Origin: Deltaproteobacteria bacterium
GTDB lineage: Bacteria > Desulfobacterota > Desulfobacteria > Desulfobacterales > C00003060
NCBI GenBank assembly: GCA_019307135.1
Contig: JAFDKF010000004.1
Coordinates: forward strand, 2,591 to 66,590
Reading direction: 5' to 3'
DNA length: 64,000 nt
Of this stretch, positions 1 to 64,000 are shown piece after piece; position 1 is the stretch's first letter; every line of letters begins with the position of its first letter. The notes below the pieces were generated by a model. It was not told where the DNA came from. It saw only the letters and a list, made by a program, of their open reading frames with translations, and did not search any database. Both the position numbers and the translations under genes were made by a program.

Positions 1-318
1 CGAAAAATGGGTGCGGTTGTGGATGAAATCGCCGCCTATCAGACTGAAGAGGCACGCGAAAACGTAGACGTGCTGATCAAGCGCCTGGAAGAAGGCTCTA
101 TCGACCTTCTGACTTTTACGAGTTCGTCTACGGTCAGAAACTTTAAGGCCCTCCTTCCACCTGAAAGGTTTGGAAGCTTAATTGAAGGGGTCACTGTTGC
201 CACCATCGGCCCGATCACAGCAGACACGGCCAGAGAACTTGGATTCAAAGTCGATATTATGGCCCGGGACTACACCATCGACGGGCTGTGCGAAGCCATC
301 ATCCAGCATTACACCTGA
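1..318 (+). CDS. hemD: Uroporphyrinogen-III synthase (HemD domain), 3' part; runs off the window start
   Basis: HemD C-terminal motifs AYQT, TFTSSSTV, IGPITA, YTIDGL. Confidence 0.9.
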   Translation, partial: RKMGAVVDEIAAYQTEEARENVDVLIKRLEEGSIDLLTFTSSSTVRNFKALLPPERFGSLIEGVTVATIGPITADTARELGFKVDIMARDYTIDGLCEAIIQHYT

Positions 319-369
319 AAATACCTTGTCACGCTGAAACTATCTCCGAGCAGGAGCCTGTCTTGCCTG

Positions 370-999
370 CTATTCCATGACGACAATCGTAACCCGGCGG
401 TTTTTCGCCCGGTTGCTGCGGGTATCATTGTCGGCAACAGGTTTGGATTCACCATAGGAAAAGGCGTTCATGCGGTGCAGTGGAATAGCGTGCTCCATAT
501 GCAGGTAACGCATGACCCCCTCGGCTCGGGCTTGTCCGAGCCTCAAATTGTGCTCTTCGGCCCCGATGTTGTCCGTGTGCCCTTGAATCTCGATGTAGAT
601 ATTCTTGTTTTCCCCTTTCACGACTCCGGCAAAAACATCGAGACACGTCTTGGCTTCATCGGAAACATTCCTTCTGTCAAAACCAAAATGAACCGACTCG
701 CCTGAGATCGTCGCCTCATAAAGCAACTTGCCCTCCGCCAGCTTGTGCGCCTCCTCAGCCCGTGACATCGCCTCCCGAACTGTGCTAGAATACTTCTGAA
801 TCAGACGGTTTTGCTTTGCAGCCGATTTATTCAAACTGGCGATCTCCGTCTGGTTCGCTACCACGTTCTTCCTGACCTCGCCAATCTTGGTGTCCATCGC
901 TGCGATTTGGTCTTTGACGTATTGTTCGGTTGCACATCCGATCATTCCTGACAAGAATATCCCTGTTACCACCACAACAGCAAAAAATGATCTCTTCAT
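370..999 (-). CDS. OmpA/MotB-domain lipoprotein
   Basis: Lipobox-like MIGC, coiled coil, then OmpA C-terminal motifs IQGHTD, NLRLGQARA, SYGESKP, NRRV. Confidence 0.9.
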   Translation of the reverse strand: MKRSFFAVVVVTGIFLSGMIGCATEQYVKDQIAAMDTKIGEVRKNVVANQTEIASLNKSAAKQNRLIQKYSSTVREAMSRAEEAHKLAEGKLLYEATISGESVHFGFDRRNVSDEAKTCLDVFAGVVKGENKNIYIEIQGHTDNIGAEEHNLRLGQARAEGVMRYLHMEHAIPLHRMNAFSYGESKPVADNDTRSNRAKNRRVTIVVME

Positions 1000-1040
1000 A
1001 ATCGCTCCTCCTCTTTAAAAAAATTTCGTCAACGCCTACC

Positions 1041-2405
1041 TCAAATCTTTTGAGAGAGTATGGCGACAAAGCGTTTGAACGGGTGTCTGAAATTTACCCT
1101 CGGGTCATAGGGATTCTCGGGATTGGAGAACTTTGTCGTCATGTGCTGTATACACTGAGACGCCTTGATATACGGAAAATCAAGTAGCAACGGCCTCTTT
1201 TTTTCCTCGGTTATGCGGAGGCTCTCCCTGTCGTACGGTATGGCCCCCAGGTATTCAGGCTTTATGCAGAACCGGTCTTCATTGGCATTAATGTTTTTAT
1301 CTGCAGTCTTCTCGATTGTGTCATAGAGCTTGAACCCCTGTTCAAGATTGCTCACCTGATTTATCACCAGCATGGGCGAGAATGTCCATTGAGGTGTGTA
1401 CTCGGAAAGCCTCCCTTCTAGCCTCTCTTCGATCTCCTTGAAGCGGGAAAAGACGGCCTTTGCACATGCGTAGCCGCTGATTACGTCCTGGGGTGTGGTG
1501 ATGATCACTGTGCGATCTGCTCCAAGAGCAAAATCGAGAACTGTGCGGGCAATCCCAGCGCCAAGATCAAAGATGGCAAAATCATAGCCCTGACTTATCT
1601 TTTGAAAGTGCCTGATAAATTTCATCTTCTGGGCATAGTTCAAATTGGCGAGCTTGAACTCACCGTATGTGCCGCATATGAGATCGAAGTTGAATCTTGT
1701 ACTAACGATAAGATCCTGCATCTGTTGGTTCTTCTCCAGAAAGTCCAGAAGGTGATGTTCAGGAAAAATACCAAGCTTGTTCGAAATATCAGCATTGCCC
1801 AAATCCGCATCGATAAGCAGAACCCTGGCTCCGGTGTTTGCCAGGGCTTGTGCAAGGTTGATGGAAAGATGTGTCTTTCCGACACCCCCCTTGTTGGAGA
1901 TGATGGAAACAGTAAGGGCCCTTATCTCGTCTTCCTTGGGCTGCTCAATTTGTGTGGTCATAAAAGCGCCTTGCCCGCTTTTACTCGCATGCTTTGCAGG
2001 CTGGCTATAAACCTCTTGCAGGGCCGTGGCAATTGAACTCCTTGGGGCAGCCGCGGGACGAATCTTGTAACCGGTAAGCAGTTCAAGGCTTCTAATTGCA
2101 ATTGGCTGCTCTGGAGTGGCCATTGCAACAACAAGGATATCATTGACAAGGCGAATAGGTAATGCCTGCCGCCTGAAGGCTATATCTCGATCAACCAGGG
2201 CAACAGCAGCAGGCTCAATATGCGTACACAAAGGATCCACAAAGGGTATTTTCATTTTCTTAGCAGTCGCCTTTGCGATCTGCGTCTCGGTATCAAGTCG
2301 GGTGGGGAGCGCGCATACCTTTGGAGACCCTTTGGAAAGTCCATCCTGTCTGTTTTGGACCTTACTTGTCTCCGCAACTTTCAGGTTTTTACTGTTTTCC
2401 CTCAT
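1041..2405 (-). CDS. Fusion of T2SSE_N (GspE/PilB N-terminal) domain and MinD/FlhG-type ATPase
   Basis: N-term IPFVD..IEPAAVALV..ALPI..LVVAMATP..LELLTG resembles T2SSE_N; C-term deviant Walker A KGGVGKT, IDADLG, FDLGAG, LGAIPYD. Confidence 0.8.
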   Translation of the reverse strand: MRENSKNLKVAETSKVQNRQDGLSKGSPKVCALPTRLDTETQIAKATAKKMKIPFVDPLCTHIEPAAVALVDRDIAFRRQALPIRLVNDILVVAMATPEQPIAIRSLELLTGYKIRPAAAPRSSIATALQEVYSQPAKHASKSGQGAFMTTQIEQPKEDEIRALTVSIISNKGGVGKTHLSINLAQALANTGARVLLIDADLGNADISNKLGIFPEHHLLDFLEKNQQMQDLIVSTRFNFDLICGTYGEFKLANLNYAQKMKFIRHFQKISQGYDFAIFDLGAGIARTVLDFALGADRTVIITTPQDVISGYACAKAVFSRFKEIEERLEGRLSEYTPQWTFSPMLVINQVSNLEQGFKLYDTIEKTADKNINANEDRFCIKPEYLGAIPYDRESLRITEEKKRPLLLDFPYIKASQCIQHMTTKFSNPENPYDPRVNFRHPFKRFVAILSQKI

Positions 2406-2501
2406 AGATTGATCTGCTGTCGTTCAAACGCAATCCCACAACAAAACGAGCTAAATCAGGCATCCTTCATTTTCGCCACAAAGTAGTTTACACCTATTGA
2501 C

Positions 2502-2712
2502 CAGTGTTCAGTGTTCAGTGTTCAGTGTTCAGTGTTCAGTGTTCAGGTTTCAGGTTTCAGGTTTCAGGTTTCAGGTCTTGCGTTTTCAGTTCTTGACACC
2601 TGAAACCTGACACCTGGTGCCTGGTTTCAGTGTTCAGGTTTCAGTGTTTTTTGTACCTGACACCTGAAACCTGACACCCGACACCAAAAAGTACACCTGA
2701 CACCAAAAAGTA
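2502..2712. repeat. Heptamer tandem-repeat array: (CAGTGTT)n and (CAGGTTT)n with inverted CCTGACA/CCTGAAA units
   Basis: Directly visible tandem 7-mers in both orientations. Confidence 0.95.
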
Positions 2713-2725
2713 CGAACAAAAGAAT

Positions 2726-2995
2726 TTATCTCTTGGCGCCCGCATTCTTGAAAAGTGTAAACCGAGGATACGTGACCTCTCGGAAGATCTGAGATGGCAC
2801 GTGATAGTAAACGTCTGTGTCGTGAACGGTTGGAATTTCGCTCTGCCTGAGTTGTTGTGTCACTTCATGAGGACACCCGGAACAACTCCAATACTTCCAG
2901 CGACGTTCGACGGCATGATCGAGACACTTGTCATAATGAGGGCAATACATGTTCCTGTTGCCTGACTTGTGAACGGGTTTCCGCCTCAGTTTCAT
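2726..2995 (-). CDS. Small Cys-rich hypothetical protein (89 aa)
   Basis: ATG at 2995 preceded by GGGAGG RBS; CPHYDKC...WSCSGC possible metal site. Confidence 0.7.
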   Translation of the reverse strand: MKLRRKPVHKSGNRNMYCPHYDKCLDHAVERRWKYWSCSGCPHEVTQQLRQSEIPTVHDTDVYYHVPSQIFREVTYPRFTLFKNAGAKR

Positions 2996-3221
2996 AACAG
3001 CCTCCCTCTGTTCTGCATTTTTGCTGTACATCGGTACAGTTGCGAAAAAGAACTGTAGGAGTCACAACAAAATGCATCAATGTGGTAATAATTGAACGTC
3101 TCGGAATTTCTACAACCCGTTGAAATTCCAAGAACTTTAGTCGACCACTCGACCACTCGACCAATTGCGTAGCGAAGCGGAGCTAAGTTCAATACTGAAA
3201 CACTCTACCGCCCCTTGTCAT

Positions 3222-3238
3222 ATGCAGGAACCATGCCG
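3222..3238 (-). promoter_or_regulatory. Putative sigma-54 (-24/-12) promoter
   Basis: Minus strand CGGCATGGTTCCTGCAT = GG-N10-GC, upstream of 2726-2995. Confidence 0.5.
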
Positions 3239-3302
3239 CAATATTGCAGACAAGTCATTAGAATGTCCTGGGAATTCTACAACCTATTAAAATTATAGCA
3301 CT

Positions 3303-3491
3303 CCCGCCTGCCACCTGCCCGCCATTGCCAAATATGCTAGCATTTGACCTGCCCGGTGTACCTGGCGAAGGCAGGCGGGTGCCGGCACATAAGCTCAATG
3401 CTGTCTCAGGCGTTGGCAGGCGGGTGCGAGCATTGAAGCTGCCCGGTGTGCCTGGCGATGGCAGGCGGGTGGCAGGCGGGTGGCAGGCGGG
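3303..3491. repeat. Nested GC-rich micro-element cluster (CCCGCCTGCC / GGCAGGCGGG ends)
   Basis: Five GGCAGGCGGG units; internal segments recur at 10610, 12062, 12350 and 55026. Confidence 0.85.
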
Positions 3492-3870
3492 GAATATTGG
3501 TTCGATTCGCGGTATGGCAATGTGTCAGGTTATTGACGCTTTGCAACACCAATGAACTACCCCCCATCCCCCTTTACTAAAGCTGAGCTATGGGGTCCCC
3601 TTTGAAAAAGGGGGATTGCGGAGTAACAATCGACTGATACCACCGTAATTTTGGGGTTGATTTTTTCTTGTCCAAAATATAGGTATAATTAATAAGTAAG
3701 AGCCTAAAGTTAATACGTAGGCGTTCACAGGTTCAGGGTTCACCGTTTCAGCCGCCGTAGCCTGCGGCTACTATGGCGAAGTCGGCTCAGGGTTACCTTT
3801 CTTTCGTTGACCTTGGGAGTTAGCTCCAGAGGGTGATGGCAATTTGACTAAGGATTAGAGAGGAGTTTTC

Positions 3871-5943
3871 ATGAGTGAATCTGTCAAGGAATTGAGAAAC
3901 GTCGGACTGGTTGGACATGGGGGAGCAGGGAAGACCTCCCTATCCGAAACCTTACTCTTTGACGCTGGGGTTACCAAGCGTTTGGGAAGTGTGGATGAGG
4001 GCAACAGCGTAATGGATTTTGAGCCTGAAGAAGTGCGGCGACACGCAAGCATCAGCACGGCCTTCCATCAGTATACCTGGAAAAAACACAAGGTAAACAT
4101 CATTGATACCCCCGGAGACGCCAACTTCTTCTCAGATGCCCGGTCCTGCCTCCAGGCGGCTGATGGCGCTATTGTAGTGGTGGAGGCAATCGACGGGGTG
4201 AAGGTGCAAACCGAACAGGCCTGGGAATTTGCAGACCAACTCGAGATGCCAAGGGTGGTTTTTATCAACAAGATGGATCGGGATCGAGCCGACTTTTTCG
4301 GAACTCTAAAGGATGTGGCCGGGACCTTCACGCCAAAACCGATTCTCTTACAATTGCCTATAGGTGCGGAAGAAAACTTCAAGGGAGTCGTCGATTTTAT
4401 CAGCCAAAAGGCATATTTTTACGAAGCAGATGGGAAACCCAAGGTCGTGGAGATTCCCGCGGAAATGCAAGACCAGGTGGCAACCGAGCGGGAGGCCCTG
4501 ATTGAAAACATCGCTGAAGCGGATGATGCACTCCTGGAAAAATATCTGGACGGTCATCCCCTTACGGATGAAGATCTCATGCAGGGGCTTCGCGCCGGCA
4601 CCCTTGGCCGTGCCTTTGTGCCGGTGCTGTGCGGTTCAGCAACCAGGAATATTGGCATCGATCGCTTGATGGATTTCATCAATGATTGTTTCCCGTCTCC
4701 CCTTGACCGTGGTCCAAAGGTTGGCATAGACCCTAATACAGGAGACAGGACGGAACGGCGTCCTGCTCTGGATGAGCCCTTTTCTGCCCTGGTTTTTAAG
4801 ACGATTGCCGACCCGTACACCGGAAGACTCAATATCTTCAGGGTCTATTCCGGAACCATGCGGGCAGACGGGTCGTTCTATAATGCAACCAAGAAAACCA
4901 GGGAGCGATATGGACAACTCTTTCAGATGGGTGGCAGGGAGCAGGAGGCTATTCCCCAGGCAGGTCCAGGTGATATCGTGGCTGTTGCCAAGCTGAAAGA
5001 AACGGCCACAGGTGACAGCCTGTGTGATGAGTCCAACAAGATACGCTTTGAAAGTGTTGAACCCTTGCCGGCCCTCATGTCCTACGCCATACAGCCCAGG
5101 TCCAAGAAGGATGAGGATAAGGTATTTACTTCCCTTTCCCGGTTGCTGGAGGAGGATCCCACCCTCAGGCTGGACCGGAACCAGCAAACCAGGGAGATTA
5201 TCATCTCGGGTATGGGTCATATCCACCTGGAAACCATTGTCGATAAACTCAAGCGCAAGTTCGGTGTGGAAGTGAACCTGAAAGCCCCCAAGATTCCTTA
5301 CAGGGAGACTATCAAGCAGTCGGTTAAGGGAGTAATATACCGGCACAAGAAGCAGTCAGGTGGAAGAGGTCAGTTTGCCGAGGTACATTTCGATATATTT
5401 CCCCTTGAAGAGGGAAAAGGCTTTGAGTTCGACCAGGCACTAACGGGTATGAACGTACCCCGCAACTTTGTGCCGGCAGTGGAAAAGGGTCTTGTTGAGG
5501 CCATGCAGTCCGGAGTGCTCGCTGGTTTTCCGGTTGTGGATGTAAAGGTCCGCTTCTATGATGGGAAGTCCCACGATGTGGACTCTTCTGAAATGGCATT
5601 CAAGATTGCCGCATCTATGTGTTTCAAGAAAGGCTTCCAGGAAGCCAACCCTATCCTGCTTGAGCCGATCATGAACCTGAGCGTCACTGTGCCCGAGGAC
5701 TACATGGGCGATGTCATAGGGGATCTGAATAGCAGGCGGGGGAGAGTCCTGGGTGTGGATGCCAAGGGCAAAAGACAGGTCATCCGCGCCCGGGTACCCA
5801 TGGCCGAGATTTTGAGCTATGCCCCTGATCTCACCTCTATGACCGGTGGTAGGGGGGCCTTTACGACAGAGTTTGACCATTACGAGGAAGTCCCGGCCCA
5901 AATTATCCAGAAGATCATAGAACAGACCAAGAGTAAAGAGTGA
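3871..5943 (+). CDS. fusA: Elongation factor G paralog (EF-G II type)
   Basis: GHGGAGKT, DTPG, NKMD, HKKQSGGRGQF, SHDVDSSEMAF; switch I is RHASI rather than RGITI; not in an rpsL-rpsG-fusA-tuf operon. Confidence 0.92.
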   Translation: MSESVKELRNVGLVGHGGAGKTSLSETLLFDAGVTKRLGSVDEGNSVMDFEPEEVRRHASISTAFHQYTWKKHKVNIIDTPGDANFFSDARSCLQAADGAIVVVEAIDGVKVQTEQAWEFADQLEMPRVVFINKMDRDRADFFGTLKDVAGTFTPKPILLQLPIGAEENFKGVVDFISQKAYFYEADGKPKVVEIPAEMQDQVATEREALIENIAEADDALLEKYLDGHPLTDEDLMQGLRAGTLGRAFVPVLCGSATRNIGIDRLMDFINDCFPSPLDRGPKVGIDPNTGDRTERRPALDEPFSALVFKTIADPYTGRLNIFRVYSGTMRADGSFYNATKKTRERYGQLFQMGGREQEAIPQAGPGDIVAVAKLKETATGDSLCDESNKIRFESVEPLPALMSYAIQPRSKKDEDKVFTSLSRLLEEDPTLRLDRNQQTREIIISGMGHIHLETIVDKLKRKFGVEVNLKAPKIPYRETIKQSVKGVIYRHKKQSGGRGQFAEVHFDIFPLEEGKGFEFDQALTGMNVPRNFVPAVEKGLVEAMQSGVLAGFPVVDVKVRFYDGKSHDVDSSEMAFKIAASMCFKKGFQEANPILLEPIMNLSVTVPEDYMGDVIGDLNSRRGRVLGVDAKGKRQVIRARVPMAEILSYAPDLTSMTGGRGAFTTEFDHYEEVPAQIIQKIIEQTKSKE

Positions 5944-5975
5944 CCTATAGGATTGCGGATTGCGGATTGCGGAAA

Positions 5976-6058
5976 CGAACTACCCCGCAGCAAGCTGCGG
6001 GGTATTGCGCATCTGATTTTTACAATTTAAACGAAGCAAGCTTCGGGGAATTAAACCC
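5976..6058. mobile_element. IS200/IS605-end-like palindromic mini-element (PATE-like)
   Basis: Hairpin CCCCGCAGC-AA-GCTGCGGGG plus second hairpin CGAAGC-AA-GCTTCG; related copy at ~47272-47370. Confidence 0.5.
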
Positions 6059-6152
6059 AACAATTCACGAAAATCTGTGTAATCTGCGTAATCTGCGGAT
6101 TAAAATCCGAAATCGAAAATGTGAAATGCAAAATATAGAACCCGTTAATCGA

Positions 6153-6791
6153 TCACGGATTGCACCTTTTGCACGGACTGTAGCCCGCCCAAAAGGCGTC
6201 GTATTTGGTTTTGAAGGTGATTCGGTGTTTGGGAGCGGTGGCTTTCCCAAAAGGACACGTCATCTGGTGGAAGCGTCTTGAATGGCGATTCCCAAGGTAT
6301 GGGCCTCTTTGATCAGGGAACCTCTTCCACATTCCCACCCTTTTTGCCATGGCTTCCCGCTGGAGACGAAGTAGTAGTGAATCGTATTTAGTGTTGGGCC
6401 TGCGAAACAGATAGTAGGCATAGCCGCCTTTTAGCAACTCAGCATTAACAAAGGTGCTGTCCTGCAAAAAGAGATAGGCCAGCACACGGCCATACTGATC
6501 CTGTTTTTCCCGGTCGAACTCGAGACGGACCTTCTTTTTGAATACCAATTTCCGGTTAAGATCTCTGGCCTCTGGGCCAAACCTTTCCGCAGGTCTGTCT
6601 TCGTGGGCCACCTCCGGAGCGTTGATCCCCACATATCTGACCCGTCTGCCATCAGCAAGCACAACGGTATCCCCATCGTCCACCCACCGCACCTGGTGAA
6701 GCGAATCCGCCAAAGCAGCACCATAAGGCCAGGAAAGGGTCAATAAAGAGACCACAAGTATTGTATATGTAAATCGAACTTTTGCTTTCAT
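6153..6791 (-). CDS. Thermonuclease (SNase) family protein with C-terminal Ada-type metal-binding domain
   Basis: N-terminal signal/TM segment; DGDT, VRYVGINAPE, DQYGRVLAY; tail GNRHSRRFH..C...GYSPCKRC; start refined to ATG 6791. Confidence 0.88.
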   Translation of the reverse strand: MKAKVRFTYTILVVSLLTLSWPYGAALADSLHQVRWVDDGDTVVLADGRRVRYVGINAPEVAHEDRPAERFGPEARDLNRKLVFKKKVRLEFDREKQDQYGRVLAYLFLQDSTFVNAELLKGGYAYYLFRRPNTKYDSLLLRLQREAMAKRVGMWKRFPDQRGPYLGNRHSRRFHQMTCPFGKATAPKHRITFKTKYDAFWAGYSPCKRCNP

Positions 6792-6929
6792 GGCAGTCCA
6801 ATCCGATTTCGGAATGCGGAATGCGGAATGCGGAATAACAAAAAAGGTGAGACGGACAGCACGCATCGTAATAGTTTTCTTAGAATTGCTTTCATTCCTT
6901 TAACTTTAGGCACTTTAGCTCACTTTAGC

Positions 6930-8063
6930 TCACTTTAGGCACTCCGTTATTGACCAATGATCAATGTCTACCCCACAATGCCGTGCGGCACTTTCATCCA
7001 GCATTCTCGATAATCCGCCGCGATCTTCGGGTACGAAACCCAGGGCCCGTTCCCATACCTCCTGGTCCTCCATACAAAAATAGAGCATCACATCAGGGGC
7101 CAGCTCCCTGATCCATGCTGCCATTTTTCGATAGAGCTCGATGCGCAGGGGCTTGAAATATCTCATTTTGCCATCCATACCCGGGATAAACTCACCGTAA
7201 ATGATCCTCGATCTTTGAAATCGTTTCCGGATGATCGGTTTTAAGGATGGCATAAAACGAAAGGAGCCAAGACTGATCCAGACAATGTTTTGGGCCGATA
7301 CACTTGCAAAAAGCTCTCTCACTAACCTTCTATAATCCTTTTCCCAGCCCTCGTACAAGATCAAAGGATCAAAATGAAATGCCAGGGGATACCCCCATGC
7401 CTCACACTGGACGGCAGCCTTCAGACGGGCCCGCATACTGGCGGTGGCGCGCTCCTCAGTGCGGATAATGGCCGGGGAATTGAGGGACCAGGCTACAATC
7501 GTCTTTTTATTATGCTCCAGGCCCCTGAGATTTTCAACTGCCGTTGTCTTGGTTTTCAATTCCAACACGACTCTGTCCTGTTGGGCAAAGTAGGGAACCA
7601 GGGCGCTTGAAAGTTCAGTCCATGGCTCCCATATCAGGCTGTCGGTAAACTCCCCGGTGCCAATCCGATGAAATGGTGGTCTCCTGGATCGAACAAGATC
7701 GTCCAGTTCCTTAAATAGCCTCTCTTGATTCACAAAATACTGCAAGACCGGAGGGTGAAAGTAGGCCTGTAGTATGCAGTAGGCACAGTCCATGGTGCAG
7801 TAGGTTCCGATATGAAGAATCTGGTACCCGCAACAGATATACGATTTAGTACCAGGACATTTTTTCAGGAAAGGCCCCTTATTGCGGGTAAGAAAGAGCA
7901 CACGTTTTCCTGCGGCTATGGGGTCTTGCATAGCAGTTAGGGCTTCATAGACCTTCGCCGCGTCAGGCACAACCGAGACCGGAACGGCCGGGAGGGATTG
8001 TTGCACAGTACCAACAGCAGGATGGTGCTTGACCGCTTCATCGATGTACAGCCTTGAAATCAT
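6930..8063 (-). CDS. Spore photoproduct lyase-like radical SAM protein
   Basis: CxxxCxxC (CTMDCAYC), GEFTDSL, LELKTK, WSLN, FHFDP, YFCME; start refined to ATG 8063. Confidence 0.8.
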   Translation of the reverse strand: MISRLYIDEAVKHHPAVGTVQQSLPAVPVSVVPDAAKVYEALTAMQDPIAAGKRVLFLTRNKGPFLKKCPGTKSYICCGYQILHIGTYCTMDCAYCILQAYFHPPVLQYFVNQERLFKELDDLVRSRRPPFHRIGTGEFTDSLIWEPWTELSSALVPYFAQQDRVVLELKTKTTAVENLRGLEHNKKTIVAWSLNSPAIIRTEERATASMRARLKAAVQCEAWGYPLAFHFDPLILYEGWEKDYRRLVRELFASVSAQNIVWISLGSFRFMPSLKPIIRKRFQRSRIIYGEFIPGMDGKMRYFKPLRIELYRKMAAWIRELAPDVMLYFCMEDQEVWERALGFVPEDRGGLSRMLDESAARHCGVDIDHWSITECLK

Positions 8064-8083
8064 GGGTATAAAGTGCCTAAAGG

Positions 8084-8141
8084 TCGTAGCGTGCCCCCTC
8101 CGCGGGGCACTTGTTGTGGGGGACGGAGCCCCCACGCTACG
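8084..8141. repeat. GTAG-type REP doublet
   Basis: CGTAGCGTG...CACGCTACG inverted ends with internal hairpins; similar GTAG pair at ~42470-42530. Confidence 0.6.
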
Positions 8142-8381
8142 GAAGGTAGCATGCCCTCATTAACGAGGACCGAGCAACTGCCGAGCTTCCCTGGGCTTTT
8201 CTCTGGCCCCACGCCACGCAAATATCTTCGTTCATATCACAAGGTGGGGAATCATCCCAAAATGGTGTTTTTGGTGTAGATAGCCCCGTACCATTCGCGG
8301 TTGAGTGGTTAAGTTGTTTTCGAAATAACCATTCAACTACTCAACTACTCAACTACTCAACCATTCGACTTAGCTCACTTG

Positions 8382-9344
8382 TCAAAAAGGTTCCAAGAGC
8401 CTTTTCAGGGCGGGGTTTTTGGCCATGGCATCGAGGGTCTTGCGGCGTTCGTCAAAATCTTTCATGCCCTTGAAGGTCATGCGCAGCGTATGAGGGCCCC
8501 CTTCAAAATAAGGGGGTGCCGTCATATGCACGTGTTCGTTCAGCTTCAGGGCCTTTAGTTCTTTTGAAAACCTTTTTTCTGCTTCCGTCAGCGTTGGAAA
8601 CCGGCGCTGTTTCAGATGGGCCCTAACCTTCGAACCCTTCTCGTTACGATTCAACTCAGCCCGATCCAGTATGGTTCTGATCTCCTTGGATTGTAGGATC
8701 TCTGCGGGCTTAAGGTCTTCGCGAATCGCGATCTCCCGAACCAGTGTGATGACCTCTCTTTGTTTGTTCTGGCTAAGCTTAAGCACCTTGAAAAGTTCAA
8801 AGAAAGACAAGGCATCTTCTCTGGAAAATTCACTCAAATCGACTGCTGCTTCAAAGGAGACGGTTTCATCCATCACACCTGCCTGGATGGCTCCCGGAAG
8901 CCGGGACAAAGACCCTATCTTCTTAAACACCTTCTGGTTTTTGGGAAATCCGAGCACTGAGGACAGCATCTGAAGGCGGTTTCGGCAAGGTAGGTGGGGA
9001 GAGAGCTTTTGAATCCCTTGTGCCTGTTCGACAACGTTTAATTGACGATGAGATCGGTTATCAAATATCGATAGCTTGAGGCAGTCTATCTCTGTGGAAC
9101 TTCCCTTCAGGACCCGCGCCTTGATTTCATGCCACCCCAGGGCCTTGCACGCCATGATCCGACGAAAACCGCATACGATTTGATACTTCAAATCCTGCCG
9201 CTGTCTCAAAACCGGTGGATTAATAAGACCAACAGCCTGAATAGAGTCAACCAGTGCGTACGGGTCGGTACGGAGACTCAAGCGGCACGTGTCATCTTTT
9301 GTGTCGATTTCGGAAATGGAGATGACCTTGTCTGTATATTTCAT
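8382..9344 (-). CDS. ParB/Srx N-terminal domain protein
   Basis: SIQAVGLINPP and YQIVCGFRR (ParB box-II-like GxRR), followed by helical region. Confidence 0.8.
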   Translation of the reverse strand: MKYTDKVISISEIDTKDDTCRLSLRTDPYALVDSIQAVGLINPPVLRQRQDLKYQIVCGFRRIMACKALGWHEIKARVLKGSSTEIDCLKLSIFDNRSHRQLNVVEQAQGIQKLSPHLPCRNRLQMLSSVLGFPKNQKVFKKIGSLSRLPGAIQAGVMDETVSFEAAVDLSEFSREDALSFFELFKVLKLSQNKQREVITLVREIAIREDLKPAEILQSKEIRTILDRAELNRNEKGSKVRAHLKQRRFPTLTEAEKRFSKELKALKLNEHVHMTAPPYFEGGPHTLRMTFKGMKDFDERRKTLDAMAKNPALKRLLEPF

Positions 9345-9411
9345 TTTGATAAGAATCGTCGAGATCTAGTAAATTCCGGTACGTAGCCGGTAATATGACA
9401 AAATGGAATTA

Positions 9412-9591
9412 ATTTCGAAATACGAAATCCGAAGCACGAAACAAATACAAATGACCAAAGCACAAAATCATAAACAAAAGGAGCTTATGAAAATTTTCGG
9501 GGCAATACTGCAGAAAACGGCATGAGGTTTTGGTGATTGGAATTTTGAATTTCGAATTTGTTTCGGATTTCGATATTCGGATTTCGAATTT
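9412..9591. repeat. Inverted pair of degenerate heptamer arrays (CGAAATx... / ...xTTTCG)
   Basis: CGAAATACGAAATCCGAAGCACGAAAC on the left; TTTCGGATTTCGATATTCGGATTTCG on the right. Confidence 0.75.
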
Positions 9592-9663
9592 ATCCCAAAT
9601 CATGCGTCAACAGTAATTGGCCGAAAAAGAATATTCACATATTCCAATCATGCCGCGCGTCAG

Positions 9664-10548
9664 CTACGTTCCCGTCAATCTGCGCAGGGCCTCCTCATAT
9701 TTTCTGCGGGTGTTTTCAACAACCTCCGGCGGGAGTTTGGGTGCAGGCGGCCTTTGGTTCCAGTCAAGTGAAAGAAGGTAATCTCGCACGTATTGCTTAT
9801 CAAAGCTCTTCTGAGGTCCGCCTGGGCGATAGGTGTCTTTGGGCCAAAAGCGGGATGAATCAGGGGTAAGGATCTCATCGATCAAGGCCAGTCCCCCGTT
9901 GATCAGACCAAACTCAAACTTGGTGTCTGCTATTATAATGCCGCGGGATTCAGCAAACTCCACCGCCCTTTCGTAGATGGCCATGCTAACATCCCTGAGC
10001 CGGGCAGACAGATCCTTGCCCACCATATTTTCGACTTGTTCAAAGGAAATATTTTCATCATGTGCTCCGATATCCGCCTTGGTCGAGGGAGTAAACAAAG
10101 GCTCCGGGAGCCGGTCGGATTCTTGCAAACCTTGGGGAAGTCTCATCCCGCAGATTCTTCCAGATTCCAGATACGACTTCCAGCCAGAACCAGAAAGATA
10201 TCCTCGAACGATGCATTCTGCTGAAAGGGGCTCTGCCTTGCGAACCAGCATGCTCCGATCCCTTATGATATCAATGTATGGATGACATGCCTCCGGAAAC
10301 CGCTTCACATCAGCAGTGATAAAATGATTCGGAATGAGACCTTCCATCATTTCAAACCAGAACCTTGACATCTGGGTCAGGATGCGACCTTTTCCCGGGA
10401 TGGGACTCGGCATCACCACATCAAAGGCGGAGATGCGGTCTGTGGCAACCATTAACAGGGCATCCCCCAGATCATATATGTCCCTCACCTTGCCCTGTCT
10501 CAGCAAATTCAAGTCAGGAAAGACTGTATCATATAAAGTAATTTCCAA
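9664..10548 (-). CDS. purC: SAICAR synthase
   Basis: [42 protein letters not shown]. Confidence 0.97.
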
Positions 10549-10733
10549 GGTCTACTCCTCTCTCCACAAAGCCTACCGATCTTGCCCGTGCGCATCTTAG
10601 GATTAGCCAGCATTGAAGCTACCCGGTGTACCTGGCGATGGCAGGCGGGAAGCGCCTAAAGTTCAAGGTCCGAATTCCTCAATTCCCCAATCCCTGAATT
10701 CCTCAATTCCTCAATTCCGCACTCCGCATTTGT

Positions 10734-11837
10734 CTACTCCGGCAACTCCTCCCAGCGATCCCCCAGTTTCTTCATCACCTGTGGGAGGGTTGTGTACTCC
10801 ATCGCATCCATCGGCAGGCGATGCGGCTCAAACGGCCCGTGGCGGCGCATTTGATCGGCTAAGACGTTGCATGACCGGCGAGCCTCGTTGAAGCCAGGGT
10901 CATCAAACATATCGCGGGGGCCGATCAGGCGGCCGCCGGCCAGTTGGAAGCCCGCGGCAATCACGCGTGGGGGGCCGTCGAAGCGGCTGGGTGTGGCATG
11001 ACGCACCGGTACGGGCATTAAGGGGCCGTAATGGGACCCGCGCATCCAGCCTTCAACAATGTGGGGCATGGTGAAAGGCTCCAAAGCCTCCCCCACAGCC
11101 GGGAAAATCCCCTGGCAGCGCACCGCACACACGGGGTCATCCTTGCCCACATATTTGCCGGCGATTAGTGCAAGTCGCTGGGTTGACGAGACAGAAGCGA
11201 TCTCGCCGTCCTTTGCATACACCGCCTTGACCACATACCGCCCCGCGGCACCAATGAAGACCAGCAGGTCATAGAGCTCTTCAGGGGCGTCAAAGAAGAT
11301 ACGCTTATGTCCTTTGACGTCGTGGACCTCAAAACGGAAGCCGGCGTGCATGCTCGGGGCAATGATGAGCCCGGCGGTGTTGAACGGATCCGCAAACATC
11401 TTATATAGGGGCAGGTTCCAAGCCCCGGCTGAGGTCTTGTCGGCCATAAAGACAATGATCGGCTCGGCCTCCCGCTCCGCGAACTCCATCTCGGCTACGC
11501 CGGGACCCATACCCTTGACGTTGCCGCTAAAAGCATCGGCCAGGAGGTCCTGCCCCACGCCGTACAACTTGAGCCGCCTGGCTACCTCGGTACATGCCAC
11601 AAAGACTTCCCATGCAAGCTGATGGATCTCCTCATTATCCTCCCCCTTGCGGTGAGTCATAATGAGCTGCAGGTCGTCGCCGCAGGCGGTGACATGGAAA
11701 TCCACAATCATTCCCTGCGATTGCGCGTTTCCCAGACGACCCTTTGCCTCATCGAGCAAGTCGCTGTGCATGGCGGAGTGCCCCACAAAGCCCCCCACAT
11801 CGGCCTTGATGACACTGAGTGTGATCTTGTCTTCCAT
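10734..11837 (-). CDS. fbp: Bifunctional fructose-1,6-bisphosphate aldolase/phosphatase (class V, archaeal type)
   Basis: IKADVGG..GH, GDDL, LYGVGQDLL, GNVKGMGPG, YVGKDDP, GWMRGSH, FDGPP, GPFEPHRL. Confidence 0.95.
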   Translation of the reverse strand: MEDKITLSVIKADVGGFVGHSAMHSDLLDEAKGRLGNAQSQGMIVDFHVTACGDDLQLIMTHRKGEDNEEIHQLAWEVFVACTEVARRLKLYGVGQDLLADAFSGNVKGMGPGVAEMEFAEREAEPIIVFMADKTSAGAWNLPLYKMFADPFNTAGLIIAPSMHAGFRFEVHDVKGHKRIFFDAPEELYDLLVFIGAAGRYVVKAVYAKDGEIASVSSTQRLALIAGKYVGKDDPVCAVRCQGIFPAVGEALEPFTMPHIVEGWMRGSHYGPLMPVPVRHATPSRFDGPPRVIAAGFQLAGGRLIGPRDMFDDPGFNEARRSCNVLADQMRRHGPFEPHRLPMDAMEYTTLPQVMKKLGDRWEELPE

Positions 11838-11902
11838 ATTACCCTCCTTTGGTCAATTGATTGATATAAACCACTACGTCTGGTACCGGTATCACAAAAA
11901 GA

Positions 11903-12143
11903 TCGTAGGCGTTCACAGGTTCACGGGTTCAGAGGTTCAGAGGTTCAGGGTTCAGGGTTTACTAAGGTGGTGCATTGAAGTCAGAAGTCTGATCTCTGAC
12001 CTCTGACCTCTGACCTCTGGAGCTAACTCCCAAGGTCAACGAAAGAAAGGTACCCCTGAACCCTGCCCGCCATTGCCAGAGATGCCAGCACTGCAGTTCG
12101 GATGCGAGCCAGGCGTTGGCAGGCGGGGGTGAACCTCTGAACG
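11903..12143. mobile_element. Heptamer-filled MITE-like element (GTAGGCGTTCACAGG...CCTCTGAACG) carrying a nested GC-rich micro-element
   Basis: Same termini as 3716, 14181-14368 and 38365-38553; a 46-bp segment (12014-12059) is the reverse complement of 3787-3832. Confidence 0.65.
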
Positions 12144-12329
12144 CGGGGTGCCATGGACAAACTTGTTTGTCCGTGCCCCTTTTCCGTTCAGTGACGGGAA
12201 CTGACGGCAACGGGGAAATTTGAAGAATACACATCACTGGAATCATTGAAGTACTGGACAGTCGTAATCCTTTGATATTCATGTCGACGCCTTCTACACG
12301 GACAAACAAGTTTGTCCATGGCACCCCGC
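12143..12329. mobile_element. REPIN/MITE with 33-bp perfect terminal inverted repeats
   Basis: GCGGGGTGCCATGGACAAACTTGTTTGTCCGTG at 12143-12175 and exact reverse complement at 12297-12329; each arm is itself a hairpin. Confidence 0.88.
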
Positions 12330-12349
12330 AATTGAGTGAATCTGTCATT

Positions 12350-12629
12350 CCCGCCTGCCGACGCCTGAGGCAGCATTCAGCTTATGTGCCAGCACCCGCC
12401 TGCCAGCGCCACGGTCGCCGAACAACTGCAATGCCAGCACACACGGCAATGGCGGGCAGGTCGACCACAGGGAAAAATCTTTTTTCTGGTTCCGATGCTC
12501 TGCGTCGGAACACTTTCCGATGGACGCTCTGCGTCCGTTCTCAAAGGCCTCCGGCTCGTAGAGCCTACGCCTCGGAGAGCGCAAAGCGCCCGCCGCAAAG
12601 TGCATTCCCACGCAGAGCGTGGGAACGAG
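12350..12629. repeat. GC-rich micro-element followed by a REP doublet
   Basis: CCCGCCTGCC...GGCAATGGCGGGCAGG, then GTTCCGATGCTCTGCGTCGGAAC ... GCATTCCCACGCAGAGCGTGGGAACGAG. Confidence 0.75.
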
Positions 12630-12726
12630 GCACTGATCACTGACCACTGATCACTGCTTTCATATTCTTTCTCATTACGCCTGACGGCTTGAGAACATTA
12701 CCGCATTTGATTCGTCCGGCATCATT

Positions 12727-14049
12727 TCAATTCTTAAGAGAGGGCTGGCCGGTAGTTTCCACGACACTCATCCACATATCCCCGGACGTATCCACCTGTT
12801 TTCGCTTTCCTACCGATGCCTCCATGGGGATGTGGACAATCTGATTGTTGCACAGCCCCACCAGCATTTTTGTCTTGCCGGCCATGCCGGCATGAACCGC
12901 ACCGCGGGCCAGAAAGCCACACAGGAGATGATCGCTGGCATTGGCAGAAGCACTCCGGATCGTATAACTGGGGTCAATATATTTGAGGTCAACCCCCATC
13001 CCCTGGTCGTTGAAATAAGCTTTAATAGTGTCTTTCAGAAAGACGCCAATGTCATGAAGCCGTATGTTTCCGGAGGCATCGCGTTCCTCCTCCCTGTTGG
13101 CAAAAAACTTCTGGCCTGTCCCTTCTGCCACGACAATCACGGCATGCTTTCTGAGGATCAAGCGTTCTTTGAGGGCTTTTAGAAGACCGTTTGGTCCCTC
13201 TAACTCAAAGTCTGATTCCGGGATAAGGACAAAGTTTACATCTGGCATGGCCAGGGTGGCTGCGGTTGCGATAAATCCTGAATAACGGCCCATGACTTTC
13301 ACAAGCCCTATCCCGTTCGGAGCACTGATAGATTCATTATGGGCGCCGCCTATGACATCAACCGCAATGCTCACAGCCGTATCAAAGCCAAAGGAACGAT
13401 CGACCAGATAGATATCATTGTCGATCGTCTTGGGTATGCCTATAACACCGATCTTCAATCCCCTCTTGTTGATTTCCTCTGAAATCTTGGCAGAGGCAAC
13501 CATGGTGCCATCTCCGCCAATGGTAAAAAGTAGGCCCACATTCATCCTCTCCAGCGCATCCACGATGCTTTCAATATCCTGATGTCCCCTCGAAGAGCCA
13601 AGAATGGTCCCTCCCCTCTCGTGGAGATGGGCCACAGATTCGGGTGTAAGCTCCATGACCTCATGACCATATGAGGAAATAAAGCCCTGAAGTCCATATC
13701 GGATACCGTAAATATTGCGCAGGCCATAGTTATAATAGAGCGCCAGCACGATCGCACGAATCACATCGTTTACTCCAGGGCAGAGCCCGCCGCAACTTAC
13801 CACTGCACACCGCAGCTTGCTGGGATCAAAAAAAATCTTCTTACGGGGTCCTCCCTGTTCAAAGGATAGAGGCTTTTTGCCACGCTTTATAGTCTTTACG
13901 ACATGATCCTCAAGGATGTTCACCAGAATCCGGTCTTTATCCGACACAAAACATCCTGATCCAGTGTCCTCTGATCGGGCACGAAGTGGAGAGGGAATCT
14001 TGGCAGGGCCAAGGGTCATAATTGAGGTGTCAAAATCTTCTTTGTTCAT
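12727..14049 (-). CDS. pfkA: 6-phosphofructokinase, probably ATP-dependent
   Basis: CGGLCPG, GGTILGSSRG, IGGDGT (GGDG = ATP type), PKTIDND, MGR, YIDPSY. Confidence 0.92.
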   Translation of the reverse strand: MNKEDFDTSIMTLGPAKIPSPLRARSEDTGSGCFVSDKDRILVNILEDHVVKTIKRGKKPLSFEQGGPRKKIFFDPSKLRCAVVSCGGLCPGVNDVIRAIVLALYYNYGLRNIYGIRYGLQGFISSYGHEVMELTPESVAHLHERGGTILGSSRGHQDIESIVDALERMNVGLLFTIGGDGTMVASAKISEEINKRGLKIGVIGIPKTIDNDIYLVDRSFGFDTAVSIAVDVIGGAHNESISAPNGIGLVKVMGRYSGFIATAATLAMPDVNFVLIPESDFELEGPNGLLKALKERLILRKHAVIVVAEGTGQKFFANREEERDASGNIRLHDIGVFLKDTIKAYFNDQGMGVDLKYIDPSYTIRSASANASDHLLCGFLARGAVHAGMAGKTKMLVGLCNNQIVHIPMEASVGKRKQVDTSGDMWMSVVETTGQPSLKN

Positions 14050-14180
14050 CCTGTGCGACCTCCGGTATTTGTCATTCCCAATCCTTTCTTTCCCAATTGG
14101 GCTCTGAATTCTATATGCACTAACCCTTTAAGATCAAGAATTATTTATCATTGAACATTTATCATTTATCATCTATTATT

Positions 14181-14368
14181 CGTAACCGTTCATGGGTTCA
14201 GAGGTTCAGGGTTCACCGAAAATCTGAACCGTTGATTCGTGTCACGGGTTCAGAGGTTCAGGGTTCACGGGTTCAACGCTTCAATGGTTCACGGGTTCAG
14301 GGTTGACCGAACAAAGGAAAGGCAACCCTGAACGGTGAACTATGAACCATGAACCTGTGAACGCATAC
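14181..14368. mobile_element. Heptamer-filled MITE-like element
   Basis: CGTAACCGTTCA ... TGAACGCATAC imperfect inverted ends; GGTTCAx/TGAACCx heptamers inside; sits between TTTATCA and TGATAAA repeats. Confidence 0.65.
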
Positions 14369-14404
14369 TATTATTCATTGTTAATAAATGATAAATGACC
14401 TGCC

Positions 14405-15163
14405 ATGAACATCCTCCTTACCAATGACGACGGTATCCATGCCGAGGGCCTTTGGGCGTTGGAAAATGCCTTGTCCGGTGAACACCGGACCACGGTTGTT
14501 GCCCCTGACATGGAGCGAAGTGCCGTGGGGCATAGTATTACCCTGTTACATCCGTTAAGGGTCAACACGATTCAGACAAACGGAGGCCAAGGCTACGCAG
14601 TCAGCGGAACCCCGGCCGACTGTGTCAAACTTGGAGTTCTTGAGATCCTGGAAGCCCCGCCTGACATGGTAGTCTCAGGAATCAATCCAGGGCCTAATGT
14701 CGGAATCAATCTTAATTATTCCGGAACCGTATCAGCAGCCAAGGAAGCAGCCCTCATGGGAATCCCTGCCATAGCAGTTTCACAAAATCCCAATCCGGAT
14801 AATGAATACAACGTTGCAGCAAATTTTGTTAGCACCTTGATTGCCAGGATCATAAGAAACGGTCTTCCCCCGGGTACCTTCCTGAACGTGAATGTGCCGG
14901 CCTGCTCTCCAGATCAGATTAGGGGGGTTCGTATAACCCGACAAGGGATATCCCGCCTCAAGGAAATCTTTTACAGGAGAACCGATCCGAGAAAGCAAAC
15001 CTATTACTGGCAGGGGGCCGAAACCCAGTTTTTCGATCACGATCCGGATACAGACGGTGCGGTCCTTTGCACAAACTACATTTCCGTCACCCCCGTCCAA
15101 TGCGATATGACAGACTATCAAGCCATGGAACACCTCAAAACCTGGGATATTGGCCTGAAGTGA
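14405..15163 (+). CDS. surE: 5'/3'-nucleotidase SurE
   Basis: ILLTNDDG, GTPADCV, SGINPGPN, YSGTVSAA. Confidence 0.97.
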   Translation: MNILLTNDDGIHAEGLWALENALSGEHRTTVVAPDMERSAVGHSITLLHPLRVNTIQTNGGQGYAVSGTPADCVKLGVLEILEAPPDMVVSGINPGPNVGINLNYSGTVSAAKEAALMGIPAIAVSQNPNPDNEYNVAANFVSTLIARIIRNGLPPGTFLNVNVPACSPDQIRGVRITRQGISRLKEIFYRRTDPRKQTYYWQGAETQFFDHDPDTDGAVLCTNYISVTPVQCDMTDYQAMEHLKTWDIGLK

Positions 15164-15204
15164 TTCAGGGACTTACAAGTCTCAGGATTTAGAATTCCGG
15201 GAAA

Positions 15205-16008
15205 CTACTTGTGAAGTTCAGAAAGGAAGCCCTGCATCCTCTGAAGAAGGGATTTCTTGATGTGAACCTTCAGGTAAAGGTCCCCAGGTTTTCCGCCCCC
15301 TTTTCCATCCTCGCCCATTCCCACAAGACGGATTCGTTGGCCTTCTCTGACTCGCGGCGGAATCTTGAGAACCAACTTCTTGGACTTTCTTCGGAAGAAG
15401 TAGGCAAATGGACCACCCTGCTGTGCTTGCTGGGGGCTCAGTTTAATGACATCGAGGATGTCTGAACCGTTTTCAGGCAACTCGATGCCGCCGATTTTTT
15501 CCAGAAAAAAGCGAGACAGCTTTCCCAGATGCCCTTGCAGCGGAAACTGCCATTGATCCTGTTCACGTTCTCCTGGATATCCAGCAAAAACAAACCCTTT
15601 GGCAAAAAAACCAGGCTTTTTGAATTCAAAGGCCCGGTATGCGTCCCCATAGAATTCCCGGAAAATATCTTCGTAACCCCTGAAGCCAAATACCTTGGCC
15701 ATTTTCTCGAGAATGTCGTTAATGTCTGAATCACGGAAAATATCCTCCTCAGAATAACTCCTTCTGAATTGGCTATAGGCCGAAGATCCAAACTGGTGTC
15801 TTAAGGCCTCGTATTGCCGTCTTTTGGCCGGATTTGAAAGAACAGCATAAGCTTCGTTAACGGCTTTCATTGTTTCGGAAGCTTCGGGATTTGCCTTGTT
15901 TCGATCAGGATGATATTTGAATGCAAGTCTCCGATAAGCCTGTTTGATCTGCTCCGCGCTGGCATGCGGTTCTACACCTAGAATTCGGCAATAATCTTCT
16001 TGATGCAT
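15205..16008 (-). CDS. DnaJ/CbpA-like J-domain protein
   Basis: J domain with YHPD; C-term KIPPRVREGQRIRL..G.G...GDLYL; no Zn finger. Confidence 0.9.
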   Translation of the reverse strand: MHQEDYCRILGVEPHASAEQIKQAYRRLAFKYHPDRNKANPEASETMKAVNEAYAVLSNPAKRRQYEALRHQFGSSAYSQFRRSYSEEDIFRDSDINDILEKMAKVFGFRGYEDIFREFYGDAYRAFEFKKPGFFAKGFVFAGYPGEREQDQWQFPLQGHLGKLSRFFLEKIGGIELPENGSDILDVIKLSPQQAQQGGPFAYFFRRKSKKLVLKIPPRVREGQRIRLVGMGEDGKGGGKPGDLYLKVHIKKSLLQRMQGFLSELHK

Positions 16009-16009
16009 T

Positions 16010-16198
16010 TTATTTTCTATCCTTTAACACAGGGTTGCTAGTGATCTTAGGAAAGACCCATGGGTCCTCAGGGTCCAATGTACCTTCTATGATCTCCCCT
16101 ATGGCGGCAGCGCAGTCAGTTTGCTGCTCTTTGCCACCAGAGCAGGTAATCGAGACAGTCCTCGCCTCGACGTCGATGCTGTCTATTGTGCAACCCAT
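16010..16198 (-). CDS. Small hypothetical protein (62 aa), coupled to the J-domain gene
   Basis: ATG 16198 with GAAAGGAAG upstream; stop 1 nt before the J-protein ATG; three Cys. Confidence 0.5.
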   Translation of the reverse strand: MGCTIDSIDVEARTVSITCSGGKEQQTDCAAAIGEIIEGTLDPEDPWVFPKITSNPVLKDRK

Positions 16199-16493
16199 TT
16201 TCTTCCTTTCTTCTGTTTGTAAGTCTTTGTGTCCCATACGTTTTCCGGAAACAAGTGGTTTCCGTTAAGCCGCATGTTCAGGCAGATAAACCCGGTAATC
16301 ACCCCTCAGGAGCCCAGCCACGTAATTGCAGCCAAAGGTGCGATGGGCAAGAACGGCTGTTTTGGGGAATCGCAGATAAGCCGACGGAGCGAAAGACGAG
16401 GTGTTAGCGCGAGGTAAACTCGTTCAAGTACTTGTTATTGTTGACTTGTGCTGATGTCGCTGTGTATGTTTCAAGTGTTGGCTCGCGTGCCTG

Positions 16494-16509
16494 TGCAATT
16501 TATATGCCA
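16494..16509 (-). promoter_or_regulatory. Sigma-54 (-24/-12) promoter
   Basis: Minus strand TGGCATATAAATTGCA, a near-consensus TGGCAY-N5-TTGCW. Confidence 0.7.
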
Positions 16510-16642
16510 TTTTACAGGGCCGATATAATACTGTCAAGTGAAATGTTGAGCTCCTGATGCAACGACTGTATGTGTTGTTGGCGTTTTCAATGAATGGAGA
16601 CTATAAGATCCCCCTTGAACTTGAGCCGGAAAGGGAAAGGGC

Positions 16643-16813
16643 CTGGACCGCAAGCTGGCGGCATTAGAAAAGAAATACGATGAGCAGTTCACAATTGTCT
16701 TTGACGCGATTCGTGAACTCATGACACCACCTGAAAAGCCAAGGAAAGGCATTGGTTTCGTCGTCAAGGAGCGCCGTGCGGCCTACGGCAAGCGTACAAA
16801 GGGCGGTAGATGA
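16643..16813 (+). pseudogene. 3' remnant of an ORF6N-domain protein (not in ORF track)
   Basis: Hand translation LDRKLAALEKKYDEQFTIVFDAIRELMTPPEKPRKGIGF...*; no start, N-terminal domain missing. Confidence 0.7.
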
Positions 16814-17114
16814 TCGCTGTTCCCTGCACGTAATCAAGCCCCTTTACAACTTCCACAGCAATTGGTACGTATCTTACAAGCGATGCAGTGTATATGTTTT
16901 AGGCGCAATGTCTTGCGGCATTACGGATAAGACATTGGTAAGACCTATCCAAGGGAAGGACAGAGGGTGGTCATGTCGTCAGTGACAAGGGGGGGGGCAA
17001 AAAGGTTGTAGAAAAAGGTGCTTACGCGGTGCGGGTAGATGATGAGGCGTAGCGGCATGCAGAAAATATCGTGCAAGACATTTTGAACAAATATGCAAAC
17101 AGGAGAGGAAGCTG

Positions 17115-17402
17115 ATGGCTGCAAACTCTGCTATTGAATGGACAGAAGCCACCTGGAACCCCGTCACGGGATGTACAAAGATCAGTCTTGGTTGCCAGAA
17201 CTGTTATGCTGAAAGGATGGCGCACCGTCCCAAAGCAAGGCCCATGTCCCCCTTATGGGCGAAAGGTGTCCGCGACCAGTGCCTTACTGCGGGGGTGCCT
17301 TTCTTCTTCAAGCAGTGGGAAGGATCAAACAATAAAAAAGCAGGCCGGGTATTAGATGGTCGAACGTGGGACGAGATGCCTGTGCTTGCAGAGACAGGGT
17401 GA
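17115..17402 (+). pseudogene. Gp37/Gp68 (DUF5131) gene with large in-frame internal deletion
   Basis: N-term [29 protein letters not shown] joined directly to C-term ARPM..W...RDQC...VPFFFKQW...[13 protein letters not shown]; central region absent. Confidence 0.88.
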
Positions 17403-17526
17403 GGAGTTGGGGTGTCCAAAGTTCATATGGGCAAATCAAAGACCAAGATATGAATTCGATTCGACCATCTCATTTGCCTTGGGGTTGCGATGTTGAAATA
17501 AGACGAATGTAGTTTCAGTAAAATGT

Positions 17527-17808
17527 ATGAAGGATGAACTCCTAAAACAGATCAAACCGCTGGCTGAGCAGTTACAAACACTGCAAGAACAAGCCGAGAG
17601 ACTTGGTATTTTTACTGGTGATCGGGAGTTGCTTGAATGCGCCGAATGCGGACTTGAAGAGGATGTCACAGCAGACGGTTTTTTGATTGTATGCAGAAAA
17701 CCAGTTCCCGGCACTGATACCGGCTTACGGTTTACCAAAGCTGTGGAAAACAAAGGAAAATACCTGTGTCCCGTTTGCGGGAAGCCAGCTCAATTTGGCG
17801 TCTCGTAA
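17527..17808 (+). CDS. Small Zn-ribbon hypothetical protein
   Basis: CAECG and CPVCG knuckles, 93 aa. Confidence 0.7.
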   Translation: MKDELLKQIKPLAEQLQTLQEQAERLGIFTGDRELLECAECGLEEDVTADGFLIVCRKPVPGTDTGLRFTKAVENKGKYLCPVCGKPAQFGVS

Positions 17809-17961
17809 CATATATTTTCATAGATACAGGATAACGTTCGTTGATGTATGCTAATCACAGATCAAGACTCGCTTTCCGCACCCGGTTCCGAGTGGCTTTT
17901 GTAAATGTGATTAATTTAACACTTTTGGATATGTGCAACTGAATGATAGGAGGTAAATGAT

Positions 17962-18243
17962 ATGGAGGATATTTTAACTATTCGTCTTCCGAACGAAATT
18001 AGCAAGATGCTCAATCGCACACCTGAAGAGATGTGCCGCGATATGCGCATTTATGCTGCGCTAATGCTTTTTCGTCTTGGCAAATTATCTTCAGGGGCTG
18101 CGGCATTAATGGCGGGCATCCCACGCGTGATGTTCCTTGACCTGTGTGCTGAGTATGACATTCCCATTTCACAAATTACACCGGAAGAGCTGCACCGAGA
18201 GGCCTTGCTCTTGGCCGGAGAAGAGGCAAGGGTTGGCATATAG
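17962..18243 (+). CDS. UPF0175-family putative antitoxin; tail possibly derived from a deleted DUF3368 toxin
   Basis: Strong AGGAGG RBS; LFRLGKLSSGAAALMAGIPRVMFL motif; ends ...REALLLAGEE. Confidence 0.8.
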   Translation: MEDILTIRLPNEISKMLNRTPEEMCRDMRIYAALMLFRLGKLSSGAAALMAGIPRVMFLDLCAEYDIPISQITPEELHREALLLAGEEARVGI

Positions 18244-18342
18244 CGGGAAAGGCCATGCGATTTGTAACTGACTAAGAGAGTGTCAGTACGTTTGATGTCT
18301 GTGTTGAAAGAACCAACCTGCTCGAAACACAATAGTGAGATT

Positions 18343-18411
18343 TAACAAGAAAAAGACGGGGCGTTTATGGATGGCAGAACGTGGGATGATATGCCTGTAG
18401 TTGCAGGTAAA
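18343..18411 (+). pseudogene. Second DUF5131 3'-end remnant
   Basis: AACAAGAAAAAGACGGGGCGT...GATGGCAGAACGTGGGATGATATGCCTGT (NKKKTGR..DGRTWDDMP) matches 17328-17390. Confidence 0.8.
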
Positions 18412-18585
18412 GAGAGAATCGGGTTTTCCCTGTTCACATGCGGAAATCGCGGATCAAAATGAAAGCCGGTTTTGTCATAGAATAGAATAAAGGATTACTA
18501 ATTTGACAGATAGGGCTGAAAAATGTCAAGATAGTCAAATGGTTAGATGGTTTGCGCAATCTTCCCTTTGCCCGGAGGTGCATTG

Positions 18586-18966
18586 ATGATTGACATTGAT
18601 AAACAGATCAGTTTTTGGCGCAACAGTGCTGAGGAGGATTTGGCCGTGGCACGTGATCTCGTTGACCGGAACCGTATACGGCACGGTTTATTTTTTGCCC
18701 ACCTCGCGTTGGAGAAGGCATTGAAAGCACATGTCTGCTGCGTAACGCAAGATATTGCACCCCGATTACACAACCTGGTTCGCTTGGCCGAGTTGGCAGA
18801 ACTCGATATACAACCCGCCCAGATGGATATTCTAGCGGAAATGAACTCCTTCAACATTGAAGGCCGCTATCCTGATACATTATCGCCGCCCCCATCTCAG
18901 GAGGAAGCCCAGCACTATATGACCCAAGGAGAAGAGGTATTTCAATGGTTGATCAGTATGTTTTGA
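18586..18966 (+). CDS. HEPN domain protein
   Basis: GGAGGTG RBS; AEEDL..A, FFAHLALEKALKA, PRLHNL, RYP. Confidence 0.9.
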   Translation: MIDIDKQISFWRNSAEEDLAVARDLVDRNRIRHGLFFAHLALEKALKAHVCCVTQDIAPRLHNLVRLAELAELDIQPAQMDILAEMNSFNIEGRYPDTLSPPPSQEEAQHYMTQGEEVFQWLISMF

Positions 18967-19280
18967 AAAGCGTGCGAAACTATTTGAAGGCTGTCCGAAC
19001 GGAGGGAATTGCCGTCCGATTTGGGATTATTTTCGGCTCTCATGCTACCGGCCGATCGGACCGTTGGAGTGACATTGACGTTCTCGTAGTATCTCCCCGT
19101 TTTGATGCCCCGCGGAACCGGCGGGATATAGACCTGCTTTGGCGTTTGGCAGCGAAATCGGACAGCCGGATCGAGCCAATCCCTTGCGGGGAACGCCAAT
19201 GGGAAGAGGACTCATCAAGCGCTATCGTGGAAATTGCCCGGCGCGAGGGTGAGACGATCAGCCTTGGTGAAGCTGAGTAA
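18945..19280 (+). CDS. Minimal nucleotidyltransferase (MNT)
   Basis: IFGSHATG....WSDIDV (GS-x10-DxD); overlaps the HEPN gene. Confidence 0.9.
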   Translation: MVDQYVLKSVRNYLKAVRTEGIAVRFGIIFGSHATGRSDRWSDIDVLVVSPRFDAPRNRRDIDLLWRLAAKSDSRIEPIPCGERQWEEDSSSAIVEIARREGETISLGEAE

Positions 19281-19349
19281 GAATCCCTGAGCACGACGTC
19301 ATCGGAAATCAGCAAAATACCAACAATTATCCAAACGGAGAGCGTCATC

Positions 19350-19468
19350 AATGATCAGCATTTAGGTGTTGAGGCCCATCTTCTTCAAGCAATGGAGAGG
19401 ATTGAACAAGAAAAAAGCAGGCCGGGTATTGGGCACGTGGGACGATATGCCTGTTGTTGCGGGGATAG
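19350..19468 (+). pseudogene. Third DUF5131 3'-end remnant
   Basis: TTCTTCAAGCAATGG...AACAAGAAAAAAGCAGGCCGGGTATT...ACGTGGGACGATATGCCTGT, close match to 17304-17390. Confidence 0.85.
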
Positions 19469-19663
19469 AGAGAGTTAGAGGCGTATCTTGACATGTGCTA
19501 ATCACAGATCAAGGCATGACCCCAAATCGTCGTCAATTGCCTTAGTTAGATGGTGTTGAAAAGCCGAGTGATAATCCATAGTTGGTATGCGCTAGGCAAA
19601 AAAGGATGGATGATACATCGTTTCTTGAAAAAGATAATGAAGCTCCATCAATTCAATTAAGGA

Positions 19664-19694
19664 TTGACAAATGGATAAAGATTTCTTATATAAT
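19664..19694 (+). promoter_or_regulatory. Sigma-70-like promoter for the Xre-ImmA gene
   Basis: TTGACA at 19664; TATATA 17 nt later, overlapping TATAAT 19 nt later; AT-rich context. Confidence 0.5.
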
Positions 19695-19745
19695 TGTCGA
19701 TATGATTAATAATAATATAAGAAATCATTATTGAAGGGGTATGTC

Positions 19746-20942
19746 ATGATATCCAAAGGACACGAAAGTGAAGCGGCAGCGCTCAAGGAAGAAAAGGTCC
19801 TGGATAAAAGGATTATGGCTGCGAGACAGGCAGCAGGTTTTTCCATTACCGAAGCGGCTCAAAAACTGGGGTTTAAAAACTATCAGACTCTTTCTGCCAT
19901 TGAAAAAGGTGCAAGGAACATAAATGCCCATGAATTAATTATGATGGCTCGTTTATATGGCAGAAATCTGGACTATTTCTTGGAATCCGACGTTGCCCCC
20001 GATCCTGTGCCCTTGTGGAGACACGAAGTGAAGCCTGCGCTCAAGGCAAGAAAAACAGACGTAAATCAAATACAGCGCCAATTCCTTTCTTTTCTGGAAA
20101 ATTACAGTAACCTGGAACACCTGCTTGGGCTCAAGCGACGATGGAAAGATATTCAGAAAAATTATGATAGGGATGATTTTTCCGTAAACGGCTTTGAGCA
20201 GGCCGATAAACTTGGCGCTGATATTCACAATTTCCTCGACTTAGGTTCTCGTCCTTCCTTGAATCTGCTTAATGTACTCGAAAATAAACTTCGTTTCAAA
20301 ATCCTTCATTTGTCTTTGGGGGATGGTGTCTCCGGCGCCAGCGTTGTGGACAACATCTTAGGGGTTGGCATACTCATCAACGCGAAGGATGCTCCATGGA
20401 GAAGAAATTTTGATCTGGCACATGAATTATTTCATGTCATAACCTGGAATGTTTTTTCTCCCGAAGAGATTGGTAACGGTACAACAAAAACCAGGCCGGA
20501 ACAATATGCGGACATCTTTGCTTCAAGTCTGCTCTTACCTGAAGCTCATCTCCTCAATGCACTCAAAGAAACAGCTACCGACAATGAAATCAGAGTCATT
20601 GATATCATTGAGCTGGCCAAGGAGTTCGGTGTCTCAACGGAAGCAGTCCTTTGGCGACTTGTCAACCTGAAGAAACTTAAGAAATCCCAAGCGCAAAGGG
20701 TCTTGGATAACCCGAAATTCCGTGATCTTGATCGCAGTATGCGTCGAAGGTTGTATAGCGGAGACAGGCTGTCCAAATTTCCTTCAAGATTTATATCTCT
20801 TGCATGCAGATGCTTGATGAAAGGCAAGATATCAAGAGGCACTTTCGCCGAATATCTGGAAATAGATCGGGCTGAAATAGACGACTATCTGGACGCAGCA
20901 GGATTTGTGGAAGGAAACTATGCGAAAATTGCTGCTGCTTGA
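19746..20942 (+). CDS. Xre HTH + ImmA/IrrE Zn-metallopeptidase
   Basis: HTH (RIMAARQAAGFSITEAAQKLG..TLSAIEKG); RRNFDLAHELFH (HExxH); EQYADIFASSLLLP; FGVS. Confidence 0.92.
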   Translation: MISKGHESEAAALKEEKVLDKRIMAARQAAGFSITEAAQKLGFKNYQTLSAIEKGARNINAHELIMMARLYGRNLDYFLESDVAPDPVPLWRHEVKPALKARKTDVNQIQRQFLSFLENYSNLEHLLGLKRRWKDIQKNYDRDDFSVNGFEQADKLGADIHNFLDLGSRPSLNLLNVLENKLRFKILHLSLGDGVSGASVVDNILGVGILINAKDAPWRRNFDLAHELFHVITWNVFSPEEIGNGTTKTRPEQYADIFASSLLLPEAHLLNALKETATDNEIRVIDIIELAKEFGVSTEAVLWRLVNLKKLKKSQAQRVLDNPKFRDLDRSMRRRLYSGDRLSKFPSRFISLACRCLMKGKISRGTFAEYLEIDRAEIDDYLDAAGFVEGNYAKIAAA

Positions 20943-21379
20943 CGCAAATAAGCAAAGCTTATAATATTTGTCTAACCCGGAATGTTTTTGAGGAAGCAGG
21001 ATATTACAAAAAGGACGGGGCAAAAATAGATATTGACATTAAAGATGTCACGATAATTGAAAATGTTGATCTTGAAAGTTTGAGAAAGGTGCAAAGGGAA
21101 GCAAAAGAGGCGAGATTAGGAATAGACCCCGGAGAGTCCACATCAATAGCCTATTTAATCCAAACCGAAGAAGAAATAACCTTTTGCTCTTGCGACCAGG
21201 CTGCCATAAAGCTCGTCTCTTATATGGAACTTGAACAAAAATCAATCAGCCTGCAAAGAGCCTTTAGGGACATTGGATATCATAAGAGAAATTTGTATCC
21301 GAGACATCTTGAGAAGACTTTCAAGGCAGCCGTTAATGAAGGAAAAACGCTGAGAATTCAATTTAAAAAGCTGGTATAG
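20920..21379 (+). pseudogene. PIN-domain partner protein, frameshifted near the 5' end
   Basis: AAGGA + ATG 20920 gives MRKLLLLDAN (PIN strand 1), then stops; body (VFEEA, IDPGESTSI, CSCDQAA) is in the +1 frame. Confidence 0.7.
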
Positions 21380-21455
21380 TTTTGATATAAAAATCATGGT
21401 TGGCTTTTTAAATTATGGATGATCCAGGAAAAAAGAATTTGAGGCTTGCGATTAA

Positions 21456-22067
21456 ATGGCTGGCATTCGATTCGTCAAGAAAAGTGCGAGGGAAAAGGCA
21501 ATCCGGTTTTGCGCACGTTCTGCACGAACGTCCCGGTCAGGTCCCCAACATGATTATGTTGCTGATTTAATAACTAAAATTCAATCAAGGACTGTTCCGT
21601 TATCACAATGTATGGCTGAGGCATATAGACTGGCCAAAAGCAAAAAAATAACTTCCCTTGAAGAATTCTGCGCTGGCGAGCTTACTGGCTGGTATGGTGA
21701 CAGATTAAAAAACTATTATCCAAAATATCGTCTTGCCCAGGTTTATGCAGGGATAAATCGACAGATTAATATGCAATATTTTGGTTGGGACGGAACTTCT
21801 TCCAATGTAATGGATTTTATTAAAAGGGATACGGATAATTTCAAGCCAACAAAACTATTGTTTGCACAGCCTTTGTCTGAACTTGAAGCAAAAATTCCTT
21901 CTGATTTATCAAACAAAATAATATCATTAACAATGCGAGCGTGTGATTTTATACCAGACACTGAAAATCCCAATATCCCAATATACGTTTATGCTAGTAC
22001 CCAAGCTTATGTTAATATTTTAGAAGGGATTAGAAATGAACTTACAATTCGCTTAATGGATCTTTAA
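21456..22067 (+). CDS. AbiTii-like domain protein, probably 5'-truncated
   Basis: LSQCMAEAYRLAK....LEEFCAGELTGW...PKYR resembles the AbiTii pattern; low GC; first ~30 codons look non-native. Confidence 0.5.
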   Translation: MAGIRFVKKSAREKAIRFCARSARTSRSGPQHDYVADLITKIQSRTVPLSQCMAEAYRLAKSKKITSLEEFCAGELTGWYGDRLKNYYPKYRLAQVYAGINRQINMQYFGWDGTSSNVMDFIKRDTDNFKPTKLLFAQPLSELEAKIPSDLSNKIISLTMRACDFIPDTENPNIPIYVYASTQAYVNILEGIRNELTIRLMDL

Positions 22068-22148
22068 CCATTTACCGCATCAACTCCGACAAACAATAGC
22101 CGCGTGTTTCCCACGGTTATTGTTTGCGGATTATGCTCGGCGTTGTAC
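22062..22148 (+). mobile_element. Degenerate integron attC-like site
   Basis: CTTTAAC overlapping the upstream stop codon; imperfect stem GCATCAACTCCGACAAACAATAGCCG / CGGTTATTGTTTGCGGATTATGC with unpaired bases; ends GGC-GTTGTAC. Confidence 0.55.
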
Positions 22149-22187
22149 CCACCGCCCCGTTGGGTCATTTACTATTGGAATTTCATA

Positions 22188-22691
22188 ATGAACACAATAT
22201 CGATTGCTATGATATCATTTGTCGGGTCTTCAATAATCTTTGTACTTGCGTGTCTGATAGTACGTTGCGCGCGTTTTCCCACTGGTAACGACTCCGAGCC
22301 AGATTCACTTCATGGCAATCGTCCGGAACGGATAGCAAACATCAGAGATCAGACCGAGCGTGTACATAAAGCGTTTGAATTCTATTTGAAGGTCACTCTC
22401 GCAATTTTAGGCGGTATTGCGTATCTGGTCTCATCAGCGAAGAATGGGCAGTCCGAGGCTACTGCGGAGTTACTCGTAGCGGCTGGATGGTTCGAATTAA
22501 TGATTGGTACAGCTTTTTCTGTGATAGTATTTCTTCATATGAAATCAAAAATTGCTCGGTGGAGCCGAAGATATTCTTGGTGGGAACCATTTTTGTGGAT
22601 GGAGTGCTGGTTTGTTGCCGTAATGATGACAATAGCTGTTTCTTTGCCTGCTGCAGTCATACCCGCAATAGTCATTGTACTTCCCAGTTGA
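22188..22691 (+). CDS. Hypothetical membrane protein (~4 TM)
   Basis: Four hydrophobic segments; ATG 40 nt after the attC-like site. Confidence 0.65.
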   Translation: MNTISIAMISFVGSSIIFVLACLIVRCARFPTGNDSEPDSLHGNRPERIANIRDQTERVHKAFEFYLKVTLAILGGIAYLVSSAKNGQSEATAELLVAAGWFELMIGTAFSVIVFLHMKSKIARWSRRYSWWEPFLWMECWFVAVMMTIAVSLPAAVIPAIVIVLPS

Positions 22692-22709
22692 CAGTGGATC
22701 GAGAGAAGG

Positions 22710-22876
22710 GGGGCGCATCTTAATTATTAACTATTCGTTTCTTGTTTTAGAGGTGAACCGGTCGCTGAGAAACCCAAAAGACGACTGAGAAACAACACGT
22801 TGGCTGGATAATTAACCTGGATAATAATGTCAATAATTAATAATTAAGATGTTAAGATGCGACCCTGGGCTTTCCC
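22710..22876. mobile_element. AT-rich MITE-like element, copy 1
   Basis: Ends GGGCGCATCTTAATTATTAA / TTAATAATTAAGATG(..)CGACCC; near-identical to 24765-24916. Confidence 0.85.
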
Positions 22877-22891
22877 CCCGTTCGGGAGTAG

Positions 22892-23193
22892 GGAGTAGAG
22901 GCGACCATGTCTGAATTGAAGCGAAGGCACGGCATGGGCAAGCTGCGTGTACGTAGATCAACCAAAGTGTGTTTTGCGATAGCCTGTAAAGTGATCGCCT
23001 GCAATATAAAGCGCTGGGCGAAAGCCCTTGCGGCCTCTGGCACAGATTTACAACGCCTCATATGGTTCATTTTACGCCGTTTAGGGGTGCTCGAGATCAA
23101 TCTCAACAAAATATGCTTTGGAACGTTGATGAACGGAACCGGTCAATTCTGATTCATTTTTTCGCAAAAAAAGGGGACTTATTTTTCAGGAAT
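22892..23193 (+). pseudogene. 3' remnant of a DDE transposase (IS1182/IS5-like)
   Basis: GVEATMSELKRRHGMGKLRVR...IACNIKR matches the DDE C-terminal signature; no N-terminal part. Confidence 0.7.
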
Positions 23194-23346
23194 CCAAAAC
23201 TAAATGGCGTCCCCTTGGACACACGTTGCGACTGTGAGCAGGACTACGAGATTGTATGGGTGGAAATTGAACGACGCTTCGAGACCACGATGCGCACGAA
23301 AGACACGAAATAATAAGTCGATTTCGTGGTTTAGCAGAGATTAAGA

Positions 23347-24735
23347 ATGGACATTTTTGAAATCCTCAAAAAAGGCGAATCGGAAACCGTTGAATTCAAA
23401 GAACGATTCAACAAGGAAACCATCATTTCCTTGGTGGCATTTGCCAACACAAAGGGCGGCAAGATTATTGTAGGTGCGGATAGAAAAGGGCGCGTTACCG
23501 GTATCAAGGCAGGCCGGGAGACAGCGCAGCGTTATTTAAATGAAATTAAGGTTGCTACCTATCCTCAAATTCTGCCCAATGTTGATGAATATGAAATACA
23601 AGGGAAAACCGTCCTGGTATTTGAGATAAAAGAGTATCCCGTAAAACCAATATGTTTTAAGAACCGTTATTACAAAAGGGTTAAGAACAGCAATCACCTG
23701 CTTACCCTGGATGAAATCGTGGATCTGCAGCAGCAGAGTTTGAATATTTCCTATGATGCCTATCCGTTGAAAGAAAACCTGTCCTCACTGGATACCGCCT
23801 TGCTGGAAAAATTTGTTGAAACAATAAACTCAAGAGGCCGGATAAACCTTCAGGATGATCTGCTGACCAATTTGACAAAGCTGAAATTAATCCAGGCGGG
23901 CAAGCCGACATTGGCTGGCATGCTGCTATTCGGAAACCATGGCTTTTCCATCCATATTGGGAGGTTCAAATCAGAAGATACGATTATTGATGATCTGTTG
24001 ATAAAAGATCCTCTGCTAGTCGCTCTGGATGAAGCCATGATCTTTATCAAGAAACATATCAGCCTTTCCTACCGATTTGACGGAAGCCTTAAACGGAAAG
24101 AATCGTGGCAGTACCCGCTGGAGGCCATTCGTGAATTGCTCTTAAATTCTGTTGTTCACCGTGATTATAAGCATTCATCGGATATCGTCATCAAAGTATT
24201 TGACGATAGGATTGTCTTCACCAATCCGGGCAGAATCTACGGCAACCTGACCATTAAAGATCTTGAACGGGATGATTACGTGTCGTCCATCCGAAATAAA
24301 CTGCTTGCCGAATCGTTCTACCTTATGGGAGATATTGAAAAATACGGGACAGGATTCATCAGGATTCGAAAATTGATAGAAGATTACCCGGGGGTCTCTT
24401 ACAGCATAAGTGAGACGGGTGATTTCTTTAAGGTGGAGATGCGCCATACCCCCACAAAACCCCTCCTAATACCAAAAACGGATCTGCCTGAAAAACTGCC
24501 TGAAAACTTGCCTGAAAAACTGCCTGTAATTCAGAGACAGATAATCGAAAATATGTTGAAGAACCCTAAAATTACATATAATGAACTTGCCGACATTACG
24601 GGAAAAACCAGAGAAACGATAAGGGTTCATATCAATAAGCTAAAGGAAATGAATTTAATCAAAAGGATCGGCCCGGATAAGGGCGGCTACTGGGAAATCC
24701 TTGGCCCACAGTCCACGAAACACACTAAAGAGTAA
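23347..24735 (+). CDS. Schlafen AlbA_2 + HATPase_c_4 + wHTH protein
   Basis: GESETVEFK, AFANTKGG, RELLLNSVVHRDY, RNKLLA, IEKYGTG, RIGPDKGGYW; LPEK/LPEN linker repeats. Confidence 0.9.
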   Translation: MDIFEILKKGESETVEFKERFNKETIISLVAFANTKGGKIIVGADRKGRVTGIKAGRETAQRYLNEIKVATYPQILPNVDEYEIQGKTVLVFEIKEYPVKPICFKNRYYKRVKNSNHLLTLDEIVDLQQQSLNISYDAYPLKENLSSLDTALLEKFVETINSRGRINLQDDLLTNLTKLKLIQAGKPTLAGMLLFGNHGFSIHIGRFKSEDTIIDDLLIKDPLLVALDEAMIFIKKHISLSYRFDGSLKRKESWQYPLEAIRELLLNSVVHRDYKHSSDIVIKVFDDRIVFTNPGRIYGNLTIKDLERDDYVSSIRNKLLAESFYLMGDIEKYGTGFIRIRKLIEDYPGVSYSISETGDFFKVEMRHTPTKPLLIPKTDLPEKLPENLPEKLPVIQRQIIENMLKNPKITYNELADITGKTRETIRVHINKLKEMNLIKRIGPDKGGYWEILGPQSTKHTKE

Positions 24736-24764
24736 GCCATAGAAAGAGGGAGAAGAGAGGGAGA

Positions 24765-24916
24765 ATCTTAATTATTAACTATTCGTTTCGTGTTTTAGAG
24801 ATGAACCGGTCGCTGAGAAACCCAAAAGACGACTGAGAAACAACACGTTGGCTGGATAATTAACCTGGATAATAATGTCAATAATTAATAATTAAGATGC
24901 GCCCCCGGGCTTTCCC
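24765..24916. mobile_element. AT-rich MITE-like element, copy 2 (direct orientation)
   Basis: Near-identical to 22717-22876. Confidence 0.85.
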
Positions 24917-25054
24917 GCATAAGAGCTATTTGCGCTGCGCGGTTACGGCTAGGACATCATATCGATACGGGGGATTGCGGATAGTTACCGAGACTGAGAC
25001 ACACGTCATTGTCTGCAACTACGTCCTGACACGTGGCTGGAGGAGGTGAATCGG

Positions 25055-27629
25055 ATGGCAGGGAAAAAGAAGGCGGGCAAGAAACCGATTGAGCAATACG
25101 ACCACAAGGGAAAGAAGCGGGTCAATAATCCGCCGGTTGGTCTGGTGACGCCTGATACGGATAAGGAAACGGGAAAAAAAGGATATGCTTATGACCCGCA
25201 TATTGACCCGAGCCTGCAATGGGCGGGCAAGGCCGAGCATACATCTTTTGACGTGCCTAATGTATCCCTTCATGTCCACGAGCGCATAGACCCCCGTACC
25301 ATTATCGAGGCGGTGCGCAAAAGAAACGGACAAAAGTACGATCAACTTTCTCTATTTGCCCAAGCCGATGAAAACCCACCCTTAAGAGAAGCCATTGAGT
25401 TCTACAAGCACAAGCACAACTGGTCAAACCGCCTTGTGGCTGGCGACAGCCTTCTTGTAATGAACTCCCTCCTGGAAAAGGAAGGCATGGGCGGCAAGGT
25501 GCAGATGATTTACATGGACCCGCCATATGGCATCAAGTATGGCAGTAACTTCCAGCCCTTTGTGAACAAACGGGATGTAAAAGACGGAAAGGACGAAGAT
25601 TTGACTGCCGAACCGGAGATGATTAAGGCCTTCCGTGATACGTGGGAACTCGGGATTCATTCGTATTTGACCTATCTGCGGGACAGGCTGCTGCTGGCAA
25701 GGGAACTGTTGAGTGAAAGTGGGAGTATCTTTGTGCAGATTTCGGATGAGAATGTTCATCATGTAAGGGAGTTGATGGACGAGGTGTTTGGGAACAAGAA
25801 TTTCGTCAATGAAATCATATTCCTTAAGACTACTGGCCAAACGAGTAAGTTGCTGCCACCAGCAAATGACTATTTGATATGGTATGCCAAGGATGGTGAT
25901 TGTGTAAAGTATCGCCAACTGTTTGGAGCAAGGGATCAAGACTACATTGACGCTGCATACAACTATTTAGAACTCCATAACGGTGAGGTTAAGAAGTTAA
26001 GCAAAACCGAGGTAAGAAATGAAGAAGTCCTGCTTCAGGGTCGGAGATTCAGAATAGACAATCTTACTTCTCAGTCTGGTCCTGGCGATGTGCCTGAAAC
26101 TAGATTCATTTGGAACAAAAAAACCTACAGATTGAAAACCGGTTCATGGAAAACCTCGATATCTGGATTGAAAAACCTAGCCAAAGCAAATAGGCTATGG
26201 TTTCTGGAGCACACCGTATACTACAAAAGATACGTTGATGATTTTCCCATACAACCCATGAACAATGTCTGGCACGATACGACAATTAGCGGATATGCCT
26301 CAGAAAAAATGTATGTTGTTCAAACCCTCACAAAAGTTATTGAACGATGCCTCCTAATGACCACCGACCCCGGCGATCTCGTCCTCGACCCCACCTGCGG
26401 TTCCGGTACCACAGCCTACGTGGCCGAGCAGTGGGGCAGGCGGTGGATAACCTGCGATACATCACGGGTGGCCCTTGCCTTGGCCAAACAACGGCTAATG
26501 ACCGCACTGTATGATTACTATGAGCTTGCCCATCCCGCAGAAGGCGTGGGTAGCGGTTTCAAATACAAGACCGTGCCCCATATTACCCTGAAGTCCATTG
26601 CCAACAATGAACCGCCCGCACAAGAAACCCTTTATGACCAGCCCTATATAGACAAATCCCGGGCAAGGGTCTCCGGACCCTTTACTGTGGAGGCAGTGCC
26701 TGCGCCTGTTGTAAGACCTCTGGAGGATATAAGTGCATACAGTGGATACGACACTCCCTGCAGATGAGTCTGTTGCTCGCAGCGGCGAGACGTTGCGCCA
26801 CGGGGAGTGGCGGGATGAGCTGCTCAAGACCGGCATTAGGGGTAAGAGAGGCCAGTTTATACTCTTTTCAAGGGTCGAGCCTTTGCCTGGAACCCGCTGG
26901 GTCCATGCCGAGGCGGAAACAAGACCGAATGATCTGGGAGCTGATTCTGTCCAGGAACCACAGGGAATATACGCCCAACCGGTCCGGGCGGTTATCTCTT
27001 TCGGCTCGGAACATGCACCGTTGGAACAGCGGCAGGTGGAATTGGCCATCGAGGAGGCACAGAAGCTGGTTCCCAGACCCAAAATCATTGTTTTTGCAGC
27101 ATTCCAGTTTGATCCCGAGGCCGCAAAAGATATTGACGAGACCGACTGGCCGGGCGTCACGCTTCTCAAGGCCCAGATGGATGATGACCTTCTGACTGAA
27201 GACCTGAAAAAGAAACGGAAAAGCAACCAGAGCTTCTGGCTCGTAGGCCAACCCGATGTGAGGATTGAAGAGATCAAGAAAGGCAAGGACAAGGGCAAAT
27301 ATCGCGTGGAAGTCCTGGGTTTTGACTACTGGAACACCAAGACCGGCGTCATTGAATCGGGTGGGACGGATAAGATTAGCATCTGGATGCTGGATACCGA
27401 CTATGATGGCAGGAGCCTTTTCCCGAAACAGGTGTTTTTCCCCATGTCCGGCCAAAAGGACGGCTGGTCGCGCCTGGCAAAAAATCTGAAGGCGGAGATC
27501 GACGAGGAACTTATTGAAGCCTATCGAGGAACGGTTTCGTTGCCGTTTGAAATCGGTGAGAACAAGCGCATCGCAGTCAAGATCGTGGATGATAGGGGCA
27601 TAGAAAGCCTCAAAATAGAGGAGGTTTAA
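25055..27629 (+). pseudogene. mod: Type III R-M methyltransferase (Mod), split by a frameshift at ~26733-26765
   Basis: GDSL, YMDPPYG, DPTCGSGTT in ORF 25055-26767; continuation PADESVARSGE...IAVKIVDDRGIE in +1 frame to 27629. Confidence 0.85.
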
Positions 27630-27631
27630 TA

Positions 27632-27937
27632 ATGGACCAAACTAATATTATAATACCAAAAGAAGAAATCGTCAGGTTTTGTAAAAGAAATCATATTGTA
27701 AAACTCTCAATTTTTGGCTCTGCCTTGCAAAAAGACTTCGGCCCTGACAGCGATATTGATCTGCTTGTTGAATTTGATCCTGATCGTATCCCCGGTCTTA
27801 TCCGGCTAGCCGGTATGGAAATTGAGATGGCTGAAATCATTGGGCGCAAAGTGGATATCAGGACCCCTCAGGATTTGAGTCCTTACTTCAGAAACGAGAT
27901 CCTTGACACCGCAGAGGTGCAATATGCAGAAGGGTAA
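27632..27937 (+). CDS. MNT antitoxin (MntA-like)
   Basis: IFGSALQKDFGPDSDIDLLVEF, GRKVD. Confidence 0.92.
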   Translation: MDQTNIIIPKEEIVRFCKRNHIVKLSIFGSALQKDFGPDSDIDLLVEFDPDRIPGLIRLAGMEIEMAEIIGRKVDIRTPQDLSPYFRNEILDTAEVQYAEG

Positions 27938-28259
27938 TTTTATTCTGTTGCGTCATATGCTTGATGCTGCCAGAGAAGCAGTATCTTTTGTCGCAAACAA
28001 CACAAGACATTCTTTAAACACAGACCGCAAACTTGAGCTTGCTCTTATAAAGTGCATTGAAATCGTTGGAGAAGCTGCGTCTAAGGTAAGTACTGATTAT
28101 CGTGAAAATACGTCTCAAGTCCCATGGGCCAATATTATCTCTATGAGAAATCGTCTGATACACGGGTATTTTGACATCGATCTTGACATTCTCTGGCAAA
28201 CCGTAGTTGAAGACCCCCCGCCCCTGATTGCGGAACTTGAGAAAATCATAGAGGTATAA
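27924..28259 (+). CDS. HepT/DUF86 HEPN RNase toxin
   Basis: EIVGEAA, PW..I..MRNRLIHGY (RX4HXY); ATG 27924. Confidence 0.92.
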   Translation: MQKGNFILLRHMLDAAREAVSFVANNTRHSLNTDRKLELALIKCIEIVGEAASKVSTDYRENTSQVPWANIISMRNRLIHGYFDIDLDILWQTVVEDPPPLIAELEKIIEV

Positions 28260-31063
28260 TGGTGGCAAAATCAACAATTGATCAGCTCATCATCAATTCT
28301 CCCTACGAAGAGCCAAAGCATTACTGGAGCTATGACAGGGAGACACGGTTGTTTGCGCTCAAAGAGGGGAGGCGTCCGGCGGGCTATGTGGTTGCTTCAG
28401 ATGGATCAAAGGCATTTGATGATCCCGGTGTTTTTGTTGAAATACCCCTGGTAAACCAGATCAGGACCCGCGTCGATGCGTGGCGTGAAAACGGATATGC
28501 GGGAGTTACGGGGATTACTAAACGATTATTAGAGCATTGGAAGAATCCCGAGGAACGGGAATATCGCCGGTTCTTTTTTTGCCAGTTGGAGGCCATTGAG
28601 ACGCTCATCTGGCTCACCGAAGCGTCGGATGCGGAGAAGGTGGGCATAGATATTCCCTTGGATGGAGGGCCGTTTAAGCGGCTTTGTTCCAAGATGGCAA
28701 CCGGCTCCGGCAAGACGATTGTAATGGCCATGCTGATTTCCTGGCAGGTATTGAACAAGGTCACTTATCCTCAGGATGCAAGGTTTTCAAAATATGTTTT
28801 CGTTGTGGCACCGGGTCTTACGGTGAAAAGCCGTCTTCAAGTGTTGATGCCTTCCGGTCGTGAAAACTACTATGACGAGTTCAATGTCGTACCAGTTGGG
28901 CTCAAGGAAAAACTGCGCCAGGGTAAAATCCTCATCCGTAACTGGCACGCCCTTCAATGGGAGAGCGAAGAAAAGATCGCCAAAAAGAAGAGCGTGGATA
29001 AAAGGGGTGTGAAGAGTAACGAGGCATATGTCCATGAAGTCTTAGGCGAGATGGCGAAGGCAAATAACATTGTTGTGATCAATGATGAAGCCCACCATGC
29101 GTGGCGCGTGCCTGCCGAGTCAAAGGTAAAAGGGCTAAAAAAGGCAGAATTAGAAGAAGCGACCATATGGGTGAACGGACTGGATCGAATCCATGAGGCG
29201 AGAAACATATTAAGCTGCCACGATTTTTCAGCCACCCCATTCGCACCATCGGGCAAGAAGAGTTCTGAAGAGGCCCTTTTCGTATGGATTATTAGCGATT
29301 TCGGGTTGAATGACGCCATAGAGTCAGGTCTCGTAAAGACCCCGCGAGTAGTCATCCGTGATGATGGTAAACTGACCAAGGAGTATAAGTCCCGTCTTTA
29401 CCATATTTACAATGACCCTGAAGTCAAAGACGATATTAACCGGAAAGCAGAACCGCACGAACCCATGCCCGATCTGGTAACCAATGGGTATTATCTTTTG
29501 GGGAAGGACTGGCTGGAAACAGCCAAAGCCTGGGAAGATGCTGGATTCAAGACCCCTCCGGTTATGATTTCTGTGGCGAACCGGACCGAGACTGCCGCAC
29601 GCGTAAAATATGCCTTTGATCATAAAAAGATCCGTATTGATGAGTTGTGCATCCCCGAAAAAATCCTCCATATTGATTCCAAGGTCCTTGAGTTGGCCGA
29701 ATCCCAGGAAGAGGCAGTTTCCTTTGATGATGCTGCTCAGGGGGATGGATCGGAAAAGGGGCAAACCCGTAGGTTATCGAAAAAGGAACTTGCAGAATCT
29801 CTCCGCAAAACCGTTGACACCGTCGGCCAGGCCGGGAAACAGGGGGCATCAGTACAGAAAGTGATCTCTGTGGGTATGCTTTCCGAGGGATGGGACGCAA
29901 AGACCGTGACGCATATAATGGGACTTCGCGCCTTCTCCAGCCAATTGCTGTGTGAACAGGTGGTTGGCCGGGGTCTGAGGAGGACCTCTTACGAAGTCAA
30001 TTCGGAAACAGGCCTTTTTGAAGCCGAGTATGTCAATATCTTTGGGGTGCCGTTTACTTTCCTGCCGCACGAATCCAAGGACGGTCCTCCGCCGCCTCCA
30101 CCAGAACCAAAAACACGCATTGAACCGGTCATTGAGAAAAGCCAATTCGAAATAAGCTGGCCAAATGTCATTCGCATCGAACATGTATTCAAACCGGTGC
30201 TGAAGCTCGATATGAATAGAGTCCCACCCCTGGAGTTATCGGCCTATGATACTGCAACCCTGGCAGAGCTTGCTCCCATGGTGGAAGGAAAGCCCGATGT
30301 GACCCGGATCTCTACTATTGACCTGGAGGATCTGGGACGAAAATTCAGGATGCAGAAGATCATCTTTGAAACGGCAAGAGATGTCTTTGATCAAATGAAA
30401 CCCGGTTGGAAAGCAAGCAAGGAGTATTTGCTGGCCCAGTTGATACGGCTGGTAGAGGCGTTTATTGCATCTGATAGGATTCAAATAGTACCGCCGCTTT
30501 TTTATCAGGATGACATTAAACGTCGCATTCTCTTGACGCTTAACATGAACAAAGTGGTCCAGCACATCTGGGAAGCCATTCGTTTTGAGAATTCAGAATC
30601 CATTGAACCTATATTTGACAGAGACTTTCCTATTCGTTCTACTGAGGATATGCAGGCGTGGTATACGGGAAGACCCTGTGAACACACCCGGAAATCTCAT
30701 ATCAACATGTGTGTTTTTGACAGTACCTGGGAGGCCAGTGAAGCCTTTGAATTGGATCACAACCGCCATGTTGAGGCATGGGTAAAAAATGACCACCTTG
30801 GCTTTGAAATTCTTTATGTCTTTGGAGGAGTAGTCAGAAAATATCGACCGGATTTCATTATCCGGCTCAAGACCGCCGATCTTCTCATTCTGGAAACTAA
30901 AGGACAGGACACTCAGCGCGATAAGACAAAACGCAGGTTCTTGGATGAATGGGTGAGGGCTGTCAATGAACATGGCGGTTTTGGAAAGTGGGAATGGGCA
31001 GTATCCAAGAACCCTGCGGATGTAAAAATGATCATCGAGGATGCGGTCCGGAGTCGTTGCTGA
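28259..31063 (+). CDS. res: Type III restriction endonuclease (Res)
   Basis: MATGSGKT, NDEAHH, SATP, MLSEGWD, EQVVGRGLRR; C-term YRPDF...LETKG nuclease. Confidence 0.93.
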   Translation: MVAKSTIDQLIINSPYEEPKHYWSYDRETRLFALKEGRRPAGYVVASDGSKAFDDPGVFVEIPLVNQIRTRVDAWRENGYAGVTGITKRLLEHWKNPEEREYRRFFFCQLEAIETLIWLTEASDAEKVGIDIPLDGGPFKRLCSKMATGSGKTIVMAMLISWQVLNKVTYPQDARFSKYVFVVAPGLTVKSRLQVLMPSGRENYYDEFNVVPVGLKEKLRQGKILIRNWHALQWESEEKIAKKKSVDKRGVKSNEAYVHEVLGEMAKANNIVVINDEAHHAWRVPAESKVKGLKKAELEEATIWVNGLDRIHEARNILSCHDFSATPFAPSGKKSSEEALFVWIISDFGLNDAIESGLVKTPRVVIRDDGKLTKEYKSRLYHIYNDPEVKDDINRKAEPHEPMPDLVTNGYYLLGKDWLETAKAWEDAGFKTPPVMISVANRTETAARVKYAFDHKKIRIDELCIPEKILHIDSKVLELAESQEEAVSFDDAAQGDGSEKGQTRRLSKKELAESLRKTVDTVGQAGKQGASVQKVISVGMLSEGWDAKTVTHIMGLRAFSSQLLCEQVVGRGLRRTSYEVNSETGLFEAEYVNIFGVPFTFLPHESKDGPPPPPPEPKTRIEPVIEKSQFEISWPNVIRIEHVFKPVLKLDMNRVPPLELSAYDTATLAELAPMVEGKPDVTRISTIDLEDLGRKFRMQKIIFETARDVFDQMKPGWKASKEYLLAQLIRLVEAFIASDRIQIVPPLFYQDDIKRRILLTLNMNKVVQHIWEAIRFENSESIEPIFDRDFPIRSTEDMQAWYTGRPCEHTRKSHINMCVFDSTWEASEAFELDHNRHVEAWVKNDHLGFEILYVFGGVVRKYRPDFIIRLKTADLLILETKGQDTQRDKTKRRFLDEWVRAVNEHGGFGKWEWAVSKNPADVKMIIEDAVRSRC

Positions 31064-31089
31064 GGGGCTGATAGGAACCTTCAGGGACG

Positions 31090-31192
31090 TTAGGGGAACG
31101 CCTTTTAGTTTTCCAGTTTCTAAGTAATCCTTTTAGAGCCGGTTCATGATGGCAAGGAAGTCGCAAGAAAGTCGAAGATAGATGAAGATTGT
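31090..31192. repeat. ~100-bp dispersed repeat
   Basis: CAGTTTCTAAGTAATCCTTTTAGAGCCGGTTCATGA...GCAAGAAAGTCGAAGATAGA recurs at 54947-55025 and 55272-55352. Confidence 0.85.
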
Positions 31193-31285
31193 GAGCAATG
31201 ATGAAAGTATGTACGAGGCACGGAGGGAAATATTGGGGACGCTCTTTGGTTTTACAGGAAAGAACAGGGGAAAACATGCGGCCGC

Positions 31286-31330
31286 GTCTACACTCTTGAC
31301 AACGACTTCTTATCTGTCAAGAGTGTAGAC
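31286..31330. repeat. Perfect 16-bp inverted repeat
   Basis: GTCTACACTCTTGACA-N13-TGTCAAGAGTGTAGAC. Confidence 0.9.
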
Positions 31331-31626
31331 TCCACTTTTCTCAGAAAAACGGACAAACTCAGCATGTGGACGCTGGATACCGATTACGACGGAAAGGATT
31401 TTTTCCAAAGACAGGTATTTTTTTCCGTGTGACCGGCCAAAAGGACGGCTGGTCGCGCCTGGCAAAGAACCTGAAGGCGGAGATCGACGAGGAACTTATT
31501 GAAGCCTATCGAGGAACGATTTCGTTGCCGTTTGAAATCGGTGAGAATAAGCGTATCGCAGTTAAGATCGTGGATGATAGGGGCTGATAGGGGCATAGAA
31601 AGCCTCAAAATAGAGGAGGTTTAATA

Positions 31627-31932
31627 ATGGGCCAAATCAACATTGAAATACCAAAAGAAGAAATCGTCAGGTTTTGTAAAAGAAATCATATTGTAAAACT
31701 CTCAATTTTTGGCTCTGCCTTGCAAAAAGACTTCGGCCCTGACAGTGATATTGATCTGCTTGTTGAATTTGATCCTGATCGTATCCCCGGTCTTATCCGG
31801 CTGGCCGGTATGGAAATTGAGATGGCTGAAATCATTGGGCGCAAAGTGGACATCAGGACCCCTCAGGATTTGAGTCCTTACTTCAGAAACGAGATACTTG
31901 ACACCGCAGAGGTGCAATATGCAGAAGGATAA
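31627..31932 (+). CDS. MNT antitoxin, second copy
   Basis: Same protein as 27632-27937 except the first few residues. Confidence 0.92.
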   Translation: MGQINIEIPKEEIVRFCKRNHIVKLSIFGSALQKDFGPDSDIDLLVEFDPDRIPGLIRLAGMEIEMAEIIGRKVDIRTPQDLSPYFRNEILDTAEVQYAEG

Positions 31933-32254
31933 TTTCATTCTGTTGCGTCATATGCTCGATGCTGCCAGAGAAGCAGTATCTTTTGCCGCAAACAACACAA
32001 GAGATTCTTTGAACACAGACCGCAAACTTGAGCTTGCTCTTATAAAGTGCATTGAAATTGTTGGAGAAGCTGCGTCTAAGGTAAGTATTGATTATCGTGA
32101 AAATACGTCTCAAGTCCCATGGGCCAATATTATCTCTATGAGAAATCGTCTGATACATGGGTATTTTGACATCAATCTTGACATTCTTTGGCAAACCGTA
32201 GTTGAAGACCTCCCGCCCTTAATTGCGGAACTTGAGAAAATCATAGAGGTATAA
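31919..32254 (+). CDS. HepT/DUF86 toxin, second copy
   Basis: MRNRLIHGY; a few substitutions relative to copy 1. Confidence 0.92.
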   Translation: MQKDNFILLRHMLDAAREAVSFAANNTRDSLNTDRKLELALIKCIEIVGEAASKVSIDYRENTSQVPWANIISMRNRLIHGYFDINLDILWQTVVEDLPPLIAELEKIIEV

Positions 32255-32491
32255 TGGTGGCAAAATCAACAGCGGTAGTCGATACCATCTACAGGTTTCG
32301 AAATGTATACGTGGCTCATCAGGATAGAGAACTGAGTGATCCAGAGCTTGCAAGACAAGCGCTCAAAGATTGGACGAATGGGCCTTATCGGTTATGGAGT
32401 TGTCGTTGAGGGGCACTTCGGGGTTTGTGGACAGATTTCGATCATGCAGGTCCACAAAAACAGAGTAGGAAGGCCACATCAGGAGGGCGTG

Positions 32492-33277
32492 ATGAAGGTT
32501 TTAGCTACCATAATTTCCATCTGCTTGACACTTTTTTTGGTGTGCGTGAGCTGTTCGAGAGAAGAACCGGCTCCGCCCCCGGTACAAAAAACCAAGGTCA
32601 GAAAGCACATCAAAATGCCTCCGCCGGAAAAGGCCAAGACTTCAATAACCAGTGGGGAGGAGAAGGCTAAAACTGAGGCGAAGGAAGGCGGAAAGGTAAA
32701 GACCGCGGCCATTGAAGAGAGGGCATTAAAGACGCCGGAAACGGATGGCGGAGAAAACGAAACTGAAATAGAGGAAGTGATCGGATATTATATCGCAAAA
32801 AAGGGGGACAGCCTGTCCAGTATAGCAGCGAGAGAGGATGTGTACGGAGACCCATTGAAATGGCCTATCCTTTATCGGCTTAACATGGACAAACTTGGCA
32901 AATTGCAGTTTGGAGAAGGTCTTCCGGACGGGGAGGTTCCTGAGGGACTAAGGCTGAGAATTCTCTCGCCTAATGAGATAAGGGAAAATCTAAAAAGGAT
33001 AGGCCATAATGTGTGGGTGGTTAGTGTTCTATCCGGCACAACTGATCGAGAGATCATTCCTGCTGCAATCAGACTTATTAGGAATGGATACCCGGTTTAC
33101 ATCACCCGTGTCACAGTAAAGGCAAAGGATTGGATGAGACTCCGTGTCGGTTTTTTCAAGAACAGAAGCGATGCCGATAAGGAGGGGAAGAAGATAAGGA
33201 GCATGTTGAATCTCCATGATTCCTGGATCACCAAAGTAGGGAAGCAAGAACTTGAGGAATTTGGTGGTTATTATTAG
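32492..33277 (+). CDS. Lipoprotein with LysM-like and SPOR domains
   Basis: AGGAGG RBS; lipobox CVSC; YIAKKGDSLSSIA...YGDPLKWPILYRLN; WMRLRVGFF. Confidence 0.8.
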   Translation: MKVLATIISICLTLFLVCVSCSREEPAPPPVQKTKVRKHIKMPPPEKAKTSITSGEEKAKTEAKEGGKVKTAAIEERALKTPETDGGENETEIEEVIGYYIAKKGDSLSSIAAREDVYGDPLKWPILYRLNMDKLGKLQFGEGLPDGEVPEGLRLRILSPNEIRENLKRIGHNVWVVSVLSGTTDREIIPAAIRLIRNGYPVYITRVTVKAKDWMRLRVGFFKNRSDADKEGKKIRSMLNLHDSWITKVGKQELEEFGGYY

Positions 33278-33387
33278 AGAGGAATTGAGCGTTGTAGCGG
33301 ACCCATAGAACCTCAAACTGAAACCTGCAAAACTGAACGTCCCCCATTTGTCACAAAACATTTGCTACGTGAGAGCTTGGAGGCTTC

Positions 33388-33543
33388 ATGACACTCAAGA
33401 CGCGATTTCTCATCGGCCTCGTAGTTTTGTCTATCGTTGATGCGGTTATCCCCGTCCCGATTGTTGGCTTGATTTTGTTTTTTGTTTTACTGCAGAAGCC
33501 CCCTTGGTTTCAGAAGTTGGTGAATGAACTCTACGAGGAGTAG
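33388..33543 (+). CDS. Small membrane protein (51 aa, below ORF-track cutoff)
   Basis: GGAGG + ATG; MTLKTRFLIGLVVLSIVDAVIPVPIVGLILFFVLLQKPPWFQKLVNELYEE*. Confidence 0.7.
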   Translation: MTLKTRFLIGLVVLSIVDAVIPVPIVGLILFFVLLQKPPWFQKLVNELYEE

Positions 33544-33566
33544 GAGGATATTGGGAACATCCTTAA

Positions 33567-33744
33567 GGGCTCGCGCAAAAATAACTTGGCAGATTTCGTG
33601 CTCAGATTTGGGTGAGATTTGGTCGATCCGATTGAGCAAAACCGCAGGAATAGCAGGCTATTTCGAGGGTTTTGCGAATGAGTATCGGCCAAAAATCGCC
33701 TGAAGCTGAGATGCCAAAATGGTAAGTTATTTTTGCGCGAGCCC
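33567..33744. mobile_element. MITE with 21-bp perfect TIRs and TAA target duplication (IS5/PIF-like)
   Basis: TAA|GGGCTCGCGCAAAAATAACTT ... AAGTTATTTTTGCGCGAGCCC|TAA. Confidence 0.88.
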
Positions 33745-33766
33745 TAACTGTTGGCAGGAGGATTTC

Positions 33767-34294
33767 ATGTCCGTTAAGGTTCACGAGATAACCAATTTGT
33801 ACAATGGCAAGATATTTAATGTTGTTCTTGAGAAGGTGACCCTGCCAAACGGGGCGATCAAAAACCGGGAAATCGTTCGCCATCCCGGTGCTGCGGCTAT
33901 GGTGCCGCTGCTTGACGATGGAAAGGTTGTTTTGATCAGGCAATACCGCCATGCCGTGGGTGAATTCCTCTGGGAGATACCGGCCGGAACCCTGGAGCCG
34001 GATGAAGTCCCTGTTGAGTGTGCTCGACGAGAATTAGTGGAAGAAACAGGCTATGAAGCCTCAAGCTTTGACAAATTTGCAGAAATTCTGCCTGCCCCCG
34101 GATACACGGATGAGCATATCCACATTTTTCTGGCCACCGGATTGAGATCGGTCGAGCAGAAGCTTGAGGATGACGAGGTCTTGCAGGCCCGACCTACACC
34201 CTTTGACACCGCCCTTGAAATGATCACAAAGGGTGAAATCCAGGATGCCAAGACGATCGTAGGGCTTTTGCTGACGTCGCTGAAAAGATCATGA
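33767..34294 (+). CDS. NUDIX hydrolase (ADP-ribose pyrophosphatase-like)
   Basis: HPGA, QYR, EIPAGTLE...CARRELVEETG Nudix box, IQDAKT. Confidence 0.92.
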   Translation: MSVKVHEITNLYNGKIFNVVLEKVTLPNGAIKNREIVRHPGAAAMVPLLDDGKVVLIRQYRHAVGEFLWEIPAGTLEPDEVPVECARRELVEETGYEASSFDKFAEILPAPGYTDEHIHIFLATGLRSVEQKLEDDEVLQARPTPFDTALEMITKGEIQDAKTIVGLLLTSLKRS

Positions 34295-34439
34295 ATTGTA
34301 TTCTTTTGTCTCTCACAGAGCCCGCGGAGACACAGAGTTCTTGAAGTGCAAAATGAAAATCATCTCTGTGATCTCTGCGGGCTCAAGCGACTAAAGGGAG
34401 CGGGCGAGAGATTCTTAGCCCTGCGATGAACTAAGCCAA

Positions 34440-36545
34440 TCACGTGGAAATCTTGGAAAAATCGGCAAAGATGGAAAAGACTTCGGCGATCTCTCCAAGG
34501 AGAGCCAGGCGGTTTTGTTTTAAACGCTCATCCTCGGTTAAGACCATAACCCCGTCAAAAAAGGCATCCACTGGCCCTTTCAGGGTCGCAACAGTCAGCA
34601 GGGCACGGTCAAAGGCTGCCCTTTTCAGATCTTCGGATATCTCCTGCTTCACCCTTTGCAAGGTGTCATAAAGGGCTTGCTCGCACGGTTCCTGAAACAG
34701 GCCAGGGTCTGTTTTTGCCTGACTCTGAGCCGCACTTGGAGGAATCTCCCCCCGTTGCCTGGCCTGTTTGATAATGTTGACCACCCGCCTGAAGGCTATG
34801 GCCAGGGGCTCAAAATCCGGCTTGGCTTTGAGGGTTTCCAGGGCCTCCGTCCTCTTCAGGACAGCCGGGATGTTATCCATTGAAGCGCTGGTCACGGCGG
34901 AGATGAGATCCTTGGCAAATCCCTGTTCAGCCAAAAGGTGTTCCATCCGGTGCCGGAAGAAGGTGAGGACATCTTGGGCGGTTTGGTCTGTGTCTCCGGA
35001 TATCTTGTCGTGCAAAAGCCCAAGGCTTTTTTGAATCAGTCCTTTTATCGAAGAGCGAAAGGCCCGGGCCAGCATGGTCTGGATAATTCCCACGGCCTGG
35101 CGTCTGAGGGCGTAAGGATCGGAGGTGCCGCTCGGGATGAGACCGATTCCAAAGCAGCCGCAGATCGTATCTAACTTGTCAGCGATACTAAGGAGTGCAC
35201 CTGCCGGGTTTTCAGGGAGTGGACCTCCAGCATAGGCCGGCAGGTAGTGCTCCTCAATGGCCCGGGCAACCGCCTCGGGTTCCCCTGCCCGAGCCGCATA
35301 AATGCGGCCCATCACCCCCTGGAGCTTTGGAAACTCATTGACCATTTGGGTCGTCAGGTCGGATTTGCACAACCATGCTGCCCGCGATACTGTGGGTTTG
35401 AGTTCAGGGGTTATCAATTCGGCAAGGTGCTCGGCCAGCTTCTGGACGCGACATACCTTCTCAAACACGGTGCCAAGTTTGGCCTGAAACAGCACACCCT
35501 TTAGCCGCCCAACCATTTCATGGGGGGAAGTCGTTGCGTCGGTTTCAAAAAAGAAGCGGGCATCCTCAAGCCTGGCCCGAATGACCCGCTCGTGTCCGGA
35601 GGTGACCACGGCTATATCTTCGACGGGTGTGTTGTTCACCGCAATAAAACAGGACAACAATTGATGATCTGAACTCACCACGGCGAAATACTTTTGATGC
35701 TCCCGCATGGCAGTGATCAGGACTTCACGGGGAAGCTTGAGAAAAGCCTCATCAAAGCTTCCGGCAGACACCGCCGGGTACTCCACCAGATTGGTGACGA
35801 TATCAAGCAGATCATCATCAGAGATCACCTCACCACCAAGCTTGCGTGCGGCTTTGGCTATTTCTTCCCGGATTATGTTCTTACGCTCTGCAATATCCAC
35901 CACCACACAGGCTGATCGGAGGACATCCACGTATTCGGAAAAATCGGAAATGGCAATGGACCTCGGATGCATGAAGCGATGGCCAACAGTGCGCCGGCCG
36001 CTCCTGATGTTTTCCAGCTTGAAAGGGATGATCCGGTCTCCGAAAAGAGCCAGGATCGAATGAATAGGCCTGGCAAAAGTCAGGCTGAAATCCGACCACC
36101 GCATTGACTTGGGGAAGGGGATAGCGGCAATGACCTCGGGGATGATGCTTTGCAGGAATCTCCATGAGGCCAGTGCACGCTCAACCTTTTTGACACACAC
36201 ATAATCCCCTCTGGCTGTAGTCTTGATGCTCAGGCGATTCACCGAAACCCCCTGACTCTTTGCAAAGCCTTCGGCCGCCATCGTGGGCCGTCCTTCAGTG
36301 TCAAAGGCCACTGTTTTTGGTGGACCCACAACTTCTTTTGTCACAGATGCTTGCCGTTCAGCCACATCCCGAACTATAAGGGCCAGACGCCTCGGCGTTC
36401 CAAAGGTCTCCCCGGCTTGGGCGGATTCGATGCGGGCCTGTGAAAGCTTTTCCACCATGAGGGCTGCCATGGCCTCAAGGGCGGGTGCAATATATCCCGC
36501 GGGAATTTCTTCGGTGACAATTTCAACAAGTAAGGTCTTCATCAT
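34440..36545 (-). CDS. glyS: Glycyl-tRNA synthetase beta subunit
   Basis: TEEIP, TPRRL, FPKSMRW, FARP, EFPKLQG, DPYALRR, NRLALL. Confidence 0.97.
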   Translation of the reverse strand: MMKTLLVEIVTEEIPAGYIAPALEAMAALMVEKLSQARIESAQAGETFGTPRRLALIVRDVAERQASVTKEVVGPPKTVAFDTEGRPTMAAEGFAKSQGVSVNRLSIKTTARGDYVCVKKVERALASWRFLQSIIPEVIAAIPFPKSMRWSDFSLTFARPIHSILALFGDRIIPFKLENIRSGRRTVGHRFMHPRSIAISDFSEYVDVLRSACVVVDIAERKNIIREEIAKAARKLGGEVISDDDLLDIVTNLVEYPAVSAGSFDEAFLKLPREVLITAMREHQKYFAVVSSDHQLLSCFIAVNNTPVEDIAVVTSGHERVIRARLEDARFFFETDATTSPHEMVGRLKGVLFQAKLGTVFEKVCRVQKLAEHLAELITPELKPTVSRAAWLCKSDLTTQMVNEFPKLQGVMGRIYAARAGEPEAVARAIEEHYLPAYAGGPLPENPAGALLSIADKLDTICGCFGIGLIPSGTSDPYALRRQAVGIIQTMLARAFRSSIKGLIQKSLGLLHDKISGDTDQTAQDVLTFFRHRMEHLLAEQGFAKDLISAVTSASMDNIPAVLKRTEALETLKAKPDFEPLAIAFRRVVNIIKQARQRGEIPPSAAQSQAKTDPGLFQEPCEQALYDTLQRVKQEISEDLKRAAFDRALLTVATLKGPVDAFFDGVMVLTEDERLKQNRLALLGEIAEVFSIFADFSKIST

Positions 36546-36593
36546 TCCTTATTCGCTATTTGTAAAATTGGAAATCGTTGACCGATTTTTGAT

Positions 36594-37469
36594 TCACGAT
36601 GCACTGACCAGGGGAAATCCCATGGCTCTTCTTTGTTCGAGATATGCCTCGCCGCAGGCGCGGGCCAGGTTCCTCACGCGGGCAATATAGCCTGTCCTCT
36701 CTGTCACACTAATGGCACCACGGGCATCGAGCAGGTTAAAGGTGTGTGAACACTTCAGGCAATATTCGTAAGCCGGAAGTACCAGGGAAGCCGCGACGAC
36801 CCGCTGGCATTCGGCTTCATACATGTCAAACAGGGCAAGCAGCATCTTGACATCGGCCTGTTCAAAGTTGTAGGTCGATTGTTCCACTTCTGCCCGATGG
36901 TGTAAGTCTCCGTAGGAGATGGAATCGTTCCACTTGAGGTTGTAAACGTTGTCCACACCCTGCAAATACATGGCGATCCTTTCCAGGCCATATGTGATTT
37001 CAACAGAGATGGGATCGAGTTCCATGCTGGCAGCCTGTTGAAAATAGGTAAATTGGGTGATCTCCATTCCATCAAGCCACACTTCCCACCCAAGGCCTGA
37101 TGCGCCGAGGGTAGGTGATTCCCAGTCATCTTCAACAAAGCGGATGTCGTGGGCCAGGAGATCAATCCCGAGGGCTTTGAGGCTTCTTAGATATGTGTCC
37201 TGGACATTAAGAGGGGAAGGCTTCAGGATGACCTGATACTGGTAGTAGTGTTGAAGCCGGTTGGGGTTTTCCCCGTAACGGCCATCGGTGGGACGACGAG
37301 AAGGCTCCACATAGGCCACCCGCCATGGTTCAGGACCGAGCACTCTCAAAAGGGTGTCTGGATGAAAGGTGCCAGCCCCGACTTCGATGTCATAGGGTTG
37401 CTGCAAGATGCAACGCTGTCGCGCCCAAAAATTTTCCAGGGTCTGGATAAGCTTCTGGAATGTCAGCAT
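36594..37469 (-). CDS. glyQ: Glycyl-tRNA synthetase alpha subunit
   Basis: [43 protein letters not shown]. Confidence 0.98.
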
Positions 37470-37579
37470 GTTGTTTCCTTCAAGACGTTTCTTGTTAGAC
37501 AGGATTGACAGGATCTAATGGATTTTTTCATAAAATCGCTCTGCGATTTTATCACTGAAAGAGCCGGTTTGTAAAGGAA

Positions 37580-38356
37580 TCAATGCGGAAGTGCGGAATT
37601 GAGCTGTTTCAAGAACCTCAAGCTTTTTGTTTCTTTCCCGAGATAGTACGGTACAAAGGCTTCAAGCATTCGTAGGCTTTCCTCAATCGCCTGGCTGGAA
37701 AACCGGAGTCGATCGAGTTTTTCTAATGGTGCGTTCAAAACCCAGCAAAGGAGTTTGACAGTTCCCCTGGAAAGATAAAGGGGACCTGCTTCTTGAGGGG
37801 CGCATTTTTCGCATAACACCCCTCCCCGCCTGACATTGAATGCAACAGAGGAGCGCACAAAACGCTCGAGGGGCGTCCGGCAGATGTTGCAATGATCAAG
37901 GCCGGGTCTAAAACCGCTTATGGTCATGAAGCGAAGCTGAAAAGTGATGTGAAGCGTGTGCTCAGACAGGCTACCACGGTTGAGCTGATCCAGTGTATGC
38001 TCAAGGAGCCTGTACACAGAAACCTGCTGTTGGCCTTGCTCCATCCATGTATAGACCAACTCGCACCAGTAACTGGCATAGGCTGTCCAGGCAATATTGG
38101 TTCGGATCTGCTCGAAAGCATGGACCGCCGAGGCCTCATTGAGGGTTGGCAGCCCCCCCCTTCGGCCGAAGCTCCATACCAGGTTTAAGACCGAAAAGAG
38201 TTCTAGAACCCCTGCAAACCGCTTGATGCTCTTTTTCACCCCCCTGGCTATGACCGAGATTTTGCCTCGCTTAAGGGTAAAGAAGGTAATGATCTTGTCA
38301 TAGTCACCGTGCTCGATGGCGCGAAGCATGATGGCGGGGGAAGACAGATGCGGCAT
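37580..38356 (-). CDS. recO: DNA repair protein RecO
   Basis: DKIITFFT..GKISVIARG, CNIC...GGVLCEKC; recO-glyQ-glyS order. Confidence 0.95.
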   Translation of the reverse strand: MPHLSSPAIMLRAIEHGDYDKIITFFTLKRGKISVIARGVKKSIKRFAGVLELFSVLNLVWSFGRRGGLPTLNEASAVHAFEQIRTNIAWTAYASYWCELVYTWMEQGQQQVSVYRLLEHTLDQLNRGSLSEHTLHITFQLRFMTISGFRPGLDHCNICRTPLERFVRSSVAFNVRRGGVLCEKCAPQEAGPLYLSRGTVKLLCWVLNAPLEKLDRLRFSSQAIEESLRMLEAFVPYYLGKETKSLRFLKQLNSALPH

Positions 38357-38364
38357 AAGCGCTA

Positions 38365-38553
38365 TGTTACCGTTAACGGGTTCAATGGTTCAGGGGTTCA
38401 GGGGTTCAGGGGTTCAGGGGTTCAGGGTTCAATTGAAAAAATAGAGGTCAGAGATCAGAGGTCTGATTTCTGATTTCTGATTTCTGACTTCTGACTTCTG
38501 ACTTCTGACTTCTGACTTCTGAACGGTGAACTCTGAACCTGTGAACGCTTACG
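38365..38553. mobile_element. Heptamer/octamer-filled MITE-like element
   Basis: GTTACCGTTAACGGGTTC ... GAACCTGTGAACGCTTAC ends; (GGTTCAGG)n and (TCTGACT)n inside. Confidence 0.7.
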
Positions 38554-38556
38554 GCG

Positions 38557-39909
38557 CTATAGACGGAGCAACATGGTTGCGATCTGGAAGTAGAAGAACA
38601 CGCTCAGGATGTCAATGGAAGTGGTCACAAAGGGCCCGGTGGCAACAGCCGGATCGATATTGATGCGGGCAAAAACCATAGGCACCAATGAACCGACCAT
38701 GGCAGCAATGGTCATGGAGCTTATGACAGCAAGCCCTACGGTCACGCCGAGCAGCATCACGTCGTAACGGAAGTGGACGACAAATCCGAGGAGAACCCCG
38801 TAGAAAAATCCGAGGAGGAACCCAATCATTAGCTCCTTCAGCACAACTCGCCATATTTCATTCAAATTCAGCCGGCCAGTGGCCAGGCCGCGAACCACGA
38901 TCGTGGAAGACTGGGTTCCGATATTTCCGCCCATGCCCATAATAATCGGTATAAAAGCCGCAAGGTATATAAGCTTGTTCAGGCTGCTTTCAAAGTGGCC
39001 GATGATAAAAAAGGCGATCACCCCCCCGATCCAACTGGCCAAAAGCCAGGGGAGTCGGATCCGGGTGCTCTTCAAGATCGACTGGGATTCCACCAGGTCT
39101 TCACCCGCCCCTGCCATTTTCAAGATATCCTCTGTGGCTTCCTCGCGGATGATATCGATGACGTCATCCACGGTGACGATGCCAACCAGCTTGTTGTTCT
39201 CGTTTACCACGGGCACTGCGAGCACATTATAACGGGCAACGATTCTGGCCACTTCTTCTTGGTCGGTGTTGGTCTGCACACTTACAACGTCTGTGGCCAT
39301 AATGGATTTAAGCCTGGTTTCAGGGGGCACGACAACCAGTTGACGCAGCGAGATGACGCCCACAAGATTCGCGTGATCATCGACCACATACAAATAGAAG
39401 GGCATTTCCACATCGACATATTCCTTCTGCAAGGCCTCTATAGCCCCTCTTGCAGTGGTTTCCTCCTTCAGGGCGATAAAGTCCGGTAGCATGATGCCAC
39501 CAGCGGTCTGTTCATCGTAACGGAGCAGCCCTTCCACCTCTTCAGACTCTTCCTTTGTCATGAGATCCAGCAGGGCCTTGGCACGGTCATCAGAGAGTTT
39601 TCCCAGCAGGTCGGCCACATCATCGTTTGGCATCTGCTCCAGGATCTCAGCGATCTTCTCGGCAGGCATGTCTTCGATCAGCTTGACAAGCATCTCTTCT
39701 TCCACTTCACTGAAGAACATAGCCTTTTGCTCAATAGTGTCCATGAGGTCGAAAAGGGTTTCTTGCTCACGGAGTGTCAGAAAACGGAAGACGACAGCCA
39801 GGTCCGCAGCGTGGGTCTTGTTGACAATCTTATGAAGATGGACGGACGCACCCCGCCTGAGGAGTCTTTTGGTGGTGTCTAAAAGGAGTCTTGTTCGATC
39901 AACAGGCAT
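38557..39909 (-). CDS. mgtE: Magnesium transporter MgtE
   Basis: MgtE_N, CBS pair, RLPWL, MGGNIGTQ, DPAVATGPFVTTSID. Confidence 0.96.
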   Translation of the reverse strand: MPVDRTRLLLDTTKRLLRRGASVHLHKIVNKTHAADLAVVFRFLTLREQETLFDLMDTIEQKAMFFSEVEEEMLVKLIEDMPAEKIAEILEQMPNDDVADLLGKLSDDRAKALLDLMTKEESEEVEGLLRYDEQTAGGIMLPDFIALKEETTARGAIEALQKEYVDVEMPFYLYVVDDHANLVGVISLRQLVVVPPETRLKSIMATDVVSVQTNTDQEEVARIVARYNVLAVPVVNENNKLVGIVTVDDVIDIIREEATEDILKMAGAGEDLVESQSILKSTRIRLPWLLASWIGGVIAFFIIGHFESSLNKLIYLAAFIPIIMGMGGNIGTQSSTIVVRGLATGRLNLNEIWRVVLKELMIGFLLGFFYGVLLGFVVHFRYDVMLLGVTVGLAVISSMTIAAMVGSLVPMVFARINIDPAVATGPFVTTSIDILSVFFYFQIATMLLRL

Positions 39910-39917
39910 ATTCTATT

Positions 39918-41213
39918 TTATGGATACAATCTGTCCAGAAGCCTCGGAAAGGGGATGGACTCCCTGACATGCTCAAAGCCGCAGATCCATGCCACGGTTC
40001 GCTCGATGCCCAGGCCAAAACCAGCGTGCGGGGCACTTCCGTAAAGTCGCAGGTCCAAATACCAATCGAAGTTTTCAGCCGGGAGCTCGGCCTTCTCGAT
40101 TTTCTCCTTCAAGATATCCGGATCGTCCTCGCGCTGGCCACCCCCGATGATCTCTCCGTAGCCCTCGGGGGCAAGCATATCCACGCAGAGCGCGACTTCT
40201 GGGCGGTAAGGGTCGTTTTTCATATAAAATGCCTTGGTCTGTGCCGGATACCTGTGAATCAGCACAGGTTTGTCAAAATGATTTGAGACAATGGTCTCAT
40301 GGCTGCCTCCAAGATCCTCCCCCCACGGGAGGGATTCCCCAGCATCCTTCAAGATCTGCACGGCTTCATCATAACTGATGACATAGAAGGGAAGCTGAAT
40401 CTTCTCAAGTCTTGTGATATCCCGCCCTATCAGCTCAAGCTCTTGCTGACGGGTTTCGAGGACCTCTTCCACAATAGCCACAATCAATGCCTCTGCCAGC
40501 TTCATAATGGTCTCAAGATCAGCAAATGCAATTTCAGGTTCTATCATCCAGAACTCGGTAAGATGACGCCGGGTTTTTGACTTTTCAGCCCGAAATGTAG
40601 GACCATAGCAATAAACCTTGCCAAAGGCCATAGCGCCGGCCTCCATGTAAAGCTGCCCGCTCTGAGACAAAAATGCCTTTCTGTCTCCAAAGTAATCTGT
40701 TTCAAAAAGCGTCGTGGTACCCTCGCAGGATGAGGGCGTAAGGATTGGGGCATCGAGCAGCGTGAACCCCTGATCGTCGAAAAACTTGCGCGCTGCATTG
40801 ACCACGGCGTGGCGAACACGCAAGATAGCCTGCTGCCGAGAAGACCGAAGCCACAGGTGACGGTGATCCATCAAGAACCCCACACCGTGCTCTTTTGGCG
40901 CAATAGGATAGGTTTCGGCAATCTGAAGCACTTCAATACCCGATACCAGGATCTCATAGCCTCCCGGAGCTCGCTTGTCCCTGTGAACCGTTCCAGTGAC
41001 AGCTATCGAAGATTCCTGGGTCAGTTCAAGGTACAGGTCTAATGCTTGCTCGCTCGTCTCACCCTTAATCAGGGTGGCCTGTATAGTGCCTGTGCCATCC
41101 CTGAGCACCAGAAAATGTATACGACCACTGGAGCGTTTGTGTGTTAGCCACCCGCATATGGTGACACTCTGGCTGTCGTGCTTTTCTATGGTATTGATCG
41201 TAACTGTTGCCAT
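39918..41213 (-). CDS. asnS: Asparaginyl-tRNA synthetase
   Basis: [54 protein letters not shown]. Confidence 0.95.
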
Positions 41214-41395
41214 GATATTCCATTTCGGAATGCGGATTTCGGATTGCGGAATTAAAAGAAGTTGAAACGAGTATCCAGCCTCCAGGAACCAGTAAGCCTG
41301 ATTTCGGAATTAAAAGGAAAAAGGGAAAAATCCGCAATCCGCATTCGACTCATCCAGCAACCAATGACCAATGACAAGTGACGAATGACAAAGGC

Positions 41396-42385
41396 TTACT
41401 GAATAATTTTCACATAGGATCTGTCCCTGAGCGCTTTTAGCCAGACCTTGTATTTTTCTTCTACCAGGTCCCGGTAAAGCCTTTCATGGATTTCTATTCT
41501 GGCCTCCTTCAAGGTTTTTCCTGGTATCTTCTTTATCTCTTGAAGCATAAGAATTTGATACCCCTTTGGTGTTTGTAAAACCGGGCTGATTTGCCCTTCC
41601 GCCATCGAGCGGACCGTTTCCTGAAATTCGGCCGAAAGCTCATTTAGGGTAAATAGACCAAGGTCTCCTCCTGCCACGGCAGTGCCGTCCTGTGAATACT
41701 GCTTGGCGAGTTCATCAAAAGCTGCCCCGGACTTGAAGTCTTTTACAATTGATTCGATCTCTTCAAGTGCTGCCTTTTTTTGATCAGCATCAGCCGAGGG
41801 CGGTACCCTTATCAGGATCGTGCGGAGGTGGTATCTCTGTGTTCCCTGATAGTCTTTCCTGTGCTCTTCATAATAGTCTCTAATGTCTTTTTCAGTGACT
41901 GCAATCTTAGATTTGACCTCGATATTGATAAGCTTGACCTGAAGCATCTGCTCCTTGATCCGCTCGCGATATTCTTCGAGCGTATAGCCTTCGGCCGCAA
42001 GGGATTTCCTGAGTTCTTCTTCTGTTAGGAAGTGTTCACTCTTTATCTGTTCTATGTGCTGATCCACATCCCTTTCATCAACCGAGACATGCAATCTTTC
42101 GGTCTCCTGATAGGTCAGCTTTTCATCGATCATCTTGTTCAAGATGTCCTGACGAAGCTTGAATAACATCTCACGCCCCGCCCCCGGGGGATAGTGTGCC
42201 TCACGGACTTGCCGGACATAAGGTTCAAGGGCTTCATCTAGTTCTGAAAGGGTGATGACATCATCGTTGACTATGGCCACAATGCGATCTGCCAGTTCGG
42301 CGTAACCTGCCACAACCCCTGAGACCAGGCAGCACAGGATAAACAAAAAACCGAAAAGCTTTATTGGAATCGATCGCGTCTTCAT
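41396..42385 (-). CDS. SurA-like parvulin PPIase/chaperone
   Basis: Signal peptide, DRIVAIVNDDVIT, FDELAKQYS, GGDLG. Confidence 0.88.
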   Translation of the reverse strand: MKTRSIPIKLFGFLFILCCLVSGVVAGYAELADRIVAIVNDDVITLSELDEALEPYVRQVREAHYPPGAGREMLFKLRQDILNKMIDEKLTYQETERLHVSVDERDVDQHIEQIKSEHFLTEEELRKSLAAEGYTLEEYRERIKEQMLQVKLINIEVKSKIAVTEKDIRDYYEEHRKDYQGTQRYHLRTILIRVPPSADADQKKAALEEIESIVKDFKSGAAFDELAKQYSQDGTAVAGGDLGLFTLNELSAEFQETVRSMAEGQISPVLQTPKGYQILMLQEIKKIPGKTLKEARIEIHERLYRDLVEEKYKVWLKALRDRSYVKIIQ

Positions 42386-42587
42386 GAACTTATAAAATTG
42401 CCATGCGATTTTATATAACGCGGCTACGCCGCTCAAAAAAGGAAATTTCTATACTGTCAAAATAGAAAGTAAGCGCGGGCGGGGTAAACCCGCCCCTACG
42501 TTACGTAGGGTCGGCTTTATGCCGACCGCTTAATTCCAGGGTATAAGGGTGGCGGCAATTTCAATAAGTTGCAGAAAAAATAAAACG

Positions 42588-43526
42588 TCAAATTATTTCC
42601 TTGTTGATCTCGATGCGATACCGTGATCGGAGCTTGGCCAACCACGATCCATACGCGGCCTCTAACCGTTCCTCTTGAATGCCCTGCCTTATTTTTTCAA
42701 TGCACTCTTCGATGTCCGGCTTACCCGTCTCCCTTTTTTCGATGGCCTGGAAGATATGAAACCCGTAGGGTGTCTTAACCACAGGACTCACAGCCCCCGG
42801 TTCCAGGTCAAAAAGGGGTTTCTCAAGGCACCCCGGAAGTTGGCCCCGGACCACATATCCCATATCCCCACCGTTTTGAGCCTCCGGCGCAACAGAATGA
42901 AGGCGGGCCAGAGTGGCAAAGTCGTCACCATCTTGAAGCCGCTTTAAGATGTTCTTTACCTCATCCTTACTCGGGAGCAAGATGTGACGCGCTCGTATCT
43001 CTTCCCCATGACTCCATTCTTTCCAGTGTTTGTCATAATAATCCTTTATTTCTTGCGGTGTAACTGAAACTTCCTTGAAAAGCTCTTTGCGGATTACCTT
43101 TTCCACCAGGAGCCGCCTCTTGAGCCTTTCTTTCCACGCTTCAAAGGAAATCGCCTGCTTGAGAAACAGATATTCAAAGCCTGCTTCAGAATGGTCCTTT
43201 TGAAAATCGCGCACAGCCTCATCCAACTCCTGGAGCGAGATGTGTAAATGGAGCTCATCGGCCCGTCTTAGAATGATCATCTCCTCAACGAGTTGCAAAA
43301 GGAAACGAAGACGAGCTTGCCGTATGGTAACAGTGTCTTCAGGTTGTCTGTCCTCACAGCTCATTTTGATCGGCTCAAAGTATTCATTGAATTCGGCCAG
43401 GGTGAGTATACTGTCATCCACACGGACCACCACCTGATCTTGAGCCGACGTATCACTTTTGTTTGAGCATCCTGAAATCAGGTATAGAATAACGAGTCCA
43501 ATGGCTATCTTCTCACAACTTCTCAT
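42588..43526 (-). CDS. PpiC/PrsA-type PPIase lipoprotein
   Basis: Lipobox ISGC, RARHIL, FATLA, GGDMG, KTPYGFHI. Confidence 0.9.
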   Translation of the reverse strand: MRSCEKIAIGLVILYLISGCSNKSDTSAQDQVVVRVDDSILTLAEFNEYFEPIKMSCEDRQPEDTVTIRQARLRFLLQLVEEMIILRRADELHLHISLQELDEAVRDFQKDHSEAGFEYLFLKQAISFEAWKERLKRRLLVEKVIRKELFKEVSVTPQEIKDYYDKHWKEWSHGEEIRARHILLPSKDEVKNILKRLQDGDDFATLARLHSVAPEAQNGGDMGYVVRGQLPGCLEKPLFDLEPGAVSPVVKTPYGFHIFQAIEKRETGKPDIEECIEKIRQGIQEERLEAAYGSWLAKLRSRYRIEINKEII

Positions 43527-43547
43527 CTTTCAATTCCTTCCCTCAAG

Positions 43548-43703
43548 GGGCAATGCTGTTGACTTAAGGGATTGGGTCGAAAAAAATCCCCCTAAATCCC
43601 CCTTTACAAAAGGGGGACTCCCAAAAGCTCCCCCCTTTCTTAAAGGGGGGATTTCATAAGGCATAGGCATGACGAATTGATCCTTAATTCAACAGCATTG
43701 CCC
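43548..43703. mobile_element. MITE-like element with 22-bp TIRs and internal CCCCCTTT/AAAGGGGG hairpins
   Basis: GGGCAATGCTGTTGACTTAAGG ... CCTTAATTCAACAGCATTGCCC (1 mismatch); similar hairpins at ~3560-3620. Confidence 0.75.
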
Positions 43704-43779
43704 TCCAGGGGGGCGTTGCGGATGGGCACCAGTCAGCCCTTCTAAGGGGAAAACAGGTTGGCGCAAACCGGCTATCATG

Positions 43780-46700
43780 TCAAACCAGATCTTGCAAGAC
43801 CTTTTTGGTGGCTTCCAGAGGGTCTGCAGACTGACCAGATGGCATTGATACCCTGAGCACGCCATCCGGTGTTAGCCGGAATCGCTGCGGGTCTCTTTGC
43901 ATGAGACAGGTTATTTTCTCTGGGCTCAAGGGGCAATCTTGGGAAAAGGAGAGCACAAGCCCCTGATCGGCTAAGTCCAGGCGCTGGATGCCTATCTTTT
44001 TACATATCACCTTCAGCATGATCTTGTCCATGAGAACTCTTGCCGGTTCAGGAAGAGGGCCAAAGCGGTCCGTGAGTTCTTCATGAAAGCCCACAACTTC
44101 AGATGGTTCGGTCATCCTGGCTAATCGTTTGTATGACACCAGCCGCTGGTCAATATCAGATACATAGGTTTCAGGGATGTAGGCTGACCGGTTGACTTTA
44201 ATCTCAGGTTCCACCTCTGGTTCAACAGGTTCACCTTTTAGCTTGCTCATGGTACGCTCCATGAGATCCAGATACATCTCGTAGCCCACCGCTGCGATGT
44301 GCCCGGACTGTGAGGACCCCAGGATGGTGCCGCCCCCTCGTATCTGAAGGTCACTCATGGCAATCTGAAAACCAGCCCCAAGATCGCTGTGTTCCATAAG
44401 GACCTTGAGGCGCTTTTGGGCATCCTTAGTCAAGGCGCCCTCATGCGGTATGAACAGATAGGCATAGGCCTGCTCATCTGCCCGTCCCACGCGACCCCGA
44501 AGCTGATAGATCTGAGCTAGACCGAATTTATCGGCCCGGTTGATCAAAATGGTATTGGCCGATGGGAAGTCTAGGCCTGACTCGATGATAGTCGTGCACA
44601 CGAGCAGATCAATCTTGCGGTGTAAGAACTCGAGCATCACCTTTTCGAGTTCCTCATCACCCAGGCGTCCGTGGGCAACCCCAACACGCAAACCAGGTGC
44701 CAGCCTTTCAAGGTGACGGGCCACACCCCAGATGGTTCGGATGTTGTTGTGGACAAAGAATATCTGGCCGCCTCGTTGGAGTTCACTGTGAATCGCCTCT
44801 GCCACCACGGTGTCGTCAAACGGGCTGATGTACGTCTTGATCGCATACCGGTACTCCGGTGGGGTGGCAATGATACTCAGATCCCTGATTCCCATCAAAG
44901 ACATGTGCAGGGTCCTCGGTATGGGCGTGGCAGTCAGGGCCAGGACATCCACGAGACGACGGAGTTTCTTCAGCCTTTCCTTGTGGGCCACACCAAAACG
45001 CTGCTCTTCGTCAACAATGACCAGGCCGAGATCTCTAAAGGCAATATCTTTTTGCAAAAGCCGATGCGTCCCGATGACAATGTCCACTTTCCCTTCCTTG
45101 AGTTTCCGTACAATGGCCCGCTGCTGGCTGGGAGAGCGAAACCGACTCAGCGTCTCTATCTCCACCGGATAGGACGCGAACCGATCCTTGAAGGTCTTAT
45201 AATGCTGTTCAGCAAGGATTGTCGTTGGGACAAGAAACGCCACCTGCTTGTTGTCCCAGACCACCTTGAACGCGGCACGCAGCGCAACCTCGGTCTTTCC
45301 ATAACCAACATCGCCACAAACCAACCTGTCCATGGGCACGGAAGATTCCATGTCAGCCATGACATCTTCGATAGCCCGACTCTGATCGGGTGTTTCAGCA
45401 TATTCGAATGCAGCCTCAAACTCGTCAAAGGATCGGTCCGAAGGCGAAAAGGCATGACCTTTCTGTACCCCGCGGGCCGCATAGAGCTTGAGGAGTTCTC
45501 CGGCCATCTTGCGGACCGATTTTTTCACCCGCTCCTTGACCCGCTCCCACGACTTACCACCCATCTTGTCCAAACGAGCGGCCATGCCATCCACGCCCAC
45601 ATACTTTTGCACGCAGTTCATACGGTCCACCGGCACGTAGAGTTTGTCATGGTCCCTGTATTCTATGATCATGAAATCATTAGAAATGTCCGCCACCTCA
45701 AGCTTCGTAAGACCCTTGTATTGACCAATACCGTGTTCTGTGTGAACCACAAGATCGTCGGCCTTTAGATCCTCAAAGGCAATCCAGCGGGTTTTTGTCT
45801 CTTTTCTTGCTACCCTTGAAAGCCGGCGCTTGGAGCCAAAGACCTCGTCTTCTGTAATGATAGCCAAACCTTCCTGCGGCCAGATGAACCCGGAGGAGAG
45901 CTCCCCTAAACAGATGCCTGGGGCCTTCTCAATATTACCGTCTACTGGAAACACGTCGAAGTGCCGAAGCTGGATTTCGTACGGTACGACAAGATTCTCC
46001 ACGCGCTCGGCCTGTTTCACGGTCCGGCACAGGAAATATGGCGTCAGGCCGTTTTCTTGGGCTTGGTTCATCCAGTCAACTAGGGGCCGCAACAGATCCT
46101 CGGGTTGCCCTCGTTTCTTGAGCTGCTGAACGATCAGATCATTTCTTTCAACGGTCAGGTTACAGGTCACAGCACCTGGCTCCGCCACTGGAATCATCCT
46201 GAAGACAAGGTGAGCCCCTTGGCTAAACCTGGCATTGACATCGGACCAGGCCAGATAGAGGGCTTCAGGTTCTACACACAACTTGCCGTCATTTCGGGCC
46301 GACAAATAATTCTTGGTTACGGTTTCTTCAATGTCGAATGCCGTGTTCTCCATGGCCCCGGGATCAATGACGACCAGCAAGGTCTCTTTTGGCATGTAAT
46401 CAAATAAGGTGTCGAGCGAGGGGTGAATCAGAGATATGAGCCCGCCAATCCCCGGGAATTGATCGAGGTTTTTGAGCCTCTCTATGATCTCTTCAACACG
46501 CAGACCAGGCATCATCAGGGCGTCGCCCTGTTTGCGAACCCGCTCAGCCACCTGGTTTATGTCCGAGGGATCCAGGACGGTTTCCGCAGCCGGAAGGAGC
46601 GTTACCTCAGATATGGGCTTTAACGAACGCTGGTCTGCTGCTGAAAACGCCCTGATCGACTCTACCATGTCACCAAAGAACTCGATGCGGATCGGGTCAG

Positions 46701-47256
46701 GATAAAGAGGTGGATAGATATCAATCAGCCCCCCTCGGACGGCGAAATCTCCTGGGTCCTCTACCAGGACGCTCTCTTGATACCCACCTTGAATCAGTTT
46801 GCGGACAAGTCCCTCCCGGTCAATCTCTTCGCCTCCCAGGACATATTCTGCATATCGGGAGAGGACCTCTCTGGGGATCACCCTTTGCAGGAGGGCAGAG
46901 ACCGTGGTGATGACAATGGGAGGCTGGACGTCGGTCAGCATGCGGTAGAACGTTTCAATCCGCTTGCATACGGTTTGGGAGTGATAGGCCACTGGCTGGA
47001 ATGGAAGAATGTCGTAGGGTGGAAAAGTGATAACGGGAACGCCCGTTTTTCCGGAAAAAAAGCGAATGTCAGCAGATAGGAGCTCGGCCTCTTTTGCTCT
47101 TGCACATACAACAAAAAGGGGTCGATTGAGCTCAGCATAGAGTCGGTACAACAGGTAAGCCTGCTCAGCGCCTGATAGCCCGGTGCAATTGACCCGCCCC
47201 TCGGCATGCCGGATCATGTTCACCAAATCAGCAATAGAATGACCCAAAAGTTTCAT
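43780..47256 (-). CDS. mfd: Transcription-repair coupling factor
   Basis: RGGLIDIY, HGIGQY, GDVGYGKTE, DEEQRFG, TATPIPRT, QLRGRVGR; start refined to ATG 47256. Confidence 0.97.
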   Translation of the reverse strand: MKLLGHSIADLVNMIRHAEGRVNCTGLSGAEQAYLLYRLYAELNRPLFVVCARAKEAELLSADIRFFSGKTGVPVITFPPYDILPFQPVAYHSQTVCKRIETFYRMLTDVQPPIVITTVSALLQRVIPREVLSRYAEYVLGGEEIDREGLVRKLIQGGYQESVLVEDPGDFAVRGGLIDIYPPLYPDPIRIEFFGDMVESIRAFSAADQRSLKPISEVTLLPAAETVLDPSDINQVAERVRKQGDALMMPGLRVEEIIERLKNLDQFPGIGGLISLIHPSLDTLFDYMPKETLLVVIDPGAMENTAFDIEETVTKNYLSARNDGKLCVEPEALYLAWSDVNARFSQGAHLVFRMIPVAEPGAVTCNLTVERNDLIVQQLKKRGQPEDLLRPLVDWMNQAQENGLTPYFLCRTVKQAERVENLVVPYEIQLRHFDVFPVDGNIEKAPGICLGELSSGFIWPQEGLAIITEDEVFGSKRRLSRVARKETKTRWIAFEDLKADDLVVHTEHGIGQYKGLTKLEVADISNDFMIIEYRDHDKLYVPVDRMNCVQKYVGVDGMAARLDKMGGKSWERVKERVKKSVRKMAGELLKLYAARGVQKGHAFSPSDRSFDEFEAAFEYAETPDQSRAIEDVMADMESSVPMDRLVCGDVGYGKTEVALRAAFKVVWDNKQVAFLVPTTILAEQHYKTFKDRFASYPVEIETLSRFRSPSQQRAIVRKLKEGKVDIVIGTHRLLQKDIAFRDLGLVIVDEEQRFGVAHKERLKKLRRLVDVLALTATPIPRTLHMSLMGIRDLSIIATPPEYRYAIKTYISPFDDTVVAEAIHSELQRGGQIFFVHNNIRTIWGVARHLERLAPGLRVGVAHGRLGDEELEKVMLEFLHRKIDLLVCTTIIESGLDFPSANTILINRADKFGLAQIYQLRGRVGRADEQAYAYLFIPHEGALTKDAQKRLKVLMEHSDLGAGFQIAMSDLQIRGGGTILGSSQSGHIAAVGYEMYLDLMERTMSKLKGEPVEPEVEPEIKVNRSAYIPETYVSDIDQRLVSYKRLARMTEPSEVVGFHEELTDRFGPLPEPARVLMDKIMLKVICKKIGIQRLDLADQGLVLSFSQDCPLSPEKITCLMQRDPQRFRLTPDGVLRVSMPSGQSADPLEATKKVLQDLV

Positions 47257-47525
47257 ATGAAGCCAATGCCTCTGCGATTGAAGCTCCCTGCAGCTTGCTG
47301 CAGGGAATCTTCGACTGTGAGGACTTGTACCATTTTTATATTCGCTCGCCAACCCCGCAGCAAGTCGCCGACGCGCCATAGCAGCTGACCGTTGGGCTGC
47401 CGATCCATGTTCTTCCATACTACTTTCCGTGTCTTTACGATCCTTCTGTGATTGGTGAGGAATATCTCGGCAAACTATATAGTGCCCATCCACAAATAAC
47501 GTAACGAACTGCCCTTCTTCCCCCA

Positions 47526-47945
47526 TTACAGCTCCGTCAAAAACTGGGCAGGAGTCAGGATCTTTATGGTGCGATATTGTTTCAGACGCAGTAGGTGTTG
47601 GTCGCCAGAAATGATTCTCTTTGCCTTGCCGGCTTCCGCACAGCGTATGAACTTGTCGTCCGAAGGATCTTCTCGTACGATCACAGGGCCAGGCTTTGCC
47701 CTGACAATCTCAAAATGGGGCAATATTTCTTGGTAGAGGATAAAGTCGATCTCCTCCGGGGCTAACCCGAATTTGGGATAGGTCAAGACCCGGAGGTATT
47801 CGTCAACGATTTCCTTGGATGCCAGCGGGTTGATCCGGCCGCTTTTCCATAAGGGGACCAGCTCACCCGGCATACCACCAAACAGAAACGCAGAGATCAC
47901 CACATTCGTATCGATAACGATGCGCTTTACTTTGACCTTGCCCAT
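47526..47945 (-). CDS. PIN-domain toxin (VapC-like)
   Basis: IVIDTNVVISA, EDPSDDKFIRCA, IISGDQHLL. Confidence 0.92.
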   Translation of the reverse strand: MGKVKVKRIVIDTNVVISAFLFGGMPGELVPLWKSGRINPLASKEIVDEYLRVLTYPKFGLAPEEIDFILYQEILPHFEIVRAKPGPVIVREDPSDDKFIRCAEAGKAKRIISGDQHLLRLKQYRTIKILTPAQFLTEL

Positions 47946-48154
47946 TTTACCGCTTCGGCCACACAATCAGGTTTCAGCCCAAGCTTCTTTATCTTGGACC
48001 TAATTTGCCCCAAATCCGTATCATACACGCGCAACGGTTTGAGCACCACCTTCCCATCCTTCAGTTCCACATCGAAATACTTCACGTCGGGGAGTTGCTC
48101 GATAACTTTCTTTGGAATGGTGATCTGATTCTTTATAGTAAGTTTTGCGAGCAT
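47927..48154 (-). CDS. AbrB/MazE-type antitoxin
   Basis: AKLTIKNQITIPK; overlaps the PIN gene. Confidence 0.9.
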   Translation of the reverse strand: MLAKLTIKNQITIPKKVIEQLPDVKYFDVELKDGKVVLKPLRVYDTDLGQIRSKIKKLGLKPDCVAEAVKWARSK

Positions 48155-48415
48155 TTCCTTGTCTCCTTGTTTTCCGATAGTATACTTTTCTTATATTCGA
48201 ACATTCAGAAAAAGTCAATAGAATAGCTGGATATTTCCCCAAAAGACCATTCTATGGTCGAAATTGGCTGTAAGTTCAAAAGATTGTCAGGGAAGGTCCA
48301 TGAGGTGGCCTGGTCCGACCCCATTCCAATGTCGTCCGTTTCAATGTCTGTCAGTGACAATTTGACGATCAATAAAATATATGCGATATCGTGACTACTT
48401 AACGGAGGAGATTTG

Positions 48416-49585
48416 ATGAAAACGAGACACCAGATCATATTCCAAGACTCAAAAAACATGAAATGCGTCGATTCAGAAAGCGTCGATCTCATAGTTACAT
48501 CACCACCCTATCCAATGATTGAAATGTGGGACGAAATGTTCGTCGCTCAAAACCGAGCGATAAGCGAGGCATTAAGTAAGGAAAAAGGGCCGGATGCCTT
48601 CGAATTGATGCACCAGGAACTCGATGCCGTCTGGAATGAGCTTTATCGAATACTAAAAAACGGTGGCATCGCCTGTATCAATATTGGAGATGCTACAAGA
48701 ACTATAGACGGAGATTTCGTACTGTATCAAAACCATGCCAGAATCTTAACCTACCTGCTTAAGATAGGCTTCTCTTCCCTGCCGGTCATCCTGTGGAGAA
48801 AACAGACCAATGCACCTAATAAGTTCATGGGATCAGGAATGTTGCCACCAGGCGCTTACGTCACCCTGGAACACGAGTTCATCCTGATTTTGAGAAAAGG
48901 CTCAATGAGAGGGTTCAAGACCGCCAGGGAGAAGCAAATCAGACGAGAAAGCGCCTTCTTCTGGGAGGAGAGAAATGTCTGGTACTCAGACATCTGGTTG
49001 GATCTAAAGGGAACAGCCCAAAGCTTGAATTATGAACAGATGAGGTTGAGAAGCGCTGCCTATCCCTTTGAACTTCCGTATCGATTGATAAATATGTTCT
49101 CCGTGAAGGGCGATACGGTTCTAGACCCTTTTCTTGGTACGGGGTCTACAACATTGGCTGCAATGGCTGCCTGTAGGAACAGCGTGGGATTTGAAATTGA
49201 ACCCAGCTTCCAAAATCCCGTTGTTTCCCAAATGGATACGATCGTAGCATTTTCAAATGAACAGATCAGGAATAGAATCAATAACCATATTGGTTTTGTC
49301 AAAGACAGGTATAAGGCAAAAGGTGCTTTCAAACACATGAATAAACAGTATGGATTTCCAGTCGTGACCAACCAAGAAAAGGAACTCCTTTTGAATCAAC
49401 TCGTGTCGGCCTCGCAAATCAGTGATGGTGTTTTCGAGGTCTCTTATTCAGAAAAGCCCCAGGAAGAATTCTGTGGGGATTGGCAGGAATTCATAATACC
49501 GGCAGGAGACAAGCAATTTTCCAAGAAGCCCAGGCCGAAAAGCACCCCGGATAAAACAATCCAACTAACCCTATTGGACAACTAG
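48416..49585 (+). CDS. Solitary beta-class amino-MTase (likely m4C)
   Basis: VTSPPY (motif IV) before VLDPFLGTGST (motif I); no adjacent REase. Confidence 0.9.
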   Translation: MKTRHQIIFQDSKNMKCVDSESVDLIVTSPPYPMIEMWDEMFVAQNRAISEALSKEKGPDAFELMHQELDAVWNELYRILKNGGIACINIGDATRTIDGDFVLYQNHARILTYLLKIGFSSLPVILWRKQTNAPNKFMGSGMLPPGAYVTLEHEFILILRKGSMRGFKTAREKQIRRESAFFWEERNVWYSDIWLDLKGTAQSLNYEQMRLRSAAYPFELPYRLINMFSVKGDTVLDPFLGTGSTTLAAMAACRNSVGFEIEPSFQNPVVSQMDTIVAFSNEQIRNRINNHIGFVKDRYKAKGAFKHMNKQYGFPVVTNQEKELLLNQLVSASQISDGVFEVSYSEKPQEEFCGDWQEFIIPAGDKQFSKKPRPKSTPDKTIQLTLLDN

Positions 49586-49637
49586 TAGAATTCTACGGCA
49601 AACCCGACGCTTGCTACATCTTTTTTTTGTATCAATT

Positions 49638-49749
49638 TACTTTTTTACCAGCGTCCCGGACTCCACTTTACTTTTTTACCAGCGTCCCGGACTCCACCCA
49701 AGCGTCCCGGACTCCACCTTTACTTTTTTACCAGCGTCCCGGACTCCAC
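49638..49749. repeat. Four tandem copies of AGCGTCCCGGACTCCAC with T-rich linkers
   Basis: Directly visible; linkers are near-identical or very short. Confidence 0.9.
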
Positions 49750-50274
49750 CTTGGCTACTTCAGCGCGCGGCTATTGATATCAGAAATGGTAACCCATTTC
49801 TTGGAGCCACCACCGCTGCTGATTTGTTAGTTATCAAATGGGCGATGTTGACGTCGAATTATCTTTGCAGAGCCGCAAAGTTTCCTTCTGATCTCAGAGA
49901 ATCGATTGAACTCCAGTTCGTTAAGAGACAGTCAGAACTGGTTAATTCTGTTCCTCAGAAAGAAGGAGCAGACGTTCAACGATACGAGTTCTTGGGTTAG
50001 ACCGAATGGAGTTTCCGCGCCTTGCCACATCAAGTAGGGGTAAACGCACGCCAACCTTACTCATATTTAGTCACAAACACTTACAAAAAAGCGGCAAAAT
50101 TGGGTGAAATTCAGCGAAATTTGATAAAAGCTGAATCGGAAGCGACAAATTGGGGGGCGCCCTTTGCTTGAAATTGGGGACATCCCTTGAGTTTTGCAGT
50201 TTTAATCAAGGTTTGAGAATAGCTCTGGGCGCAGGAAGGGGACGTTGGTGCAGAAATTGCTTTGCCCGCCATCA

Positions 50275-50667
50275 CCGAACACGAATCAGATCAAAGAAGA
50301 ATTGAGAAAAATATGGGAACTTTTTCCTGAACTGGAAAAAAGAAGGAAACAAAACGCAGGAAAGCTGAGTGGAGGTGAGAAACAGATGCTGGCCCTGAGC
50401 AGGGCCCTGATAATGAGCCCGAAACTGCTCCTCATGGATGAGCCCTCTCTCGGCCTCTCGCCGAAGTTGGTCACATTTATGATGGACCACATCCGGAAAA
50501 TTAACCATGAATTCGGCGTGACCGTCCTGATTGTTGAGCAAAAGGTCCGGGAGGTTTTGGAAATCTGCGACTACATCTATTCCATCAAGCTCGGCAAAAT
50601 CGCCTATTCCGGAACACCCGAGCTTTTAAAAACCGATAAACAAGCATTGAAGGAACTGTTTTTATAA
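50275..50667 (+). pseudogene. 3' half of a LivF-like ABC ATPase
   Basis: LFPEL..R..Q.AGKLSGGEKQML, LLLMDEPSLGL, LIVEQ; Walker A half missing. Confidence 0.85.
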
Positions 50668-50768
50668 GAGCACTTCTTGATAGATCGAAGCAGGCCCCCT
50701 GCTACCAAATATGAAAGTTGGGATGTCACAGACGTCCCGCATCTTTCATGAGGCCGTGCAGATAAAGG

Positions 50769-51404
50769 TCATACTGCAAGGAATACGTGATAGATCGCAA
50801 ATTTTCGAGTCGCAAGGTCATGATTTGTTTCCTTGACCGTTCGTTCTTTGGGCATCATTGACGAAGAAGTCAAGCTGGATCCGAAAGCCAGACGAAGATC
50901 TTCACGGTTCTTATCTATTGTTTTCTTAACGGCCGGTACGGCTGCGCTTAAGTTCCCATCCATAATGTATCCAATCATCCCTCCCAAGGTTAGGCCTTTG
51001 CCGTACTTACCGGTTATGAACCGCATCATCCCATTCGCCCCAACATATTCTCCAGTATTCGACTGCATCCTGGAGCTATAAGGAATTCGGAGACGTTTGC
51101 ACTCAAAGGCAAAGTAAACCCCCTCTCTCCAGCCATGAAGAAACCGAATGTCTATTCTAGCTATCTCTTTGCCTGTATTAGGATCGGTTTCTGATGATTC
51201 GGCCCAGATTGTAAAGGGGAGCTCATGAAGGTCCTTTTCCCGCCGGAGTGCCTCTCCAAACCGTCTGCTGATGGGTACTTCATGATCCAAAGGATGAGGT
51301 TTCTGAAAGCTTTGCCAAGTGGTTACAACAAGTTCGAGTATATTAGGGATTAGATAATCCGGGAACAGATTGGCCCATAGACTGGCGTCTCCAACAGTGG
51401 CCAC
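50769..51404 (-). CDS. Putative PD-(D/E)xK nuclease partner of the upstream MTase
   Basis: E...RIDIRF....YFAFECKRL; GTG start directly abuts the MTase TAG. Confidence 0.6.
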   Translation of the reverse strand: MATVGDASLWANLFPDYLIPNILELVVTTWQSFQKPHPLDHEVPISRRFGEALRREKDLHELPFTIWAESSETDPNTGKEIARIDIRFLHGWREGVYFAFECKRLRIPYSSRMQSNTGEYVGANGMMRFITGKYGKGLTLGGMIGYIMDGNLSAAVPAVKKTIDKNREDLRLAFGSSLTSSSMMPKERTVKETNHDLATRKFAIYHVFLAV

Positions 51405-54400
51405 CTATTCTTCCCTCCCGGCTGACAGTATTGCCGTAGCTAATTCGTCGGCGTCGTTGAGAGCTGCTGTTCGCGTCCAATGTCTCAGCGTGAGCGGTTT
51501 GATAATATGTAGTTGGTTTTTCTCAAAAATCTTTATTCCTCGAAGATACGAGAATCGTCCGATCTGGTCAGGAAGCGCGTTCCTGAGTCGCTTTAGTGCA
51601 GATTTCAATTCATCTGTGGAAATAGATTCCTTATAAGGGCTCGTCTTACCCGACTTTCGAAGAGTCACTATGCCTACACCCAGGGACGTCGAGATGTTTA
51701 CTTCTCCACTGACTTTGATTTTGCCCCGCTTGGCCCAGGAATTCAGGACTTCGCAAAGCATGTTGACGTATTCCTTGCGATCCTCAAGAACTGTACGCTT
51801 AAGAGTGGGAATGTGGCTCGTTATTGATGAAGGTGTGGAACTCGGTTCCAAGATATTGGTTGTATCCTCTACCAGTATTCGTTCACGGTCTGAGATTTCG
51901 TAGTATTCATAGATCAGCGGTTCCATAGTTTGAAGGATTTTCTCGACTTTCACTTCCCTTTCCATAAAACTATCCTCAATGGATCGTTTTAGGTCACGAA
52001 TTTGCTTTGCCACTTTCTTGATAATGGAACGGGATCTTGATGGATTACGAGTGGATTCGGGAAGCTGAAAAGGCAGTCGCATCAATTCAAATAGTTGAAC
52101 CTTGTCTCTTTCGGTACCCCAGTTGGCCGATGTGTGAAACAAAAAGTAGGTTGCAAGTTTTGAATTAAGAACCGCTGCGAGAAACATCAAGAGATCCTCA
52201 TCTTCCGCTGGGCCTGAAATGGACTGCAAGGCATCCTGGAAAAGCACAGGAAAGTCACAATAGGCTATCCGCGAAAATCCCTGGTTCGTTATAACCATTG
52301 GCGGACTAAAAATATCTTTGTCTGGACCTCGACGCAGTTGTTTGAACTTACTTCCAATTCTTTGGCAGTCTGATTTCATGAGAACCAGATTCAAATCGAG
52401 ATTCCTAGCATCAATGAACAGATGATCTTCTGACCACCAGACCGGTTTGGGCTCACCATAGTTTTTCGGATCTCTTAAGTATCCTTCTTCGTAAAACGGC
52501 TGGAATCCCTGGCCGCGAATCCATCTCTTGGGTCTCTTCGGGGTTCCGACAATATCATCTAAGCGCGGCAGCGCAAGGAGGCTATTGAGAAGCCGAACGT
52601 CACGGGGGGTCCCCCAAAGATTCTTCTTCCAAATAATGGAAGCCTCATTCCCTTGTGAATGCGCGATTACCTCAGATAGATCAATCTTTTTGCGATCCTC
52701 GGGTAAAATGGAGACGGCTCCCTTTCTCGGATCAATTCGGTCCACTTTGGGCACATCATAGTCGAATGGATGGTCCCTTCCCGTGGGTTTGTTAGGCCCG
52801 AACCTAACGATTACCGCAGGGCATATTGCGTGTTTGAAGAGAATGAACCTCATATCGGAAAGTTGTATGATTTTGTCGACCGTAAACCTAGAAAACCATC
52901 CAGCCTGAAATTTATCTGTTTTGTTTAGAAGAAACTTGGAAGGTAGCAACAGGCATGCTCGCCCATCTACTTGGAGGTGTAACGGTCCTTTCCACGCAAA
53001 GGCATGGGCCACTTGTTTCTGGGGTACAAAAAAGGACAAGCGTGCTTGTCTGCCCTTTGGCACTTCAGTGGAAAATGGATTGCCTTCGCTTAGACACCAG
53101 TCGAGTAGTTTTGGATCGTCGGGCTGTCCCCTTCCTGTCCAAGGCGGATTTCCAATGACCAGATCAAAGGATGAGGGTAGCGGAACGTCCGGATCAAAGA
53201 AGTTGCCTTGAAAAATGACAGGAGATTCCGTCCCGCTGTATTGATCCTTTTTCAAGACAAGCAGTTTCGGAAGAACGTTGCCATACAATCGCTTCAGTTC
53301 ATGGATATCTCGTGGTTTGAGCTGATCGAGAAGAGCAAGGTAGAGGCTGAAGCAGGTAATTCGGCAGGCCGTTTCATTAACATCAACTCCGCACAGACAA
53401 GATTGCAGAATCTCAATTAAGGCCCTTGCACGTGTAGTATTTCTTGTTCCTGGGTTCCTTGATCGCCACTCTTCCGCTATGCGGTTAAACAATATGACCA
53501 GGAAAATTCCCGAGCCACATGCAGGATCCAGAAATGTCTTGCCTATGAGTGAATTCCATCCGTCGATTGCAACGTCAACCACCATTTCGGCAAGATACTT
53601 AGGGGTATAATACGCCCCAATGCTTCGCTGGCCCTTAGAACTTTCAGCAGCAAGGAAATCTTCATAGATCGCACTTATCGTTTCGATGGGTATGACGCTA
53701 AAGTCATACACCCAGAAGCCAAATGACAACTGTCCTGACTGGAGCTTTTCACCGTTCAGGAATCTTTGTAAGGCTTCGATGTGATTTCTGGATATTTTGG
53801 GCCGTTCCTGGGTGACCGCTTCATCGAACATGCTTCCATTGAAGTATCTCTGTAACAGATCAAAGAGATTGTAGAGGATATCCTTCGCTTCATCAGGATC
53901 ATAACGGTTGAGAAGATCGCTGACACAATCCACATCCCTTGCACCGGCATCGGCAAACTGGGTTCCGTTGATGATCTTTCGGTCACCCAGATAACATGTG
54001 AAGATGAGACGCCCGAGAAGAGCATGAACTGTCCTATATTCCAATCCGCCGCACTCGTACAACAGATCTCGGGCTTTCCCCAAATTGTCAAGCAGGTATT
54101 GGTCAACAGTGCTATCCGGGCTAAAACACTTTTGGTAGTCCCGATAGATTTGGCCAGTCTCAACTTTCTGTACAAACTGGCGCAGTTCTAAGACATTCGC
54201 TGTTCTGTCAAGTACTTCAACAAGACGATGATCGCTACTGATTTCATCCTGCTCCCTCGCAGGATATGCCAAACCAGAATATACTTGGACCTCTTTTGGG
54301 CTTACGACTACCAGAAGCGTTGCGATTCCCTGGTTCCAAAGCTGCCGGTGCAGTATTCGGATCTGCTCAGGATCAATTCGCTCTACCTCCTTGAAATAGA

Positions 54401-54587
54401 CGGTCGGCTTTCGATCCACGCAAAATATTCCAGATAATTCCATGCTCTCCCATGCTCGCCGCATGAGATGTGAATAAGGGTGACGACCCGAATTCTCTTC
54501 GATCTCCTTGTAGGAGCGAAAGAAAACAGGTGGAGAGGCATCTCCAAGGTCAAATGTATCGATAAGGGGAGCACTCGAGACGGACAT
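51405..54587 (-). CDS. Large gamma-class N6-adenine MTase (Type IIG/Eco57I-like)
   Basis: GAYYTP, LDPACGSGIFL, GVD, IGNPPW, C-terminal TRD-like FLAAVLNS. Confidence 0.88.
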   Translation of the reverse strand: MSVSSAPLIDTFDLGDASPPVFFRSYKEIEENSGRHPYSHLMRRAWESMELSGIFCVDRKPTVYFKEVERIDPEQIRILHRQLWNQGIATLLVVVSPKEVQVYSGLAYPAREQDEISSDHRLVEVLDRTANVLELRQFVQKVETGQIYRDYQKCFSPDSTVDQYLLDNLGKARDLLYECGGLEYRTVHALLGRLIFTCYLGDRKIINGTQFADAGARDVDCVSDLLNRYDPDEAKDILYNLFDLLQRYFNGSMFDEAVTQERPKISRNHIEALQRFLNGEKLQSGQLSFGFWVYDFSVIPIETISAIYEDFLAAESSKGQRSIGAYYTPKYLAEMVVDVAIDGWNSLIGKTFLDPACGSGIFLVILFNRIAEEWRSRNPGTRNTTRARALIEILQSCLCGVDVNETACRITCFSLYLALLDQLKPRDIHELKRLYGNVLPKLLVLKKDQYSGTESPVIFQGNFFDPDVPLPSSFDLVIGNPPWTGRGQPDDPKLLDWCLSEGNPFSTEVPKGRQARLSFFVPQKQVAHAFAWKGPLHLQVDGRACLLLPSKFLLNKTDKFQAGWFSRFTVDKIIQLSDMRFILFKHAICPAVIVRFGPNKPTGRDHPFDYDVPKVDRIDPRKGAVSILPEDRKKIDLSEVIAHSQGNEASIIWKKNLWGTPRDVRLLNSLLALPRLDDIVGTPKRPKRWIRGQGFQPFYEEGYLRDPKNYGEPKPVWWSEDHLFIDARNLDLNLVLMKSDCQRIGSKFKQLRRGPDKDIFSPPMVITNQGFSRIAYCDFPVLFQDALQSISGPAEDEDLLMFLAAVLNSKLATYFLFHTSANWGTERDKVQLFELMRLPFQLPESTRNPSRSRSIIKKVAKQIRDLKRSIEDSFMEREVKVEKILQTMEPLIYEYYEISDRERILVEDTTNILEPSSTPSSITSHIPTLKRTVLEDRKEYVNMLCEVLNSWAKRGKIKVSGEVNISTSLGVGIVTLRKSGKTSPYKESISTDELKSALKRLRNALPDQIGRFSYLRGIKIFEKNQLHIIKPLTLRHWTRTAALNDADELATAILSAGREE

Positions 54588-54946
54588 GTTAGGGTCTCAC
54601 TCCGAGGTTAAGGTCCAACGTATGAGATCTGCCCGCAAATACCTATGGTGAGCTTTTGCTAATGAAAGATAGTGCGAAAATGGGGTTACGTCTAAACGAT
54701 TAGCCATTATCTTCGTAAAGAGAGAGCTGTTTTGATGGGGTATTCAGCACCACAATATTCCTTTTCTTTCCCGGAGGGTCGATCTTGTGCTCATTTCTCG
54801 GCATTTGTCAAGGATTTTTTGGAATGTTACACAATATATTGTGGCATAACTAATAATGGTCTCCATATCTTGGGTAATTAGCGCATCACAAACTGAAACC
54901 GGCCTCATAGTCCCATGAAAAAAAAACCGTGCGGTCAGGCGTAAGT

Positions 54947-55352
54947 TTAGGGACATCCTTTAGTTCTACAGTTTCTAAGTAATCCTTTTAGAGCCGGTTC
55001 ATGAGGCAAGAAAGTCGAAGATAGAGGCCTGCCCGCCATTGCCACGCATGCCGGCATTGAACCCACCACATGTACCTGGCGATGGCAGGCGGGTGGCGGG
55101 CAGGCCTGAGCTCGCGACCCGCCTGCCAACGCCTGAGACAGCATTGAGCTTATGTGCCGACATCTCTGGCAATGGCGGGCAGGTTGCCATGGCTGCGTGC
55201 GATTTTCGAGCGATGACAAGAGAGGAAAGAGAGGGGTCGCGTCTTCATTCTTGACAGTTTGGTGGAAAGTTTGGGCACGCTCTTTACAGTTTCTGAGTAA
55301 TCGTTTTATAGCTGGTTCATGAATGCAAGAAAGTCGAAGATAGATGAAGATT
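54947..55352. repeat. Two copies of the ~100-bp dispersed repeat; the first is cut off by a GC-rich micro-element (55026-55182)
   Basis: Match to 31090-31192; CCTGCCCGCCATTGCC...GGCAATGGCGGGCAGG begins right after GAAGATAGA. Confidence 0.85.
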
Positions 55353-55482
55353 GGGGCTTCGGGGGACACTCTTTAAAATGTGAGTTTCTAGCTGAACAAC
55401 GGGATGTTACTTACATAAAAGGCAGTTATGAGGCTTCTTCACTAGACTATATAGATCGAGGAAGCAACATTGTTTTTAGCAG

Positions 55483-56244
55483 ATGTTCATTGAAAGCCTA
55501 AATATAGTTGCTGATCGAAATCTGCGTGTTGTGGCGCTTACGGGTGCAGGTATATCAGCAGAGAGCGGGGTGCCGATCTTTAGGGGCAAAGGCTCAATGT
55601 GGGAGAACCCAAAGGCCAAGGAATTGGCTTCTAGAGCCGGGCCGCCGTGGAACACAAAGGGGACATGGGAGTTTTACGAATGGAGAAGAGCTCTTGTGGC
55701 TCGTTGCAAGCCGAATGCTGCTCATCATACCCTGGTAGAAATGGAATATTTCTTCAGGAACTTCTGTTTGATAACCCAGAACGTTGACGGACTCCACGGA
55801 CGTGCAGGCAGTAAGAGAGTTCTTGAAATGCATGGAAATATGTGGAAAGGGAGATGTGAAAAGGATGGAGAAATCGTTGACTTGCCTGAGACGCCTCTCA
55901 AGAGTTTGCCTCCTTACCATACCTGCGGAATGGCTTTACGGCCCCATATAGTTCAATTTGGAGAACCTATAGACGGTGTAATCCTGGATGAAGCGTTTAA
56001 AGAGAGCATGAGAAGTGACCTGTTCTTAGTTGTTGGGACGTCGGGGGTGGTATCGCCAGCTCGTGATTTACCTCTGATAGCACTAAGGGAAGGAGGGAAG
56101 GTTATAGAAATAAATAGGCACGAGACGCCTCTGACTCCGTACGTTACGCTGTCAATCAGAGGAAAAGCGGCAGAGATAGTTCCGAGGCTTTGGAAGGAAA
56201 TTTTGAGCATGGCCGTACGGTGTCAAATCTTGAATAGTGAATAA
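55483..56244 (+). CDS. cobB: NAD-dependent protein deacylase (CobB-like sirtuin)
   Basis: TGAGISAESG, FYEWRR, TQNVDGLH, HG, RPHIVQFGE, GTSG, EIN; last codons derive from the adjacent palindrome. Confidence 0.85.
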   Translation: MFIESLNIVADRNLRVVALTGAGISAESGVPIFRGKGSMWENPKAKELASRAGPPWNTKGTWEFYEWRRALVARCKPNAAHHTLVEMEYFFRNFCLITQNVDGLHGRAGSKRVLEMHGNMWKGRCEKDGEIVDLPETPLKSLPPYHTCGMALRPHIVQFGEPIDGVILDEAFKESMRSDLFLVVGTSGVVSPARDLPLIALREGGKVIEINRHETPLTPYVTLSIRGKAAEIVPRLWKEILSMAVRCQILNSE

Positions 56245-56278
56245 GGTGCCACTATTCACTATTCAAGATTTGACACCG
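56218..56278. repeat. Perfect 26-bp inverted repeat with 9-nt loop
   Basis: CGGTGTCAAATCTTGAATAGTGAATA ... TATTCACTATTCAAGATTTGACACCG. Confidence 0.95.
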
Positions 56279-56743
56279 ATTCCCCCTGAACAACGATAAA
56301 AAAAACTTTCACCAGGCAATTGGCCGGTCCGTGAACCGAATGGCACGTTAAATTTCCCTTCCTTGTTAGTTCTGTATATTCCGTTGAAACAGTTCCTATT
56401 CAGAAAAATGAACCTAGCTACACGTTGTATTGGCGGCAGCAAACCTGGACCTTCGTCTCTTAGCATGTAGTACTGCTCGGGAGTCCTCTTTATTCTGTGG
56501 ACTGCACGGGAAACTAAACGGGGATGTTTGTGGACTGTGGAATAGACCTCCATCAGAGCCCCGTTGATATCGCCGAGAATTGCGGAATCTGGCTTGAGGG
56601 CAAAAAAAAAGGCACCCTGAGCCAACGAAAGGTTCAATGTAGCGGTCGTAGGCTTCGGGAACGAGTTCCAGTAAGTTTGGGAGCAATCGCCGCTTGCTCC
56701 CCGCCCAACGTAGGAATGGAGTGCACCAAACACTTTGCCCCAT
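56279..56743 (-). pseudogene. Dam-family (D12) adenine MTase, frameshifted and 3'-truncated
   Basis: PFLRWAGSK, YIEPFVGSG; frameshift at T9 (A9, 56602-56610); then GDIN, FIFLNRNCFNGIYRTN..FNVPFG; no DPPY. Confidence 0.9.
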
Positions 56744-57618
56744 GATTAACCCCTTTGGCTCTATGGAAACGCTCGGTATCCGAACCCAGGGCAGGAACGG
56801 CGCGGGCTGGCGCGAAAACACGGAAACTGGAACATTCAGGAGCGCGTCTTCCGCCTTGATTCAGCGCCTTTCTATATTATATCAGCTTCTTGTTGTCAAG
56901 CAGGCCAAGTCCGCAGGCACCTGATGAGATGAGATGAGAGGAGATACTAGGAGACAGTCTAGGAGATAGGGTCGGACCATGCTAACTAGTTAATATCAAA
57001 AATGATAGTGACAAAATAGGCGCCCCAATGGGCTTTAAAACGGTATTTTCAGGGGCAAAAAGTGCAGTTTAAGACCAGATGAATTCATCGGGACAATCTA
57101 GATGTGACAAACGGGGATCTAATGCCTGAAAACAGGCTATTTTTTAGAATATTAATCTTGCTATTTCGATGTGACAGCTTGGCCCGACCCTAATCTGAGC
57201 ACCAATCTGATCTGCTCAATCTGACCCGCTGCGTCCTTTCTCGTAAGGTCAATCTCATACAGGATATTGGGCCTCTTTTGATTCCACCCTCCGCATATTG
57301 TGTTTTTTTCTTGACTTTTGCCAGACAGTAGGTCTTCATACACACCACCGAGGGAGGAGCAGCCTCACCTGAAATGAGAAGCCATGCCAAGGAAGAGATC
57401 AAGTCAAGAGCCACATGACAGGAAGGTGAGGCAATATCATAACAAAGTCCACGAAGGAACAGGACCAATCTTTACACGTTCTTTGGCTTTACTCGGCCAA
57501 GTTCAAGTGCAGTAGCATGACCTAATCTGTCACACTTTTGTGATATAAGAATGTCCCTATGACGGAACTATTTCTAAAATGTTACGCGAAAACAGTATGT
57601 TGACATCAGTTTGGCGTT

Positions 57619-58890
57619 TTGGTATTGTCTGATTTGAACCCAAAAACCGCAGACCATCTGGAGTGCAAGATGCATCCTGTGTTGGAAAGAAAAATGTCGG
57701 ATTCAGACTGGGGTCTTCTTGCTGATGCAGTTCATTCCAATGATATGGTCGCTGGGTATACACACGACTTCTATAAATACCCGGCGCGGTTTTCTCCGGT
57801 TTTTGCCAATAGGGTTATCAGATTCTTCACAGAACCAGGTGACCTTGTGGTCGATCCTTTTATGGGAGGAGCCACCACGCTAGTGGAAGCTAGGGTGATA
57901 GGAAGGCGCTGCATCGGTGCTGACATTAACAAGTTGTCAACTTTCCTTGCACGTGCGAAGGCAGCAATAATCGTCAGAAAGGACCTGGATGCTGTATTGG
58001 AATGGGCTCTGAACCTTCGAGATCGATTGAATTTACGACACCCACCTATTCGAGCAGAAGACTGGATAAAGGAAGGGTATCAACGAAACATAAGTTGCAG
58101 AAGCACGTGGCCCACAAGAAAAACCTTAGAACTTGTGTTGGCAAACCTTCATGAATTGAAAAATACTTCTCAAAAAAGGTTCGCCCGCTGTGCTCTACTG
58201 AAAACAGCGCAGTGGGCATTGGACTGCACGAAGGTAATTCCATCTGCAAAGGTTTTTCGTGAAAAACTTATTGAAAATGTAGTGAAGATGTCGAAAGGTG
58301 CTACGGAGTTTTCGAGGGCAGCCAAGGCATCTGACAAGCTTTATGATGCCCGAGGGGGCTTCAGGATACGTTGTCTTAATCGCTCGGCAATTGGTTTAGA
58401 GAACGAGCCAATATTCAATAAAACCCCTGCTCCGAAACTAATCCTGACTTCTCCGCCGTATCCCGGCGTTCATGTTCTTTATCATAGGTGGCAGGTCAAA
58501 GGCAGGAAAGAAACGCCTGCTCCATTCTGGATTGCTAATTCCATAGATGGGAATGGTGAGGCGTTCTACACTTTTGGCCATAGAAAACGTAAAACGAACA
58601 AACAGTATTACGAAGTGCTTCTGCAGGCCTACAAATCCCTCGCGAAGATTGCCGACAAAAACACTATTATGGTGCAAATGGTCGGATTTTCAAACCCAGC
58701 CTCACAGTTGCCGGCATATTTGGAAACAATGGACAAGGCTGGATTCAAAGAAGACAAGTTCCTGTCTATATCCAATATGCCGGACGGCAGGCTATGGCGG
58801 ATTGTGCCAAATCGAAAATGGTACGCTACCCATAAAGGCTCTATTGGTTCCAGCAAAGAGGTTGTGTTATTCCATACATTGGATCGATAG
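57619..58890 (+). CDS. Alpha-class amino-MTase (likely m4C); start uncertain (57619/57670/57693)
   Basis: THDFYKYPARF, VVDPFMGGATT (motif I) before LTSPPY (motif IV). Confidence 0.88.
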   Translation: MVLSDLNPKTADHLECKMHPVLERKMSDSDWGLLADAVHSNDMVAGYTHDFYKYPARFSPVFANRVIRFFTEPGDLVVDPFMGGATTLVEARVIGRRCIGADINKLSTFLARAKAAIIVRKDLDAVLEWALNLRDRLNLRHPPIRAEDWIKEGYQRNISCRSTWPTRKTLELVLANLHELKNTSQKRFARCALLKTAQWALDCTKVIPSAKVFREKLIENVVKMSKGATEFSRAAKASDKLYDARGGFRIRCLNRSAIGLENEPIFNKTPAPKLILTSPPYPGVHVLYHRWQVKGRKETPAPFWIANSIDGNGEAFYTFGHRKRKTNKQYYEVLLQAYKSLAKIADKNTIMVQMVGFSNPASQLPAYLETMDKAGFKEDKFLSISNMPDGRLWRIVPNRKWYATHKGSIGSSKEVVLFHTLDR

Positions 58891-58900
58891 GGTATGCGTG

Positions 58901-61429
58901 TTAGGTGAATTCACCTGCTGCGCTATCGACATGCTCAAATTCCAGTTCAAGACTACCCAAGCTTTCAATCATCGGCAATAGGATAGGGGCTATTGCTTTT
59001 GTGAAATCCTCAACTTTTTCTTCAATGTTTGCTTTTCCTTCTTCGTCCATGTCACCTTCATACTCCTGTTTCTTCCGTGATTTTTCACTTTCTAAGTCAT
59101 CGTGTACAAGGGCGATCCCGACCAACACCATGCCGAAAAGGAAACAAGCTTCGAGCACATCATGATCTCGCTTTGGGTTTTTTTGTTCATTTTTTAGGTA
59201 CACGTTATCCATATTGATGTAGAAATCATAGATCGCCTTACCGTTATCGCTCTCCTCGTCAGATTCCCCTGAGTGGACGATACGAAGAGCAGTAAATTTG
59301 TCAAAGGGCGGGCCCATATCCTCCCAACCTTTTTGCCCCTCCTTTGGATGCTCGTATACCTTTGTCGGTCGTGGAGGTTGGATCATACCTGGTACTTCGC
59401 GGTCAGCCCCATCTTTCTTGCCTGCTGGTTCCCTTTTCTTGGATTTGCCGCCCTTTCTCTTCCCTGCTTCCTCTAATACGGTTATGCGAAAACGATTTGC
59501 GAAAGGTTCGATTAATGTGCGATCATTAACAATTGCCTCAAAATCTAAGACATCGCCTACCTTGCATGAGTCAGGCAGTGTAAGGTTCAGAGTGGCGATT
59601 CCATTTTCCATATTGCAATTGAACCGTTCGTGTACCCACTTGCTATTCTCGTCTATGCAGTACAAGGAAAACTCCCCTGTGTCGATTTCTCGGGTAAAAT
59701 AATCGTTTACCACGTCCGTTTCGAAGGTAATTCGAGCCCGCACATTTATATGGCAATTCCGTGAAAGGACATACCCGTACTCTTTTCCCTTGAACTTGAA
59801 GTAAGTCGGATGTTTTTCACCTTCAAACGGGCGTTCCTCCTGTTCTACCTCTTTAATCTTAAACGGAGTGCTGATTCTTGTTCCCTCTAAGAACAGTCTC
59901 GTAAGAGTTGGAGACTTCTTCAGTATCGATTTCAGCACATCTTCCAAGGGTTTGGACTCTTCGATTCTTAAATCCCTTTGTTCCTGTTGTCTTCTTTGTC
60001 GGAGATCTCTTAACAACTTATTTTCCTTGAGTATTGTCTCAAGTTCTCTTTCAATTGCTCTCGTAAGTTCTCCTCCGCTTAGGCGGTCTCGACTGTTCAT
60101 GAAAAGATCTTCTCTAGCTCTTCCACTGAGATCACTACAATCCACAACAACCAACAGAGAATCCCTCAAGTAACTGCACCCAGTTGCCTTTCGTCTAAAA
60201 AAGTCCGTAGTGAAATGTCCATGTGTTTGTCCATTTACGGTAAAAATGATGCCTTCATTTTTGCGATAAGTATCTGCCTTACCTTTCTTGAAAGCGTAGA
60301 TATTCGCGGTCATTTTTTCTCCCATCACAGTCAATGGGCATGAGGTCGGGAAGCTTTCCTCGATGTTGGCCCGCTTGATATCGCGACTATCATCACCAAG
60401 CCTAATATTTAAGCCGAGTACGTTGGTATCGTGACTGCCAGCATGTCCTGTATAGCCTCTGCACTCATGAAATCGCATGGGCAAGGCTGACAACGGTAAC
60501 AACAAATCTACACGAGACAACAGACCATCTGCTCTCAGAATATGACTTCTGTTCTGGATTTCATATTCGTACAGCTTTATCAAAGTACCCCATTCCGACT
60601 CGACCTCGTATGGTTTGTCGCCCTTCGGGAATATGGGCATTGAATCTGCTTTGAAGTTTAGAACATCTCCTCTGCCAGGCCGATCAGATATTCCCAATGG
60701 TGATAGGTACGTATAAACTGAACTTCGCCGTCCTCCCGTCGGGTCCTCTCGGCGGACTACAGTAAGACCCCAATTTGGGTCAGAAGAATGGGTTACAGAT
60801 CCATTGAGAATCTTGGGGTTCCGACGGGTCACAACCAACTGCAGCTTATGGTGCCCGCAGAATCTAAGCACTCCTGTCCCCCCCATGTTGAACTTACCTT
60901 GTACAAAAGGTATACGAAGCTTTATATCCTTATTAAGGGACATGAGTGTTTCAGGCAATTGCATGGGTGTCTGACCTTCGCCACAATCTGATATCGTGAA
61001 ACAGGGGTTTCCTGGTGGTTTGGCACCAGTGGCAGCAAGCGCAATCTGTCTGGCTATCCTGCCACGCTTGGTTTTATCCCATTCTGAAACCAAACCTGCA
61101 GTCGGGCTTGTTGGGTGCTCTTCAAAGAACTTAGCAACCGCCTCTCGAATACTCTGAGGCGCAGCATCACTTGTGGGGTCAATACCGCGGGCAAGGCATT
61201 CATTCATCAGCCTGGCATCTATAGAATTAACGAGTTTTTCAACCAATGCGGCATCTGGACGACGCATTTGATTTCCGACTACATTATAGTTGTTTTCATA
61301 ATCACCATAATACCGCCAGGCTGGAGGATTGTCCCAGTATCCCGCGTCCTTCAATAGTGTGATGACTTGGTCTTCTATATCGGCTCTGATAAGGTTCAAG
61401 CAAAGGTGTTCTAAGGTAGAATTGTCCAT
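58901..61429 (-). CDS. Large GHKL (HATPase/MORC-like) ATPase-domain protein, 842 aa
   Basis: ALVEKLVNSIDA (N box), ISDCGEG (G1), QGKFNMGG (G2), GTLIKL; VNGQTH S5-like region; GAGGGGG RBS before ATG 61429. Confidence 0.7.
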   Translation of the reverse strand: MDNSTLEHLCLNLIRADIEDQVITLLKDAGYWDNPPAWRYYGDYENNYNVVGNQMRRPDAALVEKLVNSIDARLMNECLARGIDPTSDAAPQSIREAVAKFFEEHPTSPTAGLVSEWDKTKRGRIARQIALAATGAKPPGNPCFTISDCGEGQTPMQLPETLMSLNKDIKLRIPFVQGKFNMGGTGVLRFCGHHKLQLVVTRRNPKILNGSVTHSSDPNWGLTVVRREDPTGGRRSSVYTYLSPLGISDRPGRGDVLNFKADSMPIFPKGDKPYEVESEWGTLIKLYEYEIQNRSHILRADGLLSRVDLLLPLSALPMRFHECRGYTGHAGSHDTNVLGLNIRLGDDSRDIKRANIEESFPTSCPLTVMGEKMTANIYAFKKGKADTYRKNEGIIFTVNGQTHGHFTTDFFRRKATGCSYLRDSLLVVVDCSDLSGRAREDLFMNSRDRLSGGELTRAIERELETILKENKLLRDLRQRRQQEQRDLRIEESKPLEDVLKSILKKSPTLTRLFLEGTRISTPFKIKEVEQEERPFEGEKHPTYFKFKGKEYGYVLSRNCHINVRARITFETDVVNDYFTREIDTGEFSLYCIDENSKWVHERFNCNMENGIATLNLTLPDSCKVGDVLDFEAIVNDRTLIEPFANRFRITVLEEAGKRKGGKSKKREPAGKKDGADREVPGMIQPPRPTKVYEHPKEGQKGWEDMGPPFDKFTALRIVHSGESDEESDNGKAIYDFYINMDNVYLKNEQKNPKRDHDVLEACFLFGMVLVGIALVHDDLESEKSRKKQEYEGDMDEEGKANIEEKVEDFTKAIAPILLPMIESLGSLELEFEHVDSAAGEFT

Positions 61430-61452
61430 GAAGCCCCCTCTTTGGTTTAGGT

Positions 61453-61695
61453 TCACTCCAATTTGAACGCTCTCGTGTTTCCCTTGCCATCGAATAATAT
61501 CCTAATCTCTTTACACTTTTTTTCGATCTCACGGAATATTCTTTTCACATCGGCGTCTGTATATTCATAGTTTCTTCTATTAGAACATTTCCCAAGGCTG
61601 TCTAGATTATTCAGAATAGTGTTGACTCTGCGTTCTACAATCCTCACAAATCTTTCTCTATTTGCTTCTTTGTTTGGTGATGTCCCTTCCATCAT
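61453..61695 (-). CDS. Small helical hypothetical protein, possible regulator
   Basis: GAGGAGG RBS; RERFVRIVERRVN..L..LGKCSNRRNYEYT..DV..IF. Confidence 0.8.
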   Translation of the reverse strand: MMEGTSPNKEANRERFVRIVERRVNTILNNLDSLGKCSNRRNYEYTDADVKRIFREIEKKCKEIRILFDGKGNTRAFKLE

Positions 61696-61726
61696 TGTGA
61701 CCTCCTCTTTGTTGGACCTGAATGTG

Positions 61727-61755
61727 ACTATATAGACATAAATATAGAATGTCAA
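61727..61755 (-). promoter_or_regulatory. Sigma-70 promoter with overlapping near-palindrome
   Basis: Minus strand TTGACA-N17-TATAGT; ATGTGACTATATAGACAT (61722-61739) overlaps the -10. Confidence 0.7.
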
Positions 61756-61939
61756 GGAAAATGTTTTTGGGCTACAAAATAGTTCCGTATTATGGATATA
61801 GGTGAGAAATGTAGCACCTAATATAGTGGATTGAGGGGCCTGCCGAGAATACCAGAACAGGTTCTATCTGACTGATCATGGGTTCCCGCTTATTTCTGGT
61901 TCGTGGGAGGATGGGCGGGATGCATTCATGCGTTTGTTT

Positions 61940-62051
61940 CGACGTCAAGAAGCAGATCCTTGTCTGACGCCAGCCTCTGTCCCCTTTCCTTCGCTGGCCA
62001 GATGATGTGATGTAGCGCCCCGGGTCCGTCGATACGAGCTCTTCGCGCCAT
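61940..62051 (-). pseudogene. 5' remnant of a REP-associated tyrosine (Y1/RAYT) transposase
   Basis: Hand translation MARRARIDGPGALHHII..., matching the RAYT N-terminal pattern MxRxxRIxxPGAxxHI; degenerates afterwards. Confidence 0.6.
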
Positions 62052-62243
62052 ATTCGAGCCTTATTCATATTACCCTACCAACAGCAACGCATAAATACAT
62101 GAGCTTCCCCTTTTGACACGCCTGTTTGGTCTTAAACAGGAGCCGCTTTTCGCTTGACAAGCCCAATATATTGTGTTTTATGTTAATACATACCACAATA
62201 TAGGCCACTTTGAAAACTTCATTGATAATAGAAGGAGGCCACC

Positions 62244-62510
62244 ATGCCACGGAAAGAAAAGGTCACAAGGGTCATTGACGGGGACACCTTCGAGACCAAC
62301 AGCAGGAAGAACCCCATCAGGCTGGCAGGCTACGACGCCCCTGAGAAGGGCAAGAGGGGTGCGGCCCAGGCGAGGAAGGATTTGTCAGCCATGATTCTTG
62401 GCCAGGAGATCGCGGTCGAGAAGGTCGCCATAGACAAGTACAAGCGTACCGTCGCCAGGGTCAAGCTTGGTAGGCGCTCTGTCAATAAGGCGATGAAAGA
62501 GAAGCTTTAG
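62244..62510 (+). CDS. Minimal thermonuclease (SNase) family protein, no signal peptide
   Basis: AGGAGG RBS; VIDGDTF, IRLAGYDAPE, DKYKRTVA. Confidence 0.88.
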   Translation: MPRKEKVTRVIDGDTFETNSRKNPIRLAGYDAPEKGKRGAAQARKDLSAMILGQEIAVEKVAIDKYKRTVARVKLGRRSVNKAMKEKL

Positions 62511-62626
62511 AGGGTAACTTTTTCTATTTACAAGCTTCCACCCTGCCCTTATAGTGCCTGGAGAAATCCCTTCGTCTTCTCCCTGGGGCCCCTTCCCCGC
62601 GTGTTCACAGCATCAGGAAAGATCCA

Positions 62627-64000
62627 ATGCGTGTACCAATTCAAACAGGATTCAACTTTCGCGCCAGCCAACTTGAAAGCCAGAGGAGATTCCTATCGAC
62701 AAGACCTTCCCTGAAGACGCAGCAAACGAGCTCGCAACCCTTGAATCATATAACAAGCATCTGTATCGGCCCAATACCTACTTGCACAAATGGTGGGCAC
62801 GTCGTTCCGGTACTACGTTTCGTCATATCCTTAAGCAACTTGTAGATGATTCGGGCAAACGGAATTTTTACGAAGCAGGGGGCTTAGAGGGCAAAATCAT
62901 TCTGGACCCGATGATAGGTGGTGGCACGACCCTTCATGAAGCAATCCGGATGGGAGCAAACGTTATAGGCATGGACATCGATCCGATTCCTGTTCTTCAA
63001 ACAAAAGCTGGTTTCACTCTATCGCCTTTGCGCCACAAGAAGCTTATCTTCGATAAGTTTCTCAATGCATTAAGAAGCAAACTTGCTCCCTTCTATAGAA
63101 CCACCTGCCCGACTTGTGAGAACAACGCAGAAACTCAATTCGTATTGTATGGATTGCGTAGAAAATGTTCCTGCAGGGAAGTACTCTTTGTTGACGATTC
63201 TCTTTTGCGGCAGGGTAATGACCATGACGTATACATCTGTCATAGATGCCAAGACGTATTCACTGCTACGAAACATAAGTGCCGAAACAGGGTGGACAAA
63301 CCCTTAATGGTAAAAGGCACCAAACGTTGCGAAGAGTGCCATACACCATTTACCGATATTCTGAATGATCCGTTTTCAGAGCGCTACGTTCCTCTGGTCA
63401 TTGTTGGAATTTGTCGCAAACATGGGGGCTTTTTCAAATCAATAGCTCAAAATGATCTGGAGCTTCTGGCCCAGGCCCGCGTTTTGGCTCAACAACTCAA
63501 CTTTAGAGACCTTCAGGATTTTCGTGTTCCCAACGGACCGAAATCTGATGATCTCCTTCGACGAGGCATCAGCACCTTCCAAGAGTTGTTCACGCCGCGC
63601 CAGTTGCTTTATCTAAGCACTTCACTGGAGTTTTTATCACAGCTATCCGATGAAGACCGATTGTGGATGGCGCTGTTGATCTCCACCTCCTTGGAGTTTA
63701 ATTCGCTTCTCTGCGGCTATAAGGGTCGTGACATTCGTCGTCCCGGCGCTATCCGTCACGTGTTTTCTCACCACGCTTATTCATTTCCTTACACGGCATT
63801 GGAAAACAATATGGTATTTTCTGGCAATACATCGGGGACACTGAACCGGCTTTTCAACGACCGTATCATAAGAGCGGGGGAGTGGGCCGTTCAGCCAATT
63901 GAGACCCGCATCGTAGGTGACCGGCGTGTAAAAGTTCCCATTATTGGCGAGATTGATGGGGGAAAACCAGTATCCAACTGGAAGGCTCTGACCGCAGGAG
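62627..64000 (+). CDS. DUF1156/COG1743-type Zn-ribbon adenine MTase, partial (runs off window); 5' frameshift near 62676
   Basis: Frame open 62677-64000 (not in ORF track): LHKWWARR, ILDPMIGGGTT, GMDID, CPTC/CHRC/CEEC, LFTPRQL; upstream ATG 62627 is in another frame. Confidence 0.82.

Follow-up and report, generated by a model that had tools for sequence, protein, structure and literature searches.

Gene-end scars between defence cassettes of an uncultured sulfate-reducer look like traces of recurrent recombination at one insertion hotspot

Toxin-antitoxin (TA) and anti-phage cassettes are stacked serially in a 64,000-nucleotide stretch of DNA, referred to here as the window, from an uncultured sulfate-reducer of marine sediment, and copies of the end of a DUF5131 gene stand at the cassette boundaries. 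How did pieces of one gene come to punctuate an array of defence genes? According to the original prediction, the conserved gene end acts as a recombination anchor through which variable downstream modules are stacked. Comparison of metagenome-assembled genomes (MAGs), on which our evidence for the history of the array is based, suggests that these defence-gene cassettes parted by gene-end scars look like the product of recombination that recurred at one insertion hotspot, and not like a novel type of mobile element.

Repeat units and cargo in the window

The window was searched with nhmmer, using a DNA profile of five full-length DUF5131 genes from relatives. This revealed three diverged DUF5131 3' ends on the forward strand, lying roughly where they had been predicted, at 17227-17516 (unit 1; E = 4e-47), 18335-18471 (unit 2; E = 9.4e-18), and 19346-19578 (unit 3; E = 4.5e-27), and no further units across the whole window. 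The match of the three copies to the DUF5131 gene is far beyond chance, and the concern that the remnants might not align significantly to DUF5131 is dispelled by E-values ranging from 4e-47 to 9e-18. Repeat families recovered from the same region relate the copies to one another, with 77-87% identity among 17364-17402, 18379-18417, and 19435-19473 (D1), 86% identity between 17297-17353 and 19374-19430 (D3), and 71% identity between 17335-17402 and 18350-18417 (D2), while the longest exact identity between window units is 20 nt.

The repeat had been described as a conserved gene end, and the gene end is indeed repeated, but the unit extends further, taking in the C-terminal tail and the intergenic dyad behind it; in some relatives it also includes the opening codons of a type III mod gene. 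The dyad is a 26-nt element found 15-20 nt after every DUF5131 copy, in diverged form in unit 1 (17422-17447) and in unit 2 (18432-18457), where it follows a short DUF5131 remnant, and in its main form in unit 3 (19488-19513), where the remnant begins at about 19374 and is followed by the tail. An 18-mer noticed previously, which is exact at 17849-17866 and 19496-19513 as predicted, is a portion of this element. A repeat search also placed a lone dyad (D5b) with no DUF5131 remnant ahead of it at 17841-17866 on the forward strand, and another lies behind a homologue of the first cargo gene at 1627-1652 of locus L057. Unit 1, which contains the DUF5131 3' end, tail, and dyad, ends a 95-aa PDC-M41B-like open reading frame (17115-17402, forward strand; PF07505 E = 4.7e-32 in two stretches; PDC-M41B E = 1.8e-37). 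As its N-terminal three-Cys part (PF07505 profile positions 1-37) is fused to positions 186-243, the last ~58 of the profile, with 38-185 missing, this DUF5131 gene is internally deleted and not intact.

All window cargo genes and their window neighbours described here lie on the forward strand. Ahead of the array is a C-terminal remnant of the ORF6N family (16637-16795; 58% identity to aa 126-178 of the L056 protein by tblastn, E = 4e-15), and intact ORF6N genes stand ahead of units in the relatives L056 and L109. Family assignments predicted for the cargo were borne out by Pfam for a UPF0175 antitoxin-family gene (17962-18243; PF03683 E = 1.1e-18), which has no toxin partner and is probably a truncated pair, for HEPN-MNT (18547-19280), comprising a HEPN gene (18547-18966; PF05168 E = 1.9e-17) and an MNT nucleotidyltransferase gene (18945-19280; PF01909, NTP_transf_2, E = 1.3e-7), and for an RmrA-like Xre-ImmA fusion (19731-20942; HTH_3 E = 3e-12, Peptidase_M78 E = 1e-15, PADLOC RmrA E = 4e-22). 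Two assignments fared less well: the 93-aa CxxC...CxxC frame called a Zn ribbon (17527-17808) has a sub-threshold zinc-finger match only (E = 0.004), and the 146-aa frame called PIN (20939-21379), which overlaps the Xre-ImmA gene, had no match in Pfam, NCBIfam, or PADLOC and is possibly PIN-like on a weak language-model lead to PIN/DUF3368 clusters. Cargo genes begin at variable distances of 80-220 nt past the dyad in their own frames, and remnant reading frames stop at or before the dyad. Profile searches of the reading frames, with nhmmer for units, identified the unit-free remainder of the defence island at 21456-32271, which encodes AbiTii (21456-22067), a 195-aa membrane protein, a Schlafen/AlbA2 ATPase (23347-24735), a type III mod split over two reading frames (25046-27629), MNT-HepT (27632-28259), a res-like gene (28259-31063), and a second MNT-HepT copy (31627-32254).

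Recurrence of the unit and exchange of cassettes

Units were also found on four other contigs of the host genome (C250, which has three, C211, C216, and C32) and, with the host genome counted, in 10 of the 37 genomes of the genus. Arrays of the kind anticipated in relatives are present in G042 (C83), G008 (C8), G015 (C100), and G012 (C330), with 2-3 units at intervals of about 1-2.3 kb, and arrays are also present in JGI contigs, among them L091 and L074, which carry two and three units, respectively. The array of G042, a different species-level genome from the host, runs TcmP, full DUF5131, unit, Schlafen-type ATPase, unit, HEPN-MNT, unit, and Lamassu-like LmuA/LmuB. The cargo had been thought to consist of TA genes, which proved too narrow: relatives also hold Lamassu, Schlafen-type ATPases, OLD/AAA_21-RloB, and pieces of type IIG and type I restriction-modification systems. 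Remnants outnumber full genes among the 81 nhmmer hits (about 65 vs 8), an excess that is inflated, as the environmental loci were retrieved with a 19-21-mer that lies within the remnant and a single element accounts, copy by copy, for many of the hits.

Comparison of these loci bears out the claim that the gene end bounds variable, exchangeable modules. Window positions 18339-19528, spanning HEPN-MNT and both flanking units, are 94.5% identical over 1197 nt to the G042 array, and the neighbours differ on both sides. The segment at 17289-17808, comprising unit 1 and the Zn-ribbon gene, is 89% identical over 521 nt to G047, where it stands behind ParE-HTH_17, and 17277-17573 is 90% identical to C250 of the host genome. 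The unit 1 variant is linked to Zn-ribbon cargo, the two recurring together in G047 (L057) and on C250, and the right half of unit 2, which is shared with G042, is linked to HEPN-MNT. The tail and dyad variant, forming the right half, travel with the downstream cargo of a unit, and the left boundary travels with the upstream cargo. One chromosomal site was used in both G008 (C8) and metagenome locus L114, with surE adjoining a unit in each.

The 44 units with both halves fall into 16 left and 26 right clusters in 32 combinations, and two left forms occur with right clusters R4 and R11 in all four possible pairings. In the unit alignment, two examples switch at different points, giving at least two switch intervals. 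On this sequence comparison, the units are recombinant mosaics of left and right halves. Their left ends are ragged, starting anywhere from position 251 to 682 of the DUF5131 DNA profile. In nine contexts, the main variant breaks off on its right side no more than about 20 nt past the dyad; for the variant on full-length genes the conserved block extends about 100 nt beyond the dyad. Remnants of the 5' end of type III mod (PADLOC MTase_III; full-length gene on C140 of G008, E = 3.7e-233) stand directly before DUF5131 remnants in L054, L109, L114, L078, L094, L111, and C32 of the host genome, and mod or its 5' remnant lies on the right side in L051, L059, L067, L110, and L115. A full-length mod immediately behind DUF5131 was seen in none of the loci, and local alignments of the post-dyad sequence of the window units to mod scored no better than shuffles.

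A recombination hotspot and competing explanations

These observations are perhaps best accounted for by a defence-island hotspot downstream of DUF5131, with the scars providing homology that is portable and open to recombination, a reading to which we give an even chance of being correct. The hotspot would be the short junction 3' of DUF5131 in the TcmP-DUF5131 pair (PDC-M41), followed in relatives by the type III mod, and lineages would differ in the defence or TA cargo that they carry there. When cargo from another lineage is added beside the resident cargo, a truncated junction segment, comprising the last 25-60 DUF5131 codons, the C-terminal tail, and the intergenic dyad, would come along with it, and the array would have built up through one insertion after another at the same hotspot. 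The scars would then supply short portable homology with which the general recombination of the cell, following DNA uptake, could swap, remove, or reshuffle cassettes, and an element-encoded recombinase would be unnecessary. We infer RecA-type recombination with occasional illegitimate joins, the latter assumed because neither the initial stacked copy nor the raggedness of the left ends can arise from homologous recombination alone. As long direct repeats would delete the intervening cargo, only short, diverged scars would be expected to survive, which fits the limit of 20 nt of exact identity between window units; the same limit counts against the hotspot reading, as RecA-type exchange over such matches would be inefficient. 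The anchor model of the original prediction is partly supported, namely as regards module boundaries, mosaic units, and the lack of a linked recombinase, while homologous recombination may be only part of the process, the ragged left ends needing illegitimate joins too.

Alternatively, the unit or its dyad could be the attachment site of an integron-like or genomic-island-like site-specific system, in which a recombinase encoded elsewhere moves integrase-less circular cassettes that each carry a copy of the site. The direct repeats bracket every cassette in a single orientation, the dyad stands alone at two cassette boundaries (17841-17866 in the window and the L057 copy) and has the 10-11/5-6/10-11 layout of a recombinase core site with 84.7% of its cells paired, and the right boundary of the main variant lies close behind the dyad, as described above. 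This pairing is matched by shuffles, however (84.0 ± 0.9%, with 135 of 500 at least as high), so that there is no covariation in the dyad beyond them; folding is no better than in shuffled sequence for five of six units (z = -0.93 to +0.85; the remaining unit, z = -2.33), and inspection of the unit alignment by eye showed no attC-type RYYYAAC...GTTRRRY pairing. Ragged left ends, at least two switch intervals, and the conserved block reaching about 100 nt past the dyad in the full-length-gene variant also argue against a fixed site. Pfam searches found no integrase among 58 reading frames scanned in the window (no PF00589 match), as predicted, and no integrase, resolvase, or transposase families in about 330 reading frames around units at about 60 loci (58 from the window, 18 from C250, 95 from relatives, 150 from about 50 environmental loci, and 23 others from the host genome). 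Unlinked tyrosine recombinases do exist in the host genome, with 14 PF00589 matches on 12 contigs, all without units, and PF00239 had no match there. We consider such a system unlikely.

It is less likely again that the units are kept for a function in cargo expression, as promoter, ribosome-binding region, or transcript-end signal, with recombination being incidental. The tail and dyad variant co-segregate with downstream cargo, the main variant begins with TTGACA, and its counterpart at the native junction holds the GGAG ribosome-binding site and ATG of mod. Promoter-like sites are nevertheless not enriched (11 vs 8.3 ± 3.1 in shuffles), with one weak site overlapping a unit, no terminator-like site falls at any unit, and the spacing from dyad to cargo start is variable; a search of 16000-25500 against Rfam at up to E = 1 gave a single, unrelated match. 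We regard as slightly less probable still that the cassette order reflects a chimeric strain path in the assembly, or that the remnants are random debris without a role. The host genome is a 314-contig MAG with 4.6% contamination, a fraction of at most 0.42 of the words sampled from 16800-21500 occurs in any one public run, none of the Logan contigs reaches across the region, contigs break at units, and the junctions from 18243 to 18343 and from 19528 to 19731 were found in the window only. On the other side, independent arrays are present in five species-level genomes as well as in JGI contigs, the order unit, HEPN-MNT, unit is contiguous in G042 too, and single contig records cover 17298-18202 in one piece (run X10, record 10) and 17751-18348 (run X1, record 4). 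Random decay, for its part, would not predict remnants exactly at gene-content breakpoints.

Relation to known systems and to the PDC-M41 pair

Orphan toxin-immunity modules of rhs and cdiA are each displaced behind a conserved stretch of the main gene, through which they can recombine with that gene; the stretch shares its reading frame with the orphan toxin tip, and the outcome of recombination is an exchange of the toxin domain. An analogy drawn earlier with these modules applies in its logic alone, as the remnants described here, whose reading frames end at or before the dyad, are not in frame with or fused to the cargo, which is unrelated to DUF5131. Chromosomal integron arrays (CALINs) share the cassettes of about 1 kb, the single orientation, the richness in TA genes, and a lineage-specific repeat of 100-150 nt, but here there is no linked IntI and the repeat is a gene end, not an attC site, with no attC-type structure or structural signal. 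The lack of PF00589 near units, the lack of attC boxes on reading the alignment, and the folding scores given above speak against an integron/CALIN array.

Arrays also build up by accretion of ICEs, IMEs, and CIMEs at fda in streptococci and of SCC elements at rlmH in staphylococci, where CIMEs and pseudo-SCC elements without their own recombinase occur in arrays. Published accounts describe genomic islands arrayed in tandem at gene 3' ends, such as the ssrA islands of Dehalococcoides (PMC3146451, PMC5704250, PMC7563491). A direct repeat of the target-gene 3' end at every element boundary is common to those arrays and ours; theirs is a fixed crossover core with a dedicated integrase in or beside the array, whereas here there is no linked integrase, left ends range from 251 to 682, and switch points vary.

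There is also a likeness to the minimal mobile elements of Neisseria and the P2/P4 and P. aeruginosa core defence hotspots, which likewise hold varied cargo between conserved flanks with no mobility genes. Accounts of minimal mobile elements and flank-bounded defence hotspots attribute exchange to homologous recombination in the flanks (PMC3082526, PMC9122126, PMC10250203), and insertion of TA islets is described as possible through homologous recombination at the core genes that flank them (PMC13617665). At the loci analyzed here, cargo ranging from HEPN-MNT to Lamassu follows DUF5131 as the left flank, again without mobility genes. The system would be described as a variant of the hotspot with conserved flanks, the cassette order in the window resting partly on the two window-only junctions. 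It differs in that cargo is stacked, not merely replaced, and in that every added cassette leaves a truncated end of the left-flank gene, and sometimes the start of the right-flank gene, so that flank homology is multiplied within the island.

The anchor gene belongs to a pair listed by PADLOC as the candidate system PDC-M41/PDC-M30 (TcmP, TIGR04474, with DUF5131, PF07505). Both genes are full length in G042 (TcmP: TIGR04474 E = 3.9e-57, PDC-M41A E = 1.4e-74; DUF5131: PDC-M41B E = 8.8e-122), whereas the window has only the deleted 95-aa B gene, and the host genome holds no intact DUF5131 and no A gene, TcmP having no tblastn match there at E = 0.01. The PDC-M41 pair is dead in this genome, and its interest here lies in its downstream junction, not in its function.

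Arrangement of the defence island and its repeated units

The window contains a defence island of ~16 kb, bounded by surE (14405-15163) and a DnaJ-like gene (15205-16008) on the left and by a SPOR-domain gene (32336-33277) on the right. Within it lies an internally deleted DUF5131 gene of 95 aa (17115-17402), in which positions 1-37 of the Pfam profile PF07505 are fused to positions 186-243 (E 4.7e-32, in two pieces), and the C-terminal remnant of an ORF6N-family gene is found just upstream (16637-16795). ORF6N genes are intact and directly precede units, defined below, in the loci L056 and L109 of relatives; the DUF5131 remnant of both loci begins at about profile position 553, which matches the 3' portion of the deleted gene in the window. 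Using a DNA profile built from five full-length DUF5131 genes of relatives (nhmmer), the 3' end of this gene was located at 17227-17516 (E 4e-47), 18335-18471 (E 9.4e-18), and 19346-19578 (E 4.5e-27), with 71-87% identity between copies in the repeat-family analysis. Downstream of each copy, at a distance of 15-20 nt, lies a 26-nt dyad-symmetry element (17422-17447, 18432-18457, and 19488-19513). A further element stands alone at 17841-17866, with the CxxC ORF on its left and the UPF0175 gene on its right. The 18-mer repeat reported in the original prediction was recovered as the core of this element. We refer to a DUF5131 remnant, its C-terminal tail, and the dyad as a unit, and to the window's copies as units 1 to 3. 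The cargo between them comprises a 93-aa CxxC...CxxC ORF, a lone UPF0175 antitoxin-family gene, and a HEPN-MNT pair; further cargo consists of an Xre-ImmA fusion (RmrA-like in PADLOC) and an overlapping 146-aa ORF, which gave no family match and a weak PIN/DUF3368 lead alone.

The downstream part of the island is free of units and encodes AbiTii, a membrane ORF, a Schlafen/AlbA2 ATPase, and type III mod/res with embedded MNT-HepT. The latter forms a direct repeat of about 870 nt at 94.4% identity (27418-28276 and 31400-32271) that flanks a type III res-like gene (28259-31063), and the MNT-HepT-res block is also present on contig C8 of G008, a relative in the genus. The mod gene in 24975-27629 is apparently split into two overlapping ORFs, 25046-26767 covering positions 77-586 of the PADLOC MTase_III profile and 26733-27629 covering positions 763-980; its true start probably lies upstream, near 24975. 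A second R-M/defence cluster at 48413-58890 contains an N6_N4 methylase, an Eco57I-like gene of 1060 aa, SIR2, and fragments of a D12 and an N6_N4 methylase.

Units and shared cassettes in related genomes and metagenomes

The intact state of the DUF5131 gene was found in the relative G042, in which contig C83 encodes an intact TcmP (TIGR04474, E 3.9e-57; PADLOC PDC-M41A, E 1.4e-74) overlapping a full DUF5131 gene of 246 aa (PDC-M41B, E 8.8e-122), a pair that PADLOC places in the candidate system PDC-M41. DUF5131 is followed there by a unit, a Schlafen-type ATPase, a unit, HEPN-MNT, a unit, and a Lamassu-like LmuA / 187-aa / LmuB trio, behind which lies the same type III mod as at window position 25046. 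Window positions 18339-19528, which span the right portion of unit 2, HEPN-MNT, and unit 3 with its dyad, are 94.5% identical to G042 over 1197 nt, and the neighbours differ on both sides. Unit 1 with the CxxC ORF (17289-17808) is 89% identical to contig C180 of the relative G047, where a ParE-HTH_17 pair lies upstream, and 17277-17573 is 90% identical to contig C250 of the window's own genome, G000. On G008:C8, surE is directly followed by a unit, another HEPN-MNT, a unit, a type IIG methylase, and the window's MNT-HepT-res block; this array occupies the window's chromosomal site with other content. In the metagenome locus L114, surE likewise adjoins a unit.

G000 is a MAG of 314 contigs (96.7% complete, 4.6% contamination), and its units outside the window contig lie on C250 (three), C216, C32, and C211. 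Those on C250 are surrounded by SNF2/SWIM, DUF4062-ATPase, YhcG-nuclease fragment, XPB-helicase, and RadC-N genes. Each of the five PF07505 matches of G000 is a fragment, and no TcmP partner was found in this genome by tblastn. The C211 copy is an isolated 52-nt unit fragment (about 9177-9233; 5187-5237 of locus L007; nhmmer E 5e-8) flanked by HSP20 and ArsA genes, in a housekeeping setting where no defence cargo is close by.

In the genus as a whole, the unit is carried by 10 of 37 genomes, G000 counted, and consecutive units occur in G042:C83 (three) as well as in G008:C8, G015:C100, and G012:C330 (two each). Exact-pattern scans returned 11 stretches on 8 contigs of the public genome collection, all from MAGs labelled Desulfobacterales, Desulfobacteraceae, Deltaproteobacteria, or Thermodesulfobacteriota, and 42 stretches in the public metagenome collection. 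The runs in which parts of the region occur are metagenomes of cold seeps and marine sediments. After removal of six loci that overlapped others on the same contig (L063, L064, L070-L072, and L092), about 65 of 81 nhmmer matches were truncated and 8 full-length. This census is biased, since a 19-21-mer from within the remnant served to find the environmental loci, several of which are copies of a single element. The cargo near units in about 50 environmental loci is typical defence-island content: HEPN/MNT pairs, AAA_21-RloB, OLD-type ATPase, YhcG nuclease, Schlafen, PIN, DUF5615/DUF433, Vsr, Fic, RadC, HNH, MerR, type I methylase pieces, and a radical-SAM pair. A two-gene module of a 326-aa ORF without any family and a radical-SAM gene (L115, 2215-3889; L107, 295-1960) recurs directly behind a unit or behind DUF5131.

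Alignment of all copies revealed that the coding block is conserved, with a peak around the GRTWDDMP codons, and that the C-terminal tail and dyad occur in about five variants, each tied to particular downstream cargo. Left ends vary from profile position 251 to 682, and the same upstream cargo is accompanied by the same left end across genomes, the join behind MNT, for example, being identical in G000 and G042. In the environmental loci L067, L110, and L115, DUF5131 is full length and lacks the dyad, and a GGAG-ATG about 25-50 nt past its stop begins a gene whose first 37-104 codons match type III mod (MTase_III, E 2.2e-38 for the 104-aa piece, as against E 3.7e-233 for the full 689-aa gene of G008:C140). 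We considered these loci as candidate empty TcmP-DUF5131-mod sites and rejected them: mod breaks off after about 37 codons in L067 and L115, with other cargo behind it, and ends after 104 codons in L110. By tblastn, mod 5' remnants directly precede short DUF5131 remnants in L054, L109, L114, L078, L094, L111, and G000:C32, arrangements in which the start of the right flank is joined head to tail to the end of the left flank. The claim that the window's units also carry the mod start was dropped, as their alignments to the mod 5' region of G008:C140 were no better than shuffles (52-243 of 300 scored at least as high), and it was retained only for relatives with tblastn support.

Origin of the arrays

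We favour, at about even confidence, the reading that the locus is a PDC-M41-linked cluster with a hotspot at the junction between DUF5131 and type III mod, in which the remnants are scars serving as portable homology for exchange. Lineages would carry different cargo at this junction, and cargo would be added beside resident cargo by homologous exchange in the conserved coding block or the right flank. At least initially, an illegitimate or unequal join would also be needed, which would leave a cut-off end of the left flank and in some cases a start of the right flank. From then on, such scars could provide homology for further exchange. As long repeats would delete the cargo between them, only short, diverged scars would persist. 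Both the recombination step and the survivorship step are ones that we infer. Clustering of the 44 units with both halves gave 16 left types, 26 right types, and 32 combinations, and both main left forms pair with each of the right-half clusters R4 and R11, so that all four combinations were found. Relative to its G042 counterpart, unit 2 of G000 switches just before the tail and unit 3 about 50 nt further left, which argues against one fixed core and for exchange at varying points of the conserved block. Exact identity between units extends over at most 20 nt in the window; in other arrays the maximum is 11-29 nt, with two exceptions of 50 and 73 nt. Lengths of this order lie close to or under the minimum that RecA needs for efficient exchange.

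One rival is a site-specific recombinase encoded away from the array, an alternative that we consider unlikely. No integrase, resolvase, or transposase families were detected in the 58 ORFs of the window, 18 of C250, 95 of relatives, 150 of environmental loci, and 23 of other G000 loci. G000 as a whole has no serine-recombinase match and 14 tyrosine-recombinase matches on 12 contigs, none of them unit-bearing. A related and quite improbable form of this idea is that the DUF5131-mod junction segment is the attachment site of an integrase-less cassette system, each cassette carrying its own copy of the about 100-150-nt site including the dyad and being captured and released as a circle by a trans-acting recombinase encoded elsewhere, or conceivably by the TcmP/DUF5131 pair itself. 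If true, uncultured Desulfobacterales would have a gene-capture platform that resembles an integron and is built on a gene end. The pairing of tail and dyad variants with downstream cargo could also fit a functional role of the unit in cargo expression, to which we give a slim chance. Promoter-like sites are not enriched (11 versus 8.3 ± 3.1 expected) and none lies convincingly at a unit, no terminator-like site was found at a unit, and the sole Rfam match in 16000-25500 with an E of 1 or lower, at 23290-23352, belongs to an unrelated sRNA model. The dyad was likewise rejected as an RNA or structured element: five of six units had fold z-scores against shuffles between -0.93 and +0.85, the sixth reached -2.33, and no covariation was detected (84.7% paired versus 84.0 ± 0.9 in shuffles, 135 of 500 shuffles being at least as high).

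Artefact or meaningless decay has, in our view, the slimmest chance. Every genome compared is a MAG, the share of the region's sampled words that occurs in any of 24 public runs is at most 0.42, and Logan contigs on it are short and end at units. Stretches of 16000-22500 lack contig cover in four runs, and neither these gaps nor the low word shares weigh in either direction. Contigs nevertheless bridge 17298-18202 (one 1433-nt record of run X10) and 17751-18348 (run X1), and G042 bridges 18339-19528; the junctions UPF0175 to unit 2 (18243 to 18343) and unit 3 to Xre-ImmA (19528 to 19731) were seen in the window only. Joints running back from 19416 to 18368 (runs X3 and X10) were rejected as circle junctions, since they are units whose conserved block, as in G042, is closer to copy 2 than to copy 3. 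Joints from 19507/19534 to 21513 (X10 and X2), which would skip Xre-ImmA, have sides of 24-26 letters, too weak to use. In four runs, the summed contig depth of the Xre-ImmA (RmrA-like) and 146-aa cassette (19689-21424) is mostly several-fold to over 100-fold that of HEPN-MNT, except for two lower bins at 20557-20773 and 20991-21207, where it drops to under 2-fold in X2, which suggests that this cassette is present in many more genomes of those communities.

Relation to known systems and significance

Tandem island accretion at ssrA, fda, and rlmH depends on an integrase and a fixed core. These systems resemble our locus in the repeated gene end, but the integrase and fixed core are missing here. 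Integron arrays are alike in layout only, and the proposed analogy to orphan Rhs/CDI modules applies in principle, though not in anatomy. The logic matches that of hotspots with conserved flanks and no mobility genes (minimal mobile elements, P2/P4, and core defence hotspots). According to PMC13617665, core genes on either flank can serve TA islets for integration through homologous recombination. The titles and abstracts of the papers found on DUF5131, TcmP, and PDC-M41/M30 do not describe remnant arrays.

The locus is a real, recurrent, and tidy case of stacked defence cassettes parted by flank-gene scars, and it ties the candidate PDC-M41 pair to a type III R-M context. Fast turnover of defence islands is known, while cassette gain without mobility genes has mostly been inferred so far. 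The locus offers a readable record of cassette addition, in which truncated flank-gene ends bracket each added cassette and the same cassettes occur with other neighbours in related genomes. If the proposed mechanism is true, gene-end remnants repeated at content breakpoints would be a signature by which hotspots and unannotated cargo could be recognized in metagenomes, and if the scars act as portable homology, defence islands could grow by stacking and not by replacement alone.
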